In this document: piece by piece, positions 1 to 64,000 of the stretch
Position numbering within the stretch: position 1 is the first letter of the stretch
Layout: the number at the start of each line of letters is the position of its first letter
Origin: an uncultured virus (IMG/VR IMGVR_UViG_2791355164_000002)
Taxonomy: Duplodnaviria > Heunggongvirae > Uroviricota > Caudoviricetes
Strand: one strand, 5' to 3'
Virus record (IMG/VR): IMGVR_UViG_2791355164_000002
Length of the DNA: 64,000 nt
The notes under the pieces: model-generated
Told to the model about the DNA's origin: nothing
Databases searched by the model: none
What the model saw: only the letters and a program-made list of their open reading frames with translations
Position numbers and translations under genes: made by a program

Positions 1-132
1 TAACTTCCCTCTGAATAGCTCTATTCGATAAATCAAGAGCATGTTCCCTAAAGCAACGCTAAAAAAATTCACGATCCAGGCGGATTTACGCATTAGCGCA
101 CAAAAGGATTAAAAAAATGAAGTGTCGGTGTC

Positions 133-993
133 TCACTGAAGTTCAGCGTGGCGCGTCTCATAAACCTCAGTCGCGACCGCTGAGAGAACGGAATCTTCCC
201 CGATATGCGCGGTGCAGTAGTGATAGAACTGGTTCAGCTCCTCTACAGTCTTCGCCTTCTGGGCGGCATAGGTGAACGACTCCACCAGCTCGGCAGGCGT
301 GCGGGTTTCTTTCTCGGTGGGGTCGGGCTGCGCCTCTGCTGATCGGTTGATGATCTGATTGAGATCGAGCGCATTTTGTGGCGCAGCAGCGGGCGGCGTC
401 ACATCCCGTTCAACCGGCTGACCCATTTCATCCGGCGTGTATACGCCCAGAATCACATCGGGCGTATAGAGCCGCGCCCAGTATTTCACGGCGAGATAAC
501 CGAGCTGCTGCTTTGTCGCCGTGACCCATAATGGGGAGTTCCTTACCTTCACAAACTCAAGGTAAAGCGGCTCGCCCCATGTCCGTTCGGTATCACCGGC
601 AAGGATTGCGCCGACGCGCACGAACAAGCCTTTCTCAGCGGCAGGGGTGCGATCGCCAGGGCGATGTTTTTCCCACGGTCCACCATACTCATATTCAAAG
701 CGGGAACTCACCGCGCGCGAGCTGGTGACAATCGCGTTCACCAGCTGCGATTCATAACAGAGGTTGCCGTTCACCACGCTGGTTTTCTGCGCGACGGAAT
801 AGGGATTCATGTTCCATTGCACCGCCTGGAGGGCAACAGCCAGACAATCGGCAGGCTTTCCGCTCAGGTGCGCGGGAATGGTGACACGGCTCAGCGCCAT
901 CTGTTCGGCAAACGCCTGAAGCTTTTCAAGACTGGTGGGGTTAAAGATGGCCGAACGGGTATTTGAGGGATCGTGTTGAATGAGGTTGCTCAT
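133..993 (-). CDS. recT: RecT-family ssDNA annealing recombinase
   Basis: IPAHLSGKPADCLAVALQAVQWNMNPYSVAQKT and WARLYTPDVILGVYTPDE motifs; overlaps the upstream RecE-like gene. Confidence 0.88.
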   Translation of the reverse strand: MSNLIQHDPSNTRSAIFNPTSLEKLQAFAEQMALSRVTIPAHLSGKPADCLAVALQAVQWNMNPYSVAQKTSVVNGNLCYESQLVNAIVTSSRAVSSRFEYEYGGPWEKHRPGDRTPAAEKGLFVRVGAILAGDTERTWGEPLYLEFVKVRNSPLWVTATKQQLGYLAVKYWARLYTPDVILGVYTPDEMGQPVERDVTPPAAAPQNALDLNQIINRSAEAQPDPTEKETRTPAELVESFTYAAQKAKTVEELNQFYHYCTAHIGEDSVLSAVATEVYETRHAELQ

Positions 994-1808
994 AAAAAAT
1001 CCTTCTTTTTATCCCAGTCGGGACGGGTGATTTCTTCAATGCCGCCGAAATCCTGTCTGGCAATGGCATCGGCATAGGTGCGAAGGTTCGCCCGAAAGAG
1101 ATGTGTCCCCACCTCGACATCATAAGGCGTCAGGGAAAAGACGCGCACAGGATAGCGTCCACACTCGATCGACTCGCTGACGACAATGAACACGAACATC
1201 GGGGTTTCGCCAAAGTGCTCACGAAACCCTTCACGATAAAAAGCATCCTGAACGTGATAGCGGAATTCGGCGATGTGACGCGGAAAACGCGCCATCTCCG
1301 CGACTTTTTTCACATCGATGATGACCGGCATCGAGGACAGGAACTTATCAGGCCTGATCCGACATAACACATCCGTTTCCCTGTCGCGCCAGTAAATCGA
1401 GGCTTCAGCATGTCCGGCCTGTTCGAGAAGCCAGCGCGCGGAAGGGTGTGCAAGTGTCGAATCACGCATTAGCCCGAGCTTTCGCCATACCTCGGCGGAA
1501 AGCACGGTTTTCTTAAGGGCAGCGGCGCGCCCGAGAAAGGCGCGTTCCTCATCCTTTCCGATATTGGTGCGCCGGTTGAATTCAGGAGACACGATAAAGC
1601 GACTGTCGAATTCATCCGGCTCAAGGAGAAGGCAATGAAGGGCAGTGCCAAAGGTCAGGGGTTCTTTCTTCAGTTCATCTTCCGGGGCGGATTTGCGCCA
1701 CTGATAAACCGCCATGCTGATCGCGATGTCATCGAGCTGGGATTTGCTGATGCCGTCGCCGTGATGATAGTCCGCATTAGAGAGGGAAAAATAAACGCCG
1801 GGATCCAT
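990..1808 (-). CDS. recE: RecE/exonuclease VIII-like PD-(D/E)XK nuclease
   Basis: YHHGDGISKSQLD, FGTALHCLLLEPDEF, CRIRPDK...IIDVKK, YHVQDAFY motifs. Confidence 0.9.
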   Translation of the reverse strand: MDPGVYFSLSNADYHHGDGISKSQLDDIAISMAVYQWRKSAPEDELKKEPLTFGTALHCLLLEPDEFDSRFIVSPEFNRRTNIGKDEERAFLGRAAALKKTVLSAEVWRKLGLMRDSTLAHPSARWLLEQAGHAEASIYWRDRETDVLCRIRPDKFLSSMPVIIDVKKVAEMARFPRHIAEFRYHVQDAFYREGFREHFGETPMFVFIVVSESIECGRYPVRVFSLTPYDVEVGTHLFRANLRTYADAIARQDFGGIEEITRPDWDKKKDFL

Positions 1809-2116
1809 TATCCCTCCCAGCTTTCGCCATTGAGATAACGCTGAATGGCAAACTCGCGGGTCACGCGCGCCTCTAAGGCATCCCAGAAATGCTCAGACAT
1901 CTTTACCTGATAATCCACATCGGAGAAGGACAGCCATTCATCGGCGATTTTGGTGAACTCGTTAGGGTAGTAATCCGCGACGGCATCGAGTAACGGATTC
2001 GGTTTTTTTAACGTATGGAGGCGTTCGACCTCGTGTCGGATGTGTTCCCGGTCCTCATCGGATAAATGGGTGATAATGTCGTTGATGCGTCGGTTGTCAT
2101 GGAGGGAGAGTCGCAT
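1808..2116 (-). CDS. Hypothetical early-left protein
   Basis: 102-aa ORF abutting the recE start, with GAGGG upstream. Confidence 0.7.
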   Translation of the reverse strand: MRLSLHDNRRINDIITHLSDEDREHIRHEVERLHTLKKPNPLLDAVADYYPNEFTKIADEWLSFSDVDYQVKMSEHFWDALEARVTREFAIQRYLNGESWEG

Positions 2117-2215
2117 GTAATACCCTCTGATTGAAGCCAGTCGAGCATGGCTGAAATAAACTCGAACTCAGCGAGATTTTGAGAAGCAGAATCGGTTTTC
2201 ATAAGGCCTTCATAA

Positions 2216-2332
2216 TTAATAAACACTCGGATCGCCTTTCTCTTTTAAAAAGGCGATCAGATTGTGAATTTTGCGGGAAAGATAATGACGAAGGGGAAGG
2301 GAAAGGGTCTGGATCTGAGTAAGGGTGAACAT
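2216..2332 (-). CDS. 38-aa CIII-like peptide (not in ORF track)
   Basis: Read by hand: GGAGGAACC-ATG, MFTLTQIQTLSLPLRHYLSRKIHNLIAFLKEKGDPSVY. The C-terminal half resembles lambda CIII (RLIDILNQPGVP) and the position is cIII-like. Confidence 0.5.
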   Translation of the reverse strand: MFTLTQIQTLSLPLRHYLSRKIHNLIAFLKEKGDPSVY

Positions 2333-2378
2333 GGTTCCTCCAGTAAAAGAAAAGGCCCGAGATGGGCCTAATCAGGAT

Positions 2379-3083
2379 TCAGAGTGATGAACAAAACTTT
2401 TTAAATTCCATCGATATTTTATCGACTTCACCCATCTGGTCATAAAGGGTGTCGAGTGTGCTTTGTACAGCATCATTAGCGACATTTAACCGGGCAATAA
2501 AATCATCGATTTTAGGTTTCAGTTCATTGGTAATAAGATTTGATGTCCTGTCCGAATCGGCTTTATCGGCTTCCATCAGCATTTGTAGCGCGCGCTTGCG
2601 TAGATCTTCGGCTTGATTGCCGCGTGTATCGTCATCGGTTTCAGGTTCATCGACAGAAGCAACAGGTTCGGCCAATTTTATTTCAGGCACGGGTTCTGGC
2701 TCGTCTACCTCATCCGGCTCGGGCGACTCATCCACATCGGGAAGAAGGTGTTTCGGAATATCTTCAACCGGCATCATGCGTTTCGGCTTGATGCCGTTCC
2801 AGTCATATCCGGGTATGGTCGAGGGCAGGGGATATTTCTGATGAAAAAAGAATGTGCAGAGGTTCCCACCTTTGAGAGGTCTTGCCTGGATCACGTTGAT
2901 GCAATCGCGTTCATCGAGATAACGGATCAGAATGTCCTTATCTTTGCGGCTGAGCGAGGCGAAGCTTTTTATTTTCTGGCTCATCTGAGGAAGACGAACA
3001 CCATTACTCATTTTTTCAACAAACGCCTTGACCTCTCCGAGGGGTCTCCAGAGTTTGTTGGGCAGGGTATTTAATGCAGCCAT
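2379..3083 (-). CDS. Hypothetical protein (globular N-terminus, Pro/Glu linker, helical C-terminus)
   Basis: 234-aa ORF with AAGGAG RBS; first clear gene of the pL operon. Confidence 0.8.
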   Translation of the reverse strand: MAALNTLPNKLWRPLGEVKAFVEKMSNGVRLPQMSQKIKSFASLSRKDKDILIRYLDERDCINVIQARPLKGGNLCTFFFHQKYPLPSTIPGYDWNGIKPKRMMPVEDIPKHLLPDVDESPEPDEVDEPEPVPEIKLAEPVASVDEPETDDDTRGNQAEDLRKRALQMLMEADKADSDRTSNLITNELKPKIDDFIARLNVANDAVQSTLDTLYDQMGEVDKISMEFKKFCSSL

Positions 3084-3323
3084 TATAACTCCTTTGTCTT
3101 AAGTTGATGCACGTTATAACGAAACGTTCAAACGATAACTCGGCCAGAAATTTCAGAGGACGAATTAAAATTTCACTTAAGATCCAAAAGGCATTAGCAG
3201 CACTAACGAAAGAGATAAACACAAACCAAAGCCGTCTGGATCCCCGAATATGGACTTAAACAACCACGGCTGAGACAAAAAAGACTCGCAATCTGTGTGA
3301 TTTGTGTTTGCCAACAAACCTAA

Positions 3324-3421
3324 GTATTCATTCGGAATTTTCTGAGCGAGAACGTTCGGAATGAACACCTGACGTTCGCACCATTGCCATTCTTCCTGAA
3401 TCCGCCGGGCGACCGACGTCA
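3324..3421 (-). ncRNA. Putative put-like antiterminator RNA (twin stem-loop) in the pL leader
   Basis: Minus strand: stem 1 TGACGTCG...CGAACGTCA, a single G, then stem 2 GTGTTCATTC...GAATGAATAC, about 20 nt after the predicted pL start. Confidence 0.45.
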
Positions 3422-3446
3422 TTGAGTTGCGCCGTTCAACAGCGCC

Positions 3447-3550
3447 ATTAAATACCATGAGATTTGAACGGTCAACTACTTAGGTTTTAAGAAGGGATGT
3501 CAGAATGTGACTTGTGTCGCAAAGTATGTACTTTTAATCCGTAGGTAGTC
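3447..3550 (-). promoter_or_regulatory. pL promoter and OL operators
   Basis: Minus-strand TTGACC-N17-TTTAAT (3475-3447). Related 16-bp imperfect palindromes at 3450-3465, 3474-3489 and 3535-3550. Confidence 0.6.
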
Positions 3551-3596
3551 ACTTATTCCGATGGAAACGAATCAGGAATAAGTGATTGAAAGGTAA

Positions 3597-4319
3597 TTAA
3601 ACGTTGCGCTGAAGGTAAACGATGCGGCCAAGAATATCGACCTCTCCCATTGGGATCTTCTCGTCCGGGAAAGACTGGGAATTGTAGCTTTTCAGCGTAA
3701 GTTCTGAGGGGCCGGAGCGGTATAATAACCGGACTTTTCGCCAGCTGCTTTGATCCAGCGCATACATTTTGCCATCGACAATCCGTTTATCGTTCATGTC
3801 GACAAGAATCTGCGTTCCCTCTGGCATAACCGGATCCATGTTGTCGCCGGTCACGAAAAAAGCCACAAAGTTCGCGGCAGTTACATTCACACCAAAATCA
3901 GTCAATACGTCCTTTTCTATTCGCATTACGGGACCGTTATATTCAGTGAAAGGAAACGGCGAGTTAGCAAAAGCACTATCTATATCAGGGAGTAAAGGAA
4001 CTGCAATCTCGCCATCGCGATAAGGAAGGGCGAAGTCGATAATCTGAAGGCCTTCAGGATCGGCGGTCAATTCTTCCTGACCTGAAAGGGGATTATCCTC
4101 GCCGGGTTCCGTAATATACTGCGGACCATTACCCGTCAACAACCACTCCGCGCGCACACCGAGTGACTGCGCAATCTCAACAATGCGTTTACTTGATTTG
4201 GCATGTCCTGAAGCCAGTTTGTAAATCGTGCCTTGCGTGACGCCAACCCGTCTCGCCAGTTCACCTTGTGAATATCCTCGTTCAATCAACATCGCTTTCA
4301 GGCGCTCAGCAAGTGACAT
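3597..4319 (-). CDS. cI: CI-like repressor (XRE HTH plus S24-like domain with substituted catalytic residues)
   Basis: HTH SQGELARRVGVTQGTIYKL; C-terminal GDNMDPVMPEG...DGKMYAL...LGRIV; divergent from cro. Confidence 0.92.
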   Translation of the reverse strand: MSLAERLKAMLIERGYSQGELARRVGVTQGTIYKLASGHAKSSKRIVEIAQSLGVRAEWLLTGNGPQYITEPGEDNPLSGQEELTADPEGLQIIDFALPYRDGEIAVPLLPDIDSAFANSPFPFTEYNGPVMRIEKDVLTDFGVNVTAANFVAFFVTGDNMDPVMPEGTQILVDMNDKRIVDGKMYALDQSSWRKVRLLYRSGPSELTLKSYNSQSFPDEKIPMGEVDILGRIVYLQRNV

Positions 4320-4350
4320 CTCAATCTTTGAACCTCGTAGTGTCCAGGTG

Positions 4351-4408
4351 TTGAAAATTGACTACCTGGAGAGTTATGATTTGCTTTCTTTTAAATACTG
4401 AGGTAATT
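4351..4408 (+). promoter_or_regulatory. pR promoter and OR operators
   Basis: TTGAAA-N18-TATGAT (4351-4380); operator-like GACTACCTGGAGAGTT (4360) and AAATACTGAGGTAATT (4393). Confidence 0.55.
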
Positions 4409-4415
4409 AAATCCC

Positions 4416-4631
4416 GTGAATGAAATCATCCGTTTCGCCATCGAGCAAAGCGGAAGCCAGAAGAAACTGGCCGATGCCTGCGGCGTCACACAAGGGGCGG
4501 TGTGGAAATGGCTTCACGGTGTTAACCATGTGTCCCCCCAGTATGTGATCAAGGTGGCACGGGCAACCGATGGACAATTCAAACCACACCAGATTCGCCC
4601 CGATTTACCCGAACTTTTCCCACGAACCTGA
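4416..4631 (+). CDS. cro: Cro/YdaS-family regulator
   Basis: GSQKKLADACGVTQGAVWKWL...IRPDLPELF; divergent from cI. Confidence 0.9.
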   Translation: MNEIIRFAIEQSGSQKKLADACGVTQGAVWKWLHGVNHVSPQYVIKVARATDGQFKPHQIRPDLPELFPRT

Positions 4632-4645
4632 TCGGAATCGTTCAA

Positions 4646-4658
4646 CGCTCTTTAACAA
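4646..4658 (+). promoter_or_regulatory. boxA antitermination element (nutR position)
   Basis: CGCTCTTTAACAA just after cro, followed by the hairpin CGATTAC-TTTC-GTAATCG. Confidence 0.75.
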
Positions 4659-4900
4659 TCTGCGCATTTAAAATGACGATTACTTTCGTAATCGCGCTTG
4701 ATGCGGCGCATCATAGCGCAACAGCAAAGTGAACGCTTTAAAGCCTTGTCTATCGTGTTAATCGGTATCGGCAAGTTTTAAATACATCTGAGGCTGTATC
4801 GTTGAAGATAATGTGACCAGTCTTTAAGTCACGGCTACCTTCGCGGAGTGCTCAGAAGCGTTCGCACCCATACCAATGACAACACTCAGGAGTTTATCTA

Positions 4901-5185
4901 ATGCGAGCTACACAGATTCACACGGCTTTAAAGATTGAGTCGACCCTGTTAAACGCGATTAACCTGCATGGAACAGAGAAGATCGCGAATGCGATAGGGA
5001 TTGATCGATCACAAATTTCTCGCTGGAAAAAAACTCACATTCCTAAATTTGCGCGATTTTTGGCCTATATCGGCCATGATGTTGACGATGAGGATTTGCG
5101 GAGGCTGGCGAAAGAGGTCGCTCAGATCCTGATAAGAGAAATGCGTTCAAATCCTGAGGGAAATGAACGCATTGAGAAGGAATAG
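4901..5185 (+). CDS. cII: CII transcriptional activator
   Basis: ALKIESTLLNAI...GTEKIANAIGIDRSQISRWKK..IPKF closely follows lambda CII. Confidence 0.9.
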   Translation: MRATQIHTALKIESTLLNAINLHGTEKIANAIGIDRSQISRWKKTHIPKFARFLAYIGHDVDDEDLRRLAKEVAQILIREMRSNPEGNERIEKE

Positions 5186-5353
5186 CACAGCAAGTTAAGC
5201 CCCCACATTATTCACGAATCGTCAAGTTCAAACAAGGCAACGCGACCAAATTCGCTTCCTTTGTTCATTCACAACACCCTATCTGAATCACAATAAAAAA
5301 AGGATCTCCGTGGGGCGGAGATCCTTTTGCTGACCAATTTCAGAGGTGAATCT

Positions 5354-5473
5354 ATGAATTCCAGAACGTGTCGGTGTCATTATAACACCGAAAACGAAAT
5401 AAAACGCGCACTAAAAAACATTACATTTATTAAGGTTATTAGCCATGCCTCCCGCAAGGAGGTTCGTCTGTGA
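5354..5473 (+). CDS. 39-aa ORF between cII and O (not in ORF track)
   Basis: AGAGGTG RBS; stop overlaps the GTG start of O (GTGA). Confidence 0.4.
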   Translation: MNSRTCRCHYNTENEIKRALKNITFIKVISHASRKEVRL

Positions 5474-6504
5474 AACCGCGTCTCACGCTGCATGATTTCA
5501 CCCAAGACAATCAGGTCAGGGGTAACAAAGTGCATAACCAGAAACAGGGGCATTTTTCACTGTTTCGAAGTCTTCTCCTGGCAGACTGGGCGAAGGATCC
5601 GATTAAACTCGCCGTCTGGATCCGGCTTCTTTCTGAAGCCTCATTTCGTCCGCGTTCGGTTGAGTTTTTAAATCGCGACTGGCAGCTGAAACCCGGCGAG
5701 CTGGTCACGACATCTACTCTTCTCGCCAGCCGCATTCATGACCATGAAGGTTCGCCGATCTCAAAACGTCACGTCTTGCGGATCCTGAAGTTCTTTGAAC
5801 GCCACAACATGATCATCATGTCGAACACCCCGATCGCGCTGACGATCTTCATCACAAATTATTGCGATTATCAGGAGGTAGACCCGCAATTTGAAAGCAG
5901 ATCACGCGGTACACCCCTCGGTACACCTGACGGTACACCCCACGGTACACCTAATCCCAGTGCTGGCGCGGGTTTGAAGGTGGTAGGCGGTACACCCCCC
6001 GGTACACCTGACGGTACACCCCTCGGTACACAGAACAATACTGATAACAATACTGATCTTAAAAAGATCATGTCGGCGAAACCGAAAAAAACTGGATCCT
6101 CACGAGGATCCCGATCTACCATGCGTCCCGACGCTGCTATTGAATCGCCTTCTGGCCTACACTGGGGAACCGCCGATGATCTTACCCTCGCTGAATGGAT
6201 GTGTTCGCTGGTGGAAGGGCTGGGCATCAAGCTCAAAAAAATCAGCTGGTCGGGTTGGGCGAATCAAATTCGGTTACTTCGCGAGAATGAATCTTGCGAT
6301 CACCAGCAGATAGCCACAGTTTTCAAATGGGCCAATTCTGATAGATTTTGGCAAGAAATTGTGTTAAGTCCTACAAAACTTCGTGACCACTGGGACAGTC
6401 TTTATTTGCAGTCCCAGTTGAAGAACCGAAAAGTCAATGTCGGGAAACATCAGAATCAACTCGATTTTGATAACACCGACTGGGCTGAGGGACTTGAATT
6501 ATGA
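5470..6504 (+). CDS. Replication initiator (O-like)
   Basis: Internal iterons; lambda O-like C-terminus WANSDRFWQEIVLSPTKLRDHWDSL...LDFDNTDW. Confidence 0.9.
   Translation: MKPRLTLHDFTQDNQVRGNKVHNQKQGHFSLFRSLLLADWAKDPIKLAVWIRLLSEASFRPRSVEFLNRDWQLKPGELVTTSTLLASRIHDHEGSPISKRHVLRILKFFERHNMIIMSNTPIALTIFITNYCDYQEVDPQFESRSRGTPLGTPDGTPHGTPNPSAGAGLKVVGGTPPGTPDGTPLGTQNNTDNNTDLKKIMSAKPKKTGSSRGSRSTMRPDAAIESPSGLHWGTADDLTLAEWMCSLVEGLGIKLKKISWSGWANQIRLLRENESCDHQQIATVFKWANSDRFWQEIVLSPTKLRDHWDSLYLQSQLKNRKVNVGKHQNQLDFDNTDWAEGLEL
5908..6069 (+). repeat. Replication origin: eight GGTACAC-N5 iterons in two blocks of four, followed by AT-rich repeats
   Basis: Iterons start at 5908, 5920, 5932, 5944 and 5989, 6001, 6013, 6025; then AACAATACTGAT x2 and GATCTTAAAAAGATC. 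Confidence 0.88.
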
Positions 6505-7190
6505 AACAATTTGCCCAGGCAATAAAAAATCAGGACACTCGCCAGCTTTCTTTGCTGGCACAGTCACACAACGAAAAGCGTTCGGATATATTACCGAAAG
6601 AAGCGATTGAAACCTTCAACGTGTTATTCAAGCAACTCCGCGCCACTTTTCCGGCCATGATGAATCAGATTCAGGATCAGCAGCAATTAAACGAGCTGCG
6701 ACGCCAATGGATAAAAGCCATTGCTGAAAATGAGATTTATCATTCAGACCAGATAGAAGCCGGAATGAGAAGGGCGCGCCAACATGATAAGCCTTTTCTT
6801 CCTTCGCCTGGTGAATTTATATCGTGGTGCAAAGCAGGGGAAATAAATAAGTTCGGTTTGCCGGATGCATCCGATCTATACGATCTCGTGATGCGTTTCA
6901 GGGCAACCCGTTTTCAGTTTCGTTCTGCTGAAGATTATCCCTGGCAAGATAACGCGCAATACTGGTTAGTGACGGCTGTCAGTGCAAAAATGACGAGCCT
7001 TTCCTTAACCGTTTCAGAAGCGCTGAAAGTCTGTGATCAGGAAATAAAAAAACTTGCCGCGAAACTTTCCTCTGGTTTTTCTGTTCCGTCACCCATCCCA
7101 CAAGTCGAACAGAAAACCATTACGTCATCACCTGAAGTGGCGCGCCGCCATATCGCCAAAATGAAAGCGATGCTGAAAGCCAGTCATTAA
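6501..7190 (+). CDS. Replication protein P (helicase loader)
   Basis: FKQLRATFPA, RRQWIKAIAENEI, PFLPSPGEFISWC match lambda P. Confidence 0.9.
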   Translation: MKQFAQAIKNQDTRQLSLLAQSHNEKRSDILPKEAIETFNVLFKQLRATFPAMMNQIQDQQQLNELRRQWIKAIAENEIYHSDQIEAGMRRARQHDKPFLPSPGEFISWCKAGEINKFGLPDASDLYDLVMRFRATRFQFRSAEDYPWQDNAQYWLVTAVSAKMTSLSLTVSEALKVCDQEIKKLAAKLSSGFSVPSPIPQVEQKTITSSPEVARRHIAKMKAMLKASH

Positions 7191-7319
7191 ATAAAGGGCG
7201 TTCGCGCCCTTATTTCAGACCGTTTCTATGATGAATTTGGCCATGCTATGCTGGCCAGAATGGCATTCTCTCCAAGATTTGATTTGTGAACTTTCTCCCC
7301 TGAAGTAAAAGAGACTGTT

Positions 7320-8591
7320 ATGAAATTGGATCTGCATCATGGTGACTGTTTGGATGTGCTTAAAACCCTGCCTGAAAACTCTGTTGACAGTATCATTACC
7401 GATCCACCGTATGGCTTAAGCAAACCTCCCGATATGACCGAAGTCTTAACGCGCTGGCTTAACGGCGATGATTACGAACATCGAGGGAATGGGTTCATGG
7501 GGAAGAGCTGGGATAGTTTTGTGCCAGGACCGTCAGTCTGGCGTGAATGTCTTCGCGTCCTCAAACCGGGTGGTCATCTTCTCTCCTTCTTTGGCGCACG
7601 AACCTATGATTTAGGGACGACAGCGATTCGCATGGCCGGGTTTGAAATCAGGGATCAAATTATGTGGGTTTACGGGTCAGGGTTCCCTAAATCTCACAAT
7701 ATCAGCAAGGCAATCGATAAATCTGAAGGCGTTGAACCGACCGTTATCGGCCATAGCTCAAACGGCATCGCGGGCGGAACGGGTGAGTTCACGTCAGGGA
7801 ATCCTGACAGCGCCGGTTATAAAAGTGACTTTGATTTGACGGTCCCCACTTCAGAACACGCTAAAGAGTGGGATGGTTGGGGAACGGCGCTTAAACCTGC
7901 CCATGAGCCGATTTGTATGGCCCGTAAACCTTTTTCCGGGCCGGTTGCTGCGAATGTTCTCGCGCATGGAACGGGTGCAATAAATATCGATGCCTGTCGT
8001 ATTGGAAATGAAACGCGCTACAACCCACCTTCTCATAACAAACCAGGAGGGAACAGTTTACAGATGTCGGTTTCAGGAATGCCTGAGGAAGGCACAGGAT
8101 CGCTTGTCGATGGCCGCTGGCCTGCAAACTTCTGTCATGATGGCAGTGTTGAGGTCACAAAACTTTTCCCTCATTCCTCATCCACAGGGAACCGGAGCGA
8201 GGCGAGCCGTCAGACGACCGTCAAAGGAACAAAATTCCTCATGGATAACCACCTGAGCCGTGAATATAACGATTCAGGCAGCGTGGCCCGCTATTTCTAT
8301 TGTGCCAAAACCGGCAAACTCGATCGGGAAGAGGGCGTTTCAATCGTTTCTAATTCACGATCTAAAAATAATCATCCCACGGTAAAACCCACGAGCCTGA
8401 TGGGCTGGCTTTGTTTGCTGGTGACACCACCCGGCGGAACCATTCTCGATCCCTATATGGGCAGCGGGTCGACCGGTAAAGCGGCGGCCATTCATGGATT
8501 CGATTTTATTGGCATTGAAAAAGAGGCGGATTATCTCTCAATCGCGCGTCAGCGCATTGAATTTAAGCGAGACCAGAAACAGGAGGAGTGA
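7320..8591 (+). CDS. Orphan N6A/N4C DNA methyltransferase (beta class)
   Basis: TDPPY precedes HPTVKP and the SAM-binding motif LDPYMGSGSTG; no adjacent restriction gene. Confidence 0.9.
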   Translation: MKLDLHHGDCLDVLKTLPENSVDSIITDPPYGLSKPPDMTEVLTRWLNGDDYEHRGNGFMGKSWDSFVPGPSVWRECLRVLKPGGHLLSFFGARTYDLGTTAIRMAGFEIRDQIMWVYGSGFPKSHNISKAIDKSEGVEPTVIGHSSNGIAGGTGEFTSGNPDSAGYKSDFDLTVPTSEHAKEWDGWGTALKPAHEPICMARKPFSGPVAANVLAHGTGAINIDACRIGNETRYNPPSHNKPGGNSLQMSVSGMPEEGTGSLVDGRWPANFCHDGSVEVTKLFPHSSSTGNRSEASRQTTVKGTKFLMDNHLSREYNDSGSVARYFYCAKTGKLDREEGVSIVSNSRSKNNHPTVKPTSLMGWLCLLVTPPGGTILDPYMGSGSTGKAAAIHGFDFIGIEKEADYLSIARQRIEFKRDQKQEE

Positions 8592-9046
8592 TGTTAATCC
8601 CAGCTGAAGGGATTCGGATAAATCAGCTCAATTTTGTCGATATTAAACGCGCGCTCGAAACGGAACTTCGAGCGGGTCGTTCATTCAGGCTTCGGCTTGA
8701 ACCGTGGTCCGAAAAACGCACCCTCTCACAGAACGCCATGTTCCATGCCTGGATGGGTGAACTGAGCCGGTATCTGATCCTTCATGGTCGCTCGTTTTGC
8801 ACACCCGCCTGGTGCAAAGACGCGATGAAATATACCTTCCTCGGCTTCGAGGAGACCACTTACACCGATGTCACGACAGGCGCTCAGATTGTGAGGGAAA
8901 CCTTACGCCATACCTCTAAGCTCAGGGTCGGTGAAATGTTCCAGTTCATGACGAAGGTTCAGGCGTGGTGTCTCGATATTGGCTGTTTTGTTCGCGTCCC
9001 CGTTAACTCTGAATACTTCGCTCTGAAACGCCAACAAGAGGAATGA
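8588..9046 (+). CDS. NinB/YbcN-family protein
   Basis: KRTLSQNAMFHAW and LRHTSKLRVGEM motifs; nin-region position. Confidence 0.75.
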   Translation: MMLIPAEGIRINQLNFVDIKRALETELRAGRSFRLRLEPWSEKRTLSQNAMFHAWMGELSRYLILHGRSFCTPAWCKDAMKYTFLGFEETTYTDVTTGAQIVRETLRHTSKLRVGEMFQFMTKVQAWCLDIGCFVRVPVNSEYFALKRQQEE

Positions 9047-9477
9047 TCATGGCATCAGATAACGAAAACAACGTGGTCAGCATTTGGGAAAGGTCGGATC
9101 CCAACGCTGACATCAATGAAATGAAGAATTTTGTCGAAGCAGAACCGCCGCCTGAGGCTCGGCATTGTACCCATTCGAGCATTCTGGTTAATGAATACCA
9201 TCGATCAATAACCTGCCGTCACTGTCACGCCACCCTTGAACCGTTCGAATATCTGCTTCGCCTTGCCAAAAAAGAGACCCGCATAGACTGGGATCTTCGC
9301 GCGCTGCGCGCAGAGGTAAAGCGTCGGCGGGAAGGGCTTGATAACCTGAAACGGGAAGAGACCAATACCCGCGCACGGATTAAAACCGCGTCTTTCAGAC
9401 TTAACGATATTACCGTTGCCATCAATGCGGCGAGCGATTCGCTTCTTCAGTTAAAGGGGTGTCATGGAAAACGATGA
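9043..9477 (+). CDS. Hypothetical protein with possible Zn ribbon and coiled coil
   Basis: CTH...CRHC motif; coupled to neighbouring genes. Confidence 0.7.
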   Translation: MIMASDNENNVVSIWERSDPNADINEMKNFVEAEPPPEARHCTHSSILVNEYHRSITCRHCHATLEPFEYLLRLAKKETRIDWDLRALRAEVKRRREGLDNLKREETNTRARIKTASFRLNDITVAINAASDSLLQLKGCHGKR

Positions 9478-9850
9478 TATTGATCAGGCGGTCATCGATC
9501 AGGTTGAAAAAATTGTGATCGATTATCTTGCTGTTAAACAGGAAGGGACGGTTGAGGAAATTTATAAAACCTGCCGGAACAATATTCCGTTTTATCTCCT
9601 GAAAGATGTCGTGTTTCAGATGTTCAAACATTACAAGCTCAGGCGGGTCATTGTGAAAGGTTTGGGGGCTAAATACCGGATTACCGCTTATTACCCCGCT
9701 TTTGGTTATGCTTATAAGCCGAAACGAAAACCCCGACCTAAAACGGAACCCAAAGAGATTAAGGCACTTTCCACCAGCGATTCATGTAAATATAAATCTC
9801 AGGTTTATACTTTCGATCAACTTCTTCGGAACGTAAGGAACAGCGAATGA
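9464..9850 (+). CDS. Hypothetical protein, possibly winged helix
   Basis: Overlaps both neighbours within the nin operon. Confidence 0.65.
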   Translation: MENDDIDQAVIDQVEKIVIDYLAVKQEGTVEEIYKTCRNNIPFYLLKDVVFQMFKHYKLRRVIVKGLGAKYRITAYYPAFGYAYKPKRKPRPKTEPKEIKALSTSDSCKYKSQVYTFDQLLRNVRNSE

Positions 9851-10047
9851 AAAGATCATGGTTTCAGCATTACCCGATGAGCGATAATGAAGCGAGCAAT
9901 CTGATAGCCTATTATCAAAAGCGAGGCGTTCAGACCCAGAAGAGTTTGACCGCTGACCCGCGTTTTTTTGTTGTCAGTGCTTTTTTACCGATGTCGAACT
10001 ATATTCCCCCGTCGCAAAGGTCGTTCATTAATCGCCTTTGGCAATAA
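9847..10047 (+). CDS. Small hypothetical phage protein
   Basis: ATGA overlap with the upstream gene; followed by terminator hairpin 10066-10088. Confidence 0.7.
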   Translation: MKRSWFQHYPMSDNEASNLIAYYQKRGVQTQKSLTADPRFFVVSAFLPMSNYIPPSQRSFINRLWQ

Positions 10048-10128
10048 CAAATTAGAATCCATCTTCAGCCAGCGTTTGCTGGCTTTTTTATCCCTCAACG
10101 TCATGTTTAAGCCTTTAAAAAAGGAATC

Positions 10129-10734
10129 ATGATGACCACACATCCAAAACAAAAAAGATGCCCCATCTGCGATCTGATGTTCACCCCGTGGATGACAACG
10201 CAGCATGTTTGTTCTAACTATCAATGTGCCATAGCCTGGAATCGAAAGCAGGATGAGCGCTACCGCATTCGCGCCGAACGCCGCCGTCAGCGTGCCGGAT
10301 TACCCTTCAAACAAAAAGAACGGCGAGAATTCTTAAAAGAAGCCCAGGAAGCTTTCAATAAATATATTCGGGTGCGTGATGCCGGTCGTCCCTGTCATGC
10401 CTGCGGATGCGTTCTGAATGATAACAACCCGGATCGACCAGGCGCTTTTGTCGATGCCAGTCATTTTCGTTCCCGCGCCCGCGCCAGTCAGCTGCGTTTC
10501 AATGTGTTCAACTGCGTGACCTCTTGCGTGCATTGTAACCGCGACCTATCCGGTAACATTCCGAATCTGCGTCGCGGGCTGATTGATCGGTTTGGTCTGT
10601 CAATCGTGATCCGCCTGGAATGTGATAACACCTTCAAACCCTACACCATCAGCTATCTTGTTCGCCTCAAAGAGATCTTCTCCCGACGAACCGAACACCT
10701 TATTCGCCTGCGCGCAGGTAAGGAGGCGCTATGA
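10129..10734 (+). CDS. ninG: NinG/Rap-family endonuclease
   Basis: CPIC...CSNYQC, AQEAFNKYIRVRD, PCHACG, DASHFRSR, LRFN...CVHCN. Confidence 0.88.
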   Translation: MMTTHPKQKRCPICDLMFTPWMTTQHVCSNYQCAIAWNRKQDERYRIRAERRRQRAGLPFKQKERREFLKEAQEAFNKYIRVRDAGRPCHACGCVLNDNNPDRPGAFVDASHFRSRARASQLRFNVFNCVTSCVHCNRDLSGNIPNLRRGLIDRFGLSIVIRLECDNTFKPYTISYLVRLKEIFSRRTEHLIRLRAGKEAL

Positions 10735-11366
10735 ATCTGGAAAAAACCGTTCGCTTTCATTTCCCGAAATCCTCCCGTGTCAGTGATGAACCGCGAGGAA
10801 CCAGCGCCGACACCCTTCAGATGTCCGAGGTGATGGCGGCGATCGGCATGGCGGAGGCTAATGCCGGGTTTGGCATGTCGGCGTTCTTTGGCAAGATGGG
10901 GTTAAGCCAGAACGACAAAAATAGAGCGGTTACGGCGTTGATGAAGCTCACACGGGCGCGAATCGGGAAGCTGAAGCTGGTGGCCGAACTCACTGGCCGT
11001 CAGCGCGCCCGGATGATTTATCTGATGGCTCTGTTTGCTTATGAAGATTATTGCCGTACTGCGGCGACGCCAGAAAACCGCTGTCCGAGTTGCAAAGGGC
11101 GTGGCATCGTGAGAGACGTGCCGAAGATTGCGGAAACCCACCAGCGTGTCATGAAGACCTGTAGTCGGTGTAAAGGATTCGGTTTCAGGCGAGTGAAGGG
11201 CGAACACCTGCGGAGTGCGATAAAGCAAATTATGCCGGAACTCTCACAGGCGTCGTTTTATCGCTACCTGTTTCCAGTCTTTAAGGAGTTAATTCAGGTT
11301 TGTTTTGAGGAGGAGACACGCGCGAATAACGCTTTAAAGAAAGTTTCTCACCAAAATATGTATTAA
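10731..11366 (+). CDS. Q: Late antiterminator Q (lambda Q family)
   Basis: Aligns end to end with lambda Q, including FHFPKS, YEDYCRTAAT and the CPSC..CSRC Zn finger. Confidence 0.93.
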   Translation: MNLEKTVRFHFPKSSRVSDEPRGTSADTLQMSEVMAAIGMAEANAGFGMSAFFGKMGLSQNDKNRAVTALMKLTRARIGKLKLVAELTGRQRARMIYLMALFAYEDYCRTAATPENRCPSCKGRGIVRDVPKIAETHQRVMKTCSRCKGFGFRRVKGEHLRSAIKQIMPELSQASFYRYLFPVFKELIQVCFEEETRANNALKKVSHQNMY

Positions 11367-11392
11367 AGCGTGCGAAAACTACCTGGGTTATC

Positions 11393-11421
11393 TTGAAAGC
11401 CTGAAAAAAACTGCATAAGCT
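11393..11421 (+). promoter_or_regulatory. Putative late promoter pR-prime
   Basis: TTGAAA-N17-TAAGCT just downstream of Q. Confidence 0.55.
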
Positions 11422-11428
11422 AAACGCA

Positions 11429-11585
11429 GAGAGTCGGAAACCGTCCGGTGAACCTGTGAAACACCGCTCCTCTGCAAGCTGGTTTACGACTCTCGCCTTC
11501 ACTCTCCTCACACGTTTACCCACCCCGGAAGAGTTGTTTTGCGATCGTTTTTCTCCTTATGGCAAGGTGTGTGAGCGAGGGTGAA
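11429..11585 (+). ncRNA. Structured late leader (two long adjacent stems)
   Basis: GAGAGTCG-G-AAACC...GGTTT-A-CGACTCTC (11429-11494), then TTCACTCTCCTCACAC...GTGTGAGCGAGGGTGAA (11498-11585). Confidence 0.45.
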
Positions 11586-11912
11586 CTCTTTTGGTTTGGT
11601 AGTGGCCAAAAAAATGGCCTTCTTCATGAAGGCCAAACTGAAACAACAGTGGATAACATCTTTAGATTATGACCGTTTTAAACCAGCAAACAATAAAACG
11701 GCATCGACAAGATTATTTCACCCCTAAAATGAATGCGTATTAATCTGAGCGATTTCCAAAAATTCGCATTCATTGAAACGTCGTCGTGATTTGTGCTGAT
11801 TATTTTTCATCCGATTGAAATTGCAAAAATGCATATGTGGCGACACGAGCAGCGGGCTAGAATTGCGCTTAACCCGACCTGTCAATAATAATCCAAATGT
11901 GAGAAGCCACTT

Positions 11913-12317
11913 ATGGACCATTTAGAAATTACGCACAATCAGGAATTTGCGTTTGCTGCCGTGGCGGCGATGTCCCTCGTTTCCTTTGCAACCGGGCCTC
12001 AGACCGAAAACGAGCTAGAAGAAATTTATATTCAGCTTCATGATTCCCGGCGATTAATTCAGGAGATTGAATTTTCTCTTGAGGCGCTTGACGAGGTGAA
12101 AGAACGCCTTCAGCTTAATTATCCTGATGCACAGGAAGCGATTTTATCCGATCTGGGTCGGATGGAACTCGATCATGAAGAGGCCGTTGAAATCGTCAAT
12201 ATGGCGCTTGATGTTGTGAAAAGTAATAAAGACGTTGAGCCTGAAAAAATGGACGTGATTTCTGGTTTGTGTAAAGTCTTGAATTTATATTCTGAACAAT
12301 TTAATTTTATCACCTGA
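11913..12317 (+). CDS. Divergent TerB-fold protein 1
   Basis: FAFAAVAAMSLVSFATG...EEAVEIVNMALDVVKSNKDVEPEKMDVISGLCKVLNL aligns by eye with the TerB at 13051. Confidence 0.55.
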   Translation: MDHLEITHNQEFAFAAVAAMSLVSFATGPQTENELEEIYIQLHDSRRLIQEIEFSLEALDEVKERLQLNYPDAQEAILSDLGRMELDHEEAVEIVNMALDVVKSNKDVEPEKMDVISGLCKVLNLYSEQFNFIT

Positions 12318-12361
12318 TACCGCTATTCCATACCTCAACCAGTAGCATTTGCTAACGTTTC

Positions 12362-12390
12362 GCCCTGTCGCAAGTCAGGGCTTTTTTTTT
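12362..12390 (+). terminator. Intrinsic terminator
   Basis: GCCCTG...CAGGGC followed by a T run. Confidence 0.75.
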
Positions 12391-12433
12391 GAGCGTTCTG
12401 GCTGGCTGAGTGACACAATTTTGATTACACTTC

Positions 12434-12871
12434 GTGTCTTTCACACGGAGAATGAACAGTGATATGCGATACCCGGTCGATGTTATACCTTCCAGCTGCG
12501 GTTTTATCATTTTTTGTCGTGACATTCCTGAAGCTCAGGGACATGGGGAGACATCAGAGTGCGCCTTGCAAAACTGTCGGGAAACGCTGATCGCTGTCCT
12601 GGATGACCGATTCACGGCGCGCGAGGCGATACCGCTTCCGGGTGAGGTCGATGGCCATTTCATTGACGTGCCGCTCAGCATTGCCGCGAAGGTGCTGTTG
12701 CTGAATGAGGTGGTTGAACAAGGGGTGTCAAACTCCGAACTCGCGAAACGCATCGGTTTACCCCGACAGGAAATCACCCGCATTTTAAATTTGAACCACA
12801 CCACGAAAATTGACACAATTCAAAAAGCAATGTCAGCGCTCGGAAAAACGTTGATGTTACGTGTGTGTTGA
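12434..12871 (+). CDS. hicB: HicB antitoxin with no adjacent hicA (real start probably 12452 or 12464)
   Basis: MRYPV..DIPEA..HFIDVPLSIAAKVLLLN..ELAKRIG.PRQEITRILNLNHTTKIDTIQ closely follows E. coli HicB. Confidence 0.92.
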   Translation: MSFTRRMNSDMRYPVDVIPSSCGFIIFCRDIPEAQGHGETSECALQNCRETLIAVLDDRFTAREAIPLPGEVDGHFIDVPLSIAAKVLLLNEVVEQGVSNSELAKRIGLPRQEITRILNLNHTTKIDTIQKAMSALGKTLMLRVC

Positions 12872-12900
12872 TTCCTTACTTCTGGTATATCCATTCATAC

Positions 12901-12931
12901 AGCCTGAACATTCGTGTTCAGGCTTTTTTTT
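12901..12931 (+). terminator. Intrinsic terminator after hicB
   Basis: AGCCTGAACA-TTCG-TGTTCAGGCT followed by a T run. Confidence 0.85.
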
Positions 12932-13050
12932 GTCGCTTTTCCCAAGCGATGTTTACTGAGAGATCCTTTAAAGGGTGAGTCGGGTGGGTTCATTCGGCTC
13001 TCTCACTGGATGTTCTCCTGGGAAACGGCTCACCCTCTAAAGGATAAAAT

Positions 13051-13485
13051 ATGTTCGGTTTCTTAAAGAAACGCGCTCGCCGCGTGACCAATGACATCAC
13101 CAAATTTGAAAAACGTGATCTGGCGCAAGCTGTCGTGAATGCAGCCTGGCTGGTGGCGTTCGCGGATGGGAATTGTGATCCGATTGAGCGCGCCAAAATC
13201 GACCAGGTGCTGAAGACGAATCCGGTTCTCTATAATTTCACGAGCGAGCTGGCCGAAATCTCGACCAAAATCGTCAATTTGCTGGAGACCGATTTCAAGA
13301 TCGGACGGCGCGCGGCGATGCGCGAAATCGAGGATGTGAAGGGCGATCAGCGTGAAGCGGAAGATGTGCTTGATGTCGCAGTGGCCATCGCTGAGGCAGA
13401 CGGCGAAATTGAGAAATCAGAAATGAAGGTGCTCGAACAGATCGCCCTGGTCCTCGGGTTACGGCTGGAGAATCACCTTGAATAA
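13051..13485 (+). CDS. TerB-family protein 2 (canonical copy)
   Basis: Two ADG motifs: LVAFADGNCD and IAEADGEIEKSE. Confidence 0.9.
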   Translation: MFGFLKKRARRVTNDITKFEKRDLAQAVVNAAWLVAFADGNCDPIERAKIDQVLKTNPVLYNFTSELAEISTKIVNLLETDFKIGRRAAMREIEDVKGDQREAEDVLDVAVAIAEADGEIEKSEMKVLEQIALVLGLRLENHLE

Positions 13486-13630
13486 TAAATACCCGCAAAA
13501 TATTTATTTTACGGGGCTTCTGGTTTTCTTTCTGATCTTTCACTTTCTGGGAACCCTTGCCGCCAGCTTCTCGGATGGGGTGTTGCTGGGTGTCGTCTAT
13601 CTGCTGCTGAAGGCTAACCGGGACCGCTGA
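13478..13630 (+). CDS. 50-aa hydrophobic membrane protein coupled to terB (not in ORF track)
   Basis: Read by hand from TTG: MNNKYPQNIYFTGLLVFFLIFHFLGTLAASFSDGVLLGVVYLLLKANRDR. Confidence 0.6.
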   Translation: MNNKYPQNIYFTGLLVFFLIFHFLGTLAASFSDGVLLGVVYLLLKANRDR

Positions 13631-13637
13631 GGGAGGC

Positions 13638-14042
13638 ATGATGAGAGTTTCTGATCTGACCCTGATGGAATTCATTGCCAGAATTAACGTCATGAATCTG
13701 GCGCTGTTTGCGAACGGCGAGGTGAATGAGGATCTGAAGCCTGCGATCACTGAGTTGATTGAAGCGCTTGACCTGTCTGAAGAAGGGCGGTTTCTCTGTC
13801 GTAAACTCATGTCGCGCCAGCAGGCAGAATTAGAACGGGATTTTCATACGGCGCTCGATCAGCTGTTCTTTTCGCTGGAACCGGTAGCGGACTGGCCAAA
13901 TATGGCGCATCGGGTTCAGGTCATTTATATGGTGCTGGTGGAAGAGAAAGGCGAGCTGACCGAATCCGAGATCACCCTTGCTCAGGAACTGGCGGAAACC
14001 CTCGCGCTCGACGTCGATTATTACTTAGATCGCACAGACTAA
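13638..14042 (+). CDS. Divergent TerB-fold protein 3
   Basis: LALFANGEV...LERDF...EEKGELTESEITLAQELAETLALDVDYYL; GGAGG RBS. Confidence 0.6.
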   Translation: MMRVSDLTLMEFIARINVMNLALFANGEVNEDLKPAITELIEALDLSEEGRFLCRKLMSRQQAELERDFHTALDQLFFSLEPVADWPNMAHRVQVIYMVLVEEKGELTESEITLAQELAETLALDVDYYLDRTD

Positions 14043-14118
14043 GAGGCTTTTTCGATTCAGGTCGTTATCTTCAAAGGTAAATCGCTAAGTTTTTAACCGA
14101 TTACCTAAAGGAGGTAAG

Positions 14119-14511
14119 ATGATCGAACCCACAGAAACCCTGAACCCGGATGATAAAGAACTTATCTTTGCCATCATCCTCATCGATGTGATTTATCTCA
14201 TCGCCTTCGCTGAACGCTATCCCACGGAACGACAGGTGAAGCTCATTGAGCATATTCGCGAATATGAACCTACGTTGCAAAACAGCAAATTCGTCAATGC
14301 AATTATTGCGGATTCGCTCGAAGACAAACTGTCGACGGATTACACCCGGACCGCGAATCGTATTCTCATGAATATGAGTCGTATCGTCAGCGATCAGGCG
14401 ATGTGCGAAAAGATTTATGCCTATGCCCAGGAGGTCGCATTAATGGGTGATGGCATTACGCCGAATGTTCAGAATTTGCTTGATCGCATTGGCGACGCGC
14501 TGTTTTTATAG
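14119..14511 (+). CDS. Divergent TerB-fold protein 4
   Basis: YLIAFAE...LSTDY...EVALMGDGITPNVQNLLDRIGDALFL; AAGGAGG RBS. Confidence 0.55.
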   Translation: MIEPTETLNPDDKELIFAIILIDVIYLIAFAERYPTERQVKLIEHIREYEPTLQNSKFVNAIIADSLEDKLSTDYTRTANRILMNMSRIVSDQAMCEKIYAYAQEVALMGDGITPNVQNLLDRIGDALFL

Positions 14512-14519
14512 GTGATCAC

Positions 14520-14705
14520 ATGAACGGTTCTGAAATGAAAAAGCTCGCGCAGGCTCGCAACGAGCTTTTGCAGGCTAAAGCCTGTCTTGAGGACGGTCAG
14601 ACTGAGAAGAGTAAACTGAGCGTGATTGCGGCGCTCTGTTTTATCGATTTGATTTATACCCTTGAGGCAAGAGGATCAGCCGAACTTGTCCGGCAAGGGC
14701 AATAA
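14520..14705 (+). CDS. Small hypothetical protein
   Basis: 61 aa with AGGTG RBS; last gene of the TerB cluster. Confidence 0.55.
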   Translation: MNGSEMKKLAQARNELLQAKACLEDGQTEKSKLSVIAALCFIDLIYTLEARGSAELVRQGQ

Positions 14706-14987
14706 CATTATATCGCGCTTGACTCGCGTGGGATAACTCGTCTCAAAGGCCACAAGGCTCAGTTCATAATTCACCTGAAGCTTTATCCAGAAATCGAGTT
14801 CTTCACTGAAGAACTGCGATAATTTAGTGCAAAGCGTGAGAGACATGGGCATTTTCATGTCGATCACGTCTTTCATTTCATCCTCATCAAAATTTATTCG
14901 AAGCGCCAGCTCGAAAAACGCCAGCTTTAATTCACGCAGACGACATTTGAGAACCAAACCCGGATGGGGATGAATATTCTCACTCAT
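14676..14987 (-). CDS. HigA-like antitoxin (degenerate HTH), no adjacent toxin
   Basis: PHPGLVL...LA...KLSQFF....DFWIKLQVNYEL HigA signature. Confidence 0.8.
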   Translation of the reverse strand: MSENIHPHPGLVLKCRLRELKLAFFELALRINFDEDEMKDVIDMKMPMSLTLCTKLSQFFSEELDFWIKLQVNYELSLVAFETSYPTRVKRDIMLLPLPDKFG

Positions 14988-15051
14988 GAAAAGTAACTCC
15001 CTCTTTTTTGTTGGGGAGAGTTACTTTAAATGAAACAAAAATGTTAATGGC

Positions 15052-15363
15052 TCAATCTGAGCGATCCAGCGGAAGTGAATCGGGCAGAGGATAAATCGGC
15101 ACGTTCTCCGCGTCTTCCTTGCGTTTTGCACGGGAAATATCGTGGCGAGCCTGCATTTCCAGCAAGGCTTCAGGCGTGGTGCTGATGGCTTTGGCGATCT
15201 TGATAGCTACCGCTGCCGTCAGCGCGGTTTTACGTTTGATCAGCCTGTCGACCAGCACGGGTGATTCACCGATGTCATGCGCCAGCCTTCCTTGCGTCAC
15301 ATTCAGCAGTTTTAAAAGGCGCTTTATTTCATCGCCTGGATGGGGTGTCAATATCTGCGTCAT
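15052..15363 (-). CDS. HigA-like antitoxin, no adjacent toxin
   Basis: PHPGDEI...TQGRLAHDIG...LTAAVAIKIAKAISTTPEALLEMQARHDI. Confidence 0.85.
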   Translation of the reverse strand: MTQILTPHPGDEIKRLLKLLNVTQGRLAHDIGESPVLVDRLIKRKTALTAAVAIKIAKAISTTPEALLEMQARHDISRAKRKEDAENVPIYPLPDSLPLDRSD

Positions 15364-15517
15364 TTCAAATCCTTAAGTGATTATAACGGAGTGAGAAGGG
15401 TAATTTCTTTGTGTGTTAAGTCGTGTCAAAGTGTGCGAACTAATCCGCAGGTTCTTGCCGCCATTTTTTTACTTTGGTATCCCTTAAAGGCAACAACATA
15501 AATCAAGAGCAACGGAC

Positions 15518-16027
15518 ATGACCGACACCTTAAAGTATGACCTGACGATCCAGCATCTGGAAAACGGCTATACCCAGCTTAAGACCCCGCTTCACTGGTC
15601 TCTCTATGATGAGAACGGCGAAATCATCAATGCCGGGGTAAACGGTCATTCTGAGTTTCCGATCCCCTTGCCGGTTCGTATCAAAATCGAAGGCCGTCCG
15701 CGTCAAACCGTGGGCAAAGCAGGCATTAAATCGATTCTTCGCGCAGGTGAGCGCGATCAGGACAATGCGGAGTTCGTTGAAATTGAAACGCAGACCGAAA
15801 ACGGCGGCTTCAATGACCAGCATGAAATCCTGTTCTGGAAGCTGAAAGATGTGATGCGTAATTTCGCCCCGAATGATGGTCGTTATTCTTTGAGCCTGAA
15901 ATACTGGCCGAACGAGGAAGGTGAAGCAGGGGAAACCCCTGAAAAGGAATCTGAGCTGGTCGAACCGAATGATGTTCAGATCGCCTCGCTCATTGCCTTA
16001 CTGAATATCATGTCTCGCAACGATTAA
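15518..16027 (+). CDS. Hypothetical acidic protein
   Basis: 169-aa ORF leading the glycosyltransferase-HNH gene run. Confidence 0.7.
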   Translation: MTDTLKYDLTIQHLENGYTQLKTPLHWSLYDENGEIINAGVNGHSEFPIPLPVRIKIEGRPRQTVGKAGIKSILRAGERDQDNAEFVEIETQTENGGFNDQHEILFWKLKDVMRNFAPNDGRYSLSLKYWPNEEGEAGETPEKESELVEPNDVQIASLIALLNIMSRND

Positions 16028-16037
16028 CGGATCGATT

Positions 16038-17495
16038 ATGGATGTCGTCATTAATGGTGTTCACTTCAGCCCAAACGCGCGGGAAGTGTCAAAAATCGGT
16101 GTGGCCATTACCACCTATAATCGACCCGATACGCTCGCCAAAGCGCTCGAACATCATCTGAAATATCTTCCTGGCGGCGCGAAACTGGTTGTGGTGGATG
16201 ACGGGTCAACGATTCCCGCGATTGTGCCTGAAGGGATCGAACTTATCCGGTTCGACGCTTCTCGTGGCATCGTTCAGGCGAAAAACGCCAGCCTTCGCGC
16301 CTTGCTCGATGCAGGCTGTGAAGAGCTGTTTCTGTTTGATGATGACGCCTGGCCGATTGTTGAGGACTGGCATCAACCTTATATCGATTCCCCTGAACCG
16401 CATCTGTCTTATCAGTTTCTGGATCTGGCCGTTAACATCAAATTGCGGGATCTCTCGGTTCTCTATCAGGATGATAAGCATATTGCTTACACCGGTCAGC
16501 GTGGGGTGATGCTCTATTATCACCGCAGCGCGATTAATGCGGCGGGTGGGTTCGATCCGATTTATCAGCGAGGCATGTATGAACATGCTGATCTCGCGCT
16601 GCGCATTTATCATCGCGGGCTGACCAGCTGGGCGTTTGCGGACGTGGTAGGGTCAAACCGGCTGATTTATTCCCTCGACGAACACATGAACATCAAACGC
16701 TCTGTGAATCGTGTCGAACGCGAACAACAGGTGAAACGGAATGTGGGGATCTACAATCACCGCCGCGAAACCGAATATTCGGGATTCGTGAATATTTACG
16801 ATCGCCATAACGTTGTCATCACCAATTTTCTGACCGGTTATCCCGATCCGCAGCGCAATCGCCATTTTGACGTGGATCCGGCCTTACTGGAAAAGTGGTC
16901 GACGTCAATTCGAGGCGCGCGCGCGGTTGTACTCGCGGACCAGCTGCGCGACGCACCGAAAGAGGCGATGCTGTTTCCGGTTTATGAATCGAGCATGAAT
17001 GTCTACTTCCTGCGCTGGTTTAACGTCTGGCAATATCTGCGCGATCACCCTGAAATCGAGAAGGTCTGGGTCACTGATGGAACGGATGTCGAAATGCTTC
17101 GGGAACCGTGGGATCAGATGGAACCCGGAAAAATTTATGTCGGTTCTGAGCCGAAAACCTATGCTGACTCCTGGGTGGCGAAACATCATCCAGAACCGGT
17201 TTATCAGCAATTTCTGGCGGCACATGTTCATGATGTGATGCTTAATGCCGGTTTGCTGGGTGGATCGCGTGAAGATGTCATGATGTTCGCGCACAGCATT
17301 TTGCGGATTTATTCAAACGTCGAATCCTCAAATTTCTGGGACAAGCGCAAAAAGCCGTATGCGGTCGGCGATATGGTCGCTTTTGGGATCGTCGGGTATC
17401 GCCATTTTCATCGTCTGGTTTTCGGGCCTCGGGTTCATACCGTGTTTAAAACGAATGGAATAGGAAAGGATTTCGCATTTTGGATGCACAAATAA
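16038..17495 (+). CDS. Glycosyltransferase: GT2 domain plus a second GT-A-like domain
   Basis: VAITTYNRP, VVDDGS, LFDDD, GGFD...EHADL; C-terminal VWVTDGTDV and LNAGLLGG. Confidence 0.88.
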   Translation: MDVVINGVHFSPNAREVSKIGVAITTYNRPDTLAKALEHHLKYLPGGAKLVVVDDGSTIPAIVPEGIELIRFDASRGIVQAKNASLRALLDAGCEELFLFDDDAWPIVEDWHQPYIDSPEPHLSYQFLDLAVNIKLRDLSVLYQDDKHIAYTGQRGVMLYYHRSAINAAGGFDPIYQRGMYEHADLALRIYHRGLTSWAFADVVGSNRLIYSLDEHMNIKRSVNRVEREQQVKRNVGIYNHRRETEYSGFVNIYDRHNVVITNFLTGYPDPQRNRHFDVDPALLEKWSTSIRGARAVVLADQLRDAPKEAMLFPVYESSMNVYFLRWFNVWQYLRDHPEIEKVWVTDGTDVEMLREPWDQMEPGKIYVGSEPKTYADSWVAKHHPEPVYQQFLAAHVHDVMLNAGLLGGSREDVMMFAHSILRIYSNVESSNFWDKRKKPYAVGDMVAFGIVGYRHFHRLVFGPRVHTVFKTNGIGKDFAFWMHK

Positions 17496-18091
17496 AGTTT
17501 GCGGTCGTTGGGCATCATTCACGGAAATATGTCGCTGAAAAACTCGCCGTGAAGCTTGATGCCATGCTGTTTATGGATGAAGAGAATCACGGCAGTAACT
17601 GGAACCATCGGCGCGTGCTGGAATGGTCGGCTGAACAAAACGAGCGTGTCATTGTTCTTGAAGATGATGCGTTACCTGTCGCTGGGTTCGAATATCAGGT
17701 TTATCACTGGATAGATCGTTTTCCTGACAATATCGTGAGTTTTTATCTCGGAACTGGCAGACCGCCGCATAAGCAGCTTGAAATGGCGATGCGGCTCATC
17801 GATTCCGATAAACAACGACTGGATTACATCATGTTTTCCCATTTGTTTCATGGTGTCTGTTATTCGGTTCCGACCCATTATTTGCCGCGTATTCTCGAAA
17901 ACTGGGATGAGCGAAAGGGAGCAGATTCCGCGATCACGGATAAGTATAAAGGCCGGGTGATTTATCCCGTTTATTCGCTGGTGGACCATGCCGATTTATC
18001 GGCGGTTGAGGTGCATCCTGATGGCCATCCTCGCCGTGAGCGTCGAAAAGCCTGGCGGTTGTTCACTGGGGGTGAACGTTGGCCCGATTAA
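17480..18091 (+). CDS. Putative GT-A glycosyltransferase (GT25-like)
   Basis: WNHRRVL, VIVLEDDA, HGVCY, SLVDH motifs. Confidence 0.65.
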   Translation: MDAQIKFAVVGHHSRKYVAEKLAVKLDAMLFMDEENHGSNWNHRRVLEWSAEQNERVIVLEDDALPVAGFEYQVYHWIDRFPDNIVSFYLGTGRPPHKQLEMAMRLIDSDKQRLDYIMFSHLFHGVCYSVPTHYLPRILENWDERKGADSAITDKYKGRVIYPVYSLVDHADLSAVEVHPDGHPRRERRKAWRLFTGGERWPD

Positions 18092-18384
18092 CGACGCTGA
18101 AACCCAGACTGAACAGCCTGAATCCACATCGGCTGAAAACGATGAAAGTCGCCGATAAACGGATAACCGGCGTCACGCTTCAACAGCGTCGGCTGAAAGT
18201 CTGGCAACGTGACCCGCGCTGTGTGATGTGCGGCAAACTGACCGAATATCCGCACGGGTTCGAGCTGGATCATATTATTCCGCTCTATTTAGGCGGCGAA
18301 GATGTGATTGAAAACACCCAGATCCTCTGTTGTGGTGATGAAGGCTGTCACAAGAAAAAAACCATGCAGGACATGAAAACATGA
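18079..18384 (+). CDS. HNH endonuclease (HK97 gp74-like terminase cofactor)
   Basis: CVMCG, ELDHIIPL..GG, NTQILC...CHKKKT. Confidence 0.88.
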   Translation: MARLTTLKPRLNSLNPHRLKTMKVADKRITGVTLQQRRLKVWQRDPRCVMCGKLTEYPHGFELDHIIPLYLGGEDVIENTQILCCGDEGCHKKKTMQDMKT

Positions 18385-18548
18385 AATCTTATTCAGAATT
18401 TGAATTTATTGATGACGTTAGCGAAATTCTTGATCAGGTTGAGCAAGATACGATCGAAATTATTCGTGAAGAGGGCGATCCCGTCATGATTATTTCACGG
18501 AATGTTTACGATATGTTTATTCATGAACTCGCGCATATGATTCGTTAA
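18381..18548 (+). CDS. 55-aa Phd/YefM-like protein, no adjacent toxin (not in ORF track)
   Basis: Read by hand: MKSYSEFEFIDDVSEILDQVEQDTIEIIREEGDPVMIISRNVYDMFIHELAHMIR; ATGA overlap with the HNH stop. Confidence 0.6.
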   Translation: MKSYSEFEFIDDVSEILDQVEQDTIEIIREEGDPVMIISRNVYDMFIHELAHMIR

Positions 18549-18559
18549 CCGAGGTCATT

Positions 18560-20326
18560 ATGATCTTTACTACGGCTGATCGCATAGTGGGTGGAAAAGT
18601 TGACAGTTCAGGTGTGATCCCGCTTGAAATCTGGACTGGCTTTTCTGAGGCCGGTAAGGGTAAGGCGGTCACACCTGTTCCGCCTGCACCCGATGATATT
18701 AATCTTTTAAACCCACAAACCGATCCGCGCGTCACGTATTCTGGTCCAGCTCATCTTTACTGGTCTGATTCAGGTGTGTTGATGAAGTCGGATGAGAATG
18801 ACTGGCCGCTTGAATTTAAAAACGGTGAGCCGGTCGGTCGTAGCCTGCCCGAACCTCAAACCACGAACTTTCAAGAAAACTGTCGCGCCGTGGAAACGTC
18901 AGCGAACGTGATTGTCTCAACTGGCTCATCCCTGAATGTTGATGCGACAGGCGCACCGGATGGCGGCGGAATTTGTCTTGTCCCGGCCATCTCTGAATAC
19001 TATCTGGTTTCACAGGATGTCAACGGCATTGATCTCCAGCCTGGCACGGCTTATTCATTAACGGCTGACTGGACGCGACTCGTTTTTGCCCGAAATGTTT
19101 CCACCCAAAGCCGGACGCGAATTTGGTTAGGACGTGATCTCGATAATTCTTCCGGGATTCCGTTTGTTTTCCTGACGCAAACCAATGCAATGAATAATGG
19201 TAATTACGTGTTTTCGTGGTTTGCGCGCGTCGCTGATGCGTCAAATTTTCATGCTGGCATCGGACAAATTGAGAACAGCAATTATCCCTATTCGACGTCG
19301 CCGATTATTAATGAAAGCGATGTTCAGGGCGAAAGGGCGGCTTCTTCAGTAACCATCGCTAATCAGGGCAATTCGCAGGGTCTGGCGCTGATTTATGATG
19401 ACAGAATGATTTCAGTCATTCCCTTCAGCGGTGAAGCGTCGATTTCGTTGCCGTTTGCCACCTGGAACTGGAGTGAACGCTATCTTACCCGAATTAAGTT
19501 TCTGAGCAATATCCCAGATTTGTCGCCCATCGATATGACGGCAGAAACGTTAGATTCTCGTGTCACTTATACGGGTCCGGCACATACTTATCTGGATCAA
19601 GCCGGGAATCTTGCCACGAGCGCTGAAAACGAATGGCCGCTTGAATATGTTAATGGTCAGGTGATGGGTCGCCACGAACCCGAACCAAGTACGACAAATT
19701 ACGCGATTGATTCGGCTATTACCGATCTTGCCCAGGTTGGCACGAATGCCAGCTGGATGTTCCCTCAGGGAACCACAATCACTGTTTCAGATTCAGAAGG
19801 GAGTCAGTTTCCCATTATCAATTCTGAAAGCCTGAAAGTCTTTGTAGGGGTCTATAACGAAACGAAGGGTGCGTTTCTGGTTCCTGACACGAACCCCAAC
19901 ACGGGATCAGACTGGTCACGCGTGATTCTGCCTTTTACGAACGATATGGCTTCAGAACTTCGCTTTTATACCCAGCGCGAAACCACGACCAGTTATCTTT
20001 ATGAGAAATGTCCAGCCGTTCCCACAGGTTCCTTTGTTGCGTCTGTTTATCGCAAATTGACGTCTGAGAATATGCAAGCTACCGCGCCGCAGATTGAACC
20101 CGGAACCGTTCCGACTTCACCCATCTTCAATGGTGAAACTGAGCAGAACACCCGGAAAGCGGCAAAAGCGATTGTGACGAATCCTGGCCTCGCAACACAA
20201 ATTCAGATCGACTATTCCGATAATTCAAGAGCGATAGTGTCGTTCACGAATAATCAGGCCGTTATTCCGTTCTCTTCGCTGGCATGGTCGTCACGCTATA
20301 TCACCACCATTCGTTTCTTATACTAA
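18560..20326 (+). CDS. Two-domain virion fibre protein, probable head-spike fibre
   Basis: Two homologous domains of about 270 aa (D(P/S)RVTY(S/T)GPAH..EN(D/E)WPLE..GR..PEP.TTN..QIE...TSPI..W.WS.RY); beta-rich and Ser/Thr-rich. Confidence 0.55.
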   Translation: MIFTTADRIVGGKVDSSGVIPLEIWTGFSEAGKGKAVTPVPPAPDDINLLNPQTDPRVTYSGPAHLYWSDSGVLMKSDENDWPLEFKNGEPVGRSLPEPQTTNFQENCRAVETSANVIVSTGSSLNVDATGAPDGGGICLVPAISEYYLVSQDVNGIDLQPGTAYSLTADWTRLVFARNVSTQSRTRIWLGRDLDNSSGIPFVFLTQTNAMNNGNYVFSWFARVADASNFHAGIGQIENSNYPYSTSPIINESDVQGERAASSVTIANQGNSQGLALIYDDRMISVIPFSGEASISLPFATWNWSERYLTRIKFLSNIPDLSPIDMTAETLDSRVTYTGPAHTYLDQAGNLATSAENEWPLEYVNGQVMGRHEPEPSTTNYAIDSAITDLAQVGTNASWMFPQGTTITVSDSEGSQFPIINSESLKVFVGVYNETKGAFLVPDTNPNTGSDWSRVILPFTNDMASELRFYTQRETTTSYLYEKCPAVPTGSFVASVYRKLTSENMQATAPQIEPGTVPTSPIFNGETEQNTRKAAKAIVTNPGLATQIQIDYSDNSRAIVSFTNNQAVIPFSSLAWSSRYITTIRFLY

Positions 20327-20335
20327 CGAGGCACT

Positions 20336-20569
20336 ATGTCGGACATTAAAAACTTAACGTCAGATCCCGTTCAGATAACGGATGGCTCCAATGGTGCTCA
20401 TATCACAACATTGATCGGCGCGGTTATGTATGCCGATTCAGCATCCAGTTCTTACTGGCATATGCTCCGATCTGATGTTCTCGAAATTCGTCCGCCCACG
20501 GTGATTTATATAAAAGCGAAATCGCCAGGTGGGGCGAGTATTGTAGTAACCACATGGTCTGAATCTTAG
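20336..20569 (+). CDS. Small beta-rich protein, candidate head-spike base
   Basis: 77 aa with GAGG RBS, directly after the fibre gene. Confidence 0.5.
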   Translation: MSDIKNLTSDPVQITDGSNGAHITTLIGAVMYADSASSSYWHMLRSDVLEIRPPTVIYIKAKSPGGASIVVTTWSES

Positions 20570-20594
20570 ATTCTTAAGATTCAATATTTTCATA

Positions 20595-20846
20595 ATGTTG
20601 AGGATTAATAATATGTCTTTATTCGGTAACTCTAAGCCTTTGGATCCTGCAAAGATTCCAGATCTTTTGAACTCTATTGATTCTGGTGACCTCACATCGG
20701 TTCACCGACTGACTTCAAAGAGTGGCGATAATTTTCTGCTTGTACCTGAAGAAAAAGTTAAATCATTTTTTAGTGACTTTCATTCTGCAATTGAAGATGT
20801 TCAAAACAAATTTCAAGAAGAGATTAGCGGACTGCTTGTTAAATAA
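20595..20846 (+). CDS. Small protein, paralog A, possibly degenerate Phd/YefM-like
   Basis: Shares HRLTSKSGDNFLLVPEEK with the next ORF. Confidence 0.6.
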   Translation: MLRINNMSLFGNSKPLDPAKIPDLLNSIDSGDLTSVHRLTSKSGDNFLLVPEEKVKSFFSDFHSAIEDVQNKFQEEISGLLVK

Positions 20847-20884
20847 TCTGATTTTAATTTAAACCCTGAATTGATTTATATATC

Positions 20885-21121
20885 TTGAGGAAAAAATCTA
20901 TGGGATTTTTTGATACATTGAAAGACCTTCCCGCTGAGGAAGCGCAGCAGATTTTAGATCTTATTCATCACAGGAACCCACTCTTCGGTCATCGCCTCAC
21001 TTCAAAAAGTGGTGATAATTTTCTATTAGTACCTGAAGAAAAATTTAAAGATCATCTTAATGCATTCCATACCGCGTTGAATGCGTTTTATAACGACTAT
21101 GGCTCACCTGATAAAGGTTGA
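20885..21121 (+). CDS. Small protein, paralog B, possibly degenerate Phd/YefM-like
   Basis: Shares HRLTSKSGDNFLLVPEEK with the previous ORF. Confidence 0.6.
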   Translation: MRKKSMGFFDTLKDLPAEEAQQILDLIHHRNPLFGHRLTSKSGDNFLLVPEEKFKDHLNAFHTALNAFYNDYGSPDKG

Positions 21122-21219
21122 CTCAATCAATAATTTTATTTCGAGTTGAATTAAATCAACTGATTTGAAATTAAATAATAAAATCAATCACTTAGGTGGT
21201 TGATTTTTTTTGTGCCCAA

Positions 21220-21300
21220 TAAGTGGGGGGGGTAAAAAAAATAGTAATGTCAAGTCTTTTTAAACCTCGCCCCCAATCACTTAAATTTTTTTTTTCGTTC
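21220..21300 (+). other. Candidate cos/packaging initiation region
   Basis: G-run, then AAACCTCGCCCCCAATC, then a T-run, in a non-coding gap between HNH and terS; resembles cos regions of HK97-type phages. Confidence 0.4.
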
Positions 21301-21381
21301 TGACAGGTGATCTACCTTGACTTTTAACCAGTAGATCGTTTTCAGGTATCTGTTTAATCACCCGACTCATGAGGAGGGTAA

Positions 21382-21975
21382 ATGAGCGACCTACCGATAT
21401 TTTTGCCCGCCCCGGATGTGGCCACCATGACAAGTCTTGAGCTTGTTGGTTTCATCAATGATGTCCGGGCGAAAAAAGCAGAACAGGAAGGGAAGACGTT
21501 TCCTTGTAAAAATTTCCCTGAGTTACTCCATAAGAATTTCATCGCTAAAGTACCGAAAGTGCTCGGTTTATCATCGGCTAAATTTTTAGCCGATGATACG
21601 TTCACAACGGGTAAGGGCGCAGCCAACACCCGCAAAATCTATAAATTCCCCCGTCGCGAGGCTTGTCTGATGGCAATGTCTTACGATTATGACGCTCAGG
21701 CGCGCGTTTTTGACCGGATGGACGAGTTAGAAGGGCGAATAAATGTCAATTTTATGGACTTTTCAGCCTTTAAAACCATGACAATCGCTCAAATGCAAAC
21801 GCGCGTCACGTTAGCTGAACGATATTCGTTTGAAGAACATGGTCAGAAAGGAAGCGGATTAATGCAGTTAAGGAAAAAGGAAAAACGTCAGATTCGAAAT
21901 GCTGAAGATGTCGTGAATAAACTTTCTCAACTGGAATTGCCTGGCTTTGAAATTGAAATGCTGGAAGAAGTATGA
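21382..21975 (+). CDS. Rha-family phage regulatory protein
   Basis: MTSLEL...HKNFIAKV...YKFPRREACLMAMSY...ARVFDRMDELE. Confidence 0.75.
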   Translation: MSDLPIFLPAPDVATMTSLELVGFINDVRAKKAEQEGKTFPCKNFPELLHKNFIAKVPKVLGLSSAKFLADDTFTTGKGAANTRKIYKFPRREACLMAMSYDYDAQARVFDRMDELEGRINVNFMDFSAFKTMTIAQMQTRVTLAERYSFEEHGQKGSGLMQLRKKEKRQIRNAEDVVNKLSQLELPGFEIEMLEEV

Positions 21976-22241
21976 CAACGATTGAAAAAAATCTTCCAAA
22001 GCAATTAACAAAACTGTGTTTCGACAAAACTCCACTTCAACTCGAAGTGTGCGAAAGCATTTTTTATTTTCACCTCCACTAGTCATCAAGTCGGGAATGA
22101 AAGATTTTCGACGATTGCTTATTTCACGCGAAGCAGTTTGCAAAAAAACAAACCACTCAAAAAGAATGAGCGATAAAATAGAGTCTCCTTTAAAAGGAAA
22201 ATCAGTAATTCATCAATATACAGACCTTAAGGACATGCAAT

Positions 22242-22562
22242 ATGAAGAAAATAATGCTTATTGGCTCTTTTTTTGCTGCTGTTTCGTTCTCTGGCCTTGC
22301 TCAAGCGGTCGATTGTCCGGCTCCTGATACCGTTGTTTCTACCCATATTGAAAAAGATTCTGACGGTATTTCAAGCATGATTTACTGTTCACCTTCCTCT
22401 TCAGAATGTTCCTGGAAAGGATTCGATCCTTTTGCCACCGAAGGACATAAAGTGGTATCGCTGACCAGTGGCAGCATAGCGACCGAACACAACGGCTTAA
22501 CGTATTGTGATTACAAGCTTGATTCAGGTGATCAGATCCGACTTTCTTTGTTAAAGAAATAA
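22242..22562 (+). CDS. Secreted 4-Cys protein, paralog A (DUF3757-like)
   Basis: Signal peptide; CPAP, IYCSPS, ECSWKG, HNGLTYCDY. Confidence 0.7.
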   Translation: MKKIMLIGSFFAAVSFSGLAQAVDCPAPDTVVSTHIEKDSDGISSMIYCSPSSSECSWKGFDPFATEGHKVVSLTSGSIATEHNGLTYCDYKLDSGDQIRLSLLKK

Positions 22563-22668
22563 CTATTTATTTTTTATAACATATTTCCTAAATCCGCCTT
22601 TATGGCGGATTTTTATTTTACATAGAAATCTAACTTCCCGGTTTTGAAAAAATACGGGTGATCATCTC

Positions 22669-22875
22669 ATGAATTATCTTGAATTTATCGAAAGCAATAT
22701 TGCGTCCGAACTCCTTCGTCTCGGATTCGATAAGTCAGCGGCGAGTGCTGGCGCGCGTGAAGGTGTCGCCTTTTTTCAACGAGCAACCTCATCAGGCAAA
22801 AAGGGCAAAATATTCGAAGATTGCCTTTCTCACGCGAAATTATTCGCCAAAAAACACGATTCAAAGAAAAAATAA
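22669..22875 (+). CDS. Small hypothetical phage protein
   Basis: 68-aa ORF between the two secreted paralogs. Confidence 0.65.
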   Translation: MNYLEFIESNIASELLRLGFDKSAASAGAREGVAFFQRATSSGKKGKIFEDCLSHAKLFAKKHDSKKK

Positions 22876-22920
22876 CGCCAAAATTCCCTAATCTCTTCAA
22901 AAAGTAAGGAGAATTACCCC

Positions 22921-23241
22921 ATGTTTAAGAAAATAATGCTTATTTCAATCCTGTCTTTTGTTTCTTGTGCTGCCATTGCGGCGGAAGTGAGGTGTCCTTT
23001 GCCTGAAAACGTCCGCACCAATGGGAAAGTCCAGATTGAAGACGGGATCCCCGGTTTCATTTACTGCTCTCCTTCCACACTGGAATGCAAATGGAAGGGC
23101 ATTGACCCGATCTCTGATGAGGCAAGCCCAGTCGTTTCTGTGAATAATCCAGGCAACAAGGCTACCCAACATAACGGGCTGACGTATTGTGATTATACAC
23201 TGAAAAACGGTTCACAAATCCGTATGGCTTTAGAAAAATAA
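22921..23241 (+). CDS. Secreted Cys-rich protein, paralog B (DUF3757-like)
   Basis: Signal peptide; CPLP, IYCSPS, ECKWKG, HNGLTYCDY. Confidence 0.7.
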   Translation: MFKKIMLISILSFVSCAAIAAEVRCPLPENVRTNGKVQIEDGIPGFIYCSPSTLECKWKGIDPISDEASPVVSVNNPGNKATQHNGLTYCDYTLKNGSQIRMALEK

Positions 23242-23261
23242 ATGTAGAAAGAGACATCGTT

Positions 23262-23768
23262 ATGCTCACCACAAAAAAAAGGAATTTTGCCGAACACTGG
23301 ATGAGTGGTAATAATAAAACTCAGTCCGCCATTAAAGCCGGTTACAGTGCGGCAAGTGCAAAATATAAAGGTCACGAGCTATCAAAGGATAAAGACGTTC
23401 TGGAATACATTGAACGCATTAAGGCGATGAATCCCGCGCCAGCTCCTGCGCCTGAGCCGGTTCCGCAACCTGTTATCCCGCAACCGGCGGACCTTCCTGA
23501 AGAGGTGTCTGAAGATCCGCCTGTTCCTAAACTCGTCACCTCGAAAAAGATTAAAGATCCTCTCGTGGTCCTTGAGATGATCATGAACCAGCATCTTTAC
23601 ACCGATCCGAAGCTGGCAATGGATGCCGCCGCGAAGCTTGCGCCTTATGTGTCCGCTAAAGTCGGTGAAACCGGGAAGAAAGAGGCGAAGAACATGGCGG
23701 CGAAGAAGGCGGCAGGGGCTTTTTCAGCCATGACACCGCCTAAAATTGTCGTTAATAACGTGATTTAG
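23262..23768 (+). CDS. Terminase small subunit
   Basis: LTTKKRNFA..NKTQSAIKAGYSAASA HTH; upstream of terL. Confidence 0.88.
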   Translation: MLTTKKRNFAEHWMSGNNKTQSAIKAGYSAASAKYKGHELSKDKDVLEYIERIKAMNPAPAPAPEPVPQPVIPQPADLPEEVSEDPPVPKLVTSKKIKDPLVVLEMIMNQHLYTDPKLAMDAAAKLAPYVSAKVGETGKKEAKNMAAKKAAGAFSAMTPPKIVVNNVI

Positions 23769-24012
23769 CGGTTAAAACAACCTCAGGGGCGTCCTTTTCC
23801 TGCTTAAACTGGCGAAGATAGTCCCCCATTTCCTTAAAATCACCGCCCAGCTTTTCCATTAAACCGATCAGTTCCATCTGATGGGCGAGGGGGAGCGGAC
23901 GAAAGAAAAGCCCAAGTGTAAATTTCACCAGTTCAAGCTGGCGCGTCAGTTCTTCGGTCGTTTGATAATCTTTGTGAAGCGTAAAGTTTTCGATTATTCG
24001 GCTCGATCGCAT
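23752..24012 (-). CDS. Hypothetical protein inserted antisense between terS and terL
   Basis: 86 aa with GAGGA upstream. Confidence 0.55.
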   Translation of the reverse strand: MRSSRIIENFTLHKDYQTTEELTRQLELVKFTLGLFFRPLPLAHQMELIGLMEKLGGDFKEMGDYLRQFKQEKDAPEVVLTAKSRY

Positions 24013-24104
24013 TTTCAGACATCCTCTCGCTAGGTTTTGAGAACTTATCGATTACCTCGACCTAAAGATTCTCATTCCGAGCTTATTTTAGACAAAGGTC
24101 TTCG

Positions 24105-25763
24105 ATGGAATGGCGTACCGATTGCCCTGACTGGGCCGAACGATTACTGAATAAAAAATCGATCATCCCTCCGCCGATTTATCCTGAAACGGCTGAGATT
24201 GCGCTTAACATTTTCAAAAAACTCCGCGTGTCAGATCTCCCCGGCAAGCCCACCTTCGGGGAATGTTGCGATCAGTTCATCTTTGATTTCGTGAAAGCGA
24301 TCTTCGGCGGCTATGACGTTGAAACCGGGTTTCAGAAGATCAGAGAATATGGCCTTCTCATCAGCAAAAAAAACACGAAGTCGACCATCGCCGCAGGCGT
24401 AATGATGACGGCCCTGATTTTGTGCTGGCGCGAGGATGAAGAACACCTGATTCTGGCTCCGACGAAAGAGGTGGCGGATAACAGTTTTAAACCGGCTGCA
24501 TCGATGATCCGATCCGATGAAGAGCTGTCAGATATTTTTCACGTTCAGGACCATACCCGCACCATTACCCATCGGGTGAATCGCAATTCCCTCAAAGTGG
24601 TTGCCGCCGATACCGATACGGTGTCCGGTAAGAAGTCCGGGCGGGTGCTGGTGGATGAATTGTGGATATTCGGTAAACGCGCTAAAGCTGAATCGATGTT
24701 CATGGAAGCCCTGGGTGGTCAGGTTTCCCGAAATGAAGGATGGGTAATTTTCCTCACCACGCAAAGCGATGAACCTCCCGCCGGTATCTTCAAACAGAAG
24801 CTCGATTACTGGCGCGATGTGCGAGACGGGATCATTAAAGACCCCAAAACGCTCGGAATTTTGTATGAATTCCCGCAAGACATGATTGAAAGCAAGGCTT
24901 ACGAAGATCCGAATAACTTCTATATCACCAATCCGAACATCGGACGATCGGTCAACCGTGACTGGCTTGAAGGTGAGTTTAAGAAGTACCAGCACAAAAC
25001 GGATGGCACATATCAGCAGTTTCTGGCCAAACACCTGAACATAGAAATCGGCCTTAACCTGCGAAACGATCGGTGGCCGGGTGCGGATTACTGGGAGTCC
25101 CAGCAGGATGATTCAATCACGTTCGATTCCATCCTGAAACGTTCTGAAGTGATTTGTGTGGGTATCGATGGCGGTGGCCTGGATGACCTGCTGGGGCTGA
25201 CAATCGTCGGACGCGATAAGCATTCGCGCGAATGGCTTTCATGGTCGCATGGTTGGGCAACCCGTAAGGCGATCGAACGACGCAAGAGCGAAGAGAGCCG
25301 TCTGAATGATTTCGTTGCCAACGGTGATTTCACGATTATCGATGAAGTCGGCGAGGATTTTGAACAAATCAGCCAGATGGTGATGCAAATCTTCAATGCT
25401 GGCCTCCTCGATAAGGTCGGAATGGACCCAGCGGGGGTGGGCATGTTGCTCGATGCGATGGTTGAAGCGGGCCTTCCTCAGGATTCCATCATTGGCATCA
25501 GCCAGGGCTGGCGTCTCGGAGGCGCGATTAAGACCACTGAACGCAAGCTTGCCGAAGGCACACTGATCCATGCGAAACAACCGCTGATGAACTGGTGTGT
25601 CGGGAACGCGAAAATCGTCACCTCAAGTAATGCCACCCTTATCACCAAACAGGCGAGTGGGGTGGGCAAAATCGATCCCCTGATGGCCTTGTTCGATGCC
25701 GTATCACTGATGGCCCTTAACCCCGGACCCACGAAGAAAGATTACGGGGTTTTCTTTATCTGA
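24105..25763 (+). CDS. Terminase large subunit
   Basis: ISKKNTKST Walker A, VLVDE Walker B, GIDGGGLDD nuclease, KIDPLMA. Confidence 0.95.
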   Translation: MEWRTDCPDWAERLLNKKSIIPPPIYPETAEIALNIFKKLRVSDLPGKPTFGECCDQFIFDFVKAIFGGYDVETGFQKIREYGLLISKKNTKSTIAAGVMMTALILCWREDEEHLILAPTKEVADNSFKPAASMIRSDEELSDIFHVQDHTRTITHRVNRNSLKVVAADTDTVSGKKSGRVLVDELWIFGKRAKAESMFMEALGGQVSRNEGWVIFLTTQSDEPPAGIFKQKLDYWRDVRDGIIKDPKTLGILYEFPQDMIESKAYEDPNNFYITNPNIGRSVNRDWLEGEFKKYQHKTDGTYQQFLAKHLNIEIGLNLRNDRWPGADYWESQQDDSITFDSILKRSEVICVGIDGGGLDDLLGLTIVGRDKHSREWLSWSHGWATRKAIERRKSEESRLNDFVANGDFTIIDEVGEDFEQISQMVMQIFNAGLLDKVGMDPAGVGMLLDAMVEAGLPQDSIIGISQGWRLGGAIKTTERKLAEGTLIHAKQPLMNWCVGNAKIVTSSNATLITKQASGVGKIDPLMALFDAVSLMALNPGPTKKDYGVFFI

Positions 25764-25832
25764 GGCTTGATCGCCTCGCTTTGAGTATATACAATGTATA
25801 TATAAAATCGAGATGAAGACTCAGGAGCTAGC

Positions 25833-26054
25833 ATGAAACACGAAGAATATCAGATCCGCGACCTGGCTTTGCTGGCATCGCAGAAAGCCCATGTTGAGGC
25901 GATTCAGCGCTTAATGGTTTCTCTTCAGCAGGAACTGCGCTCAGCAGGCGTTAAAGGATCAGCTGACGCGATGCATGAGCTGAATTCTGTTATCCAGCAG
26001 CATGAGGATTCACTCAGCGCCCGATTTGATGAAGCGTTTTTTAATATGATTTAA
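25833..26054 (+). CDS. Hypothetical moron protein
   Basis: Own promoter-like region, AGGAG RBS and terminator 26060-26081. Confidence 0.7.
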   Translation: MKHEEYQIRDLALLASQKAHVEAIQRLMVSLQQELRSAGVKGSADAMHELNSVIQQHEDSLSARFDEAFFNMI

Positions 26055-26157
26055 CCTCCAAGCCGCGAAAGCGGTTTTTTTGTGTCTCGCTTCCGCTCGC
26101 TTTGATCCGTTAAATATCTGTCAATCACCGACAATCTGAATCTTTAAGTGAAAACCC

Positions 26158-26186
26158 TTGCAATGTAGATACAAAGTATCTACTAT
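26158..26186 (+). promoter_or_regulatory. Moron promoter with a palindrome in its spacer
   Basis: TTGCAA-N17-TACTAT overlapping GTAGATAC-AAA-GTATCTAC. Confidence 0.65.
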
Positions 26187-26237
26187 GTATCTCAAGGTTT
26201 GGCGATATTCGCTATGAGTTAGCAATAAGGTTAGATT

Positions 26238-26450
26238 ATGTCTGTGTTTATTTTCCTCGTGCTTTATTTTCTTCCGACTTTTATCGGGATCCTGCGTTAC
26301 CGCATGAACATCTGGGCGATCATGCTCACCAACATCTTCTTCGGTTGGACGTTCATCGGCTGGGCGCTGGCGCTGATCTGGGCGGTTAAATCGGATGAAG
26401 TAGACCGTGCCAGACATGTTATTAATGCGTTAGAAAAACGTAAAGACTGA
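26238..26450 (+). CDS. Superinfection immunity protein (T4 Imm family)
   Basis: YFLPT.I......N..AI...N.FFGWT.IGW..ALIWA signature. Confidence 0.9.
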   Translation: MSVFIFLVLYFLPTFIGILRYRMNIWAIMLTNIFFGWTFIGWALALIWAVKSDEVDRARHVINALEKRKD

Positions 26451-26559
26451 AAACAAGCCGCGAAAGCGGCTTTTTTTATGCCTTTAATCGCATGGATTAT
26501 GATTTTCTGGCGTAAAAAATTTGCGAGAATCGGGTTTTTTTTACTAAAACGGCAAAAAA

Positions 26560-26778
26560 ATGAAAACGTCTGATCTCTTAATTAATCTCGTCGCGATGAG
26601 ACAAAGCGGCGAATTCAGTCCTGATGAAGTGTTAAGCAATATTGGCGTCAGGCATGGCCGATCGATAACAGTTCCGGTGATGGGCTTCATCGTTTACCTC
26701 GATTGCGAATATCGGGAAGAAGACCTTCCCCCTTATATCCGTCCCTATACATTCGATTCGGAATCATTCTGGGGATAA
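26560..26778 (+). CDS. Hypothetical protein
   Basis: 72-aa ORF ending at a bidirectional terminator (26781-26808). Confidence 0.55.
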   Translation: MKTSDLLINLVAMRQSGEFSPDEVLSNIGVRHGRSITVPVMGFIVYLDCEYREEDLPPYIRPYTFDSESFWG

Positions 26779-26807
26779 AGAAAAAGGAGCCGTTCGGCTC
26801 CTTTTTT

Positions 26808-27083
26808 TTATTCCTTGTAGGGATTGATATTATAAAGGTTGCAATGATTGAGATAGGTTTTCAGTGCCTCAGCGCCATTAGCAGGAATGTCGACTTCATA
26901 AAATGCATAAAAGCAAGACATCGCGCGCATTTCTTCAAAGTATCCAACATAAAAACCCGTCTCTTCTTCAATTTCCACGCGAGCAACATGATTATCGATG
27001 GTGTAATAACGCACGCCATCCACTTCTTTATATTGCGGGCCTGACAGGCCGAAAAATTTTGAGAAAATCTTTTTAATTTTCAT
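26808..27083 (-). CDS. HicB-like protein, N-terminal domain only, no adjacent hicA
   Basis: TIDNHVARVEIEEETGFYVGYF......F...........GAEALKTYLNHC....INPY pattern of HicB N-domains; no C-terminal DNA-binding domain. Confidence 0.65.
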   Translation of the reverse strand: MKIKKIFSKFFGLSGPQYKEVDGVRYYTIDNHVARVEIEEETGFYVGYFEEMRAMSCFYAFYEVDIPANGAEALKTYLNHCNLYNINPYKE

Positions 27084-27144
27084 GTGTCAGCAAAGATGTC
27101 CTTGAAAGAAATGAAGGAAAAGGGCGAACGAATCGCCCTGAAGA

Positions 27145-27534
27145 TTATTTAAAGTTAAGACTGGAAAAGAACGCTTTCGGGATGACCGGGCGACCATGAT
27201 AAAGACAGGTGCAGGTAAATACCGCCTCCGCCGCAATGGTTCCATCGAGAAACATCTTCTGAACCATGTTGATCCGATTCGGCTTCGCGTGCTTCTCCGC
27301 CTCACAGGTCACAACAACCGTTTCACCCCGACGAACACTTTTCCGGTATTTCAGATTGTACTCAAGAACCACATACATCTGGCCTTGCTCAAAAAGCTGT
27401 TCGATGTCAACGCCCATTTCTTCATAAAGATAATCATGGCGCGCCCATTCGAAATAGAACGGGTAATAAAGCCCGTCCATCACGCCCTGAAAATCAATGT
27501 GTTTGGGATCGACTTCATAACTTTTTGAGAACAT
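27145..27534 (-). CDS. Hot-dog-fold acyl-CoA thioesterase (4HBT/YbgC-like)
   Basis: IDFQGVMDGLYYPFYFEWAR and VVLEYNLKYRKS motifs. Confidence 0.85.
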   Translation of the reverse strand: MFSKSYEVDPKHIDFQGVMDGLYYPFYFEWARHDYLYEEMGVDIEQLFEQGQMYVVLEYNLKYRKSVRRGETVVVTCEAEKHAKPNRINMVQKMFLDGTIAAEAVFTCTCLYHGRPVIPKAFFSSLNFK

Positions 27535-27801
27535 AGCGACTCCTTTACGTTTTCAAGAAACAAAGCAGCATGACGGTTATGGCCAACACTGCGATCGAGA
27601 TTGAAAAACGTTTGATTTCTTCCCGTTGGTGAACGGGAAGACGGAGATTCCTTAAATTTTGGCCTTTCTTTGTTTTTATCAACGGTTTGTCCTTCTGTGA
27701 AATCGCGCTTTAACGGCGAGACACAGGCAGGTTATCAAAGCCTTTGATCAAAAAATTCACAATCTAAGCCCGCGTTCGGGCATCCACTCGCTGAGGCTCG
27801 C

Positions 27802-29772
27802 GTGATGAATAATCAACGCGCCGTGAGCCTGTTACAGCTGAAAGCCGTTAACGAGAACACCCGGCAAATTACCGGCATCGCAACGACACCCACGCCCGAT
27901 CGTTATGGGGATGTGGTGATGCCGGACGGTGCTCAGTTCAGTTTGCCGATCCCGCTTCTCTGGCAACATGACCACCTTTCCCCGATCGGTGAAGTCACGT
28001 CCGCGCGCGTGACGGATGAGGGGATAGAAATAAAGGCCCAGCTCGCGCGGGCTGATGCCCCAAGCCAGCTCGCCGCGCGTCTCGATGAGGCGTGGCAGTC
28101 TATCCGGCTCGGACTGGTTAAGGGGTTATCGATCGGGTTTCGCCCGATTGAATACGCCTTTATTGATGATGGCGGGATCCGCTTTTCATCATGGGAATGG
28201 TACGAACTTTCTGTTGTGACGGTTCCGGCTAATGCAGAAGGCACGATTTCAACCGTGAAATCGATCGATCAGGAGCTTCGCGCCGCGTCAGGCACTTCCG
28301 AAGCTTCCCAAAAACAACTTCCAAAAGTTGTTCACCTTAAAACCCCCGCTGGCGCTTCAGCACTGATGACCAAATCCATCACACCCAAGAGTAAAAAAAT
28401 GAACGTAGGCGAACAAATCAAATCGTTTGAGACCAAACGCGCGTCTCTTGACGCCGAACGCGCGGAAGTCATGGAAAAGGCTTATGCCGAAGGCCGCACC
28501 CTTGATGCGGAAGAAACCGAAAAATATGACGAACTCAGTGATGAAGTGAAAAGCATTGATTCGCATCTGGGACGACTGCGCGATCTGGAAGCTCAGAAAG
28601 CCGCCAGTGCCAAACCGGTTCAACCCGCAGCAGGCGGCGATGTGGTGAACACGACCAAAACTGTCCAGGCGCCAGCTGTGATCCACGTCGAAAAGCAGCT
28701 TGAAAAAGGCATCGGTTTTGCCCGTATGGCGAAACTGCTGGCCGCAACCAAAGGCGTGAAATCAGAAGCGGCCTATCTGGCTAAACATCAATACCCTGAT
28801 GATGTAAAACTTCAGTCTGTGATGAAGGATCTCATCAGTGCGGGGTCTACTTCTGATCCAAACTGGGCCGGTAATCTTGTGACCGTGCAGGATTACACCG
28901 CAGATTTCATCGATTTCCTGCGTCCCCAAACCATCATTGGCCGTTTCGGTGCGAATGGCATCCCCGGTTTCACCCGTATTCCGTTCAACGTTCGCATTAA
29001 AGGGCAGAACTCAGGCGGTGCGGCGAACTGGGTGGGAGAAGGGAAGGCGAAACCGCTGACCAGCTTCGACTTCAGCCAGATCACCTTAGGGTTCACCAAA
29101 GTCGCCGCGATTGCCGTCCTGACCGATGAGGTGATCCGCCTCTCCACGCCATCCGCTGAATCGCTGGTTCGCCAGTCGCTGGCCGATGCCGTGATCGAGC
29201 GCCTGGATAAAGACTTTATCGATCCGACCAAAACGGCGGTTGATGGGGTTTCGCCAGCATCCGTTACCAACGGTGCAGCTTCTTCGCCTTCAACAGGTAT
29301 TCCCGATCAAGATGCGAACATTGCGCTGTCTGTGTTCATCGATGCCAACCTGTCGCCAACCGGCGCAGTGTGGCTGATGTCCAGCACAACCGCGCTGACG
29401 CTTTCTCAGCGTAAAAATGCGCTGGGGCAACGTGAATACCCTGACATGACCATGTTCGGCGGTACGTTCAACGGCCTGCCGGTGCTTGTGTCTCAGTACA
29501 TCGATGATTCGCTGATCCTGGTGGACGCCCCGAACATCTATCTGGCTGATGATGGCGGCGTAGCCATCGACATTTCAACCGAAGCGTCTCTGGAAATGCA
29601 GTCCACCCCCACTCACGATTCGCTCACCCCAACCCCGATCGAGCTGGTGAGCATGTTCCAGACGAACAGCGTCGCGGTCCGTGCCGAACGCTGGATCAAC
29701 TGGGCGCGTCGTCGTGAAGCGGCGGTTTCCGTTGTGACCGGCGTGGATTACAGCGTCACCGCTGGCAGCTAA
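27802..29772 (+). CDS. Fused prohead protease and HK97-type major capsid protein
   Basis: PLLWQHD, GLSIGFRP, ELSVVTVPAN (protease); WVGEGKAKP and VSMFQTNSVAVRAERWINW (capsid). Confidence 0.95.
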   Translation: MMNNQRAVSLLQLKAVNENTRQITGIATTPTPDRYGDVVMPDGAQFSLPIPLLWQHDHLSPIGEVTSARVTDEGIEIKAQLARADAPSQLAARLDEAWQSIRLGLVKGLSIGFRPIEYAFIDDGGIRFSSWEWYELSVVTVPANAEGTISTVKSIDQELRAASGTSEASQKQLPKVVHLKTPAGASALMTKSITPKSKKMNVGEQIKSFETKRASLDAERAEVMEKAYAEGRTLDAEETEKYDELSDEVKSIDSHLGRLRDLEAQKAASAKPVQPAAGGDVVNTTKTVQAPAVIHVEKQLEKGIGFARMAKLLAATKGVKSEAAYLAKHQYPDDVKLQSVMKDLISAGSTSDPNWAGNLVTVQDYTADFIDFLRPQTIIGRFGANGIPGFTRIPFNVRIKGQNSGGAANWVGEGKAKPLTSFDFSQITLGFTKVAAIAVLTDEVIRLSTPSAESLVRQSLADAVIERLDKDFIDPTKTAVDGVSPASVTNGAASSPSTGIPDQDANIALSVFIDANLSPTGAVWLMSSTTALTLSQRKNALGQREYPDMTMFGGTFNGLPVLVSQYIDDSLILVDAPNIYLADDGGVAIDISTEASLEMQSTPTHDSLTPTPIELVSMFQTNSVAVRAERWINWARRREAAVSVVTGVDYSVTAGS

Positions 29773-29804
29773 GGAGAAGGGCGGGGTTCACCCCGCCCAC
29801 AATT

Positions 29805-29978
29805 ATGATTCAGGTTCGCTACTTAAAAGCCACGCATGACAGTTTCGCCGGGGAGAAGAAATTCATTCGCGGCGATCACGCCCTCATCCTTCAGATGGGT
29901 GGTTTCGTTGAAATCCTTCCCACCCTCGAAAAAACCATAAAGCCACGCAAATCTAAAAAATCAGCGAATGAGGTTTGA
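29805..29978 (+). CDS. 57-aa head-region protein (not in ORF track)
   Basis: MIQVRYLKATHDSFAGEKK...; fills the capsid-portal gap. Confidence 0.6.
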   Translation: MIQVRYLKATHDSFAGEKKFIRGDHALILQMGGFVEILPTLEKTIKPRKSKKSANEV

Positions 29979-29981
29979 TAG

Positions 29982-32900
29982 ATGTTCAATTTCCTCCGGC
30001 GAAAGCCCAAAGAAAAATCTAAAGCCCTCCATTCGCTTCATGCTGGGGCATGGAGTCGGGTTCTTGAGCCTTTCGGCGGAGCATGGCAACGCAACATTGA
30101 AATCAGGCTGGACAGTGTTTTAGCGTTTCCGGCCATCTTCAGCTGTATTTCGCTGATCTCTGCCGATATTGCAAAGATGCCCGTGGCCGTTAAGCGTCGC
30201 CAGTCTAACGGGGTGTGGGTGAAGGTGAACAATCCAGAACTCACGCCACTCCTTGAGAAACCGAATTTCTATCAAACCTCCATGCAGTTCTTTGAACTCT
30301 GGATGATTTCAAAGCTGGCACACGGAAACGCGTATATTCTCAAACTTCGGGATGAAGCGGGGCGCGTGCGCCAGCTGCGCGTGTTAGATCCGCGTCGTGT
30401 GATCCCCTATATTTCCGATGATGGTGAAATCTTCTATTCCATCCTGACCGATGAGCTGAACGGCTTGCCAGGTGGGCTTTATGTCCCAGCTCGTGAACTG
30501 ATTCACGATCGCTTCAACACTTTCTTTCATCCGCTTTGCGGACTCTCACCCGTCTATGCCTCTGGGCTGGCTGCGATCGGCGGTGAGGCGATGTTACGAA
30601 ATTCCGCACATACCTTTAAGAACGGTGGCAAGCCTGGCGGGATCATCACTGTCCCCGGATCGGTGGATGCGGATAAAGCGCGCGAGATTAAAGATAACTG
30701 GAACGAAGGTTATACGGGCGAGAATGCAGGTAAAACAGCCTTGCTTGCTGATGGCGCGGCTTTCGTCGCCGTGGCGCAGACCGCGACGGATTCGCAGCTG
30801 GTGGAACAGCTCAATCTGTCGAATCAGCTCGTGGCGTCAACCTTTCGCGTCCCGCTCTATAAAATCGATACCGGTCAAACCCCGTCTTATAACAACATCG
30901 AGGCGCTTGAGCAGGCGTATTACTCACAGTGCCTTCAGGTTCATATGACGGCCATAGAAGGCCTGCTTGCGGATACGTTCGATTTGAACGATCAGACCTG
31001 TGTAGAGTTCGACCACAGCCGTCTTCTGAGAATGGACACCGCCGCGCGATATAAATCCTATGGCGACGGCATCGGAGCCGGTTTCCTTGCCCCGAATGAG
31101 GCGCGCATTAAGGAAAATATGGATCCGGTTGAAGGGGGTGATACGCCTTATCTTCAGCAGCAGAATTATTCACTGGAAGCGCTGGCGAAACGTGATGCGC
31201 AGGATAATCCCTTTTCCTCAAGCTCAGGATCTTCATCGATTAATTCTGATGATGACAGCTCTGATAATAATCCACCCGCCTCGAATCAACCTGATCCTAA
31301 TCAACCTCTTACCGAAAATGAAGCTGAGAATGTTCGCGCCTTAATCCTTTATTATGAACATAGCGAAAATAACGAGAATGAAATGATTTCAGAACGCGAA
31401 ATGTCATTAATAAAAACGCTCGGTCAGTCGACGCATGAGATTATTAAAGAAGCCGTCGATAATATTCGGGATGAATTTCAACCTCACCTTGAAGATAAAG
31501 ATAATACGATTGCTTATCTCAATAAAAATCTTCAGGAAGCTTACGAGATCAATCTTAAATGTCATACATTGCTGACCGAACATAAAGAACTCGTGCTTGA
31601 CCTGAAAAAAGAAGTGGAAGAGATCGAAAAGAACGCTGTCGATGAATCTGCCATTGCCTCGATGGTCTATGCGATGATTGAAATTCCAGATGCGCCGGAA
31701 TTACCCGATATTCCCGCTATCGTTAAGGACGCGGTGTCGCATATCCCGATCCCGGTACATGAACCGTTACCGGATATAGCGGAAATGGTTCTGAATGCGG
31801 TGCGTGTTGCCCGTGAAGGTGATCCTTCGGCTGAAGATATTGCTGAAATGGTCCGAAAAGCCGTGGGTGAAATCGAGATCCCGAAACCTGAACCCGCCAT
31901 TCCGCCTGACATTGAGGCGATTATTGATCAGGTGGTGGAACAATTTGTTCAGCCCGAACCCGAACCGCTGCCGGACATTAAAGCGATGGTCGAAGAGGCG
32001 GTGTCTCGCATCACGATCCCTCAGCCCGAACCCTTGCCCGATATTGGTGCAATGGTGAAATCAGCTATCGAGGCCATCCCGATCCCTCAGCCTGAGCCGC
32101 TACCGGATTTCGCTCAAATGATAGAGAAAGCCGTTTCAGAGATTGAGATCCCTCAACCGGAACCGCTGCCTGATGTGGAAAAGATGGTGAATGCAGCGGT
32201 TGATCGCATTGAGGTTTACCAGCCTGAACCGTTGCCCGATTTCTCGGTGATGGTGAAAGAAGCGGTTGATCTTGCCGTCGCGGCGATTGAGTTGCCGAAG
32301 CCTGAGCCGCTCCCGGATTTTAAAACCATCATCAAATCGGCCATTGAGAACATCAGGTTACCGGAACCTTCGCCGCTGCCGGACATTCCGGCCATGATCA
32401 GTGATGCGATTGAGGCGTTCACCCCACCTGAGCCTGATGTGAAGGCCATCGCTCGCGAGGTGATGAGGCAAATTCCGGTTCCTGAGATCGAACCCTTACC
32501 GGATTTTGCATCGATGATTCAAAAAGCGGTGAGTGAAATTGATCTTCCTGAACCTGAGCCGCTACCCGATATTCAGCAGCTGGTGGAAGAGGCGGTGAAG
32601 GGCATCGACATCCCGATCCCTGAGCCGAAGCCACTACCAGATATTAAAGCGATGGTTAAGGAAGCCGTGTCGTCTATCGCGATCCCGCAGCCGAAAGACC
32701 CTGAGCCATTGCCCGATATTCAGCAGATGGTGGAAGAAGCAATGAAGGGCATCGACATCCCGATCCCCGAACCTCAGCCACTGCCGGATATAAAAGCAAT
32801 GGTCCAGGAGGCCGTGTCCTCTATCGCGATCCCTCAACCTAAAGACCCCGAGCCGTTGCCTGATATTCAACAGCTCGTGGAAGAGGCGGTTAAGGGTATC

Positions 32901-33731
32901 GACATCCCGATCCCCGAACCGCAGCCACTGCCGGATATAAAGGCAATGATTCAGGAGGCGGTGTCCGCTATCGAGATACCCAAACCCAAAGATCCTGAAC
33001 CATTACCCGACATTGCGAGGCTGTTAGAGCGTGCCGTGTCTGAATACCCGATGCCTGAACCCGAACCCTTACCGGATATTGAAAAAATGGTGAGAGAAGC
33101 CGTTGCTGCCATCGAGATCCCTCAACCGAAAGAACCAGAACCGTTACCTGACATTGCCGCGCTCGTCGCCGGTGCGGTTGCCGGTATTCAGTTCCCGGAC
33201 CCGGAACCGATTGAGCTGCCCGACTTTGCCAAAATGATCGCCGAAGCGGTTCAGAACGCCGTCGCCGCGCTGCCTGCACCTGAACCGGGTAAGGGTGAGG
33301 ACGGAAAAGACGGCCTTCAGATCGAGGTGTTACCTGAAATTAACGTCAATAAGAGCTATCCGCGCGGAACCTATGCCATTCATAACGGCGGATTATGGCG
33401 GGCTTACCAGAAAACCTCAGGTCTGAGCGGATTTGAATGTGTGGTGAACGGGCTGAATGACATCGATGTGAACGTTGAAGGGGATCGTCACTTTACGGTT
33501 CGCATGAGTAAATCAAACGGCGAAACCGAAGAGCGGGATTTCACTCTTCCTGTGATGATTTACCGTGATGTCTATCAGGCTGGACAGACCTATTACCCTG
33601 GCGACTGCGTGACGTTCGGCGGTTCTATCTGGCACTGCTACGAAGAAACCGATAACCGGCCTAACGATGTCGGTTCAACAGGCTGGCGGCTCGCCGTTAA
33701 AAAAGGGCGGGATGGAAGGAGCAATTCATGA
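29982..33731 (+). CDS. HK97-type portal with an approximately 830-aa Pro-rich repeat extension
   Basis: Portal motifs GNAY, IHDR, GLSPV, PNEAR in the first ~410 aa; then a coiled coil, repeats and a C-terminal domain ending WRLAVKKGRDG. Confidence 0.9.
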   Translation: MFNFLRRKPKEKSKALHSLHAGAWSRVLEPFGGAWQRNIEIRLDSVLAFPAIFSCISLISADIAKMPVAVKRRQSNGVWVKVNNPELTPLLEKPNFYQTSMQFFELWMISKLAHGNAYILKLRDEAGRVRQLRVLDPRRVIPYISDDGEIFYSILTDELNGLPGGLYVPARELIHDRFNTFFHPLCGLSPVYASGLAAIGGEAMLRNSAHTFKNGGKPGGIITVPGSVDADKAREIKDNWNEGYTGENAGKTALLADGAAFVAVAQTATDSQLVEQLNLSNQLVASTFRVPLYKIDTGQTPSYNNIEALEQAYYSQCLQVHMTAIEGLLADTFDLNDQTCVEFDHSRLLRMDTAARYKSYGDGIGAGFLAPNEARIKENMDPVEGGDTPYLQQQNYSLEALAKRDAQDNPFSSSSGSSSINSDDDSSDNNPPASNQPDPNQPLTENEAENVRALILYYEHSENNENEMISEREMSLIKTLGQSTHEIIKEAVDNIRDEFQPHLEDKDNTIAYLNKNLQEAYEINLKCHTLLTEHKELVLDLKKEVEEIEKNAVDESAIASMVYAMIEIPDAPELPDIPAIVKDAVSHIPIPVHEPLPDIAEMVLNAVRVAREGDPSAEDIAEMVRKAVGEIEIPKPEPAIPPDIEAIIDQVVEQFVQPEPEPLPDIKAMVEEAVSRITIPQPEPLPDIGAMVKSAIEAIPIPQPEPLPDFAQMIEKAVSEIEIPQPEPLPDVEKMVNAAVDRIEVYQPEPLPDFSVMVKEAVDLAVAAIELPKPEPLPDFKTIIKSAIENIRLPEPSPLPDIPAMISDAIEAFTPPEPDVKAIAREVMRQIPVPEIEPLPDFASMIQKAVSEIDLPEPEPLPDIQQLVEEAVKGIDIPIPEPKPLPDIKAMVKEAVSSIAIPQPKDPEPLPDIQQMVEEAMKGIDIPIPEPQPLPDIKAMVQEAVSSIAIPQPKDPEPLPDIQQLVEEAVKGIDIPIPEPQPLPDIKAMIQEAVSAIEIPKPKDPEPLPDIARLLERAVSEYPMPEPEPLPDIEKMVREAVAAIEIPQPKEPEPLPDIAALVAGAVAGIQFPDPEPIELPDFAKMIAEAVQNAVAALPAPEPGKGEDGKDGLQIEVLPEINVNKSYPRGTYAIHNGGLWRAYQKTSGLSGFECVVNGLNDIDVNVEGDRHFTVRMSKSNGETEERDFTLPVMIYRDVYQAGQTYYPGDCVTFGGSIWHCYEETDNRPNDVGSTGWRLAVKKGRDGRSNS
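31690..33290 (+). repeat. About 23 coding repeats PEPLPD(I/F)xxMVxEAVxxIxIP
   Basis: Counted in the translation; includes three 147-bp units starting at 32568, 32715 and 32862. Confidence 0.92.
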
Positions 33732-34057
33732 TCGCCTTCGTGACGCTTGATGAGGCGAAAGCGCATCTTCGCATCGATCAGACTGCCGGAGATGATGAGC
33801 TTCAGCAAAAAATCTATTCGGCCAGCGCCGCCATTCTGGATTACATCCAGAGTTCGCGCGATCTGCTGGTCGATGATAATGGCGCGGTGATTGAGGGAAC
33901 GAACGAACTCGATCGGGTAAAGATGGCGACCCTGCTTTTAATCGGCATTCTCGATCGTGTGCGAAATGGGGAAGAAGAAACCACTTACCATCAGGGTTAT
34001 CTCCCGTTTACCGTCACCAGCCTGATTTATTCACTTCGTAAACCCACGATTGTTTAA
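33728..34057 (+). CDS. Head-tail connector (gp6-like)
   Basis: VTLDEAKAHLRID..DDE motif. Confidence 0.9.
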   Translation: MIAFVTLDEAKAHLRIDQTAGDDELQQKIYSASAAILDYIQSSRDLLVDDNGAVIEGTNELDRVKMATLLLIGILDRVRNGEEETTYHQGYLPFTVTSLIYSLRKPTIV

Positions 34058-34127
34058 GGAGGGGTCATGGCCTGCGCCGGATGTGCTGCGCGTCGTGCGT
34101 GGCTTAAAAAAATGGCCCGTTTAGCTT

Positions 34128-34301
34128 ATGAACGCACCTTTGGAAGAAAATCTGATCCAGGCACTCAGCCAACAGACAGCCGCGATAAACCGACTCGCTG
34201 AATCGAATGAAAGCCTCGTGGCCGTGATTTACGATTCATTCCTGTCTGAAGACGATGATCATCCCGCTCAAATTTACCTGAACGGGAAACCGCGAGGATG
34301 A
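34128..34301 (+). CDS. 57-aa head-tail region protein (a 44-aa MACAGC ORF at 34067-34201 overlaps it)
   Basis: Read by hand: MNAPLEENLIQALSQQTAAINRLAESNE...YLNGKPRG. Confidence 0.55.
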   Translation: MNAPLEENLIQALSQQTAAINRLAESNESLVAVIYDSFLSEDDDHPAQIYLNGKPRG

Positions 34302-34304
34302 CCG

Positions 34305-34637
34305 ATGAAAGCGGGCATATTAAAGCATTATGTCGACCTTCAGTCTCATCGCGACATTCAGGATCCGATTACCGGTGACATCACCGAAATCTGGGAAACA
34401 CAAGCGTCAGTATGGGCGGAGGTCGCGCCACTCTCAGGACGGGAATTTATCGCCGCCAACGCGATTCAGTCAGAAATCCGGGCGCGCATCACGATGCGTT
34501 ATCGGGATGATGTGACCAGCGACTGGCGGATCCTGTTCCGGGGGAAAATTTACAACATCGCGGCCATTCTTCCCGATCTCTGGTCCGGCCTGGATTACAT
34601 GACCTTACCTTGCACAGAAGGGGTAAACGATGGCTGA
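34305..34637 (+). CDS. Head closure protein / head-tail adaptor
   Basis: WAEVAPLSGREF, RITMRYR, RILFRGKIYNI. Confidence 0.9.
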   Translation: MKAGILKHYVDLQSHRDIQDPITGDITEIWETQASVWAEVAPLSGREFIAANAIQSEIRARITMRYRDDVTSDWRILFRGKIYNIAAILPDLWSGLDYMTLPCTEGVNDG

Positions 34638-35115
34638 TGGTGTTGATTTCTCGATCGTGGGGGTGGATTCCCTTCTGGGTAAGCTGTTCGAAGTGTCTGA
34701 TGACCTCAGGCGCAGAGGCGGGCGCGCTGCACTTCGCAAAGCCGGGAACATTATCGTGAGGCGTGCGCAGCAAATCGCCGCACGCGTAGATGATCCGCAT
34801 ACCGGGCGAAGCATTGAAGATAATATTGCGCTTCGCTGGAATGGTCGGGAGTTCAAACAGCATGGAAATATTGCTTTTCGCATTGGGGTTTTACATGGTG
34901 CTGTTCTTGTAAACCATCCCGATCTGGGAGAGAACGCGCCGACCCCACACTGGCGATTACTCGAATTCGGAACCGAAAAAATGCGGGCGCGCCCGATAAT
35001 GCGACCGGCGATGGAAGCCAGCATGAATGATGTGCTGCATACCTTTACCACCGAGTATGAAAAATCCCTCGATCGCGCCATCAAGCGCGCCCGAAAGCGG
35101 AGCCAGCCATCATGA
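34630..35115 (+). CDS. HK97 gp10-family protein
   Basis: WRLLEFGTEKMRARPIMRPA. Confidence 0.9.
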   Translation: MADGVDFSIVGVDSLLGKLFEVSDDLRRRGGRAALRKAGNIIVRRAQQIAARVDDPHTGRSIEDNIALRWNGREFKQHGNIAFRIGVLHGAVLVNHPDLGENAPTPHWRLLEFGTEKMRARPIMRPAMEASMNDVLHTFTTEYEKSLDRAIKRARKRSQPS

Positions 35116-35480
35116 TGAATGCACCTATTTTCGAAGTGCTCGCCCAAAGTCCTGATGTGATGAAATATCTCGGGCCGACCATTCTCCGCTTTTATGATTT
35201 TGCCAATAAACCTGAAAAGGCCACCTATCCCTATGGCACATTTCAGAACTATGCCGGTTCACCGCAGATGTTTCTGGGAACCTTGCCGGATGTCGATATG
35301 TTCTCGCTTCAGGTCGACGTTTTCGCAAAGACCGCCGCAGAGGCCCGAAATATCGCGCTGGCGATCCGGGATGCCATCGAGCCGCATTCCTACATCACCC
35401 GCTGGGGCGATCACGTCCAGGATGATGAAACCAAAAGTTATCGCTATTCGTTCGACGTTGACTGGATGGTTCTTCGATAA
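35112..35480 (+). CDS. Tail terminator (DUF3168-like)
   Basis: LQVDVFA motif; directly before the tail tube gene. Confidence 0.8.
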   Translation: MMNAPIFEVLAQSPDVMKYLGPTILRFYDFANKPEKATYPYGTFQNYAGSPQMFLGTLPDVDMFSLQVDVFAKTAAEARNIALAIRDAIEPHSYITRWGDHVQDDETKSYRYSFDVDWMVLR

Positions 35481-35531
35481 CCCATCCCACCCAGCCGCCT
35501 CAGGGCGGTTTTTTTTCGCGTGGAGAAAATC

Positions 35532-36032
35532 ATGTCTGTTTTAACGCAAGGAACCCAACTCTGGGTTTATAACAATGTCACAGTCGGGGAGATTGAATGT
35601 ATCACTGCCTTTAACCCCGGCTCTTCTCCAGCCGATCAGATTGAAGATACTTGTCTAAGCGAAAAGAGCACGCGCACCTATAAAAAAGGGCTGCGCACCC
35701 CGGCGCAGGCTTCGCTGACCCTGAACGCGGATCCGAATAACCAGAGTCATCTGATGTTGAGTAATCTCGCCGAAACCGCCGACCAGTCCGATCTGGTATT
35801 TGCTATCGGGTGGAGTGATGGGGATTCCGAACCCACGGTTGATAGTACGGATTCCGATAATGCCGTTGATGGTTTGATCCTCCCATCCGATCGGACCTGG
35901 TATGTTTTCAAAGGATATGTGTCCGATTTCCCGTTTGATTTCCAGGCGAACACCGTGGTTCAGTCAACCGGCACAATCCAGCGTTCGGGCGCGGGGATCT
36001 GGGTTCCTAAGGTCGCGGATGCGGGTTCGTAG
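35532..36032 (+). CDS. Major tail tube protein
   Basis: [35 protein letters not shown]. Confidence 0.9.
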
Positions 36033-36099
36033 CACATTTGGCAACCTGACATAAGTATATACATTGTATAATCCCCTTCATTGAGTTGAGGGGGAAATA

Positions 36100-36750
36100 A
36101 TGAAAAATTTACGTTGGAAGGGTGGTTTGATTGTTGCGGCAGCGGTTATCGGTTTTCAGTGGTATGTTGAGGCGAATCCGGTTGAACCCGTCAAACCCGT
36201 TGAAGATGTGAAGCATGAAACCCTGACGAAGATGAACAGTTTGAATCTGTCACTGCCAACCACCCCCGTGACTGAAAAAGTGAAGGTGATTAAAAACTGG
36301 CAATATCATTTTGAAAATGACCAGCTTCGTCACACCATTAAAGAATATGGTGACAATGCATCACAGAATAAAATCAAATTTGCTTTTCCGTATGATCGCG
36401 ATACCTGGCTTCATATTATGACCGTCAGCGGCAATCTGAATATGAAAAAATATAAACCTCATGCGCCCGTTCGCGAGGTTTACTTAACCACCAATAACGG
36501 TCAATTTGAATGCGGTTATGACGGCTGTTATGCCTCAGTGAGTTTTGATGGCGGTAAAGTTCATCGTTTCCATCTTGAAATGATAAATACCTATCCGAAC
36601 AATGTTATGTATATGACTGACGGTCAGGCCTTCATTAAAGAGGCGAAGAAACACAAAAACGCGATTATTGAGGTCGATTATTTCAATAACGGTTCGCAAC
36701 AATTTATGTTTAGCCTTCATGATGAAAAGTTAAAGTCTTTTTCATCTTAA
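36100..36750 (+). CDS. Exported or membrane-anchored moron protein
   Basis: N-terminal hydrophobic segment; own promoter-like region and terminator 36758-36778. Confidence 0.8.
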   Translation: MKNLRWKGGLIVAAAVIGFQWYVEANPVEPVKPVEDVKHETLTKMNSLNLSLPTTPVTEKVKVIKNWQYHFENDQLRHTIKEYGDNASQNKIKFAFPYDRDTWLHIMTVSGNLNMKKYKPHAPVREVYLTTNNGQFECGYDGCYASVSFDGGKVHRFHLEMINTYPNNVMYMTDGQAFIKEAKKHKNAIIEVDYFNNGSQQFMFSLHDEKLKSFSS

Positions 36751-36815
36751 GCCTCACAGCCCGCTTCGGCGGGTTTTTCATTTCTCTCTGATTTCGATTC
36801 TGTTAAGATCTCATT

Positions 36816-37177
36816 GCTGCGCTTTCGGCTGTTTGTCGTGAGCATCAGTGATCGGCAGGCAAAAGAAAGCCCCCAGCAAACTTTTTATCATTTGGAGGGG
36901 GCGACCCTTGTCTTCGCAACACAAGAGTAGCCCCTTAACCGCCGAAAGGCAAGTTTGGAGGCTCAACCATGCAAAACAAAGGCGCAGTTATGGCTGCGAT
37001 CATCTGTTTAACCATTCTGGCTGTTATCTGGCTGGAACGTGACAGGCTCTGTGATGTTCGCATTAAAACGAATGTCTTTGAGGTTGACGCCGGGTTGAGC
37101 TACGAACTTAACAGTTAAGGGGTCTGAAGGCGGGGTTCGTCCCCGCCATCAGGCGAAGAATTGTCGCAAAGCGCAGC
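36816..37177 (+). other. hok/sok-type type I toxin-antitoxin locus 1
   Basis: 5-prime GCTGCGCTTT (36816) is complementary to 3-prime AAAGCGCAGC (37168), giving fold-back pairing; hok-like leader; mok-like ORF 36848-37042. Confidence 0.8.
36969..37118 (+). CDS. Hok/Gef-family toxin 1 (not in ORF track)
   Basis: MQNKGAVMAAIICLTILAVIWLERDRLCDVRIKTNVFEVDAGLSYELNS. Confidence 0.9.
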   Translation: MQNKGAVMAAIICLTILAVIWLERDRLCDVRIKTNVFEVDAGLSYELNS

Positions 37178-37220
37178 TTTCACAGAACCCGCCTCGTGCG
37201 GGTTTTTTCATGGACAAAAA

Positions 37221-37601
37221 ATGAAACTCACCCTCGAAAATCTTGAAAACCTCGGTGCGTTTACCGGAAGGCCGGTTGAACGTGAGATCGAATGGCAGCA
37301 GGGCAAAGACACCTTTCAGGCGACCGTGTTCATTCGTCCGATGGGGTATCAGGCTGCAACCTCTGACATCATGGCGATCGGCGGTAAAATCGACGGCATC
37401 GCCGGACGCATCGCGGCATCGGTCTGTGATGAAGAAGGAAAGCCGGTGTTCACGGTTGCTGACATTACCGGCGAAGCCAATCCCGATCGCGGGCCGCTTG
37501 ATGGCGCGTTGACTGTTGCACTGCTGGTGGCCATTCAGGAAGTGAATGATCTGGGGAAGGCTACCAGCTCACCGAAGAAGACGAATTCTGGTGTGAGCTA
37601 G
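37221..37601 (+). CDS. Tail assembly chaperone (G-like)
   Basis: GAFTGRPVE..IAGRIAASVCDEEGKPVFT; between tube and tape measure genes. Confidence 0.85.
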   Translation: MKLTLENLENLGAFTGRPVEREIEWQQGKDTFQATVFIRPMGYQAATSDIMAIGGKIDGIAGRIAASVCDEEGKPVFTVADITGEANPDRGPLDGALTVALLVAIQEVNDLGKATSSPKKTNSGVS

Positions 37602-37885
37602 TGCTGAACGGAATCGGCGGGAAAACCATTGCAGAGGCGAAAGAATCCCTGTCCCGCCCTGAATATCAACTTTGGGCGCTTTACCGACATAAATATGGCT
37701 CTCTGAATGCCGGTCTTCGAACGGAATGGTCAGGTGGTGTGGTGGCCTCGGTCATTGCGAACGCCCATCGCGATCCCGCAAAACCGCTCTTCCAGCCCAC
37801 CGATTTCACACAGCACTTCAGCGAACCAGAACCTGATGATGATGGACCCATTTCGCTTGAGGATGCCATGAATACTTGGCATTAG
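37553..37885 (+). CDS. T part of the G-T chaperone, in the -1 frame
   Basis: The -1 frame reads EEDEFWCELVLNGIGG upstream of GTG 37601; candidate shift site G GGG AAG at 37553. Confidence 0.75.
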   Translation, partial: GEGYQLTEEDEFWCELVLNGIGGKTIAEAKESLSRPEYQLWALYRHKYGSLNAGLRTEWSGGVVASVIANAHRDPAKPLFQPTDFTQHFSEPEPDDDGPISLEDAMNTWH

Positions 37886-37976
37886 TTAGGCTTCTAACTA
37901 TCGCTCTGATTGATAAGATTTGACGTTGCCCTTTATTAAAATCGTTTTGCTGTACTTTTTATAATAAAGAGGTTAC

Positions 37977-38429
37977 ATGAAACGATACAGATCCAAAGGC
38001 ATTGTCATTTTATTTATTAGCTTGTTTGTCACACTGCTTACACTTCACAACCTGATGAATCATGATCCTTTCTTTCAGAAAATTCGCGGATCTTATATTC
38101 TACTCGCGCTGGGATTTATTTTCTCCTTTTATGGCGCTTATCTGATTAACAAACGATCGACTTCTCGTTATGACGCGCTTGATCGGGCAAGGCTTTTAAA
38201 GAACGGGATAGGTTATATTGTAAATTATCAGGATGGTCCTCCTGCATTGAATTATGACATGATCCTTCTTCAGGCACTTCAGTTTATTCACAAAGACCCT
38301 AACAGATCGGCCTCTGAGCTATTTGAAATGAATTTTCATGAGATTGGGCCAATTTATGAGAACATGCCCCACTGGCTCGGCAAAGAGTATTTAAGAGAGC
38401 TGAAGAGGTGTCTTCGGTCTTACTTGTAA
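37977..38429 (+). CDS. Membrane moron protein (two N-terminal TM segments)
   Basis: AT-rich, GAGG RBS, terminator 38434-38457. Confidence 0.75.
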   Translation: MKRYRSKGIVILFISLFVTLLTLHNLMNHDPFFQKIRGSYILLALGFIFSFYGAYLINKRSTSRYDALDRARLLKNGIGYIVNYQDGPPALNYDMILLQALQFIHKDPNRSASELFEMNFHEIGPIYENMPHWLGKEYLRELKRCLRSYL

Positions 38430-38468
38430 AAACAAACCCGCTTCGGCGGGTTTTTTTATGGGGATATT

Positions 38469-40757
38469 ATGGCAACGCGATCCCTCGGTACGCTTACGAT
38501 AGACCTGATCGCCAAAGTCGGCGGGTTTATCAGCGGTATGAACCAATCTGAGCGCGCCGCCGATAAATGGCGACGTAACACCAAAGCCGCCGCCCTGGAG
38601 GTTGGCGCAGCGCTCGCAGGCGTTGCCGTCGCCGCTGGCAGTGCCGCAGCGGGTATCGGTTCAGCAACTCTGTCGCTCGTCAAGAATACCGCCGACCAGG
38701 TGACAGAAACCGATCGCTGGGCGAAATCACTGGGCATTTCCACTACAAATCTTCTTCAGTGGCAATATGCCGCCAAACAGGCAGGCATAGCAGGCGATCA
38801 GATTTCCGACATCTTCAAAGACATCAACGATAAAATCGGTGATGCCGTTCTGAACAAGTCCGGTGATGCCGCTCAGGCGCTCGATACCCTCGGGCTTTCT
38901 GCGCAGAAGCTGCAAAAACTCTCGCCTGATAAGATCCTCACGGAAATCGGGGACGCCTTAAACAAGTCGAATATTTCGACGGCAGGCAAAACCAATATCC
39001 TCGAAAGCTTGGTGAATGACGGTTCTCGCCTGTTGCCGCTGCTGGAGGATAACAACAAGCAGCTGAATAAATTTAAGGAAGACGCGAAAGATTACGGTCT
39101 GGCTCCGAGCGAAGACCAGATTCAGGGACTGGTGAAGGTGTCGAACTTCTTTCGCGATCTTGAAGGACAGGTTGACGGTCTTAAAACGCAGATTGCGGCG
39201 GGGCTGGCTCAGGTCGATTTGTCCCCGCTTCAACGCGGGCTGGATCAGCTGAGAAAAGTCTTCACCGATCCGACCGTGCTTCAGGGCTTAACGACGCTGG
39301 TTGGTGGTGTCGCGAGCCTGGTGGCGGATTTCGGAACCATTGCCGCCCGTGCTGCTCAGTTCACCTCGTTACTCTCTCAGGTGGGGGACCGGTTTAAAGC
39401 AGGAGGATATGCCGCCTATAACGCCCAGCAAAACTCCGGCTTGAATTCACTCGGACTGGGCAACATTCATCTTCCCACTCAGGCCGCAACGCGCACCTCA
39501 AATTATAAACTCAATACCGGCGAGACCAATCAGGCCAATCAGGCCGCGAAGCAGCTGGCGAGCACATACAATAACGCCACACTTCAATATCAGCGCATGA
39601 TCGCCACCATCAACACCAGCGCCCAGCGTGGTCAGCAGGTAACAGAACTTCAGAAGCTGAATTTCAATCTGCAAAGCGGCAACCTCAAAACGCTCAATGA
39701 CACCCAGAAAACCCGCCTTCGCGATCTGGCGACAGAAGTGGACCGCCTGAACGCCGTGAAAAAGGCGAATCAGGATAATCTGACGGTTCAGCAATACATG
39801 ACCAATCTTCAGAACCAGAACCTGAACGCCCGTGCCTCGAACAACGTCAACACGTCCGGGTTTGGTTTGAGCGATACCGAAAAGCAACGCCTTCAGGACA
39901 TCATCAGCATTCGCCAGGATTATCTTCAGCAACAACAGGATCTGGATAACCAACGCACACGCGGGGATATAGATGCCGATGTGTATACCCGTGAAACCGC
40001 CGCGCTTCAGAAAGCCCTTCAGACCCGGATCAGCGATCAGCAGGATTACTATAAAAAACTGGACCAACTTCAGGGCGACTGGCTCGATGGCGCATCGACC
40101 GGTTTTCAGAACTGGGTGGAACAAACCTCTGACATCTCCTCGACCGTTGAAGATGATGTGAGTTCGGCCATGTCTTCCGCGCTGGATAATGTGAATTCCG
40201 CCCTGGAAGGGAACACCGTGAGCTGGAAACAGTGGAGTGTGTCCGTTCTCCAGATGATCGAGAAAGTGGCCCTTCAGGCCGCCGCCTCGAATCTGTTCAG
40301 CGGATCAGGTGGGTTGTTCAGTTCCGCGATTTCCGGGATTTCGAGCTTCTTCGGTGGCGGAACCACGGCGAACGCGAAAGGGGGCATCTATGCCAGCGGC
40401 TTAAGCGCCTTCAGTAATTCTGTCGTCAGCTCGCCGACGATGTTCCGGTTCGCGAGTGGCGCTGGCCTGATGGGCGAAGATGGGCCTGAGGCGATTATTC
40501 CCCTTCAGCGCGCCGCAGATGGTTCGCTGGGTGTGAAAGCGAGCGGCCTGAATTCCGGCGTTCAGGCTCCGGCGGGTGGTGTTCAGGTCAACATCACGAT
40601 TTCTGACAGCGGATCGCAGTCCACCACGAACAGCGCAGACTGGCGTCAGTTCGGTAATGAGATCGGACGCTTCGTTGATGAACGCTATAAGCGCAATCTC
40701 GCGCGCGATTTGCGTGATGATGGCGATATTGGTCGTGTGGTTCGCGGAAAACGCTAG
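38469..40757 (+). CDS. Tail tape measure protein
   Basis: LGTLTIDLIAKVGGF start; helical; NAKGG...GLMGEDGPEAIIPL C-terminus. Confidence 0.93.
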   Translation: MATRSLGTLTIDLIAKVGGFISGMNQSERAADKWRRNTKAAALEVGAALAGVAVAAGSAAAGIGSATLSLVKNTADQVTETDRWAKSLGISTTNLLQWQYAAKQAGIAGDQISDIFKDINDKIGDAVLNKSGDAAQALDTLGLSAQKLQKLSPDKILTEIGDALNKSNISTAGKTNILESLVNDGSRLLPLLEDNNKQLNKFKEDAKDYGLAPSEDQIQGLVKVSNFFRDLEGQVDGLKTQIAAGLAQVDLSPLQRGLDQLRKVFTDPTVLQGLTTLVGGVASLVADFGTIAARAAQFTSLLSQVGDRFKAGGYAAYNAQQNSGLNSLGLGNIHLPTQAATRTSNYKLNTGETNQANQAAKQLASTYNNATLQYQRMIATINTSAQRGQQVTELQKLNFNLQSGNLKTLNDTQKTRLRDLATEVDRLNAVKKANQDNLTVQQYMTNLQNQNLNARASNNVNTSGFGLSDTEKQRLQDIISIRQDYLQQQQDLDNQRTRGDIDADVYTRETAALQKALQTRISDQQDYYKKLDQLQGDWLDGASTGFQNWVEQTSDISSTVEDDVSSAMSSALDNVNSALEGNTVSWKQWSVSVLQMIEKVALQAAASNLFSGSGGLFSSAISGISSFFGGGTTANAKGGIYASGLSAFSNSVVSSPTMFRFASGAGLMGEDGPEAIIPLQRAADGSLGVKASGLNSGVQAPAGGVQVNITISDSGSQSTTNSADWRQFGNEIGRFVDERYKRNLARDLRDDGDIGRVVRGKR

Positions 40758-40766
40758 GGCGGAGCT

Positions 40767-41105
40767 ATGGCTATCGACACTTTTACCTGGTGCGCACGCA
40801 TTAACGCATCGGGTGACATGACGTTTAATGTTCGATCTGTCCAGTTCGGTGACGGTTATACCCAGGTTGCCGGAAACGGCATCAATACCCGCAGCCAGAA
40901 CTGGAACCTGACCTTTACAGGCACAGAATCTTTTATTGGCGAAATTAAAGATTTTCTCGACGATCATCAGGGCTATCGCGCCTTCGCCTGGCAACCTCCT
41001 GGCGAAGATCTGGGTCTCTATCGCTGTTCCTCTTATAACCCCACCGCGCTCGGTGCGGGTCTCTTTGAAATGACCACCACCTTCGTTCAGGCCTATGCCC
41101 CATGA
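40767..41105 (+). CDS. Minor tail protein M
   Basis: QFGDGYTQ...GIN, FLDDHQG..AFAWQPP. Confidence 0.92.
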   Translation: MAIDTFTWCARINASGDMTFNVRSVQFGDGYTQVAGNGINTRSQNWNLTFTGTESFIGEIKDFLDDHQGYRAFAWQPPGEDLGLYRCSSYNPTALGAGLFEMTTTFVQAYAP

Positions 41106-41857
41106 GCTTAACCAGTGACTATCAGAAACTTGAACCCGGATCTGAAATCCGACTTTACGAAGTTGACGGTTCCGCGTTTGGCGTGGATGAAGTGCTTCGT
41201 TTCCATGCCCATAACATCGCACACACCGAAGCCGAAATTCTGGCAGCAGGTGGCGATGAAACGAAATTACCCGCTAAATCGATATTCTGGCAAGGTCAGG
41301 AATATTCCGCATGGCCCTGTAAAATCGAAGGCCTGGAGGTATCGACAACCGGGAGCGCACCGAGTCCACGGCTAACGGTTGCGAACCTGAATGGATCGAT
41401 TACCGCGCTCTGTTTGCAGTTTCAGGACATGCTTCAGGCGAAGGTGTCGATTCATGACACGCTCGCGACCTATCTCGATGCGGCCAATTTCCCGGACGGC
41501 AATGCGAACGCCGATCCGACGCAAGAAAAACTTCGGGTGTTCTACATCGACTCGAAATCGAGTGAAACCAAAGTACAGGTAGAATTTCAGCTGTCGAGTC
41601 CGATGGACCTTCAGGGGCTGCAAATTCCGACCCGGCAGCTTCATGCGGTGTGTACATGGTGCATGAGAGGGAAATACCGATCCGGTGATGGTTGTGATTA
41701 TGCCGGGACCAATTATTTCGACAAATTCAATAATCCTGTCTCTGATCCGAGCCTCGACACCTGCTCGGGAACCATTACCGGCTGTAAATTGCGTTTCGGA
41801 CAAGATAACCCCTTATCGTTCGGGGGGTTCCCCGGCACGTCGCTATTAAGAACCTGA
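41102..41857 (+). CDS. Minor tail protein L
   Basis: CTW..YRSGDGCDY, DTC..CKLRFG..FGGFPG. Confidence 0.93.
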   Translation: MSLTSDYQKLEPGSEIRLYEVDGSAFGVDEVLRFHAHNIAHTEAEILAAGGDETKLPAKSIFWQGQEYSAWPCKIEGLEVSTTGSAPSPRLTVANLNGSITALCLQFQDMLQAKVSIHDTLATYLDAANFPDGNANADPTQEKLRVFYIDSKSSETKVQVEFQLSSPMDLQGLQIPTRQLHAVCTWCMRGKYRSGDGCDYAGTNYFDKFNNPVSDPSLDTCSGTITGCKLRFGQDNPLSFGGFPGTSLLRT

Positions 41858-41926
41858 TCGCTCAGTTTGTGCAGCTTATTTATTCGCCTTTCTTATTATC
41901 AAATCATCTTCTGGAGTGAGGTGTTC

Positions 41927-42811
41927 ATGTTAGCTCAGTTAAACGATGCCACATTGTTCTTTGATGTTGTCGATACCGAATTTGAAAACATGGATGATCC
42001 GTCTACGAATAAGCCAGTGATGCTCGCACTGTCAGGCGGCTATGGTTATGGCCATGCTTATTTGCGTCCGTCACTGGATAACCTCTCCTCCGATTATCAG
42101 ATTATTTACGCCGATATGCGCGGTCAGGGCCGTTCATCTGATGTGCCAATGTCGACGATTCAGTTCGACACGATGGCGGATGATGTGGCCGCACTGATTA
42201 CTTATCTCGGTCTGGAATCGGTGTTTGTCTTTGGTCACGCCTCAGGGAGCTTCATCGCCCAGAAACTCGCGATCCGTCATCCGGGAAAAGTGAAGGGTCT
42301 GATTCTGGTCTCAAGCTCGATGGGGATGACGGTTCTTCCTGGCAAGGATGAAGAGGGTTATCCGACCCCATTCCTGAAAGATCGTGTTCAGGGTGAGTTG
42401 CTCGATGTTGCCCATAATTTTTTCTTTAATCCGAATCCGCTCAGCGAAGCAACCTTTGTCGATTATGCAACGCGCGTCGGGCCGTATTATATGGCTCCGA
42501 AAAATATGGATCGCTTCGATTCCATCTGGATGAATGTTCATTACAAGATGAACATGGTGAATCATTTTCGGAGTCTGAATCCTTTCTTTACGTCGCTCGG
42601 GAAAATCAGCCTGGTGAAAACGCCTGCGTTGATTATGTCAGGCTTCCATGACTGGGCGACGCCTTCTGTTGGTTCCCATATGCTCGCAAAAAAAATGCAA
42701 CATTGCGATTTTGTCGTATTTAACGACTCTGGGCATTTTCTTTTTATTGAGGAACCCGATCGTTTTTACGATCAGGTAAAAGGATTCATTAATAAGAATA
42801 TTCAAGTGTAG
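41927..42811 (+). CDS. Alpha/beta hydrolase 1, nucleophile elbow GHASG (Ala)
   Basis: DMRGQGRS, GHASG, GFHDW, DSGHF; proline iminopeptidase-like layout. Confidence 0.88.
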   Translation: MLAQLNDATLFFDVVDTEFENMDDPSTNKPVMLALSGGYGYGHAYLRPSLDNLSSDYQIIYADMRGQGRSSDVPMSTIQFDTMADDVAALITYLGLESVFVFGHASGSFIAQKLAIRHPGKVKGLILVSSSMGMTVLPGKDEEGYPTPFLKDRVQGELLDVAHNFFFNPNPLSEATFVDYATRVGPYYMAPKNMDRFDSIWMNVHYKMNMVNHFRSLNPFFTSLGKISLVKTPALIMSGFHDWATPSVGSHMLAKKMQHCDFVVFNDSGHFLFIEEPDRFYDQVKGFINKNIQV

Positions 42812-42886
42812 TGATGGTGTCGTTGTAAAACCCTGTCAAAGGGATTTGATTCTTACCTCTGGCCTTTAACTTTAAGAGAGGTTTTT

Positions 42887-43780
42887 ATGTTTGCAAATGT
42901 GAATGGTAAAAAGATTTTTTTTGATGTTGTTGGAGAAGGCCTGAATGCTCAGACCTCCAAATTAAAACCTCGCGCCACCTTTATTGTGATTCACTGCGCT
43001 TCCGGTTTTGATCACGGTTATCTCCGTAATACGATGGATCCGCTGAGCCTGCTGGGGCAGGTGATTTATCTGGATTTGCCGGGTTCGGGCCGAACTGACG
43101 TCACTGATGTTCGCAAAATCACCTTCGAATCGATGGCGGATGATGTGGCGGGCCTTATCGATTATCTCGGTCTCGGGAAAGTCTATATTGTCGGACACTG
43201 CGCAGGCGGATTCGTGGCGCTGCATTTTGCCCTGCGTCACTATGATCGCCTGAAAGCGTTGGTGCTGGTCAATACTGCACCCAGTGTTCACAAGGTTCAT
43301 GATCAGGTCGCACCGAATCCCATGCTGTCTGAACGTGCCTGCGAAAAAGTGGTGGAAACCTGCCTTCGGGTTTATGCGCCAGGTGTCGTGACGGAAGAGA
43401 CGTTAACGCGCGGGCTGGTGGATGAAATGCTGAAGACGGTCGGTCCGTTCTTTTTTGCGGATCAGTTTATGGATCTTTACGACGGTGTTTTTGGTTACAC
43501 AGGAATGAACGTGGCCATGCTGGATCACTTTGTCACCGAGCTTTATCCCGCTTACGATTTACGTAATGAGCTGGATAAGATTTCCGCACCGACGCTGATC
43601 GTTGCCGGTGCTCATGACTGGCTGACGCCACCCAGCGGTTCGCGCCTGATGTACAGTAAGATCCCCGGTTCCGTTTATGTCGAATTCCCGGACTCCTGCC
43701 ATCTGAGTTTCGCTGAAAAGCCGATCGATTTCTTTGAGAAAGTGAAAGATTTTTTCCTTGAGCAAATGACAAAGGACTGA
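42887..43780 (+). CDS. Alpha/beta hydrolase 2, elbow GHCAG (Cys)
   Basis: DLPGSGRT, GHCAGG, GAHDW, DSCHL. Confidence 0.88.
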   Translation: MFANVNGKKIFFDVVGEGLNAQTSKLKPRATFIVIHCASGFDHGYLRNTMDPLSLLGQVIYLDLPGSGRTDVTDVRKITFESMADDVAGLIDYLGLGKVYIVGHCAGGFVALHFALRHYDRLKALVLVNTAPSVHKVHDQVAPNPMLSERACEKVVETCLRVYAPGVVTEETLTRGLVDEMLKTVGPFFFADQFMDLYDGVFGYTGMNVAMLDHFVTELYPAYDLRNELDKISAPTLIVAGAHDWLTPPSGSRLMYSKIPGSVYVEFPDSCHLSFAEKPIDFFEKVKDFFLEQMTKD

Positions 43781-43784
43781 GCCT

Positions 43785-44684
43785 ATGTTTGCAAAAATTA
43801 ACGACATGAGCATTTTCTTCGATGTGGTGGGTGAAAAGCTCGATGCGGTTACATCACAACTCAAGGAAAAACCCACGGTTGTCGTGGTGCATGGTGGTCT
43901 GGGGTTTGATCATGGCTATCTTCGTCCGGGCCTTGATCCGCTTGCGCTTCCCTTTAATCTCATTTACTGGGATATGCGGGGACAGGGCCGATCTTCTGAT
44001 GTGCCTCTTGAGTCGATCACCCTCGAAAATTGTGCTGATGATGCCAAAGCACTTTGTGATTATCTCGGGATCAAGAAAGCGTTTTTCCTGGGCCATTCGG
44101 CTGGCGGTTTTGTCTCGCTGATGGTGGCGCTTCGCCATCCTGATTTGGTTGAAGGTCTGGTGTTGTGTAATACCAGCGCGGGCCATCAGTTTACGCCAGG
44201 CGAAAAGGAATCCCAGAAAACGCCGACGCTGGTTAAACGCGCGCCGCAAGAGGTGGTGTCCATTGCGACGAAGCTCTTTATGCCTGCCAGCCTTGAAGAG
44301 ATGATGGACAAAAAGCGCATTGAAGTTCATCGCAAGTTCCTGAATCAGGTCGGCCCTTACTATCTCGCGCCGGGTAATGAAAACATGTTTTTGCCCGTGA
44401 TCCGCTACAGTGTTCCGACGACCCGAGTGATGGATCACTTTGTGGCGAATATCATTCCGAATTACGATCTGAGTGATGAGATTCAGAAGATAACCGTTCC
44501 CACCCTGATTATTTCAGGTGAGCATGACTGGGTATGTCCACCGATCTCAGGCCGTTTTATTGCGAACAAGATCGTCAATTCATTATTCGTTCTGTTTAAC
44601 AATAGCGGGCATATGCCCTTTATTGAGGAACCCGAACGGTTTGACGACCTGGTGGTCGAATTTATCCGAAATCATTCCGAATAA
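43785..44684 (+). CDS. Alpha/beta hydrolase 3, canonical elbow GHSAG (Ser)
   Basis: HGG oxyanion motif, DMRGQGRS, GHSAGG, GEHDW, NSGHMPFIEEP. Confidence 0.92.
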   Translation: MFAKINDMSIFFDVVGEKLDAVTSQLKEKPTVVVVHGGLGFDHGYLRPGLDPLALPFNLIYWDMRGQGRSSDVPLESITLENCADDAKALCDYLGIKKAFFLGHSAGGFVSLMVALRHPDLVEGLVLCNTSAGHQFTPGEKESQKTPTLVKRAPQEVVSIATKLFMPASLEEMMDKKRIEVHRKFLNQVGPYYLAPGNENMFLPVIRYSVPTTRVMDHFVANIIPNYDLSDEIQKITVPTLIISGEHDWVCPPISGRFIANKIVNSLFVLFNNSGHMPFIEEPERFDDLVVEFIRNHSE

Positions 44685-44875
44685 GACCCAACCCGCGAAA
44701 GCGGGTTTTTTTTCCCTCAAAAACCTCATCGAATACCTAAGTTATTTTCGCTCAGAATGAGATTTCCTAAACATTGATTTAAAGATAATCAGTTGACGGT
44801 TTTGAGATCTTGAAAACCGCTCTGTTCTTTAAAGTGTTGAAAATAAATTCTAATTTTGAGGTTTTTGGAGATTTC

Positions 44876-46843
44876 ATGAAAAGTGGTTTTAAGAAGTCTT
44901 TCATCACGGGAAGCATTCTGTCGGCACTCTCGATGCCGGTGTTCGCGCAACATTTTTCCTCGATGACCGTATTTGGTGACAGTCTGAGTGATAGCGGTAA
45001 CGTGGGGCGCTTTACTGTGGATGGCGATAAAAATGCCCTTTATGATGATCATCTGGCATCTCATTATGGCTTAACGCTTAAGCCTTCTTCACAAGGCGGA
45101 AATAACTTTGCCCAGGCAAACGCGGATGCGTTACCGGGACTGAACCCCGAGAACGTCAATACTCAGGATCAGGTCGCTAACTACCTCGCATCCACGGGCG
45201 GCAAAGCGGATCCGCATGGCGTTTATATCCACTGGATAGGCTCTAACGATGTCGCCAATGCCCCTGAAAATCCCGCCACTGCTACGCAGACCATCACCAA
45301 CAGCGCGAACGCCGCCGTGAGTCAGGTTAAAGAACTTCTCGATGCCGGTGCGGGAACAGTCATTGTCCCGAATGTTCCCCATCTGGGCAATACGCCCTTT
45401 GTGGCGGAAACGGTCGCCTCGTCGCTCGGTCCTCAGGCGGTTGCAGCCGTTTATCAGGCGCTGAACAGTGTGAAGACACCCGACCTTGCGTCGCGCGAAG
45501 CCGCCGTTCATGCGGCGTTTGTGAAGTTGGCTAGCGCTTCATCCTCTGATCCCACTCAGCAGCAAACAATCGCGGATAAGCTGTTTTCCAGCTGGAAGGC
45601 GCTTGATGGTGAGGTGAACCAGCTGGCGGATTCTTACAATCAGCAGGAAGATGCGGGTCTCTCTCAACTTCACGGGAACATCGTGCGGGCGGATATGGCC
45701 GGTTTGTTCGATGACATCATTGCCGATCCGGCGAAATTCGGTCTGACGAATACGGTCGGGACTGCTTGTCCGACCGGAACCGCTGCCAACGAATGCCATT
45801 CTGATCAGCCAGGCTTCAACAAAGATGAAAACTATCTGTTTGCGGACCGCTTTCATCCCACGCCTGCTGTTCACGCCATCATCGCGGATTATATTCAGTC
45901 TATCCTGAACGCCCCTCAACAGGTCGGCGCGCTCTCTGTTGCCCCTCAGGCGTTGATAGGAGACACCCAGAGTTCACTGGACGGGAACCTTCAGCAGCTG
46001 CGCGAGAACGGTCCTAAAGGTGATTTCACCTCATTCTTTGGCTATGCCGGTCAGCATATCAACGACACCGACGATAATTCGAGTAATGGCAATGCCAATA
46101 CCTCGAACTTCACGTTCGGCTTTGGTTATAACGTCCTTCCAAACTGGCAAGTCGGTTTGCTTTATGCCACCAGCGACAACCGGGAACATCCGACAGGTGA
46201 TTTTAATTATAAGCTTCGCGGTAATATGTTCGGGGTTTATAGCCAACTTCGTCTGTTTAACCGGGGCTGGATCAGTGGCGATTTGCATTATGCCGATCTG
46301 GACTTTGACAGCATTCACCGTTCCTTCAATCTGGGTTCCTATCGGAAGACGGAAGACGGCAGCGCGAGCGGCAAGGATTTAGGGTTTCGCGTTCTTACTG
46401 GCTGGGATTTCCCGATTACAGACACTGTTTCAACGAGTCCCGTTCTCGGTTATTCACTGGATTATGTTCATGTTGGCGGGTACAGCGAAGAAGGTAACAG
46501 TGAATCGGCGATGCGTTTCGGTGCGCAGGATGCACATACCCAGACCGGATCCATTGGCTGGCGCATCGACACCAAAAACTTACCGGTGAACCCGTTTGCA
46601 CAGGTGAAGTATAACCATGCATGGGGCGACACGAATTCAGACGTCCGCGCCGGGATCAAATCCACCCAAACCGCTTTTGAAACGTCGGTCTCTGAGCGAG
46701 ATAAAAACTGGGTTGATTTCACCGTGGGTGCGAACATGCCGCTCGGTCAGGTCATTAACGCTTATGCCGCTGTCTCGACCACGGCCAGCAACAGCAAAGC
46801 CGATAACATTGGCTGGAATGTTGGCCTGAGCGCCACTTTTTAA
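44876..46843 (+). CDS. GDSL esterase autotransporter (ApeE/EstA-like)
   Basis: Signal peptide, FGDSLSDSG, WIGSND, FADRFHPT, beta-barrel ending in F. Confidence 0.93.
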   Translation: MKSGFKKSFITGSILSALSMPVFAQHFSSMTVFGDSLSDSGNVGRFTVDGDKNALYDDHLASHYGLTLKPSSQGGNNFAQANADALPGLNPENVNTQDQVANYLASTGGKADPHGVYIHWIGSNDVANAPENPATATQTITNSANAAVSQVKELLDAGAGTVIVPNVPHLGNTPFVAETVASSLGPQAVAAVYQALNSVKTPDLASREAAVHAAFVKLASASSSDPTQQQTIADKLFSSWKALDGEVNQLADSYNQQEDAGLSQLHGNIVRADMAGLFDDIIADPAKFGLTNTVGTACPTGTAANECHSDQPGFNKDENYLFADRFHPTPAVHAIIADYIQSILNAPQQVGALSVAPQALIGDTQSSLDGNLQQLRENGPKGDFTSFFGYAGQHINDTDDNSSNGNANTSNFTFGFGYNVLPNWQVGLLYATSDNREHPTGDFNYKLRGNMFGVYSQLRLFNRGWISGDLHYADLDFDSIHRSFNLGSYRKTEDGSASGKDLGFRVLTGWDFPITDTVSTSPVLGYSLDYVHVGGYSEEGNSESAMRFGAQDAHTQTGSIGWRIDTKNLPVNPFAQVKYNHAWGDTNSDVRAGIKSTQTAFETSVSERDKNWVDFTVGANMPLGQVINAYAAVSTTASNSKADNIGWNVGLSATF

Positions 46844-46852
46844 GGGGGTCTT

Positions 46853-47311
46853 ATGATGGAATTTGAATGGATTATTTCACCCGCCGGAGACATTCATTAT
46901 GATGTGGCGCTCAGCTATATTCAGAATCCGCTCCTGCGAAAAGCGCTGAAAGATCGGGAAAACCATTTCAAAAATCAACTTTGCTTTGCCTTAATTTATC
47001 TTTCACTCTATTACGAGAACTATTTCTATTATCACTATTATGATGAGTTTGTTCGGGTCCAGTCTCTGGGAGACATAACGGGCTGGCAGAAAAAAGAGAT
47101 CCCACCTAAATCCGTTTCTCAGGCGCGAATGAATTTCTACGGACCAGCCTTTCATCAGGAAATTCTCGTTTATCTTGATTCGAACGAGCGGGGCTTTCTG
47201 AATGCCCTTGACAGATCGGTGATTGAGTATGTCGCCGCTAAAGATCTGGTCACGTTCAAACACATCGATTTGCCCGAACATTCTCCAATACTGACCGAAA
47301 TTTATGGTTAA
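46853..47311 (+). CDS. Hypothetical protein (Tyr-rich segment)
   Basis: 152 aa, 9 bp after the esterase; followed by terminator 47316-47339. Confidence 0.7.
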   Translation: MMEFEWIISPAGDIHYDVALSYIQNPLLRKALKDRENHFKNQLCFALIYLSLYYENYFYYHYYDEFVRVQSLGDITGWQKKEIPPKSVSQARMNFYGPAFHQEILVYLDSNERGFLNALDRSVIEYVAAKDLVTFKHIDLPEHSPILTEIYG

Positions 47312-47351
47312 GCCGAACCCCGCGAAAGCGGGGTTTTTTATGGGCGGTATC

Positions 47352-48065
47352 ATGAACCAGCAAATTAAAAACGCCATATTTGAGCACGCAAAACTAGATT
47401 ACCCGTCAGAATGTTGCGGCGTCATGGTCCAGAATAGCGAGCAGGAGTTTTATTTTCCCTGCCAGAACCTTTCCGCCAGCCCGACTGATCAGTTCATTCT
47501 CAATCCCAAAGACTTCGCCGCCGCTGAGGATTTAGGCGTCATTTCTGCGATTGTGCATAGCCATCCAGACGCCACCACGCAACCGAGTCAGCTCGATCGG
47601 GCGATGTGTGATGATTCCTGTGTACCGTGGGTCATCGTGAGCTGGCCTGAAGGGGATTTGAAATGGATTTATCCTCGGGGTGAATTACCGCTTATCGAAC
47701 GTCCGTTTGTGCTCGGTCACACGGATTGCTGGGGGCTGGTGATGAGCTACTTTCGGCAGGTTCACGGCATCGAACTTCACGATTACCGCGTTAATTTTCC
47801 GTGGTGGGAAGATGGCCACCCTGAAAACCTTTATCGGGATAACTGGTTTGATTGCGGATTTCGGGAATTTGTCGGCAAACCTCAACCTGGCGACCTCATT
47901 ATGATGCAGATCCAAAGTAAGAAGTGGAACCACGCGGGCATCTATCTCGAAGGGAACATGATGCTTCATCATCTTTATGGCCGTCCCAGCAATCGAACCC
48001 CTTACGGCGGGTACTGGCGGGAAAGGACGATCAAGATTGTCAGGTATCACACACTTTTTGAGTAA
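47352..48065 (+). CDS. Tail tip protein K (JAB plus NlpC/P60)
   Basis: ECCG, VHSHPD, PSQLD, DCWGL, NHAGIY, LHH. Confidence 0.93.
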   Translation: MNQQIKNAIFEHAKLDYPSECCGVMVQNSEQEFYFPCQNLSASPTDQFILNPKDFAAAEDLGVISAIVHSHPDATTQPSQLDRAMCDDSCVPWVIVSWPEGDLKWIYPRGELPLIERPFVLGHTDCWGLVMSYFRQVHGIELHDYRVNFPWWEDGHPENLYRDNWFDCGFREFVGKPQPGDLIMMQIQSKKWNHAGIYLEGNMMLHHLYGRPSNRTPYGGYWRERTIKIVRYHTLFE

Positions 48066-48186
48066 AATGAAAGGTTTTATGAGGATGTTCAGTGGAATGA
48101 CTAACCGCTTTTTCGCATTAAAAGAAAAATCTGCGATGATCATGACGGTAAACTATCTGTAAACAAAAATGCTTCACAGGTTTATC

Positions 48187-48615
48187 ATGAAAAAAACAGG
48201 TCTTCTCTTACTCAGCGCGTTAATGTTAGCCGGATGCGCAACGTCGCCTGTCAGTCCTTCTCAGGCGAAACACGTTCCCGCCGATCGGATTTCCTATCAT
48301 GGCAAAGGCGATGCCGCGATCACCATTACCCGCGATACTGGTTATATGATGGGCGGATGTTATGGCGTGCCTACGCTTGACGGAATGGATATTGCGCGAA
48401 TCGATACCGGCGAAACCCTTACCATCGCCGTTCCTCATGGTGATCATTTATTAGGTTTCAAAGGCGATGATCAAGGCCGTGGATTGTGTTCAGTGTCCGC
48501 TGATAGTCTTTTCAAAGAGATTTCCGTGACCTTAAAACCTCATGAAACGAAACGCTTTCGGATTTCCTCAATCGGTGATGATCCCTTAGGCATCCATCCC
48601 ACGTCTATCAAGTAA
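48187..48615 (+). CDS. Moron lipoprotein
   Basis: MKK...LAGC lipobox; own terminator. Confidence 0.85.
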   Translation: MKKTGLLLLSALMLAGCATSPVSPSQAKHVPADRISYHGKGDAAITITRDTGYMMGGCYGVPTLDGMDIARIDTGETLTIAVPHGDHLLGFKGDDQGRGLCSVSADSLFKEISVTLKPHETKRFRISSIGDDPLGIHPTSIK

Positions 48616-48722
48616 CACAAACCCGCTTCGGCGGGTTTTTTGATTGACGCACACGGGTTTATTTTTTTACTTTTGCCCCTCTTATATGTATATTAAAGAT
48701 GTACATAACAAGAGGTCATCTT

Positions 48723-48932
48723 ATGCAAATGAGTAGCGCAGAAGCCCGTCAGAACATGGCGGAAATCATGAACGGAACTGAGGATGTCGTGTTAACCCAA
48801 CGCGGAAAACCTCTGAAGGCGGTCATTTCGTTTGAAGATTATGAGGCCTTTAAACGGTTGAAAATCGAACAGGAATTGAGTTTCATCTTTGAGCGGCATG
48901 GTGATGTGATCGAGGCACTTTCCGATCGATGA
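48723..48932 (+). CDS. phd: Phd/YefM antitoxin
   Basis: SSAEARQNMAE..VVLTQRGKP.KAVISFEDYE; overlaps doc. Confidence 0.88.
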   Translation: MQMSSAEARQNMAEIMNGTEDVVLTQRGKPLKAVISFEDYEAFKRLKIEQELSFIFERHGDVIEALSDR

Positions 48933-49306
48933 AACTGATCGATGGGAAAGGGATCATAGAGGCGCACGACTATATTTTAAGGCGTTCGCCTGGCTTATCG
49001 GGCATATCTGATGCAGGTCGAGCGGAATCTGTCGCCTTTCGCATTAATAATGCGCTCTCTTATGGTGAGATCGAGCCAGATCTTTTTGTGATTGCTGGTC
49101 TATATACAGTCGCTATCGCAAGAGGACATATTTTTAATGATGGCAATAAGCGGACGGCGTTTGTTGTGGCAATGCAATTTCTCTTATGCAATGGCATAAC
49201 GCTGCGAAATGACCGCGATGTTCTTGAGAGCGCGATTGTCGAAGCTGCAACAGGTGAGGCTGACTATATGCAACTTGCCGCCATTTTCAGATCGTTACAA
49301 GTCTGA
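48929..49306 (+). CDS. doc: Doc toxin (Fic family)
   Basis: HIFNDGNKRTA motif. Confidence 0.92.
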   Translation: MKLIDGKGIIEAHDYILRRSPGLSGISDAGRAESVAFRINNALSYGEIEPDLFVIAGLYTVAIARGHIFNDGNKRTAFVVAMQFLLCNGITLRNDRDVLESAIVEAATGEADYMQLAAIFRSLQV

Positions 49307-49415
49307 TAATACGTTTCTTTAAACCCGCTTCGGCGGGTTTTTTATTAGGGCAGGCATTGAGTCAGTCAGCGTTCATTCTTGAAGGGATGGGTGAAATCCG
49401 TTTCATTCCTTTCCC

Positions 49416-50171
49416 TCATATAGCGAGTTGTAATGGATTTTGGACGCGATCCGCTTTCCCGGAATACCTCAATTCACCCGGACTGTTATGCGATTCGATA
49501 CGCTCAACCATCAACGCCGCGCGTGTTTCTTTTGAGGCGGGCGCATAAGCGCCTTTCCAGGCCTTATCGATGCCGATGTTCCTTGCAACGTTTGTACTGT
49601 CAGCACTGGCAAGCGGCAGTTCAGTGAATATTTGCGGATTGAGCATCCGTAAACCGTGGAGCTTCGCAATCGGCTGATTATGCGTGTCGGTAACATGCCG
49701 AATGATGTCTTTCATGCGCGCCACAGCGATTTTTGGCCGTGAAACGTCATATTCTCCGCAACTGCCAATCGCGACCCGGTGATATACCGAACACAGGCGA
49801 ATAAACCGCTCTGGACTTTCGTTCATATGCCAGACCGGCACGCCGGAAAAATCGCCGTGAGGCCATTCCTCAAGCAGGGCATCATTCTCTGATTCGCCGC
49901 CGTCGATAACGTCAGGGATGATCGCAAAATCGAATCCCGGATGATTTTTCCAGCGCGCCACAAACTCATAATAATCGTCCCAGTCTGTTTTGTTCCCCCC
50001 AGCGGCTTTCCATGCCGTAAACGCGCCGTTGTCCAGTGCGAATGACTGGCAGTATTCAGACGCGAGATGAATTTGTTTGGGGTAAGCAAAAGAGATAAAC
50101 GCATGACGGGCTTTCCATGCACGGATGGCGCAGGTCTCAGGCGTAATGGGACCGCCGTGATAATGAATCAT
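49416..50171 (-). CDS. Phage protein with TGT/DpdA-like motifs (putative)
   Basis: FALDNGAF, PDVIDG, PVWH, LHGLRM, SADSTN. Confidence 0.45.
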   Translation of the reverse strand: MIHYHGGPITPETCAIRAWKARHAFISFAYPKQIHLASEYCQSFALDNGAFTAWKAAGGNKTDWDDYYEFVARWKNHPGFDFAIIPDVIDGGESENDALLEEWPHGDFSGVPVWHMNESPERFIRLCSVYHRVAIGSCGEYDVSRPKIAVARMKDIIRHVTDTHNQPIAKLHGLRMLNPQIFTELPLASADSTNVARNIGIDKAWKGAYAPASKETRAALMVERIESHNSPGELRYSGKADRVQNPLQLAI

Positions 50172-50267
50172 TTCTTCACGCTCTTCATTAAAAACTCCAG
50201 GAGAGGTTATGAAGACACTAATTGAAGCACAGGTTACGTGGACATACCACGTTCACGAGGTAACAGC

Positions 50268-50741
50268 ATGAATCTGAACGTTCAATTTTCAGATGAAGAG
50301 CGAAAGCTCATCATTAATATACTTGAGCATGAAGAGAAGAAGCTTGAGGTTAAGCGGTTGCCTTCGCCATATCGGCGTAAGGTTCTCAAGTTATGTGCTC
50401 AGTTGATTCGGAAGAGTCGGAAAACCCAACCGGTTTCATTCGAACAACTTCTGGGGGCAATTGTTACTGATGATGAACTCTCACGGATCAGATTCGTTCA
50501 AACCCCGAAACTCAGCCATCACGTCTCGTTAACGGAAGATGAGAAGAGAGACGTTCAAGAAAAAATTAACAAGGCTGAAATAAATTCTCCAAAGGGTGGA
50601 TTCAGCAAACATGACCGCGAGATTGTTAAAGCTAAAGCAGTCAAAATTGTTCTGAGAAAACGCAAAACCATGCAATCTAAAGAAGAAGAAAAAAAAGATT
50701 CTTCATTCAAATGGAAAAAACCGACACCTTTTCGTCGCTGA
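50268..50741 (+). CDS. Hypothetical basic protein
   Basis: Lys-rich; GAGG upstream of ATG 50268. Confidence 0.6.
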   Translation: MNLNVQFSDEERKLIINILEHEEKKLEVKRLPSPYRRKVLKLCAQLIRKSRKTQPVSFEQLLGAIVTDDELSRIRFVQTPKLSHHVSLTEDEKRDVQEKINKAEINSPKGGFSKHDREIVKAKAVKIVLRKRKTMQSKEEEKKDSSFKWKKPTPFRR

Positions 50742-50928
50742 TTTATCAAAAAGGATCACGCATGGTGGGTTATAAATCCTTAGCTTAAGTCTCATTGAGA
50801 TAAAAGCAAGCCGAAGCTGGTTAATGTTAAACGTGATTATTCAGATATTTGATAATGCTTTTGTTGATCAGGGGAAGAGGCGCATAGATTGAGCATTTTT
50901 CTGTTTCACAGAACAATAAAATACCGGC

Positions 50929-51287
50929 GCTGCGCTTTCGGATGTGTGTCGGGAGCGTGAGTTGTCGGCAGACAGAAGAAAGCCCCAGCGAATTTTTCAA
51001 CTCAACTGGGGCCGGTTTCATGCCTAGACAACATGATTCTAGCCCCTTACCCGCCGTAAGGCAATTAAGGAGGCTCAAAATGCTAAACAAGGCGACAGCG
51101 ATAGCTGTCCTGATCTGTCTCACCATCCTCGCGAGTGTGTGGTTAGAACGAGACAGACTTTGTGATTTTCGTGTGAAAACGAAGCTCATCGAGGTCGATG
51201 CAGGTTTGAGCTACGAACTTAAACGGTAAGGGGCTGATAGCGGCGGTTCGCCGCCGCTTATTTGTCTGGCTTTCCGAACAGCGCAGC
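50929..51287 (+). other. hok/sok-type type I toxin-antitoxin locus 2
   Basis: GCTGCGCTTTCGGA (50929) pairs with TCCGAACAGCGCAGC (51273); leader similar to locus 1. Confidence 0.8.
51080..51229 (+). CDS. Hok/Gef-family toxin 2
   Basis: MLNKATAIAVLICLTILASVWLERDRLCDFRVKTKLIEVDAGLSYELKR. Confidence 0.9.
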   Translation: MLNKATAIAVLICLTILASVWLERDRLCDFRVKTKLIEVDAGLSYELKR

Positions 51288-51323
51288 AAACCCGCCTTGA
51301 GCGGGTTTTTTTGTGGGTGAAAT

Positions 51324-51923
51324 ATGGCTGAAGTAATGACCCGAATCGAACTGGGCGGGGTGCTCGGTCGAACCTTCGGGAAAGTGCATTATCGTTCTAT
51401 CACGCGAACGCAGGAAGCTGCGCGCGCGCTCGCCGCCACGATTAAAGGGTTTGAATCTTTCATGATCACCAGCAAGCGACGCGGCCTGACCTTCTCGGTT
51501 TTCAAAGACAAGACAAACATCAGCTTCGAAGAGCTGAGTTATCCCGTTACCGGCGAGACGATCAAGATAGTGCCGGTCCTCATTGGCAGTAAACGCAGCG
51601 GTCTTTTTCAGACGATCATCGGGGCGGTGCTGGTGGTGGTCGGCGTGGCCATCAGTTACTTCACGGGCGGAACAGCATCAGCCGTTGGAGCGGGGATTGC
51701 GAAGTTTGGCGGGGCGATGTTGATAGGCGGGGTGATCCAGATGCTATCCCCACAACCGCCTGGTCTCGCGCATAAGGATGATGCAGACAATGCGCCGTCA
51801 TATGCCTTTGGCCCCGCCGTGAATACCGCCGCTCAAGGTTATCCCGTGCCACTTCTTTATGGCAGGCGTCGCATCGGTGGTGCGGTTATCTCCGCCGGAG
51901 TTTATGTTGAAGACCAGCAATAA
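51324..51923 (+). CDS. Tail assembly protein I, copy 1
   Basis: IELGGVLGRTFG...PSYAFG..NT.AQGYPVPLLYG. Confidence 0.92.
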   Translation: MAEVMTRIELGGVLGRTFGKVHYRSITRTQEAARALAATIKGFESFMITSKRRGLTFSVFKDKTNISFEELSYPVTGETIKIVPVLIGSKRSGLFQTIIGAVLVVVGVAISYFTGGTASAVGAGIAKFGGAMLIGGVIQMLSPQPPGLAHKDDADNAPSYAFGPAVNTAAQGYPVPLLYGRRRIGGAVISAGVYVEDQQ

Positions 51924-51932
51924 GGAACACCC

Positions 51933-52523
51933 ATGACTGAAATGCTGACGCGAATCGAGTTGGGTGGCGTGCTGGGTAAAACCTTCGGGAAGGTGCATCA
52001 CCGACTGATTTCCCGCACACAGGAAGCCTGTCCCGCGCTGGCGGCCACCATTAAAGGCTTTGAGAAATACATGATTTCGAGCCGAAAGCGAGGCCTCACG
52101 TTTTCGGTTTTTACAGGCAAACAAAATATCGGTTTCGATGATCTGAAAAAACCTGTCTCAGGTGATGTGATCCGAATCGTGCCGGTCATCATGGGCAGTA
52201 AGCGCGCGGGTCTGCTTCAGACGATTGTCGGTGTGGCGTTAATAGCTATCGCGACCTTCGCGCCGTGGGGTTCAGCCATTGCCGGAAGTAACTTTGTCTT
52301 CCAGGCTGGCGTGGCCGTCACGCTCGGTGGGGTGGTCCAGATGCTTTCTCCTCAGGCGCAGGGCTTATCGTACAAAGACGATTCTGATAATCAGCCGTCA
52401 TATGCCTTTGGCCAGCCCACCAACACCGCCTCTCAGGGCTATCCGGTTCCGCTGCTTTATGGGAAACGGCGAATCGGTGGGGCGATCGTCTCCGCCGGAA
52501 TCTACGTCGAAGACCAGCAATAA
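51933..52523 (+). CDS. Tail assembly protein I, copy 2
   Basis: Full-length paralog of the preceding gene. Confidence 0.92.
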   Translation: MTEMLTRIELGGVLGKTFGKVHHRLISRTQEACPALAATIKGFEKYMISSRKRGLTFSVFTGKQNIGFDDLKKPVSGDVIRIVPVIMGSKRAGLLQTIVGVALIAIATFAPWGSAIAGSNFVFQAGVAVTLGGVVQMLSPQAQGLSYKDDSDNQPSYAFGQPTNTASQGYPVPLLYGKRRIGGAIVSAGIYVEDQQ

Positions 52524-52574
52524 CTTTTGTCATCCGAATAGACCGCCCAGGCGGTCTTTTTTTATGGGCGCGAT

Positions 52575-55500
52575 ATGGCAAAGAAAGAGATTTCAGGTAA
52601 TAAGGGCGGCTCATCCTCGCCACGAACGCCGGTCGAACAGCCGGATGATCTTCAGTCTGTCGCGAAAGAGAAAATCCTTATCGCACTGGGTGAAGGGGAA
52701 TTTGGCGGTGAGTTGACCGGACAGAATATTTTTCTCGATGGCACACCTCTGAATAACGCGGATGGGTCAAGTAACTTCAGCGGGGTGACATGGGAGTTTC
52801 GCCCAGGCACCCAGGACCAGACTTATATTCAGGGTTTGCCGGGAACAGAAAACGAAATTGCGGTGGGAACAGCCATCACAGAAACGTCCGGCTTTACCCG
52901 AACGTTTACGGATTCCACGCTGTCGGCGATACGTCTTCGCATTCAGTGGCCATCGTTGTTCGAACAGGAAGATAACGGGGATCTGAATGGGTATTCGATC
53001 GCCTATAACATCTCGGTCTCAACGGATGGCGGCGCATTTCAGACGGTCATTGATACCGCTGTTACCGGCAAGACAACAACGGGCTATGAGCGAAGCCATC
53101 GCGTCGATTTGCCGCAGGATGGTTCGACATGGACCGTTCGTTTAACCCGAACCACGCCGGTTCAGAATTCCGCGCGCGTCGGCGATACCATGACGCTCGA
53201 AAGCTATACCGAAGTTATCGATGCCAAACTTCGCTATCCGCTGACCGCGCTTCTTTATATGGAATTTGATTCCCGTCAGTTTTCCGGGAACGTTCCTCAA
53301 ATCACCTGTGAGCCGAAAGGGCGAATTATCCGTGTGCCGGATAATTACGATCCAGATGCGCGCACCTATTCAGGCGAATGGGACGGCACGTTTAAATTCG
53401 CGTGGACCGATAATCCTGCCTGGGTCTTTTATGATCTTGTTGTCACCGATCGGTTCGGACTCGGTGACAGGCTGACCGCCGACAACATCGATAAATGGAC
53501 GCTCTATACTGTCGCCCAGTATTGCGATGAGCTGGTTCCAGACGGAAAGGGCGGCAGCGGAACCGAACCGCGTTTTAAATGCGATGTGTATGTTCAGAAC
53601 CGCTCGGATGCTTATACCGTCTTTCGCGACTTTGCGGCGATATTCCGGGGAATGACGTACTGGGCAGGCGATCAGATTGTGGCGCTGGCGGATATGCCGC
53701 GCGATGTCGATTACAACTATACAAACGCCAATGTGATCGATGGTCAGTTTGCTTACTCCAGCTCGAACACCAAAACGCGCTATACCTCAGCACTGGTGTC
53801 TTATTCCGATCCTGATAACGGGTATGCGGATGCGGTTCAGCCGGTGTTTGAACCCGATCTTGTTAACCGTTACAAGACGTTTAATCAGCTCGAACTGACG
53901 GCGATCGCCTGCACCCGCCAGAGCGAAGCAGATCGGCGCGGTCGGTGGGGGATTTTAACCAACGTTCAGGACCGGGTGATCACGTTTCAGGTGGGGCTTG
54001 ATGGTGATATTCCGCTTCCAGGCTATATCATCGCCGTTGCGGATGAATACCTTTCAGGCAGGATTGCCGGTGGGCGAATCCGTTCCGTGAACGGTCGTGT
54101 CATTACTCTCGACAGAACGCCTGATGCGAGTGAAGGCGACAGGCTTCAGCTTAACCTGCCTTCGGGGATTTCTGAGGCGAGAACGATTGAGTCGATCGCT
54201 GAAAACCTTGTGACCGTCTCAACGGCTTATTCAGAAACGCCTGAGGCGGAATCGGTGTGGGTGGTGGAATCCGCCGACGTGCTGGCGCAACTCTATCGCG
54301 TCTCGATGATCTCGATGGACGATGACGGTAATTTCAGCATTACCGGTAGCACTTACGATCCCTCAAAATATGATGCCATCGATACCGGCGCGCAGCTCGA
54401 TTCACGTCCTGTCAGTGTCATTCCCGCAGGCACACAGAATGCCCCACAAAACATCGTGATCGGTGAATACAGCGTGGTGAATCAAGGAATCAGCCTTCAA
54501 ACCATGCGCGTTCAGTGGGATCCGACCGCGAACGCGCTTGCCTATGAGGCACAATGGCGGCGCAATTCGGGTAACTGGATCAATGTGCCGCGCACCTCAA
54601 CGATTTCATTTGAGGTTCCGGCAATCTATACCGGCACTTACACGGTTCGGGTTCGCGCCATTAATGCCGCTGAGATTTCATCTGGCTGGACCACATCTGA
54701 TCCGGTCGAATTAACCGGCAAGGTCGGCAACCCACCGAAGCCACTCGGGTTCAGTGCAACAACGGATATTGTCTGGGGCATCACATTAACCTGGGGATTC
54801 CCGGACAACACCGAAGACACGTTGAAGACCACAATTCAATATGCAACGAATGCCGATGGAACGGATGCCACGTTGCTTTCTGATGTCGCTTATCCCAGCC
54901 ATGTTTATGTGATGCAGGGATTGCTTTCGGGTCAGGGATTCTGGTTCCGCGCGCAGCTGGTGGACAAATCAGGAAATGAGTCAGGCTATACGGACTGGAT
55001 AAGAGGTCAGGCATCGGACAACATCCCAGATATTATCGGCGACATCAGTAATGAGATTGAGGCGTCACCCGCTTTCCAGCAGATGACCGACAACCTCGAT
55101 GACCTCTCTCAGGCGGTTCTTCAGAACTCGCTGGCTAATAACGCCACGAGCAATCTTCAGTTTCAGCAGTATGGCGAGGTGAAGGCCTCAATTCTGACTG
55201 TTCAGACCACGGTTGCCGATAATACTCAGGCACTCGCTGAGCTTGATACGGAAGTTCAGGCTGAATTCGGCGACATTAATTCCTCGATCACAACGGTTCA
55301 ACAAGCCCTTGCCGATGCTCAATCTTCCATAGCGACCTTTGAAACGCAGCTTCAGGCCGTTCAGGATGATACGTCAGCCCTTGTTGATACCAAACTGACC
55401 GCCAACATTCAGGATGATGGAACCGGAACGGCGACGTTCTCGCTTCGTGCGGGTGTGACACGGGGGGGAACGTTTTATGGTGCAGGGTTCGCGCTCGGTG

Positions 55501-56288
55501 TTGCGCCTAATGGTGCGGGTGGCTATACCGCGACCACCATCTTCAACGCCAACCAGTTCGGGATTTATTCAGGTTCCGATCCGAGTCAGTTTCAGCTGGC
55601 GTTCAGCGTCTTCAACGGCCAGACCTTTATTAATCAGGCTTTCATTCAGGACGCCTCGATCACGAATGCGAAGATCGGGGATTTCATTCAGTCGAACAAT
55701 TATGTTTCAGGATCGACAGGCTGGTCCATTAACAAAAACGGCGGTGCTGAATTCAGTGGCGTGACGGTTCGTGGAGACATTGAAGCCACTAGTGGCCATA
55801 TGTCCAACGTCACAATCGATGGAACCTGTGATGTTCAGCTTCTTCGTGCGCAAAACATCCAGGGTGATCTGATTATTGGGTCTGATAGCCGTGGTGAAGG
55901 CAATTTGTTTCATCTTGGTTCACAGCTAAGTAATCCTAATTCAATCGTAAAAGGCCAATTATATTTGATTTGTACATTCCCCGGCGCTCCTTTCCCTCGC
56001 ATTGCGACGTTCACTCAACCCATTCAATTTAATTTCGGTGGTGAAAGAAACGTGGTTGACTTTGTAACTGCAAATGGTTCCGTGGGTTATTCCTTTGAAG
56101 CTGGTAACCAAAGTGGCGCAAGAAATCAAACTGTAACAGTGAATATTCCTGCTTCTTCTTTTGATGCTACTGAGGCGATTTATCTTCGTGTTAATAGCCG
56201 AAATTATAATGGGGCTGTGACATTTACGGGAAACATTCTCGTCATGAGAAGCACTAGCGGAGTGGCCTGGGCGGCAAGTTCGTTCTGA
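52575..56288 (+). CDS. Central tail fibre / host specificity protein J
   Basis: LGEGEF, WTDNPAWVFYD, FRGMTYW, ITNAKIG..IQSNNY..GW.INKNG. Confidence 0.95.
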   Translation: MAKKEISGNKGGSSSPRTPVEQPDDLQSVAKEKILIALGEGEFGGELTGQNIFLDGTPLNNADGSSNFSGVTWEFRPGTQDQTYIQGLPGTENEIAVGTAITETSGFTRTFTDSTLSAIRLRIQWPSLFEQEDNGDLNGYSIAYNISVSTDGGAFQTVIDTAVTGKTTTGYERSHRVDLPQDGSTWTVRLTRTTPVQNSARVGDTMTLESYTEVIDAKLRYPLTALLYMEFDSRQFSGNVPQITCEPKGRIIRVPDNYDPDARTYSGEWDGTFKFAWTDNPAWVFYDLVVTDRFGLGDRLTADNIDKWTLYTVAQYCDELVPDGKGGSGTEPRFKCDVYVQNRSDAYTVFRDFAAIFRGMTYWAGDQIVALADMPRDVDYNYTNANVIDGQFAYSSSNTKTRYTSALVSYSDPDNGYADAVQPVFEPDLVNRYKTFNQLELTAIACTRQSEADRRGRWGILTNVQDRVITFQVGLDGDIPLPGYIIAVADEYLSGRIAGGRIRSVNGRVITLDRTPDASEGDRLQLNLPSGISEARTIESIAENLVTVSTAYSETPEAESVWVVESADVLAQLYRVSMISMDDDGNFSITGSTYDPSKYDAIDTGAQLDSRPVSVIPAGTQNAPQNIVIGEYSVVNQGISLQTMRVQWDPTANALAYEAQWRRNSGNWINVPRTSTISFEVPAIYTGTYTVRVRAINAAEISSGWTTSDPVELTGKVGNPPKPLGFSATTDIVWGITLTWGFPDNTEDTLKTTIQYATNADGTDATLLSDVAYPSHVYVMQGLLSGQGFWFRAQLVDKSGNESGYTDWIRGQASDNIPDIIGDISNEIEASPAFQQMTDNLDDLSQAVLQNSLANNATSNLQFQQYGEVKASILTVQTTVADNTQALAELDTEVQAEFGDINSSITTVQQALADAQSSIATFETQLQAVQDDTSALVDTKLTANIQDDGTGTATFSLRAGVTRGGTFYGAGFALGVAPNGAGGYTATTIFNANQFGIYSGSDPSQFQLAFSVFNGQTFINQAFIQDASITNAKIGDFIQSNNYVSGSTGWSINKNGGAEFSGVTVRGDIEATSGHMSNVTIDGTCDVQLLRAQNIQGDLIIGSDSRGEGNLFHLGSQLSNPNSIVKGQLYLICTFPGAPFPRIATFTQPIQFNFGGERNVVDFVTANGSVGYSFEAGNQSGARNQTVTVNIPASSFDATEAIYLRVNSRNYNGAVTFTGNILVMRSTSGVAWAASSF

Positions 56289-56519
56289 AAAGTATGACAA
56301 TAACTTTATCGACATAGCTTGTCCGTGCAAGTAAGAGCACAGATAAACAAAATATCATTTTTCACTAACTAGCTAATTAACTGAGGCCCGTTAGCCAGGC
56401 TTTTTTATATATTCTTTAACTTTAATTTATTAAATTTTTTTTGTTTTTATAAGAAAAAACTTCTCTCATAGTTAAACGATTTTTCCTTCAGATGATTTAA
56501 ATATAGATAGGGCGAAATT

Positions 56520-59500
56520 ATGCCAGCAGGCTCGATTTCTTTAACGAACGGAAGCGGAACTGTCACAGGAGAAGGAACCTCCTTCACAAATGAAGTAAAA
56601 ATTGGTGATTACATCGCCTTTACGAGCGACGGAATCAGTTATGCTTATCCTGTCAGCGCAATCTCAAGTGATACTAGCCTGACGATTAAACCTGTTTTTG
56701 CTGGACCGACTAAGAGCGAATTACCGTTTAACGTCATCCCCTCATCACAGATGCAAGCTATTCCCACTCGGCTAATAACACAGGTTACGAACGCACTTCT
56801 TCAGGACCAGGCAGATCGGGCCAACTGGCAAAAACTGCTGACCGAAGATGGTAATGTGACCATTACCAATCCTGACGGAACGCAAACCACGGGGCCGAGC
56901 TGGCCAGCCGTCTCAAAAGGGATTGATGCGACCAATCTTGATAAGGCGCAGCAAATCGCAGACCAGACCAGCGCCGCCGCGACAGCTGCTGCCACAAGTG
57001 AAACGAACGCCAAAGCTTCTGAGGATGCCGCCGCGCAAAGTTCATCAGATGCCAGCACTTCAGCAACAAATGCCGCCGAAAGCGCTCAGCAAGCCGCCGA
57101 TTCAGCCAGCTCAATCGGCGATGAACTCGATCAGGCGTCAGCAAGTGCAGCAGCCGCCGCTAAAAGTGCAACAGACGCCGCAGCCAGCGAAGCAAACGCA
57201 AGCACATCAGAAACCAACGCCAAAGCTTCTGAAGATGCCGCCGCTGCCAGCCAGCAGACCGCAGCAGAAAGTCAGAGCGCAGCCGCCGCCAGTGAAACTA
57301 ATGCGGCAAGCAGTGAAGCGAATGCCGCAGATAGTGCAAATGCCGCAGCCACCAGCGAGCAGAACGCATCGCAGAGCGCGAGCGACTCAGCAGACAGCGC
57401 CACCGCTTCCGCCACATCAGAAACTAACGCCGCAAGTTCAGCGAGTGATTCGGCAGATAACGCCACCAGCGCCAGCGCAAGCGCAGATCGTGCAGAGGCC
57501 GCAGCCGATGCACTGGAGAACAATAACGCACTTGCGAACGCCATCGATCACATCGACACCGATACCCATGATGTGTTTTTTAAAGCCTCAATCGCATCAG
57601 GTGCAACAAGTGCATTCACGGAATTACGCACTATTTCAGATGGAACCACACCCGCAACAAGCGAAATCGTCCTCACCGATAATACGGGTGTTACCGATGA
57701 AGAGCCGGACGCGACAGTCATTAAAACGTGGTCTATGCCAGATGAAGAAGGCCAATTAATCCGGCTTGCTGATACCGGCATCGAATCCGTTTCAGAAAGC
57801 AATGTGACCTTTGACGGCGCTGTCAGTGTTGGGGTTGAAGCGGTAAAAGATAATGATCTCGTGACCCTTCGCCAGTTGCGATCGGCAACAGCGGGTTCTG
57901 TTTCAGGCGGTCCAACACTAAATGGCGTGATGAATAATGCGTTGGGTGCGGTTGAATGGTTTAACGGTTCGCGAGCTGCGATCTGGCCGGGTTATCTCCC
58001 CGCTGATGGACAGATTCTGAATCGTGCAGATTATCCTGACTTGTGGAATGCTGTTGAAAGTGGATTTTTCATCTCAGTTTCTGACGATGACTGGCTGGCG
58101 GGTATTGATTCGGGGGGGCACAATAACCAGGCCTCTTATTCAACAGGTGATGGTTCAACGACATTCCGACTTCCTGACCTGAACGGGACGCAATCCACCT
58201 CCGTTCCTAACCTGTATTTGCGAGGCGTAGGAGTCGTTAACCCTAATGTCGGTAAAGCTCATCAGGACGGCGCACCAAACATAGTTGGCTCATGGTCAGC
58301 AGGTGGCGCGGTAGGAGTGATCAATAAGACAAACTCGCAAGTTAGGGGCGCTATAGGTAAAGGGACAACAGATAAAGCCTATGGCGCACCATACGTTAAT
58401 AACAACATAAGTTCGCCTGCGGTTGGCGCTTCTCCAATAGTCCAGAATACGCCGCTAACGGGCAATGATCTGACTTTTGACGCCAGCAAGAGCTATGCAG
58501 GATACGGACGTTCTCCTACTGAGATTCGTCCCTCATCCGCCCTGGGTATTTGGATGATTCGGGTTAATGGCATATTCAAAGCCGATACAAGCTTTCAGGT
58601 CATCACAGCGGATGAAGCGCTTCCGGCTTCAGGTTCTGTCGTCAATGGAGGTGTAATCGATTCTATCTATAACGCGGGCGGAAATAACCTCGCAGCAGCT
58701 CAGCTGCGCGTTAATTTGACAGTAGGTCAAACACCCGTAGCAATGCTGGATATTATCGATAAAACCACAGACGAGATTTTGACAGACACTGTTATCTTCA
58801 GTCGATCAGGCATGACTTACCGTGAAGGATCAGGAACCGGAAGCGACAATAATCGCAACGGCGGAAACTATCGTTCAGAAACGGCGCAAAGCTTCGGCCA
58901 GATGCGGGCATACCGTAATTCAGCTGATGGTGGTCTGGTGTTTGAGGTGTCGCAAGATGGGGGGGCATCACGGAACTTCTTCATGACAGGTAATGGTGCG
59001 ATGGTCGTTCCTGGCGGAATGACAGCGCTAAATGGTGAAATCCTGTCATCAAATGCTGATATTGCTGCCGCTGTTACGGCTACCGGCACGCCTAATAATG
59101 GCGATTTCCTTAATTCACCAGCTGTTCGTTCAATGTTGTTTGGACGAGGGGTCGGCGGAGATGCTCGCGGTGCATTTTTTGGCATGTATCACCAGGAATA
59201 TGTCGGAAATTATTCACAAGGAATTTTCAACCTGAATGGTTATGGAACCGATCATAACTGGTTTTTCAGGCAAGATGGCAATGCTTATTCACCAGGGGGG
59301 CAGTTTGTTACAGGTGGGTCGGATGTTCGCCTGAAAGATAATATCCAACCAGTGAAAGTCGGTTCTGGCGAACGGATCGATGCTATTAAGGTCATTGAGT
59401 TCGAGTGGTGGAAAACCGGCGAAAAGGACAGGGGTTATATCGCCCAGGAAATGGATGAAATCGATCCTTGCTATACCAATTTGGGAGGAGAAAACACTGA

Positions 59501-59729
59501 TAAGGATGGGAACAAGTTTGAAGTAATGGGTGTCAAAGACCGCGCTATTCTGGCTGACATGATTGTTTGTGTTCAGAATCTTCGCAAAGAAAAAGCCACA
59601 TTAAAAGACGAACTGAACAAATCACAAGCAACAATAAAATCACTTATTGAGGCATTGGGTTATCTTGCCGATGATGATCAGAATGCATTCAAAGATAATC
59701 TGAACTCTCTTCGTGCAGGCAATATTTAA
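56520..59729 (+). CDS. Side tail fibre 1 (Ala/Ser repeats, tail collar, S74-type chaperone)
   Basis: GYLPADGQILNRADYPDLW, GDGSTTFRLPDL, SDVRLKDNI...GYIAQE. Confidence 0.9.
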   Translation: MPAGSISLTNGSGTVTGEGTSFTNEVKIGDYIAFTSDGISYAYPVSAISSDTSLTIKPVFAGPTKSELPFNVIPSSQMQAIPTRLITQVTNALLQDQADRANWQKLLTEDGNVTITNPDGTQTTGPSWPAVSKGIDATNLDKAQQIADQTSAAATAAATSETNAKASEDAAAQSSSDASTSATNAAESAQQAADSASSIGDELDQASASAAAAAKSATDAAASEANASTSETNAKASEDAAAASQQTAAESQSAAAASETNAASSEANAADSANAAATSEQNASQSASDSADSATASATSETNAASSASDSADNATSASASADRAEAAADALENNNALANAIDHIDTDTHDVFFKASIASGATSAFTELRTISDGTTPATSEIVLTDNTGVTDEEPDATVIKTWSMPDEEGQLIRLADTGIESVSESNVTFDGAVSVGVEAVKDNDLVTLRQLRSATAGSVSGGPTLNGVMNNALGAVEWFNGSRAAIWPGYLPADGQILNRADYPDLWNAVESGFFISVSDDDWLAGIDSGGHNNQASYSTGDGSTTFRLPDLNGTQSTSVPNLYLRGVGVVNPNVGKAHQDGAPNIVGSWSAGGAVGVINKTNSQVRGAIGKGTTDKAYGAPYVNNNISSPAVGASPIVQNTPLTGNDLTFDASKSYAGYGRSPTEIRPSSALGIWMIRVNGIFKADTSFQVITADEALPASGSVVNGGVIDSIYNAGGNNLAAAQLRVNLTVGQTPVAMLDIIDKTTDEILTDTVIFSRSGMTYREGSGTGSDNNRNGGNYRSETAQSFGQMRAYRNSADGGLVFEVSQDGGASRNFFMTGNGAMVVPGGMTALNGEILSSNADIAAAVTATGTPNNGDFLNSPAVRSMLFGRGVGGDARGAFFGMYHQEYVGNYSQGIFNLNGYGTDHNWFFRQDGNAYSPGGQFVTGGSDVRLKDNIQPVKVGSGERIDAIKVIEFEWWKTGEKDRGYIAQEMDEIDPCYTNLGGENTDKDGNKFEVMGVKDRAILADMIVCVQNLRKEKATLKDELNKSQATIKSLIEALGYLADDDQNAFKDNLNSLRAGNI

Positions 59730-59855
59730 ATCAGAAAACCACATCGGATAAATATTCTTTAAGCCTATAGAAGATAAACCCCCTTTAAAATCGGTAATTC
59801 ATTCTTTATTTAAACAACTTTCATCTAATGCATTAAATATCGATGAGGCGTAATT

Positions 59856-62800
59856 ATGCCAGCAGGTTCGATTTCATTAACGAATGGAAGCTCATCTGTC
59901 ACGGGCGACGGAACCTCTTTCACTACAGAAGTTGAAAATGGTGAATATCTGCTTTGTACTGATGGTGGTACGAACTATACATTGCCGGTGACGTCAGTCC
60001 CTTCAGACACAGAATTAACACTTTCAGGCGACTTTACTGGACCGACAGCCTCAGGGTTAAGCTATCGTGTGATTTCAGGTGCTCAACTCGTGTCTGTTCC
60101 GACTGATCTGATCAATCAGACTACCCTGGCTATTCGTGAGCTGAATACAGACAAAGCGAACTGGAACCAACTTCTGACCGTTGATGGGGATGTGACTATC
60201 ATCGCACCTGATGGAACGAAAATCTCGGGTCCGAGTTGGGTAAAAGTGTCGAAAGGAATTAATGCAACAGACCTTGATAAAGCGCAGCAGATCGCAGACC
60301 AGACCAGCGCAGCCGCGACAGCAGCCGCCACGAGCGAAACGAATGCCAAAGCCTCTGAAGATGCCGCTGCGCAAAGTTCCTCAGATGCCAGCACATCAGC
60401 AACCAATGCAGCCGACAGCGCTCAGCAAGCCGCCGATTCAGCCAGCTCAATCGGCGATGAACTCGATCAGGCCTCAGCAAGTGCAGCAGCAGCCGCTAAA
60501 AGTGCGACAGCAGCCGCAGCAAGTGAAACAAACGCCAGCACATCCGAAACCAACGCCAAATCCTCTGAAGATGCCGCCGCTGCCAGCCAGCAGGCAGCAG
60601 CAGAAAGTCAGAGCGCAGCCGCAACCAGTGAAACCAATGCGGCAACCAGTGAAGGGAATGCCGCAGATAGTGCGACCTCAGCGGGAACCAGCGAATCGAA
60701 CGCCGCTCAAAGCGCCAGTGATGCATCTGACAGCGCGTCAGCCGCCGCCACATCAGAAACCAATGCCGCCAGTTCAGCAAGTGATTCAGCTGAAAGCGCA
60801 ACTAACGCCAGAAAGAGCGCCGACAGGGCAGAAGATGCCGCATCCGCACTTGAGAATAACAACGCGTTGGCCGAAGCCATTGACCACATCAACACAGACA
60901 CGAACGATGTGTTTTTTAAAGGATCTATTGCCTCTGGTGGTTCAAGTGCTTTCACAGAACTTAGAACAGTTTCAGATGGGACCACACCAGCCACTAGTGA
61001 AATCGTTCTTACAGATTCCACGCTGGTTACGGATGATAATCCTGACGCTGAAGTGGTTAAGATATGGACCCTTCCCGATGATGAAGGGCAGCTGATCACC
61101 CTCGATGATGCTGGTATTGCGTCAGCAAGCGATTCGTCAGTCGCATTCAAAGGCTCGGTTTCTGTTGGTGTGGATGCTTCTCGTGATGCCGAATTGGTGA
61201 CTTTAAGGCAATTGAATTCAGCGGTTGCTGGTGGTGGCGGATCAAATGGCGCAACACTTAACGGCGTGATGAATAATTTCATCGGTGCTGTGATGTGGAT
61301 GAATGGAACACGCGCCTCTTTACCTGCTGGCTATCTTGCTGCTGATGGTCAGATGCTGAACCGTTCAGACTATCCCGACCTCTGGAACGCTGTTGCTTCA
61401 GGGCTGTTTGTCAGCACAGAAGAGGCTAACTGGACAGGAACGACTGGACCACGAGCCTATTATTCTGACGGTGATGGTTCTACAACATTCCGGCTTCCTG
61501 ATTTGAATGGTCGCCAGTCCGGTTCCATTCAGGGGGTTTTCCTTCGTGGTGATGAAGATGGCATGTTGCCAGGTGAAATCCGTTCCAGTGCATTGCCGAA
61601 CATCACAGCTCAGTTCGGTTCAACTTTTGATGGTCAGGTTTGGCTGAGTTGGAATTCAGCGCAAGGTTCAGCTTCCCCCGTTGTCACTGTTAATAACGTT
61701 ATGCATCCCCTGAGTGGATATAGTGCCGTGACAGGACTTTCACAAATGAATATTGATGCCTCTCGTTCGAGCGGGGTTTATCAAAATGGGATCAATGAAG
61801 TTCGTCCACCCTCTGCTTCAGGGATGTGGATCATTCGTGTGTCAGGCACATTTAATGCAGCTGATACGAACTTTAACGTCATTAATGGTGATGCCTCCGC
61901 ACCTGATTCAGGAACCGTGACGTTCGGTGGCGATTTACGTTCGGTCTATCAACTGAACGGCACTGACTTTGCAACACTTGCTTTTCGGCCTCGCGTCACA
62001 TGGGGAACGGGTGTCACGGGTGAAATCCGTCTGATTGATGCCAGCACATCGACCGTAGCCACAAAAACATGGACCATGCCAGGGGAAGAGGGACAGCTGG
62101 TTGCAGTCGATAGCGCAGGAACAACGGTTGCGCCAATCGTGAGGGCCACACAACAATTCCAACTTAATAATGATAACAATTTCTTTGGTCTGTCCTTCAA
62201 TGGGGGAACCGTTCAGGCATCCTTTCTGAACATATCCAACGTCGATTTCAATGGTCTTTGGGTACATACCTCAACCATGAGCGTTAATGGCAGTATTAAC
62301 AATAATGTTGCCGCTCAGGGGATGCACTTTCTCTGGAATGAAACCGGCGGTCAGGGTGAGGGCGATATTGTCATTAACCGTGGAGGGGGTGTCGGAGGTC
62401 TTCATGTCCGTGTTGTCAACCAGGATAATACTATTCAGGAAACAGCGTTTACGTTCTCATACGATGGGATTTTAGATTGTCCCAATGGAAATCAGTCTGT
62501 AGGTGGACGAATCAGAGCGTTTACTGATGTCGGTGCTAATCAGGTAATGCTGATTGTGGATGGTGCAACAAAAATCATCTCTTTGAGCGATTCAGATGAA
62601 AGGCTGAAAGAAAATATCATTGATGCCGATGAGGAACTGGCGATTTCGATAATCGAAAGGGTTCATCCAGTTTGTTTTAATTTTAAAGATTATAAAGCCA
62701 CTAAGAAAATCCAGGATGAAGCGGGAAAATTCATTGATAGTGAGATTATCGTTAAAGGGAAATATCATCGATTTGGTGTAATCGCTCAGGAACTTGAAAT

Positions 62801-63050
62801 GTTACTTCCTGAAGCGGTAAACACCACTCCAGATGATGATGCTTACAAAAGTATTGACCTCATGGAGATGAACGGATTGCTTTTGACAACCGCTCATGCT
62901 CAACAGAAAATCATTAAGGACATGTCTTCTCAACTTGAAGACGAAAAGCAAAAAATCAAAAGCCTGATTGATGCTTTAGGTTATCTTGAAGATGGCGATC
63001 AAGACTCTTTTAAAAATCAGCTGACTGGCCTTCGTGGTGGCCATATTTAA
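59856..63050 (+). CDS. Side tail fibre 2, paralog of fibre 1
   Basis: Same architecture; SDERLKENI...GVIAQE. Confidence 0.9.
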   Translation: MPAGSISLTNGSSSVTGDGTSFTTEVENGEYLLCTDGGTNYTLPVTSVPSDTELTLSGDFTGPTASGLSYRVISGAQLVSVPTDLINQTTLAIRELNTDKANWNQLLTVDGDVTIIAPDGTKISGPSWVKVSKGINATDLDKAQQIADQTSAAATAAATSETNAKASEDAAAQSSSDASTSATNAADSAQQAADSASSIGDELDQASASAAAAAKSATAAAASETNASTSETNAKSSEDAAAASQQAAAESQSAAATSETNAATSEGNAADSATSAGTSESNAAQSASDASDSASAAATSETNAASSASDSAESATNARKSADRAEDAASALENNNALAEAIDHINTDTNDVFFKGSIASGGSSAFTELRTVSDGTTPATSEIVLTDSTLVTDDNPDAEVVKIWTLPDDEGQLITLDDAGIASASDSSVAFKGSVSVGVDASRDAELVTLRQLNSAVAGGGGSNGATLNGVMNNFIGAVMWMNGTRASLPAGYLAADGQMLNRSDYPDLWNAVASGLFVSTEEANWTGTTGPRAYYSDGDGSTTFRLPDLNGRQSGSIQGVFLRGDEDGMLPGEIRSSALPNITAQFGSTFDGQVWLSWNSAQGSASPVVTVNNVMHPLSGYSAVTGLSQMNIDASRSSGVYQNGINEVRPPSASGMWIIRVSGTFNAADTNFNVINGDASAPDSGTVTFGGDLRSVYQLNGTDFATLAFRPRVTWGTGVTGEIRLIDASTSTVATKTWTMPGEEGQLVAVDSAGTTVAPIVRATQQFQLNNDNNFFGLSFNGGTVQASFLNISNVDFNGLWVHTSTMSVNGSINNNVAAQGMHFLWNETGGQGEGDIVINRGGGVGGLHVRVVNQDNTIQETAFTFSYDGILDCPNGNQSVGGRIRAFTDVGANQVMLIVDGATKIISLSDSDERLKENIIDADEELAISIIERVHPVCFNFKDYKATKKIQDEAGKFIDSEIIVKGKYHRFGVIAQELEMLLPEAVNTTPDDDAYKSIDLMEMNGLLLTTAHAQQKIIKDMSSQLEDEKQKIKSLIDALGYLEDGDQDSFKNQLTGLRGGHI

Positions 63051-63347
63051 AATAAAAAAAACCCATCGTTTCCGATGGGTATTCTGGCAAGAAACCAGAG
63101 AGAGTAAGTTTAGGATGAAGATCATCCGTGGCAGAGCCAAAGGCACATGGCTCATCTAAATAATACCTCTGAACAATTTTGAAAATGGATCAATCTAAGC
63201 GAAATCTTAATTCCTGATGATTTTTTGCTCAATGAATTGTCGCTTAGACCGCATATAAAGATAAAAATTCGCATGAATTGGGAGGGAAAAGGGAGTGTGA
63301 TTATTAAAATGCTGTGAAATTTTTGATAAAAAATAAAGGTATTTCAC

Positions 63348-63959
63348 ATGCAGAACTCTCAAATTACTGTTCTTTTGAACGACAACAGCCTTAACCGTGA
63401 AAATTCAAAGATGTTCATGAATTACGTTGGAAAAGTGAGTTCGATACCTGGTTTCATTTTGCCTGAGCCTTATCGGCTGGTAAGCTCTGTTATCTGCAAT
63501 GAGTTTCGGATCATATCCTCTGACCCTGATCCTGAAACACTTTTCCTTATCCGTCTCTTCGACCTTCCTTCCGATCATATTTTAAACCTCTCAAATTATT
63601 CCTCTCTGAACAAAAAGCTGACTCAATGTCTTGTATGGAGTTCGCTTGTCCCCGGTCAACCTGATGCCTTTCAGTTTCTGGCCACAAAATTTTTTGATTA
63701 TTTTTTAAACCAATACAATATCGGGATCACGCCTGGGCCGATGACCCTTGCAAGCGCGCATTTCTGGGAAGGGCGGCTTACCAGTGCCTTCATGAACCCG
63801 AAAATGAATGTGATTAAGAGCGATGGCCAGGAAATCTTCGTGATCCCTAACTGGGATGCTTTTCAGGAGGACTGGAGCGAAATGATTCTTAAATCGAGTG
63901 AAAACATTCAGGACCAAACCGTGATTGTGATTTCAAAAGAGAACGAGGTTAAAACTTAA
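63348..63959 (+). CDS. Hypothetical moron protein
   Basis: AT-rich 203-aa ORF with AAAGG upstream. Confidence 0.7.
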   Translation: MQNSQITVLLNDNSLNRENSKMFMNYVGKVSSIPGFILPEPYRLVSSVICNEFRIISSDPDPETLFLIRLFDLPSDHILNLSNYSSLNKKLTQCLVWSSLVPGQPDAFQFLATKFFDYFLNQYNIGITPGPMTLASAHFWEGRLTSAFMNPKMNVIKSDGQEIFVIPNWDAFQEDWSEMILKSSENIQDQTVIVISKENEVKT

Positions 63960-64000
63960 GGCGTTACTGATTACAGTGAATGAATGTTTATGAAGCTGCC

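Follow-up and report, generated by a model that had tools for sequence, protein, structure and literature searches.

The window analysed here, a stretch of 64,000 nt, contains four TerB-family genes downstream of the gene for late antiterminator Q; a fifth copy, a GH19 gene and a secretion cluster are known from relatives. The DNA runs X2 and X3 match the region mostly at 95-99% identity, run X1 may be where the window comes from, and run X4, a small share, was left out. The locus contains the following features:

10731..11366, plus strand: late antiterminator Q (PF03589, E 1e-27)
11393..11421, plus strand: putative pR'-like promoter (TTG-start hexamer, 17 nt, TAAnCT)
11604..11635, minus strand: terminator-like hairpin in the Q-T1 interval
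11821..11863, plus strand: near-palindromic conserved box with a -10-like TAGAAT, 5' of T1
11913..12317, plus strand: T1 (the 11913 ORF), divergent TciA paralogue, 134 aa, pI 4.3, monocistronic
12362..12390, plus strand: intrinsic terminator 3' of T1
12464..12871, plus strand: HicB-like antitoxin/HTH gene without an adjoining toxin partner (phrog_497, E 1e-24)
12901..12932, plus strand: intrinsic terminator 5' of the tciA leader
12933..13050, plus strand: structured tciA leader, the long stem of which pairs with the ribosome-binding site
13051..13485, plus strand: TciA, the canonical TerB-family copy, 144 aa (PF05099, E 2e-12)
13478..13630, plus strand: TciB (DUF3927-related), two-helix membrane peptide of 50 aa
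13638..14042, plus strand: T3 (the 13638 ORF), divergent TciA paralogue, 134 aa, pI 4.3
14119..14511, plus strand: T4 (the 14119 ORF), divergent TciA paralogue, 130 aa, pI 4.5
14520..14705, plus strand: helical ORF of 61 aa with no family assigned, following T4 in most relatives
14676..14987, minus strand: HigA-like antitoxin/HTH gene 1, without an adjoining toxin (TIGR02607, E 4e-11, below the cut-off; phrog_1381)
15052..15363, minus strand: HigA-like antitoxin/HTH gene 2, without an adjoining toxin (TIGR02607, E 3e-15, above the cut-off)

The ORFs of 134, 144, 134 and 130 aa in the preliminary description lie where it placed them, and the expansion that it reported stands, but not as a single array: the hicB-like gene and two terminators divide T1 from the other copies, which are therefore not contiguous with it. 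There are two units. T1 is flanked by a promoter-like box and a terminator of its own, and tciA, tciB, T3 and T4 lie behind a promoterless structured leader. Three antitoxin-like genes without toxins neighbour the array. For the 61-aa ORF and a 169-aa ORF no family was found; the best Atlas match of the former (0.89) is a lead only.

In all eight loci examined the pR'-like pattern lies no more than 60 nt from the stop of Q, and an equivalent minus-strand hairpin is present between Q and T1 in 8/8. Upstream of T1, the exact box is found in seven of eight loci, the eighth being off by spacing or one base, and it occurs only once in the whole window; as a consensus -35 is absent, it is probably activator-dependent. 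A terminator follows T1 in all eight loci, with differing stems. The start of the HicB-like gene is conserved, as is a TACACT-like hexamer upstream. The terminator before the leader was detected by script in 7/8 loci, L003 having a hairpin without a T run. Folding of the leader itself (z = -4.0) was equalled in stability by 0 of 200 shuffles, and compensatory change was seen in 13 of 26 consensus pairs across nine sequences; no Rfam match at gathering score was obtained, nor was a sigma-70 promoter called in the leader.

The tciA-tciB pair

The 13051 product matches TciA of phage JLK-2012 at 70% and P1 TciA at 43% over 143 aa, and retains both D-G-x5-E motifs and the basic N-terminal helix. 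The 50-aa membrane ORF overlaps its stop, in agreement with the coupling first noted. Judged by their sequences, the two are the named P1-type tciA-tciB pair; no tciC was identified. TciB has an invariant Asp within a (S/A)-D-G/A/C stretch (alignment A11), and PF13064 matches four of the 11 members of this alignment, the TciB of the window being without a match. With the TciB profile, a partner of tciA was detected in 10/10 other genomes.

Both the P1 tciA-tciB-tciC genes and the lambdoid tciA-tciB pair (JLK-2012; phrog_632, PF05099 and DUF3927) resemble this locus in the combination of TciA with a coupled TciB-type peptide, in its place downstream of Q and in the terminator and structured leader that precede it. 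The known tciAB loci have one copy, followed in lambdoids by a lysis cassette, whereas here there are three to four extra paralogues lacking the conserved site and no cassette. In each of 10 further genomes that carry a complete phage-type tciA, the gene is single-copy.

Homology and fold of the additional copies

All four products matched phrog_632 ('tellurite resistance'; 11913, E 7e-8; 13051, E 3e-55; 13638, E 2e-7; 14119, E 1e-5). With Pfam TerB, only 13051 was above the cut-off, 11913 was below it (E 0.003), and 13638 and 14119 gave no match. Profile-profile comparison by hhalign with an alignment of 36 TciA sequences gave 94.3% for T1, 96.8% for T3 and 96.9% for T4, over 109-118 columns; chance helical similarity is rejected by these matches.

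The AlphaFold models of T3 (pLDDT 89.9) and T4 (pLDDT 85.5) both placed the TerB-like structures 2OU3 (COG3793) and 2H5N (PG1108) at ranks 1 and 2 of 48,161 chains. For T3, Z was 9.7 and 9.2, respectively (rmsd 3.5 and 3.7, 119 and 120 aligned; next row Z 6.6), and for T4 it was 8.5 and 8.4 (rmsd 4.4 and 6.4, 110 and 111 aligned; next row Z 6.0). Identity to these proteins is 9-14%, and having the fold in common does not indicate a function. Since the Z scores are below the tool's safe level for helical proteins, the structural result backs the profile result and is insufficient alone. At E 0.001 Foldseek returned nothing for T3 in the PDB, where the best row was 2H5N (probability 1.0, TM 0.60), and nothing for T4 in a viral library, where unnamed viral proteins were best (TM up to 0.79). 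For T1, 28 of 30 Atlas feature matches are TerB clusters (best 0.93), and one orthologue carries the NCBI label 'tellurite resistance TerB family protein'.

The four TerB-fold genes of the preliminary description are thus upheld by the comparison with TerB that it had proposed, T1 by profile, T3 and T4 by profile and model. T3 and T4 share a TerB-like fold over the whole domain, on the basis of hhalign and models of moderate Z, and from sequence comparison the same fold is assigned to T1. T1 had zero matches among 50,697 phage records, in which T4 found only one TciA (E 0.06). When 401 genomes from the order were searched with the T1 profile, the centre genome was the single match. Against 1.84 billion representatives, the T3 profile found four relatives and ordinary TerB/DjlA-like proteins; three long repetitive proteins among its matches were treated as noise.

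Divergence, selection and origin

As had been claimed, only the 13051 copy keeps both motifs and the others are degenerate. D39, E46, D117 and E124 are invariant in 9/9 sampled TciA. Of these four acidic positions T1 keeps E46 alone; T3 keeps E124 in 8/8 and D117 in 4/8; in T4, D39 is replaced by E and the remaining three are lost. Net charge over the first 18 residues is +4 to +6 in 36 TciA versus -4 to +1 in 22 paralogue rows, and over the whole protein it is -14 to -21 for T1 and -13 to -19 for T3.

T1, T3 and T4 are under purifying selection. In five close pairs dN/dS is 0.05-0.07 for T1, 0.05-0.18 for T3 and 0-0.06 for TciA, and for T4 it is 0.06-0.17 (four pairs); the paralogue values are comparable to those of the neighbouring Q and ninG, and pseudogenes are rejected by the range of 0.05-0.18. 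Decaying duplicates without function might be expected to differ as much between relatives as the paralogues do (29-64% identity, versus 84-93% for TciA) and to be missing from some of them, as T4 is from two and tciA from one of 11. This explanation is nevertheless extremely improbable given these dN/dS values, the invariant columns specific to each paralogue family, and frames that are open in all loci holding them.

The extra copies very probably arose by duplication of phage tciA, as a lineage-specific expansion within one family of large lambdoid prophages. T1, T3, T4 and, in one relative, T5, the fifth copy, each form a separate long-stemmed clade; in each, the TerB fold is retained, most of the four acidic residues and the basic, amphipathic N-terminal helix are gone, and selection is purifying. 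Profile bits were compared across 15 rows of phage type and 20 from the ter side, of which one was a dud: phage TciA versus ter-operon TerB scored 18.6-32.4 versus 6.7-19.8 with T3, up to 49 versus at most 3.1 with T4, and a median of 19 versus 9 with T1. In the tree T3 and T4 are placed with the TciA of enterobacterial phages, and T1 with T5 falls weakly on the ter side (64/99, long branches); the tree does not show in which order the duplications took place. Because the paralogue profiles score phage TciA higher, and from the tree position of T3 and T4, the origin is very probably phage TciA and not ter-operon TerB.

The lysis-cassette position

All four copies had been placed at the usual position of the lysis cassette. 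This holds for T3 and T4 only, since tciA-tciB normally sits directly before the lysis cassette; T3 and T4 occupy the holin-endolysin-spanin place of outgroups L010, L011, L075, L082 and L086. Between Q and the terminase, no holin, endolysin or spanin gene was found. Eight outgroup lysis proteins used as queries had no match in the window, Pfam holin families matched 0/39 small membrane ORFs (control holins 3/3), and PF00959 and PF03245 matched 0/4 related viral records.

It is conceivable that the locus replaces or times lysis, TciB forming a holin-like pore that is timed by the TerB-fold copies and a distant GH19 protein acting as endolysin. The position of T3 and T4 would suit this, and between Q and terS no small protein other than TciB has two helices, bar a 39-aa ORF inside another gene. 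In the relative in G005, moreover, T5 lies tail to tail with an inverted, distant gene for a GH19 endolysin-like protein, which has 43% identity to the cassette endolysin of an outgroup. The orientation of this gene opposes late transcription, however, and it was seen in a single element; each of the four viral records stops short of the place or lacks the gene. A spanin was not found, and tciAB coexists with ordinary lysis cassettes, holins included, in outgroups and lies apart from the lysis genes in P1. Such a role is very unlikely.

Occurrence among related prophages

The synteny survey that had been suggested recovered the array in 11 related prophage loci, eight with all four copies, two without T4 and one without tciA. 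In all 11 fully covered relatives tciB, T1 and T3 are present. T3 starts 7 nt after tciB in the window; measured from the stop of tciB, its start ranges from -8 to +20 nt in seven loci; in L005 a toxin-antitoxin pair lies on the opposite strand between them.

The paralogues could be pseudo-subunits that tune the TciA-TciB module from within, as would be consistent with the location of T3 and T4 beside tciAB, with loss of the conserved site but not of the fold, and with the homodimerization predicted for a TerB-domain protein. Against this, tciA has been cleanly lost from L042, its leader being fused to the tciB start, while tciB, T1, T3 and T4 are retained as open frames; since T1, T3 and T4 persist there, the paralogues are independent of TciA. 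T1 and T5 also belong to units of their own, T5 lying some 50 kb away in G005. Internal regulation is therefore unlikely.

The G005 element, which was fully seen, is about 116 kb in length. Its xis and int genes enclose a type III secretion cluster, and a search of its ends revealed no att repeat. Relatives are collinear, with 45-65% protein identity and no known lysis cassette, and small acidic helical proteins can serve as chaperones. A domesticated element in which the copies serve cargo (secretion system, effectors or surface glycosylation) or regulation could be drawn from these observations. It is quite unlikely, as the paralogues lie at least 15 kb from the secretion cluster, embedded in the late region, and relatives share 80-93% identity in the genes for head and tail, suggesting that particles still matter. 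An hrp-box pattern was found in 0/76 loci, those of the secretion cluster included, and is thus uninformative. Many genes are duplicated in these elements (16 M91-peptidase-like ORFs in G005; three esterases, paired tail genes and paired HigA-like genes in the window), therefore the array may reflect a general duplication habit and not TerB-specific pressure.

Relation to ter operons and defence systems

A link to the ter operon (terZABCDE), raised in the preliminary description, was not borne out. The fold family is common to both, the TciA profile matching K. pneumoniae TerB (2JXU) at E 4e-17, but TerD was found in 0/5 related records or genomes (the control matched 2/14), no TerC or TerD was present among the scanned window proteins, the annotated neighbours do not form a terA/terC/terD/terE setting, and the paralogue profiles are closer to phage TciA. 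A ter operon fragment is rejected, as TerD is missing. According to PMC8779313, TerB without TerC gave no tellurite resistance, and TerB was dispensable in one study.

The host defence systems Bunzi, Shango and Dionysus resemble this locus in that a TerB-fold protein adjoins a membrane protein, and differ in that they belong to the host and have partners that are larger and consist of several domains. In these systems TerB domains are required or present, and membrane surveillance is proposed. With PADLOC 2023, T1, T3, T4 and TciB were unmatched; Dionysus is newer than the library.

By analogy with TerB and TerC, and with DinB and DinC, diversified sensors might feed TciB in the lysogen and block superinfecting phages or colicins. 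A soluble TerB protein with a membrane partner recurs in ter and in Dionysus; retention of tciB, T1 and T3 in every fully covered relative, the short tciB-T3 distance and the moron-like arrangement of T1 with its own box and terminator all point the same way. Late, Q-dependent expression is indicated for T3 and T4, however, since a terminator and a promoterless leader precede both; T1, T3, T4, TciA and TciB had no PADLOC match at E < 0.02, and the L005 insertion separates tciB from T3. Exclusion, which fits T1 better than the late-operon copies, is fairly unlikely for the array.

Proposed function

The reading preferred here, with a probability of roughly 0.35, is that the paralogues are site-less TerB decoys or adaptors directed against host membrane-surveillance defence. 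As acidic, soluble TerB-fold binders serving the phage, they would enter host TerB-type surveillance complexes, or compete for their partners, without signalling. Candidate targets would be ter, Bunzi, Shango or Dionysus-like complexes, each copy possibly covering a different one. Through Q read-through, T3 and T4 would be produced late and together with TciA-TciB, and T1 may be expressed earlier, from its own promoter. The acidic TerB residues are said, after work by Anantharaman in 2012, to bind metal or a ligand.

tciA occurs in Erwinia and Salmonella phages of 240 kb as well as in Pseudomonas and Vibrio phages, many of which are strictly lytic. In a table of PMC10695390, P1 tciA/B/C are non-essential in a laboratory host. 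Together, these two points suggest a role on the side of the phage.

Of the three functions originally offered, decoy fits best. A lysis modulator is weakened by the failure to find a holin or spanin and by the occurrence of tciAB elsewhere beside an ordinary lysis cassette. Some points argue against decoys too. The single host genome covered, G005, has no obvious ter target, as neither TerD nor a further phrog_632 match was found in it; strong purifying selection is unlike the signature of a fast arms race; and a lytic-phase decoy has little use if the element has lost its lytic cycle. A broader proposal, for which the odds are rather poor, is that a family of prophages of 100-117 kb has abandoned the lysis cassette, carries a type III secretion cluster and combines site-less TerB proteins and TciB in a new late module, either a multi-target decoy array directed at TerB-type host defences or a holin-independent control of the envelope and of particle release.

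Significance

Searches of openly accessible full texts turned up no description of a multi-copy tciA/TerB array or of its host element, in line with the first impression that this was not a described system; within that coverage, the array and its host element are apparently absent from print. The tciA-tciB pair is widespread: P1 carries it, as do large phages and many prophages of enterobacteria. TerB domains recur in anti-phage systems. This lineage is a natural mutational series, with one intact copy, three to four with differing acidic losses, and elements without T4 or without TciA, and because of this it can be tested directly what the acidic motifs, N-terminal helix and TciB each do. 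As the cassette has been replaced in an element that has kept its head and tail genes well conserved, it may also be asked how particles exit the cell, or if they do so at all. If the late-module reading is true, it would provide a first function for tciAB, and pseudo-TerB proteins would be a class of counter-defence.

TerB-fold identity of the four genes

The window is a lambdoid prophage with recT/recE, cI, cro, cII, O, P, nin, Q, terminase, head and tail genes. The positions that a preliminary description gave for the four ORFs, and for the membrane ORF of 50 aa, are correct.

10731-11366, Q
11913-12317, T1
12464-12871, HicB-like antitoxin-like gene
12933-13050, structured leader; stem covers the tciA ribosome-binding site
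13051-13485, tciA
13478-13630, tciB (50 aa)
13638-14042, T3
14119-14511, T4
14520-14705, 61-aa ORF
14676-15363, two HigA-like antitoxin-like genes
18381-18548, Phd-like antitoxin-like gene
23262-25763, terminase

All four products (T1, TciA, T3 and T4) match phrog_632, with only 19-22 % pairwise identity of the other copies to T1. Over 109-118 columns, the T1, T3 and T4 family profiles matched a TciA reference profile of 36 sequences, with probabilities of 94.3, 96.8 and 96.9 %, respectively. For the T3 and T4 structure models, a comparison with 48,161 chains put TerB-like 2OU3 and 2H5N at the top with Z 8.4-9.7, ahead of 6.0-6.6 for the next rows. Scores of this size are moderate for helical proteins, and they are taken as support in combination with the profiles, not alone. 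The fold of T1 was assigned from its profile and its Atlas feature matches, 28 of 30 of which were TerB clusters. The proposal that the three divergent ORFs share the TerB fold is therefore upheld. By fold they are members of the TerB-like family, but they do not pass the motif test of TciA proper, and the locus is not a ter operon.

The product of 13051 shares 70 % identity with the TciA of phage JLK-2012 and 43 % with that of P1; with the 50-aa ORF it is a member of the known TciA-TciB pair. The earlier remark that this was not recognised as a described system misses the canonical copy; for the multi-copy tciA/TerB array, full-text searches of openly accessible articles showed no description. 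A single TerB is present in a Klebsiella prophage (PMC7371120, accessible text). The gene order is tciA-tciB-tciC in P1, and Q, tRNAs, tciA, tciB, then holin, endolysin and Rz in JLK-2012. A CRISPRi screen scored P1 tciA, B and C as non-essential (PMC10695390), and PMC6799933 describes the resistance functions predicted for them as untested. TciA is found in large phages and prophages alike. The 50-aa ORF aligns with tciA partners from elsewhere, with a DUF3927 match in four of 11 aligned members. An Asp is invariant in all 11; the residues around it look like TciA's ADG motif, and it might serve as a membrane-located ligand.

Divergence and selection

In the tree each of T1, T3 and T4 is a single group on a stem 1.4-2.3 changes per column long, against less than 0.12 for the lineage's own TciA branches. 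T3 and T4 join among enterobacterial phage TciA. T1 clusters (98/98) with T5, a fifth, distant paralog in one relative, and their placement toward ter-type TerB is weak (64/99), with long branches. In profile comparison all three copies score higher with phage TciA than with ter-side TerB, clearly so for T3 and T4 and with overlap for T1, ter identity being judged by the size of neighbours, with annotation for one locus (L077) only.

Between close pairs, dN/dS was 0.05-0.07 for T1, 0.05-0.18 for T3 and 0-0.06 for TciA (five pairs each), and 0.06-0.17 for T4 (four pairs), values for the copies resembling that of Q. The long stems and low dN/dS indicate a single fast divergence per copy, conserved now. 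D39, E46, D117 and E124 are invariant in nine of nine sampled TciA. T1 retains E46; T3 retains E124 and, half the time, D117; the sole trace in T4 is an E replacing D39. The basic N-terminus is lost from the paralogs, T1 and T3 being strongly acidic. The four acidic residues presumably bind metal, and the N-terminal helix presumably the membrane. The Bunzi/Shango preprint cites an association of TerB with the membrane.

Distribution of the array

Searches of viral, metagenome and genome contigs, with same-protein records merged, gave 13 related elements, of which two (L019, L041) end before tciA and were left out of counts. T1, tciB and T3 are present in 11/11, and all four copies in eight. 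T4 is absent from two, near-identical to each other (L007 and L008/L044), and in L005/L012 a toxin-antitoxin pair separates tciB from T3. In the remaining element (L022/L042) tciA is cleanly deleted, the leader (L042:11010-11136) being fused directly to the tciB start. The retention of the copies in this element weakens the reading of the copies as internal regulators of TciA, which is quite unlikely.

Candidatus Pantoea communis is the sole host named in the records, and further T1 orthologs are labelled as Pantoea. As a control, phrog_632 was compared with 301 genomes of the host's family: 63 have matches, and only G005, host of the fully seen relative, has four. Ten others with full phage-type TciA have one match each and, by the combined profile, no paralog within 1.5 kb of tciA. 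By tblastn, 124 places were found in 124 phage records, a search to which paralogs as distant as T1, T3 and T4 are invisible.

Transcription and lysis genes

A pR'-like promoter follows Q, and a terminator T1, in 8/8 loci. Upstream of T1 are a conserved box and a -10-like hexamer, exact in seven of eight. Next come the hicB-like gene, a terminator and the 118-nt leader, which folds stably (z -4.0; compensatory change in 13/26 pairs), is conserved with the outgroups and has no Rfam match. No conserved plus-strand terminator occurs between tciA and T4. Judged by this sequence anatomy, T1 would be a unit of its own, and tciA-tciB-T3-T4-61aa would form another that depends on Q. Between pR' and T1, a conserved minus-strand terminator (11604-11635) and a second conserved box (11729-11750) suggest an antisense RNA or further promoter.

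In five outgroups with tciAB (L010, L011, L075, L082, L086), lysis genes lie downstream of the pair; L010 also shares the downstream glycosyltransferase-HNH-terS block with the lineage. The outgroups' lysis interval is occupied in the array lineage by T3-T4-61aa-higA-higA-169aa. Eight outgroup lysis proteins found no match in the window, and a comparison of 39 small membrane ORFs, taken from the window and the G005 flanks, with Pfam holins gave no match (control holins 3/3). Lysozyme and spanin families are absent from four of four viral records of relatives; in G005 they occur outside the element. The locus is not a lysis cassette, a lysis role for the copies is very unlikely, and the lineage may use a holin of unrecognised type.

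The large relative and neighbouring genes

C11:~219,700-336,400 (L066-L069), ~116-kb related prophage in G005, from just after srfB to beyond the integrase
L069:16828-17955, T5 tail to tail with an inward-facing GH19 gene, right end of the element
L054:398-9415, start of the secretion arm

Head and tail genes are conserved in this relative, in which no att repeat was found. T5 is related to T1 (hhalign 97.1 %); the GH19 endolysin-like gene matches phrog_181 (E 3e-63) and is 43 % identical to the L010 enzyme. An AraC-family regulator adjoins the pair. The xis-int interval of ~50 kb carries a type III secretion cluster whose genes encode a secretin, the export apparatus, an ATPase, a sigma-54 activator and an ECF sigma factor. 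It also contains a 1610-aa ORF and a tandem run of 16 M91-peptidase-like ORFs. Genome G002 shares the first nine ORFs of this arm before its sequence ends; the arm is not visible in the window because that begins at recT. Many T1-bearing sequences measure 95-117 kb, which fits whole elements of such size. A literature search found no description of a ~116-kb prophage with a secretion cluster. Co-option of the copies for this cargo is very unlikely.

Adjacent toxins are absent from the four antitoxin-like genes; the HicB-like and HigA-like genes are conserved, under purifying selection, in all fully covered relatives. Other features of the window are:

29982-33731, portal ORF (1249 aa)
36817-37115 and 50930-51229, two hok/sok loci (Rfam sok, Pfam Hok), tail region
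41867-44684 and 44810-46843, three tandem esterase/lipase-fold genes and a GDSL autotransporter, among minor tail genes
48699-49306, phd-doc pair, tail region
49416-50171, minus strand, queuine tRNA-ribosyltransferase-like gene (phrog_887), among tail genes

The portal far exceeds usual size, and its counterparts in relatives, 58-67 % identical to it, are of similar length. Conservation of the esterases extends to four relatives; the queuine gene has no match in four related records. Further tandem duplications are an 83/78-aa pair (20595-21121), two Cys-containing proteins of 106 aa whose N-termini are signal-like (22242-23241), a pair of tail assembly genes (51324-52523) and a pair of tail fibres (56520-63050); a 588-aa protein (18560-20326) is repeated internally.

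Possible function

Homology, motif loss, selection, gene order and losses are observed; on function, we infer that T1, T3 and T4 may act on the phage's side, as decoys or adaptors that counter membrane surveillance of the TerB type (probability about 0.35). They have the look of decoys or adaptors because they retain the fold without the conserved site or the membrane helix; the phage side is favoured because TciA occurs in large phages, TerB in defence systems (Bunzi, Shango and Dionysus), and the antitoxin-like neighbours lack toxins. Against this, the G005 genome has no ter operon, selection is purifying rather than diversifying, and many genes of the element are duplicated. An exclusion module serving the lysogen would account for T1 and for the invariable linkage of tciB with T3, but would not fit the predicted late expression, and is unlikely. 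Tellurite resistance is also unlikely, because TerB without TerC gave none (PMC8779313, accessible text). The array itself is real and conserved. It is a variant of a known gene pair, apparently not described before, and is restricted to a single rare lineage.
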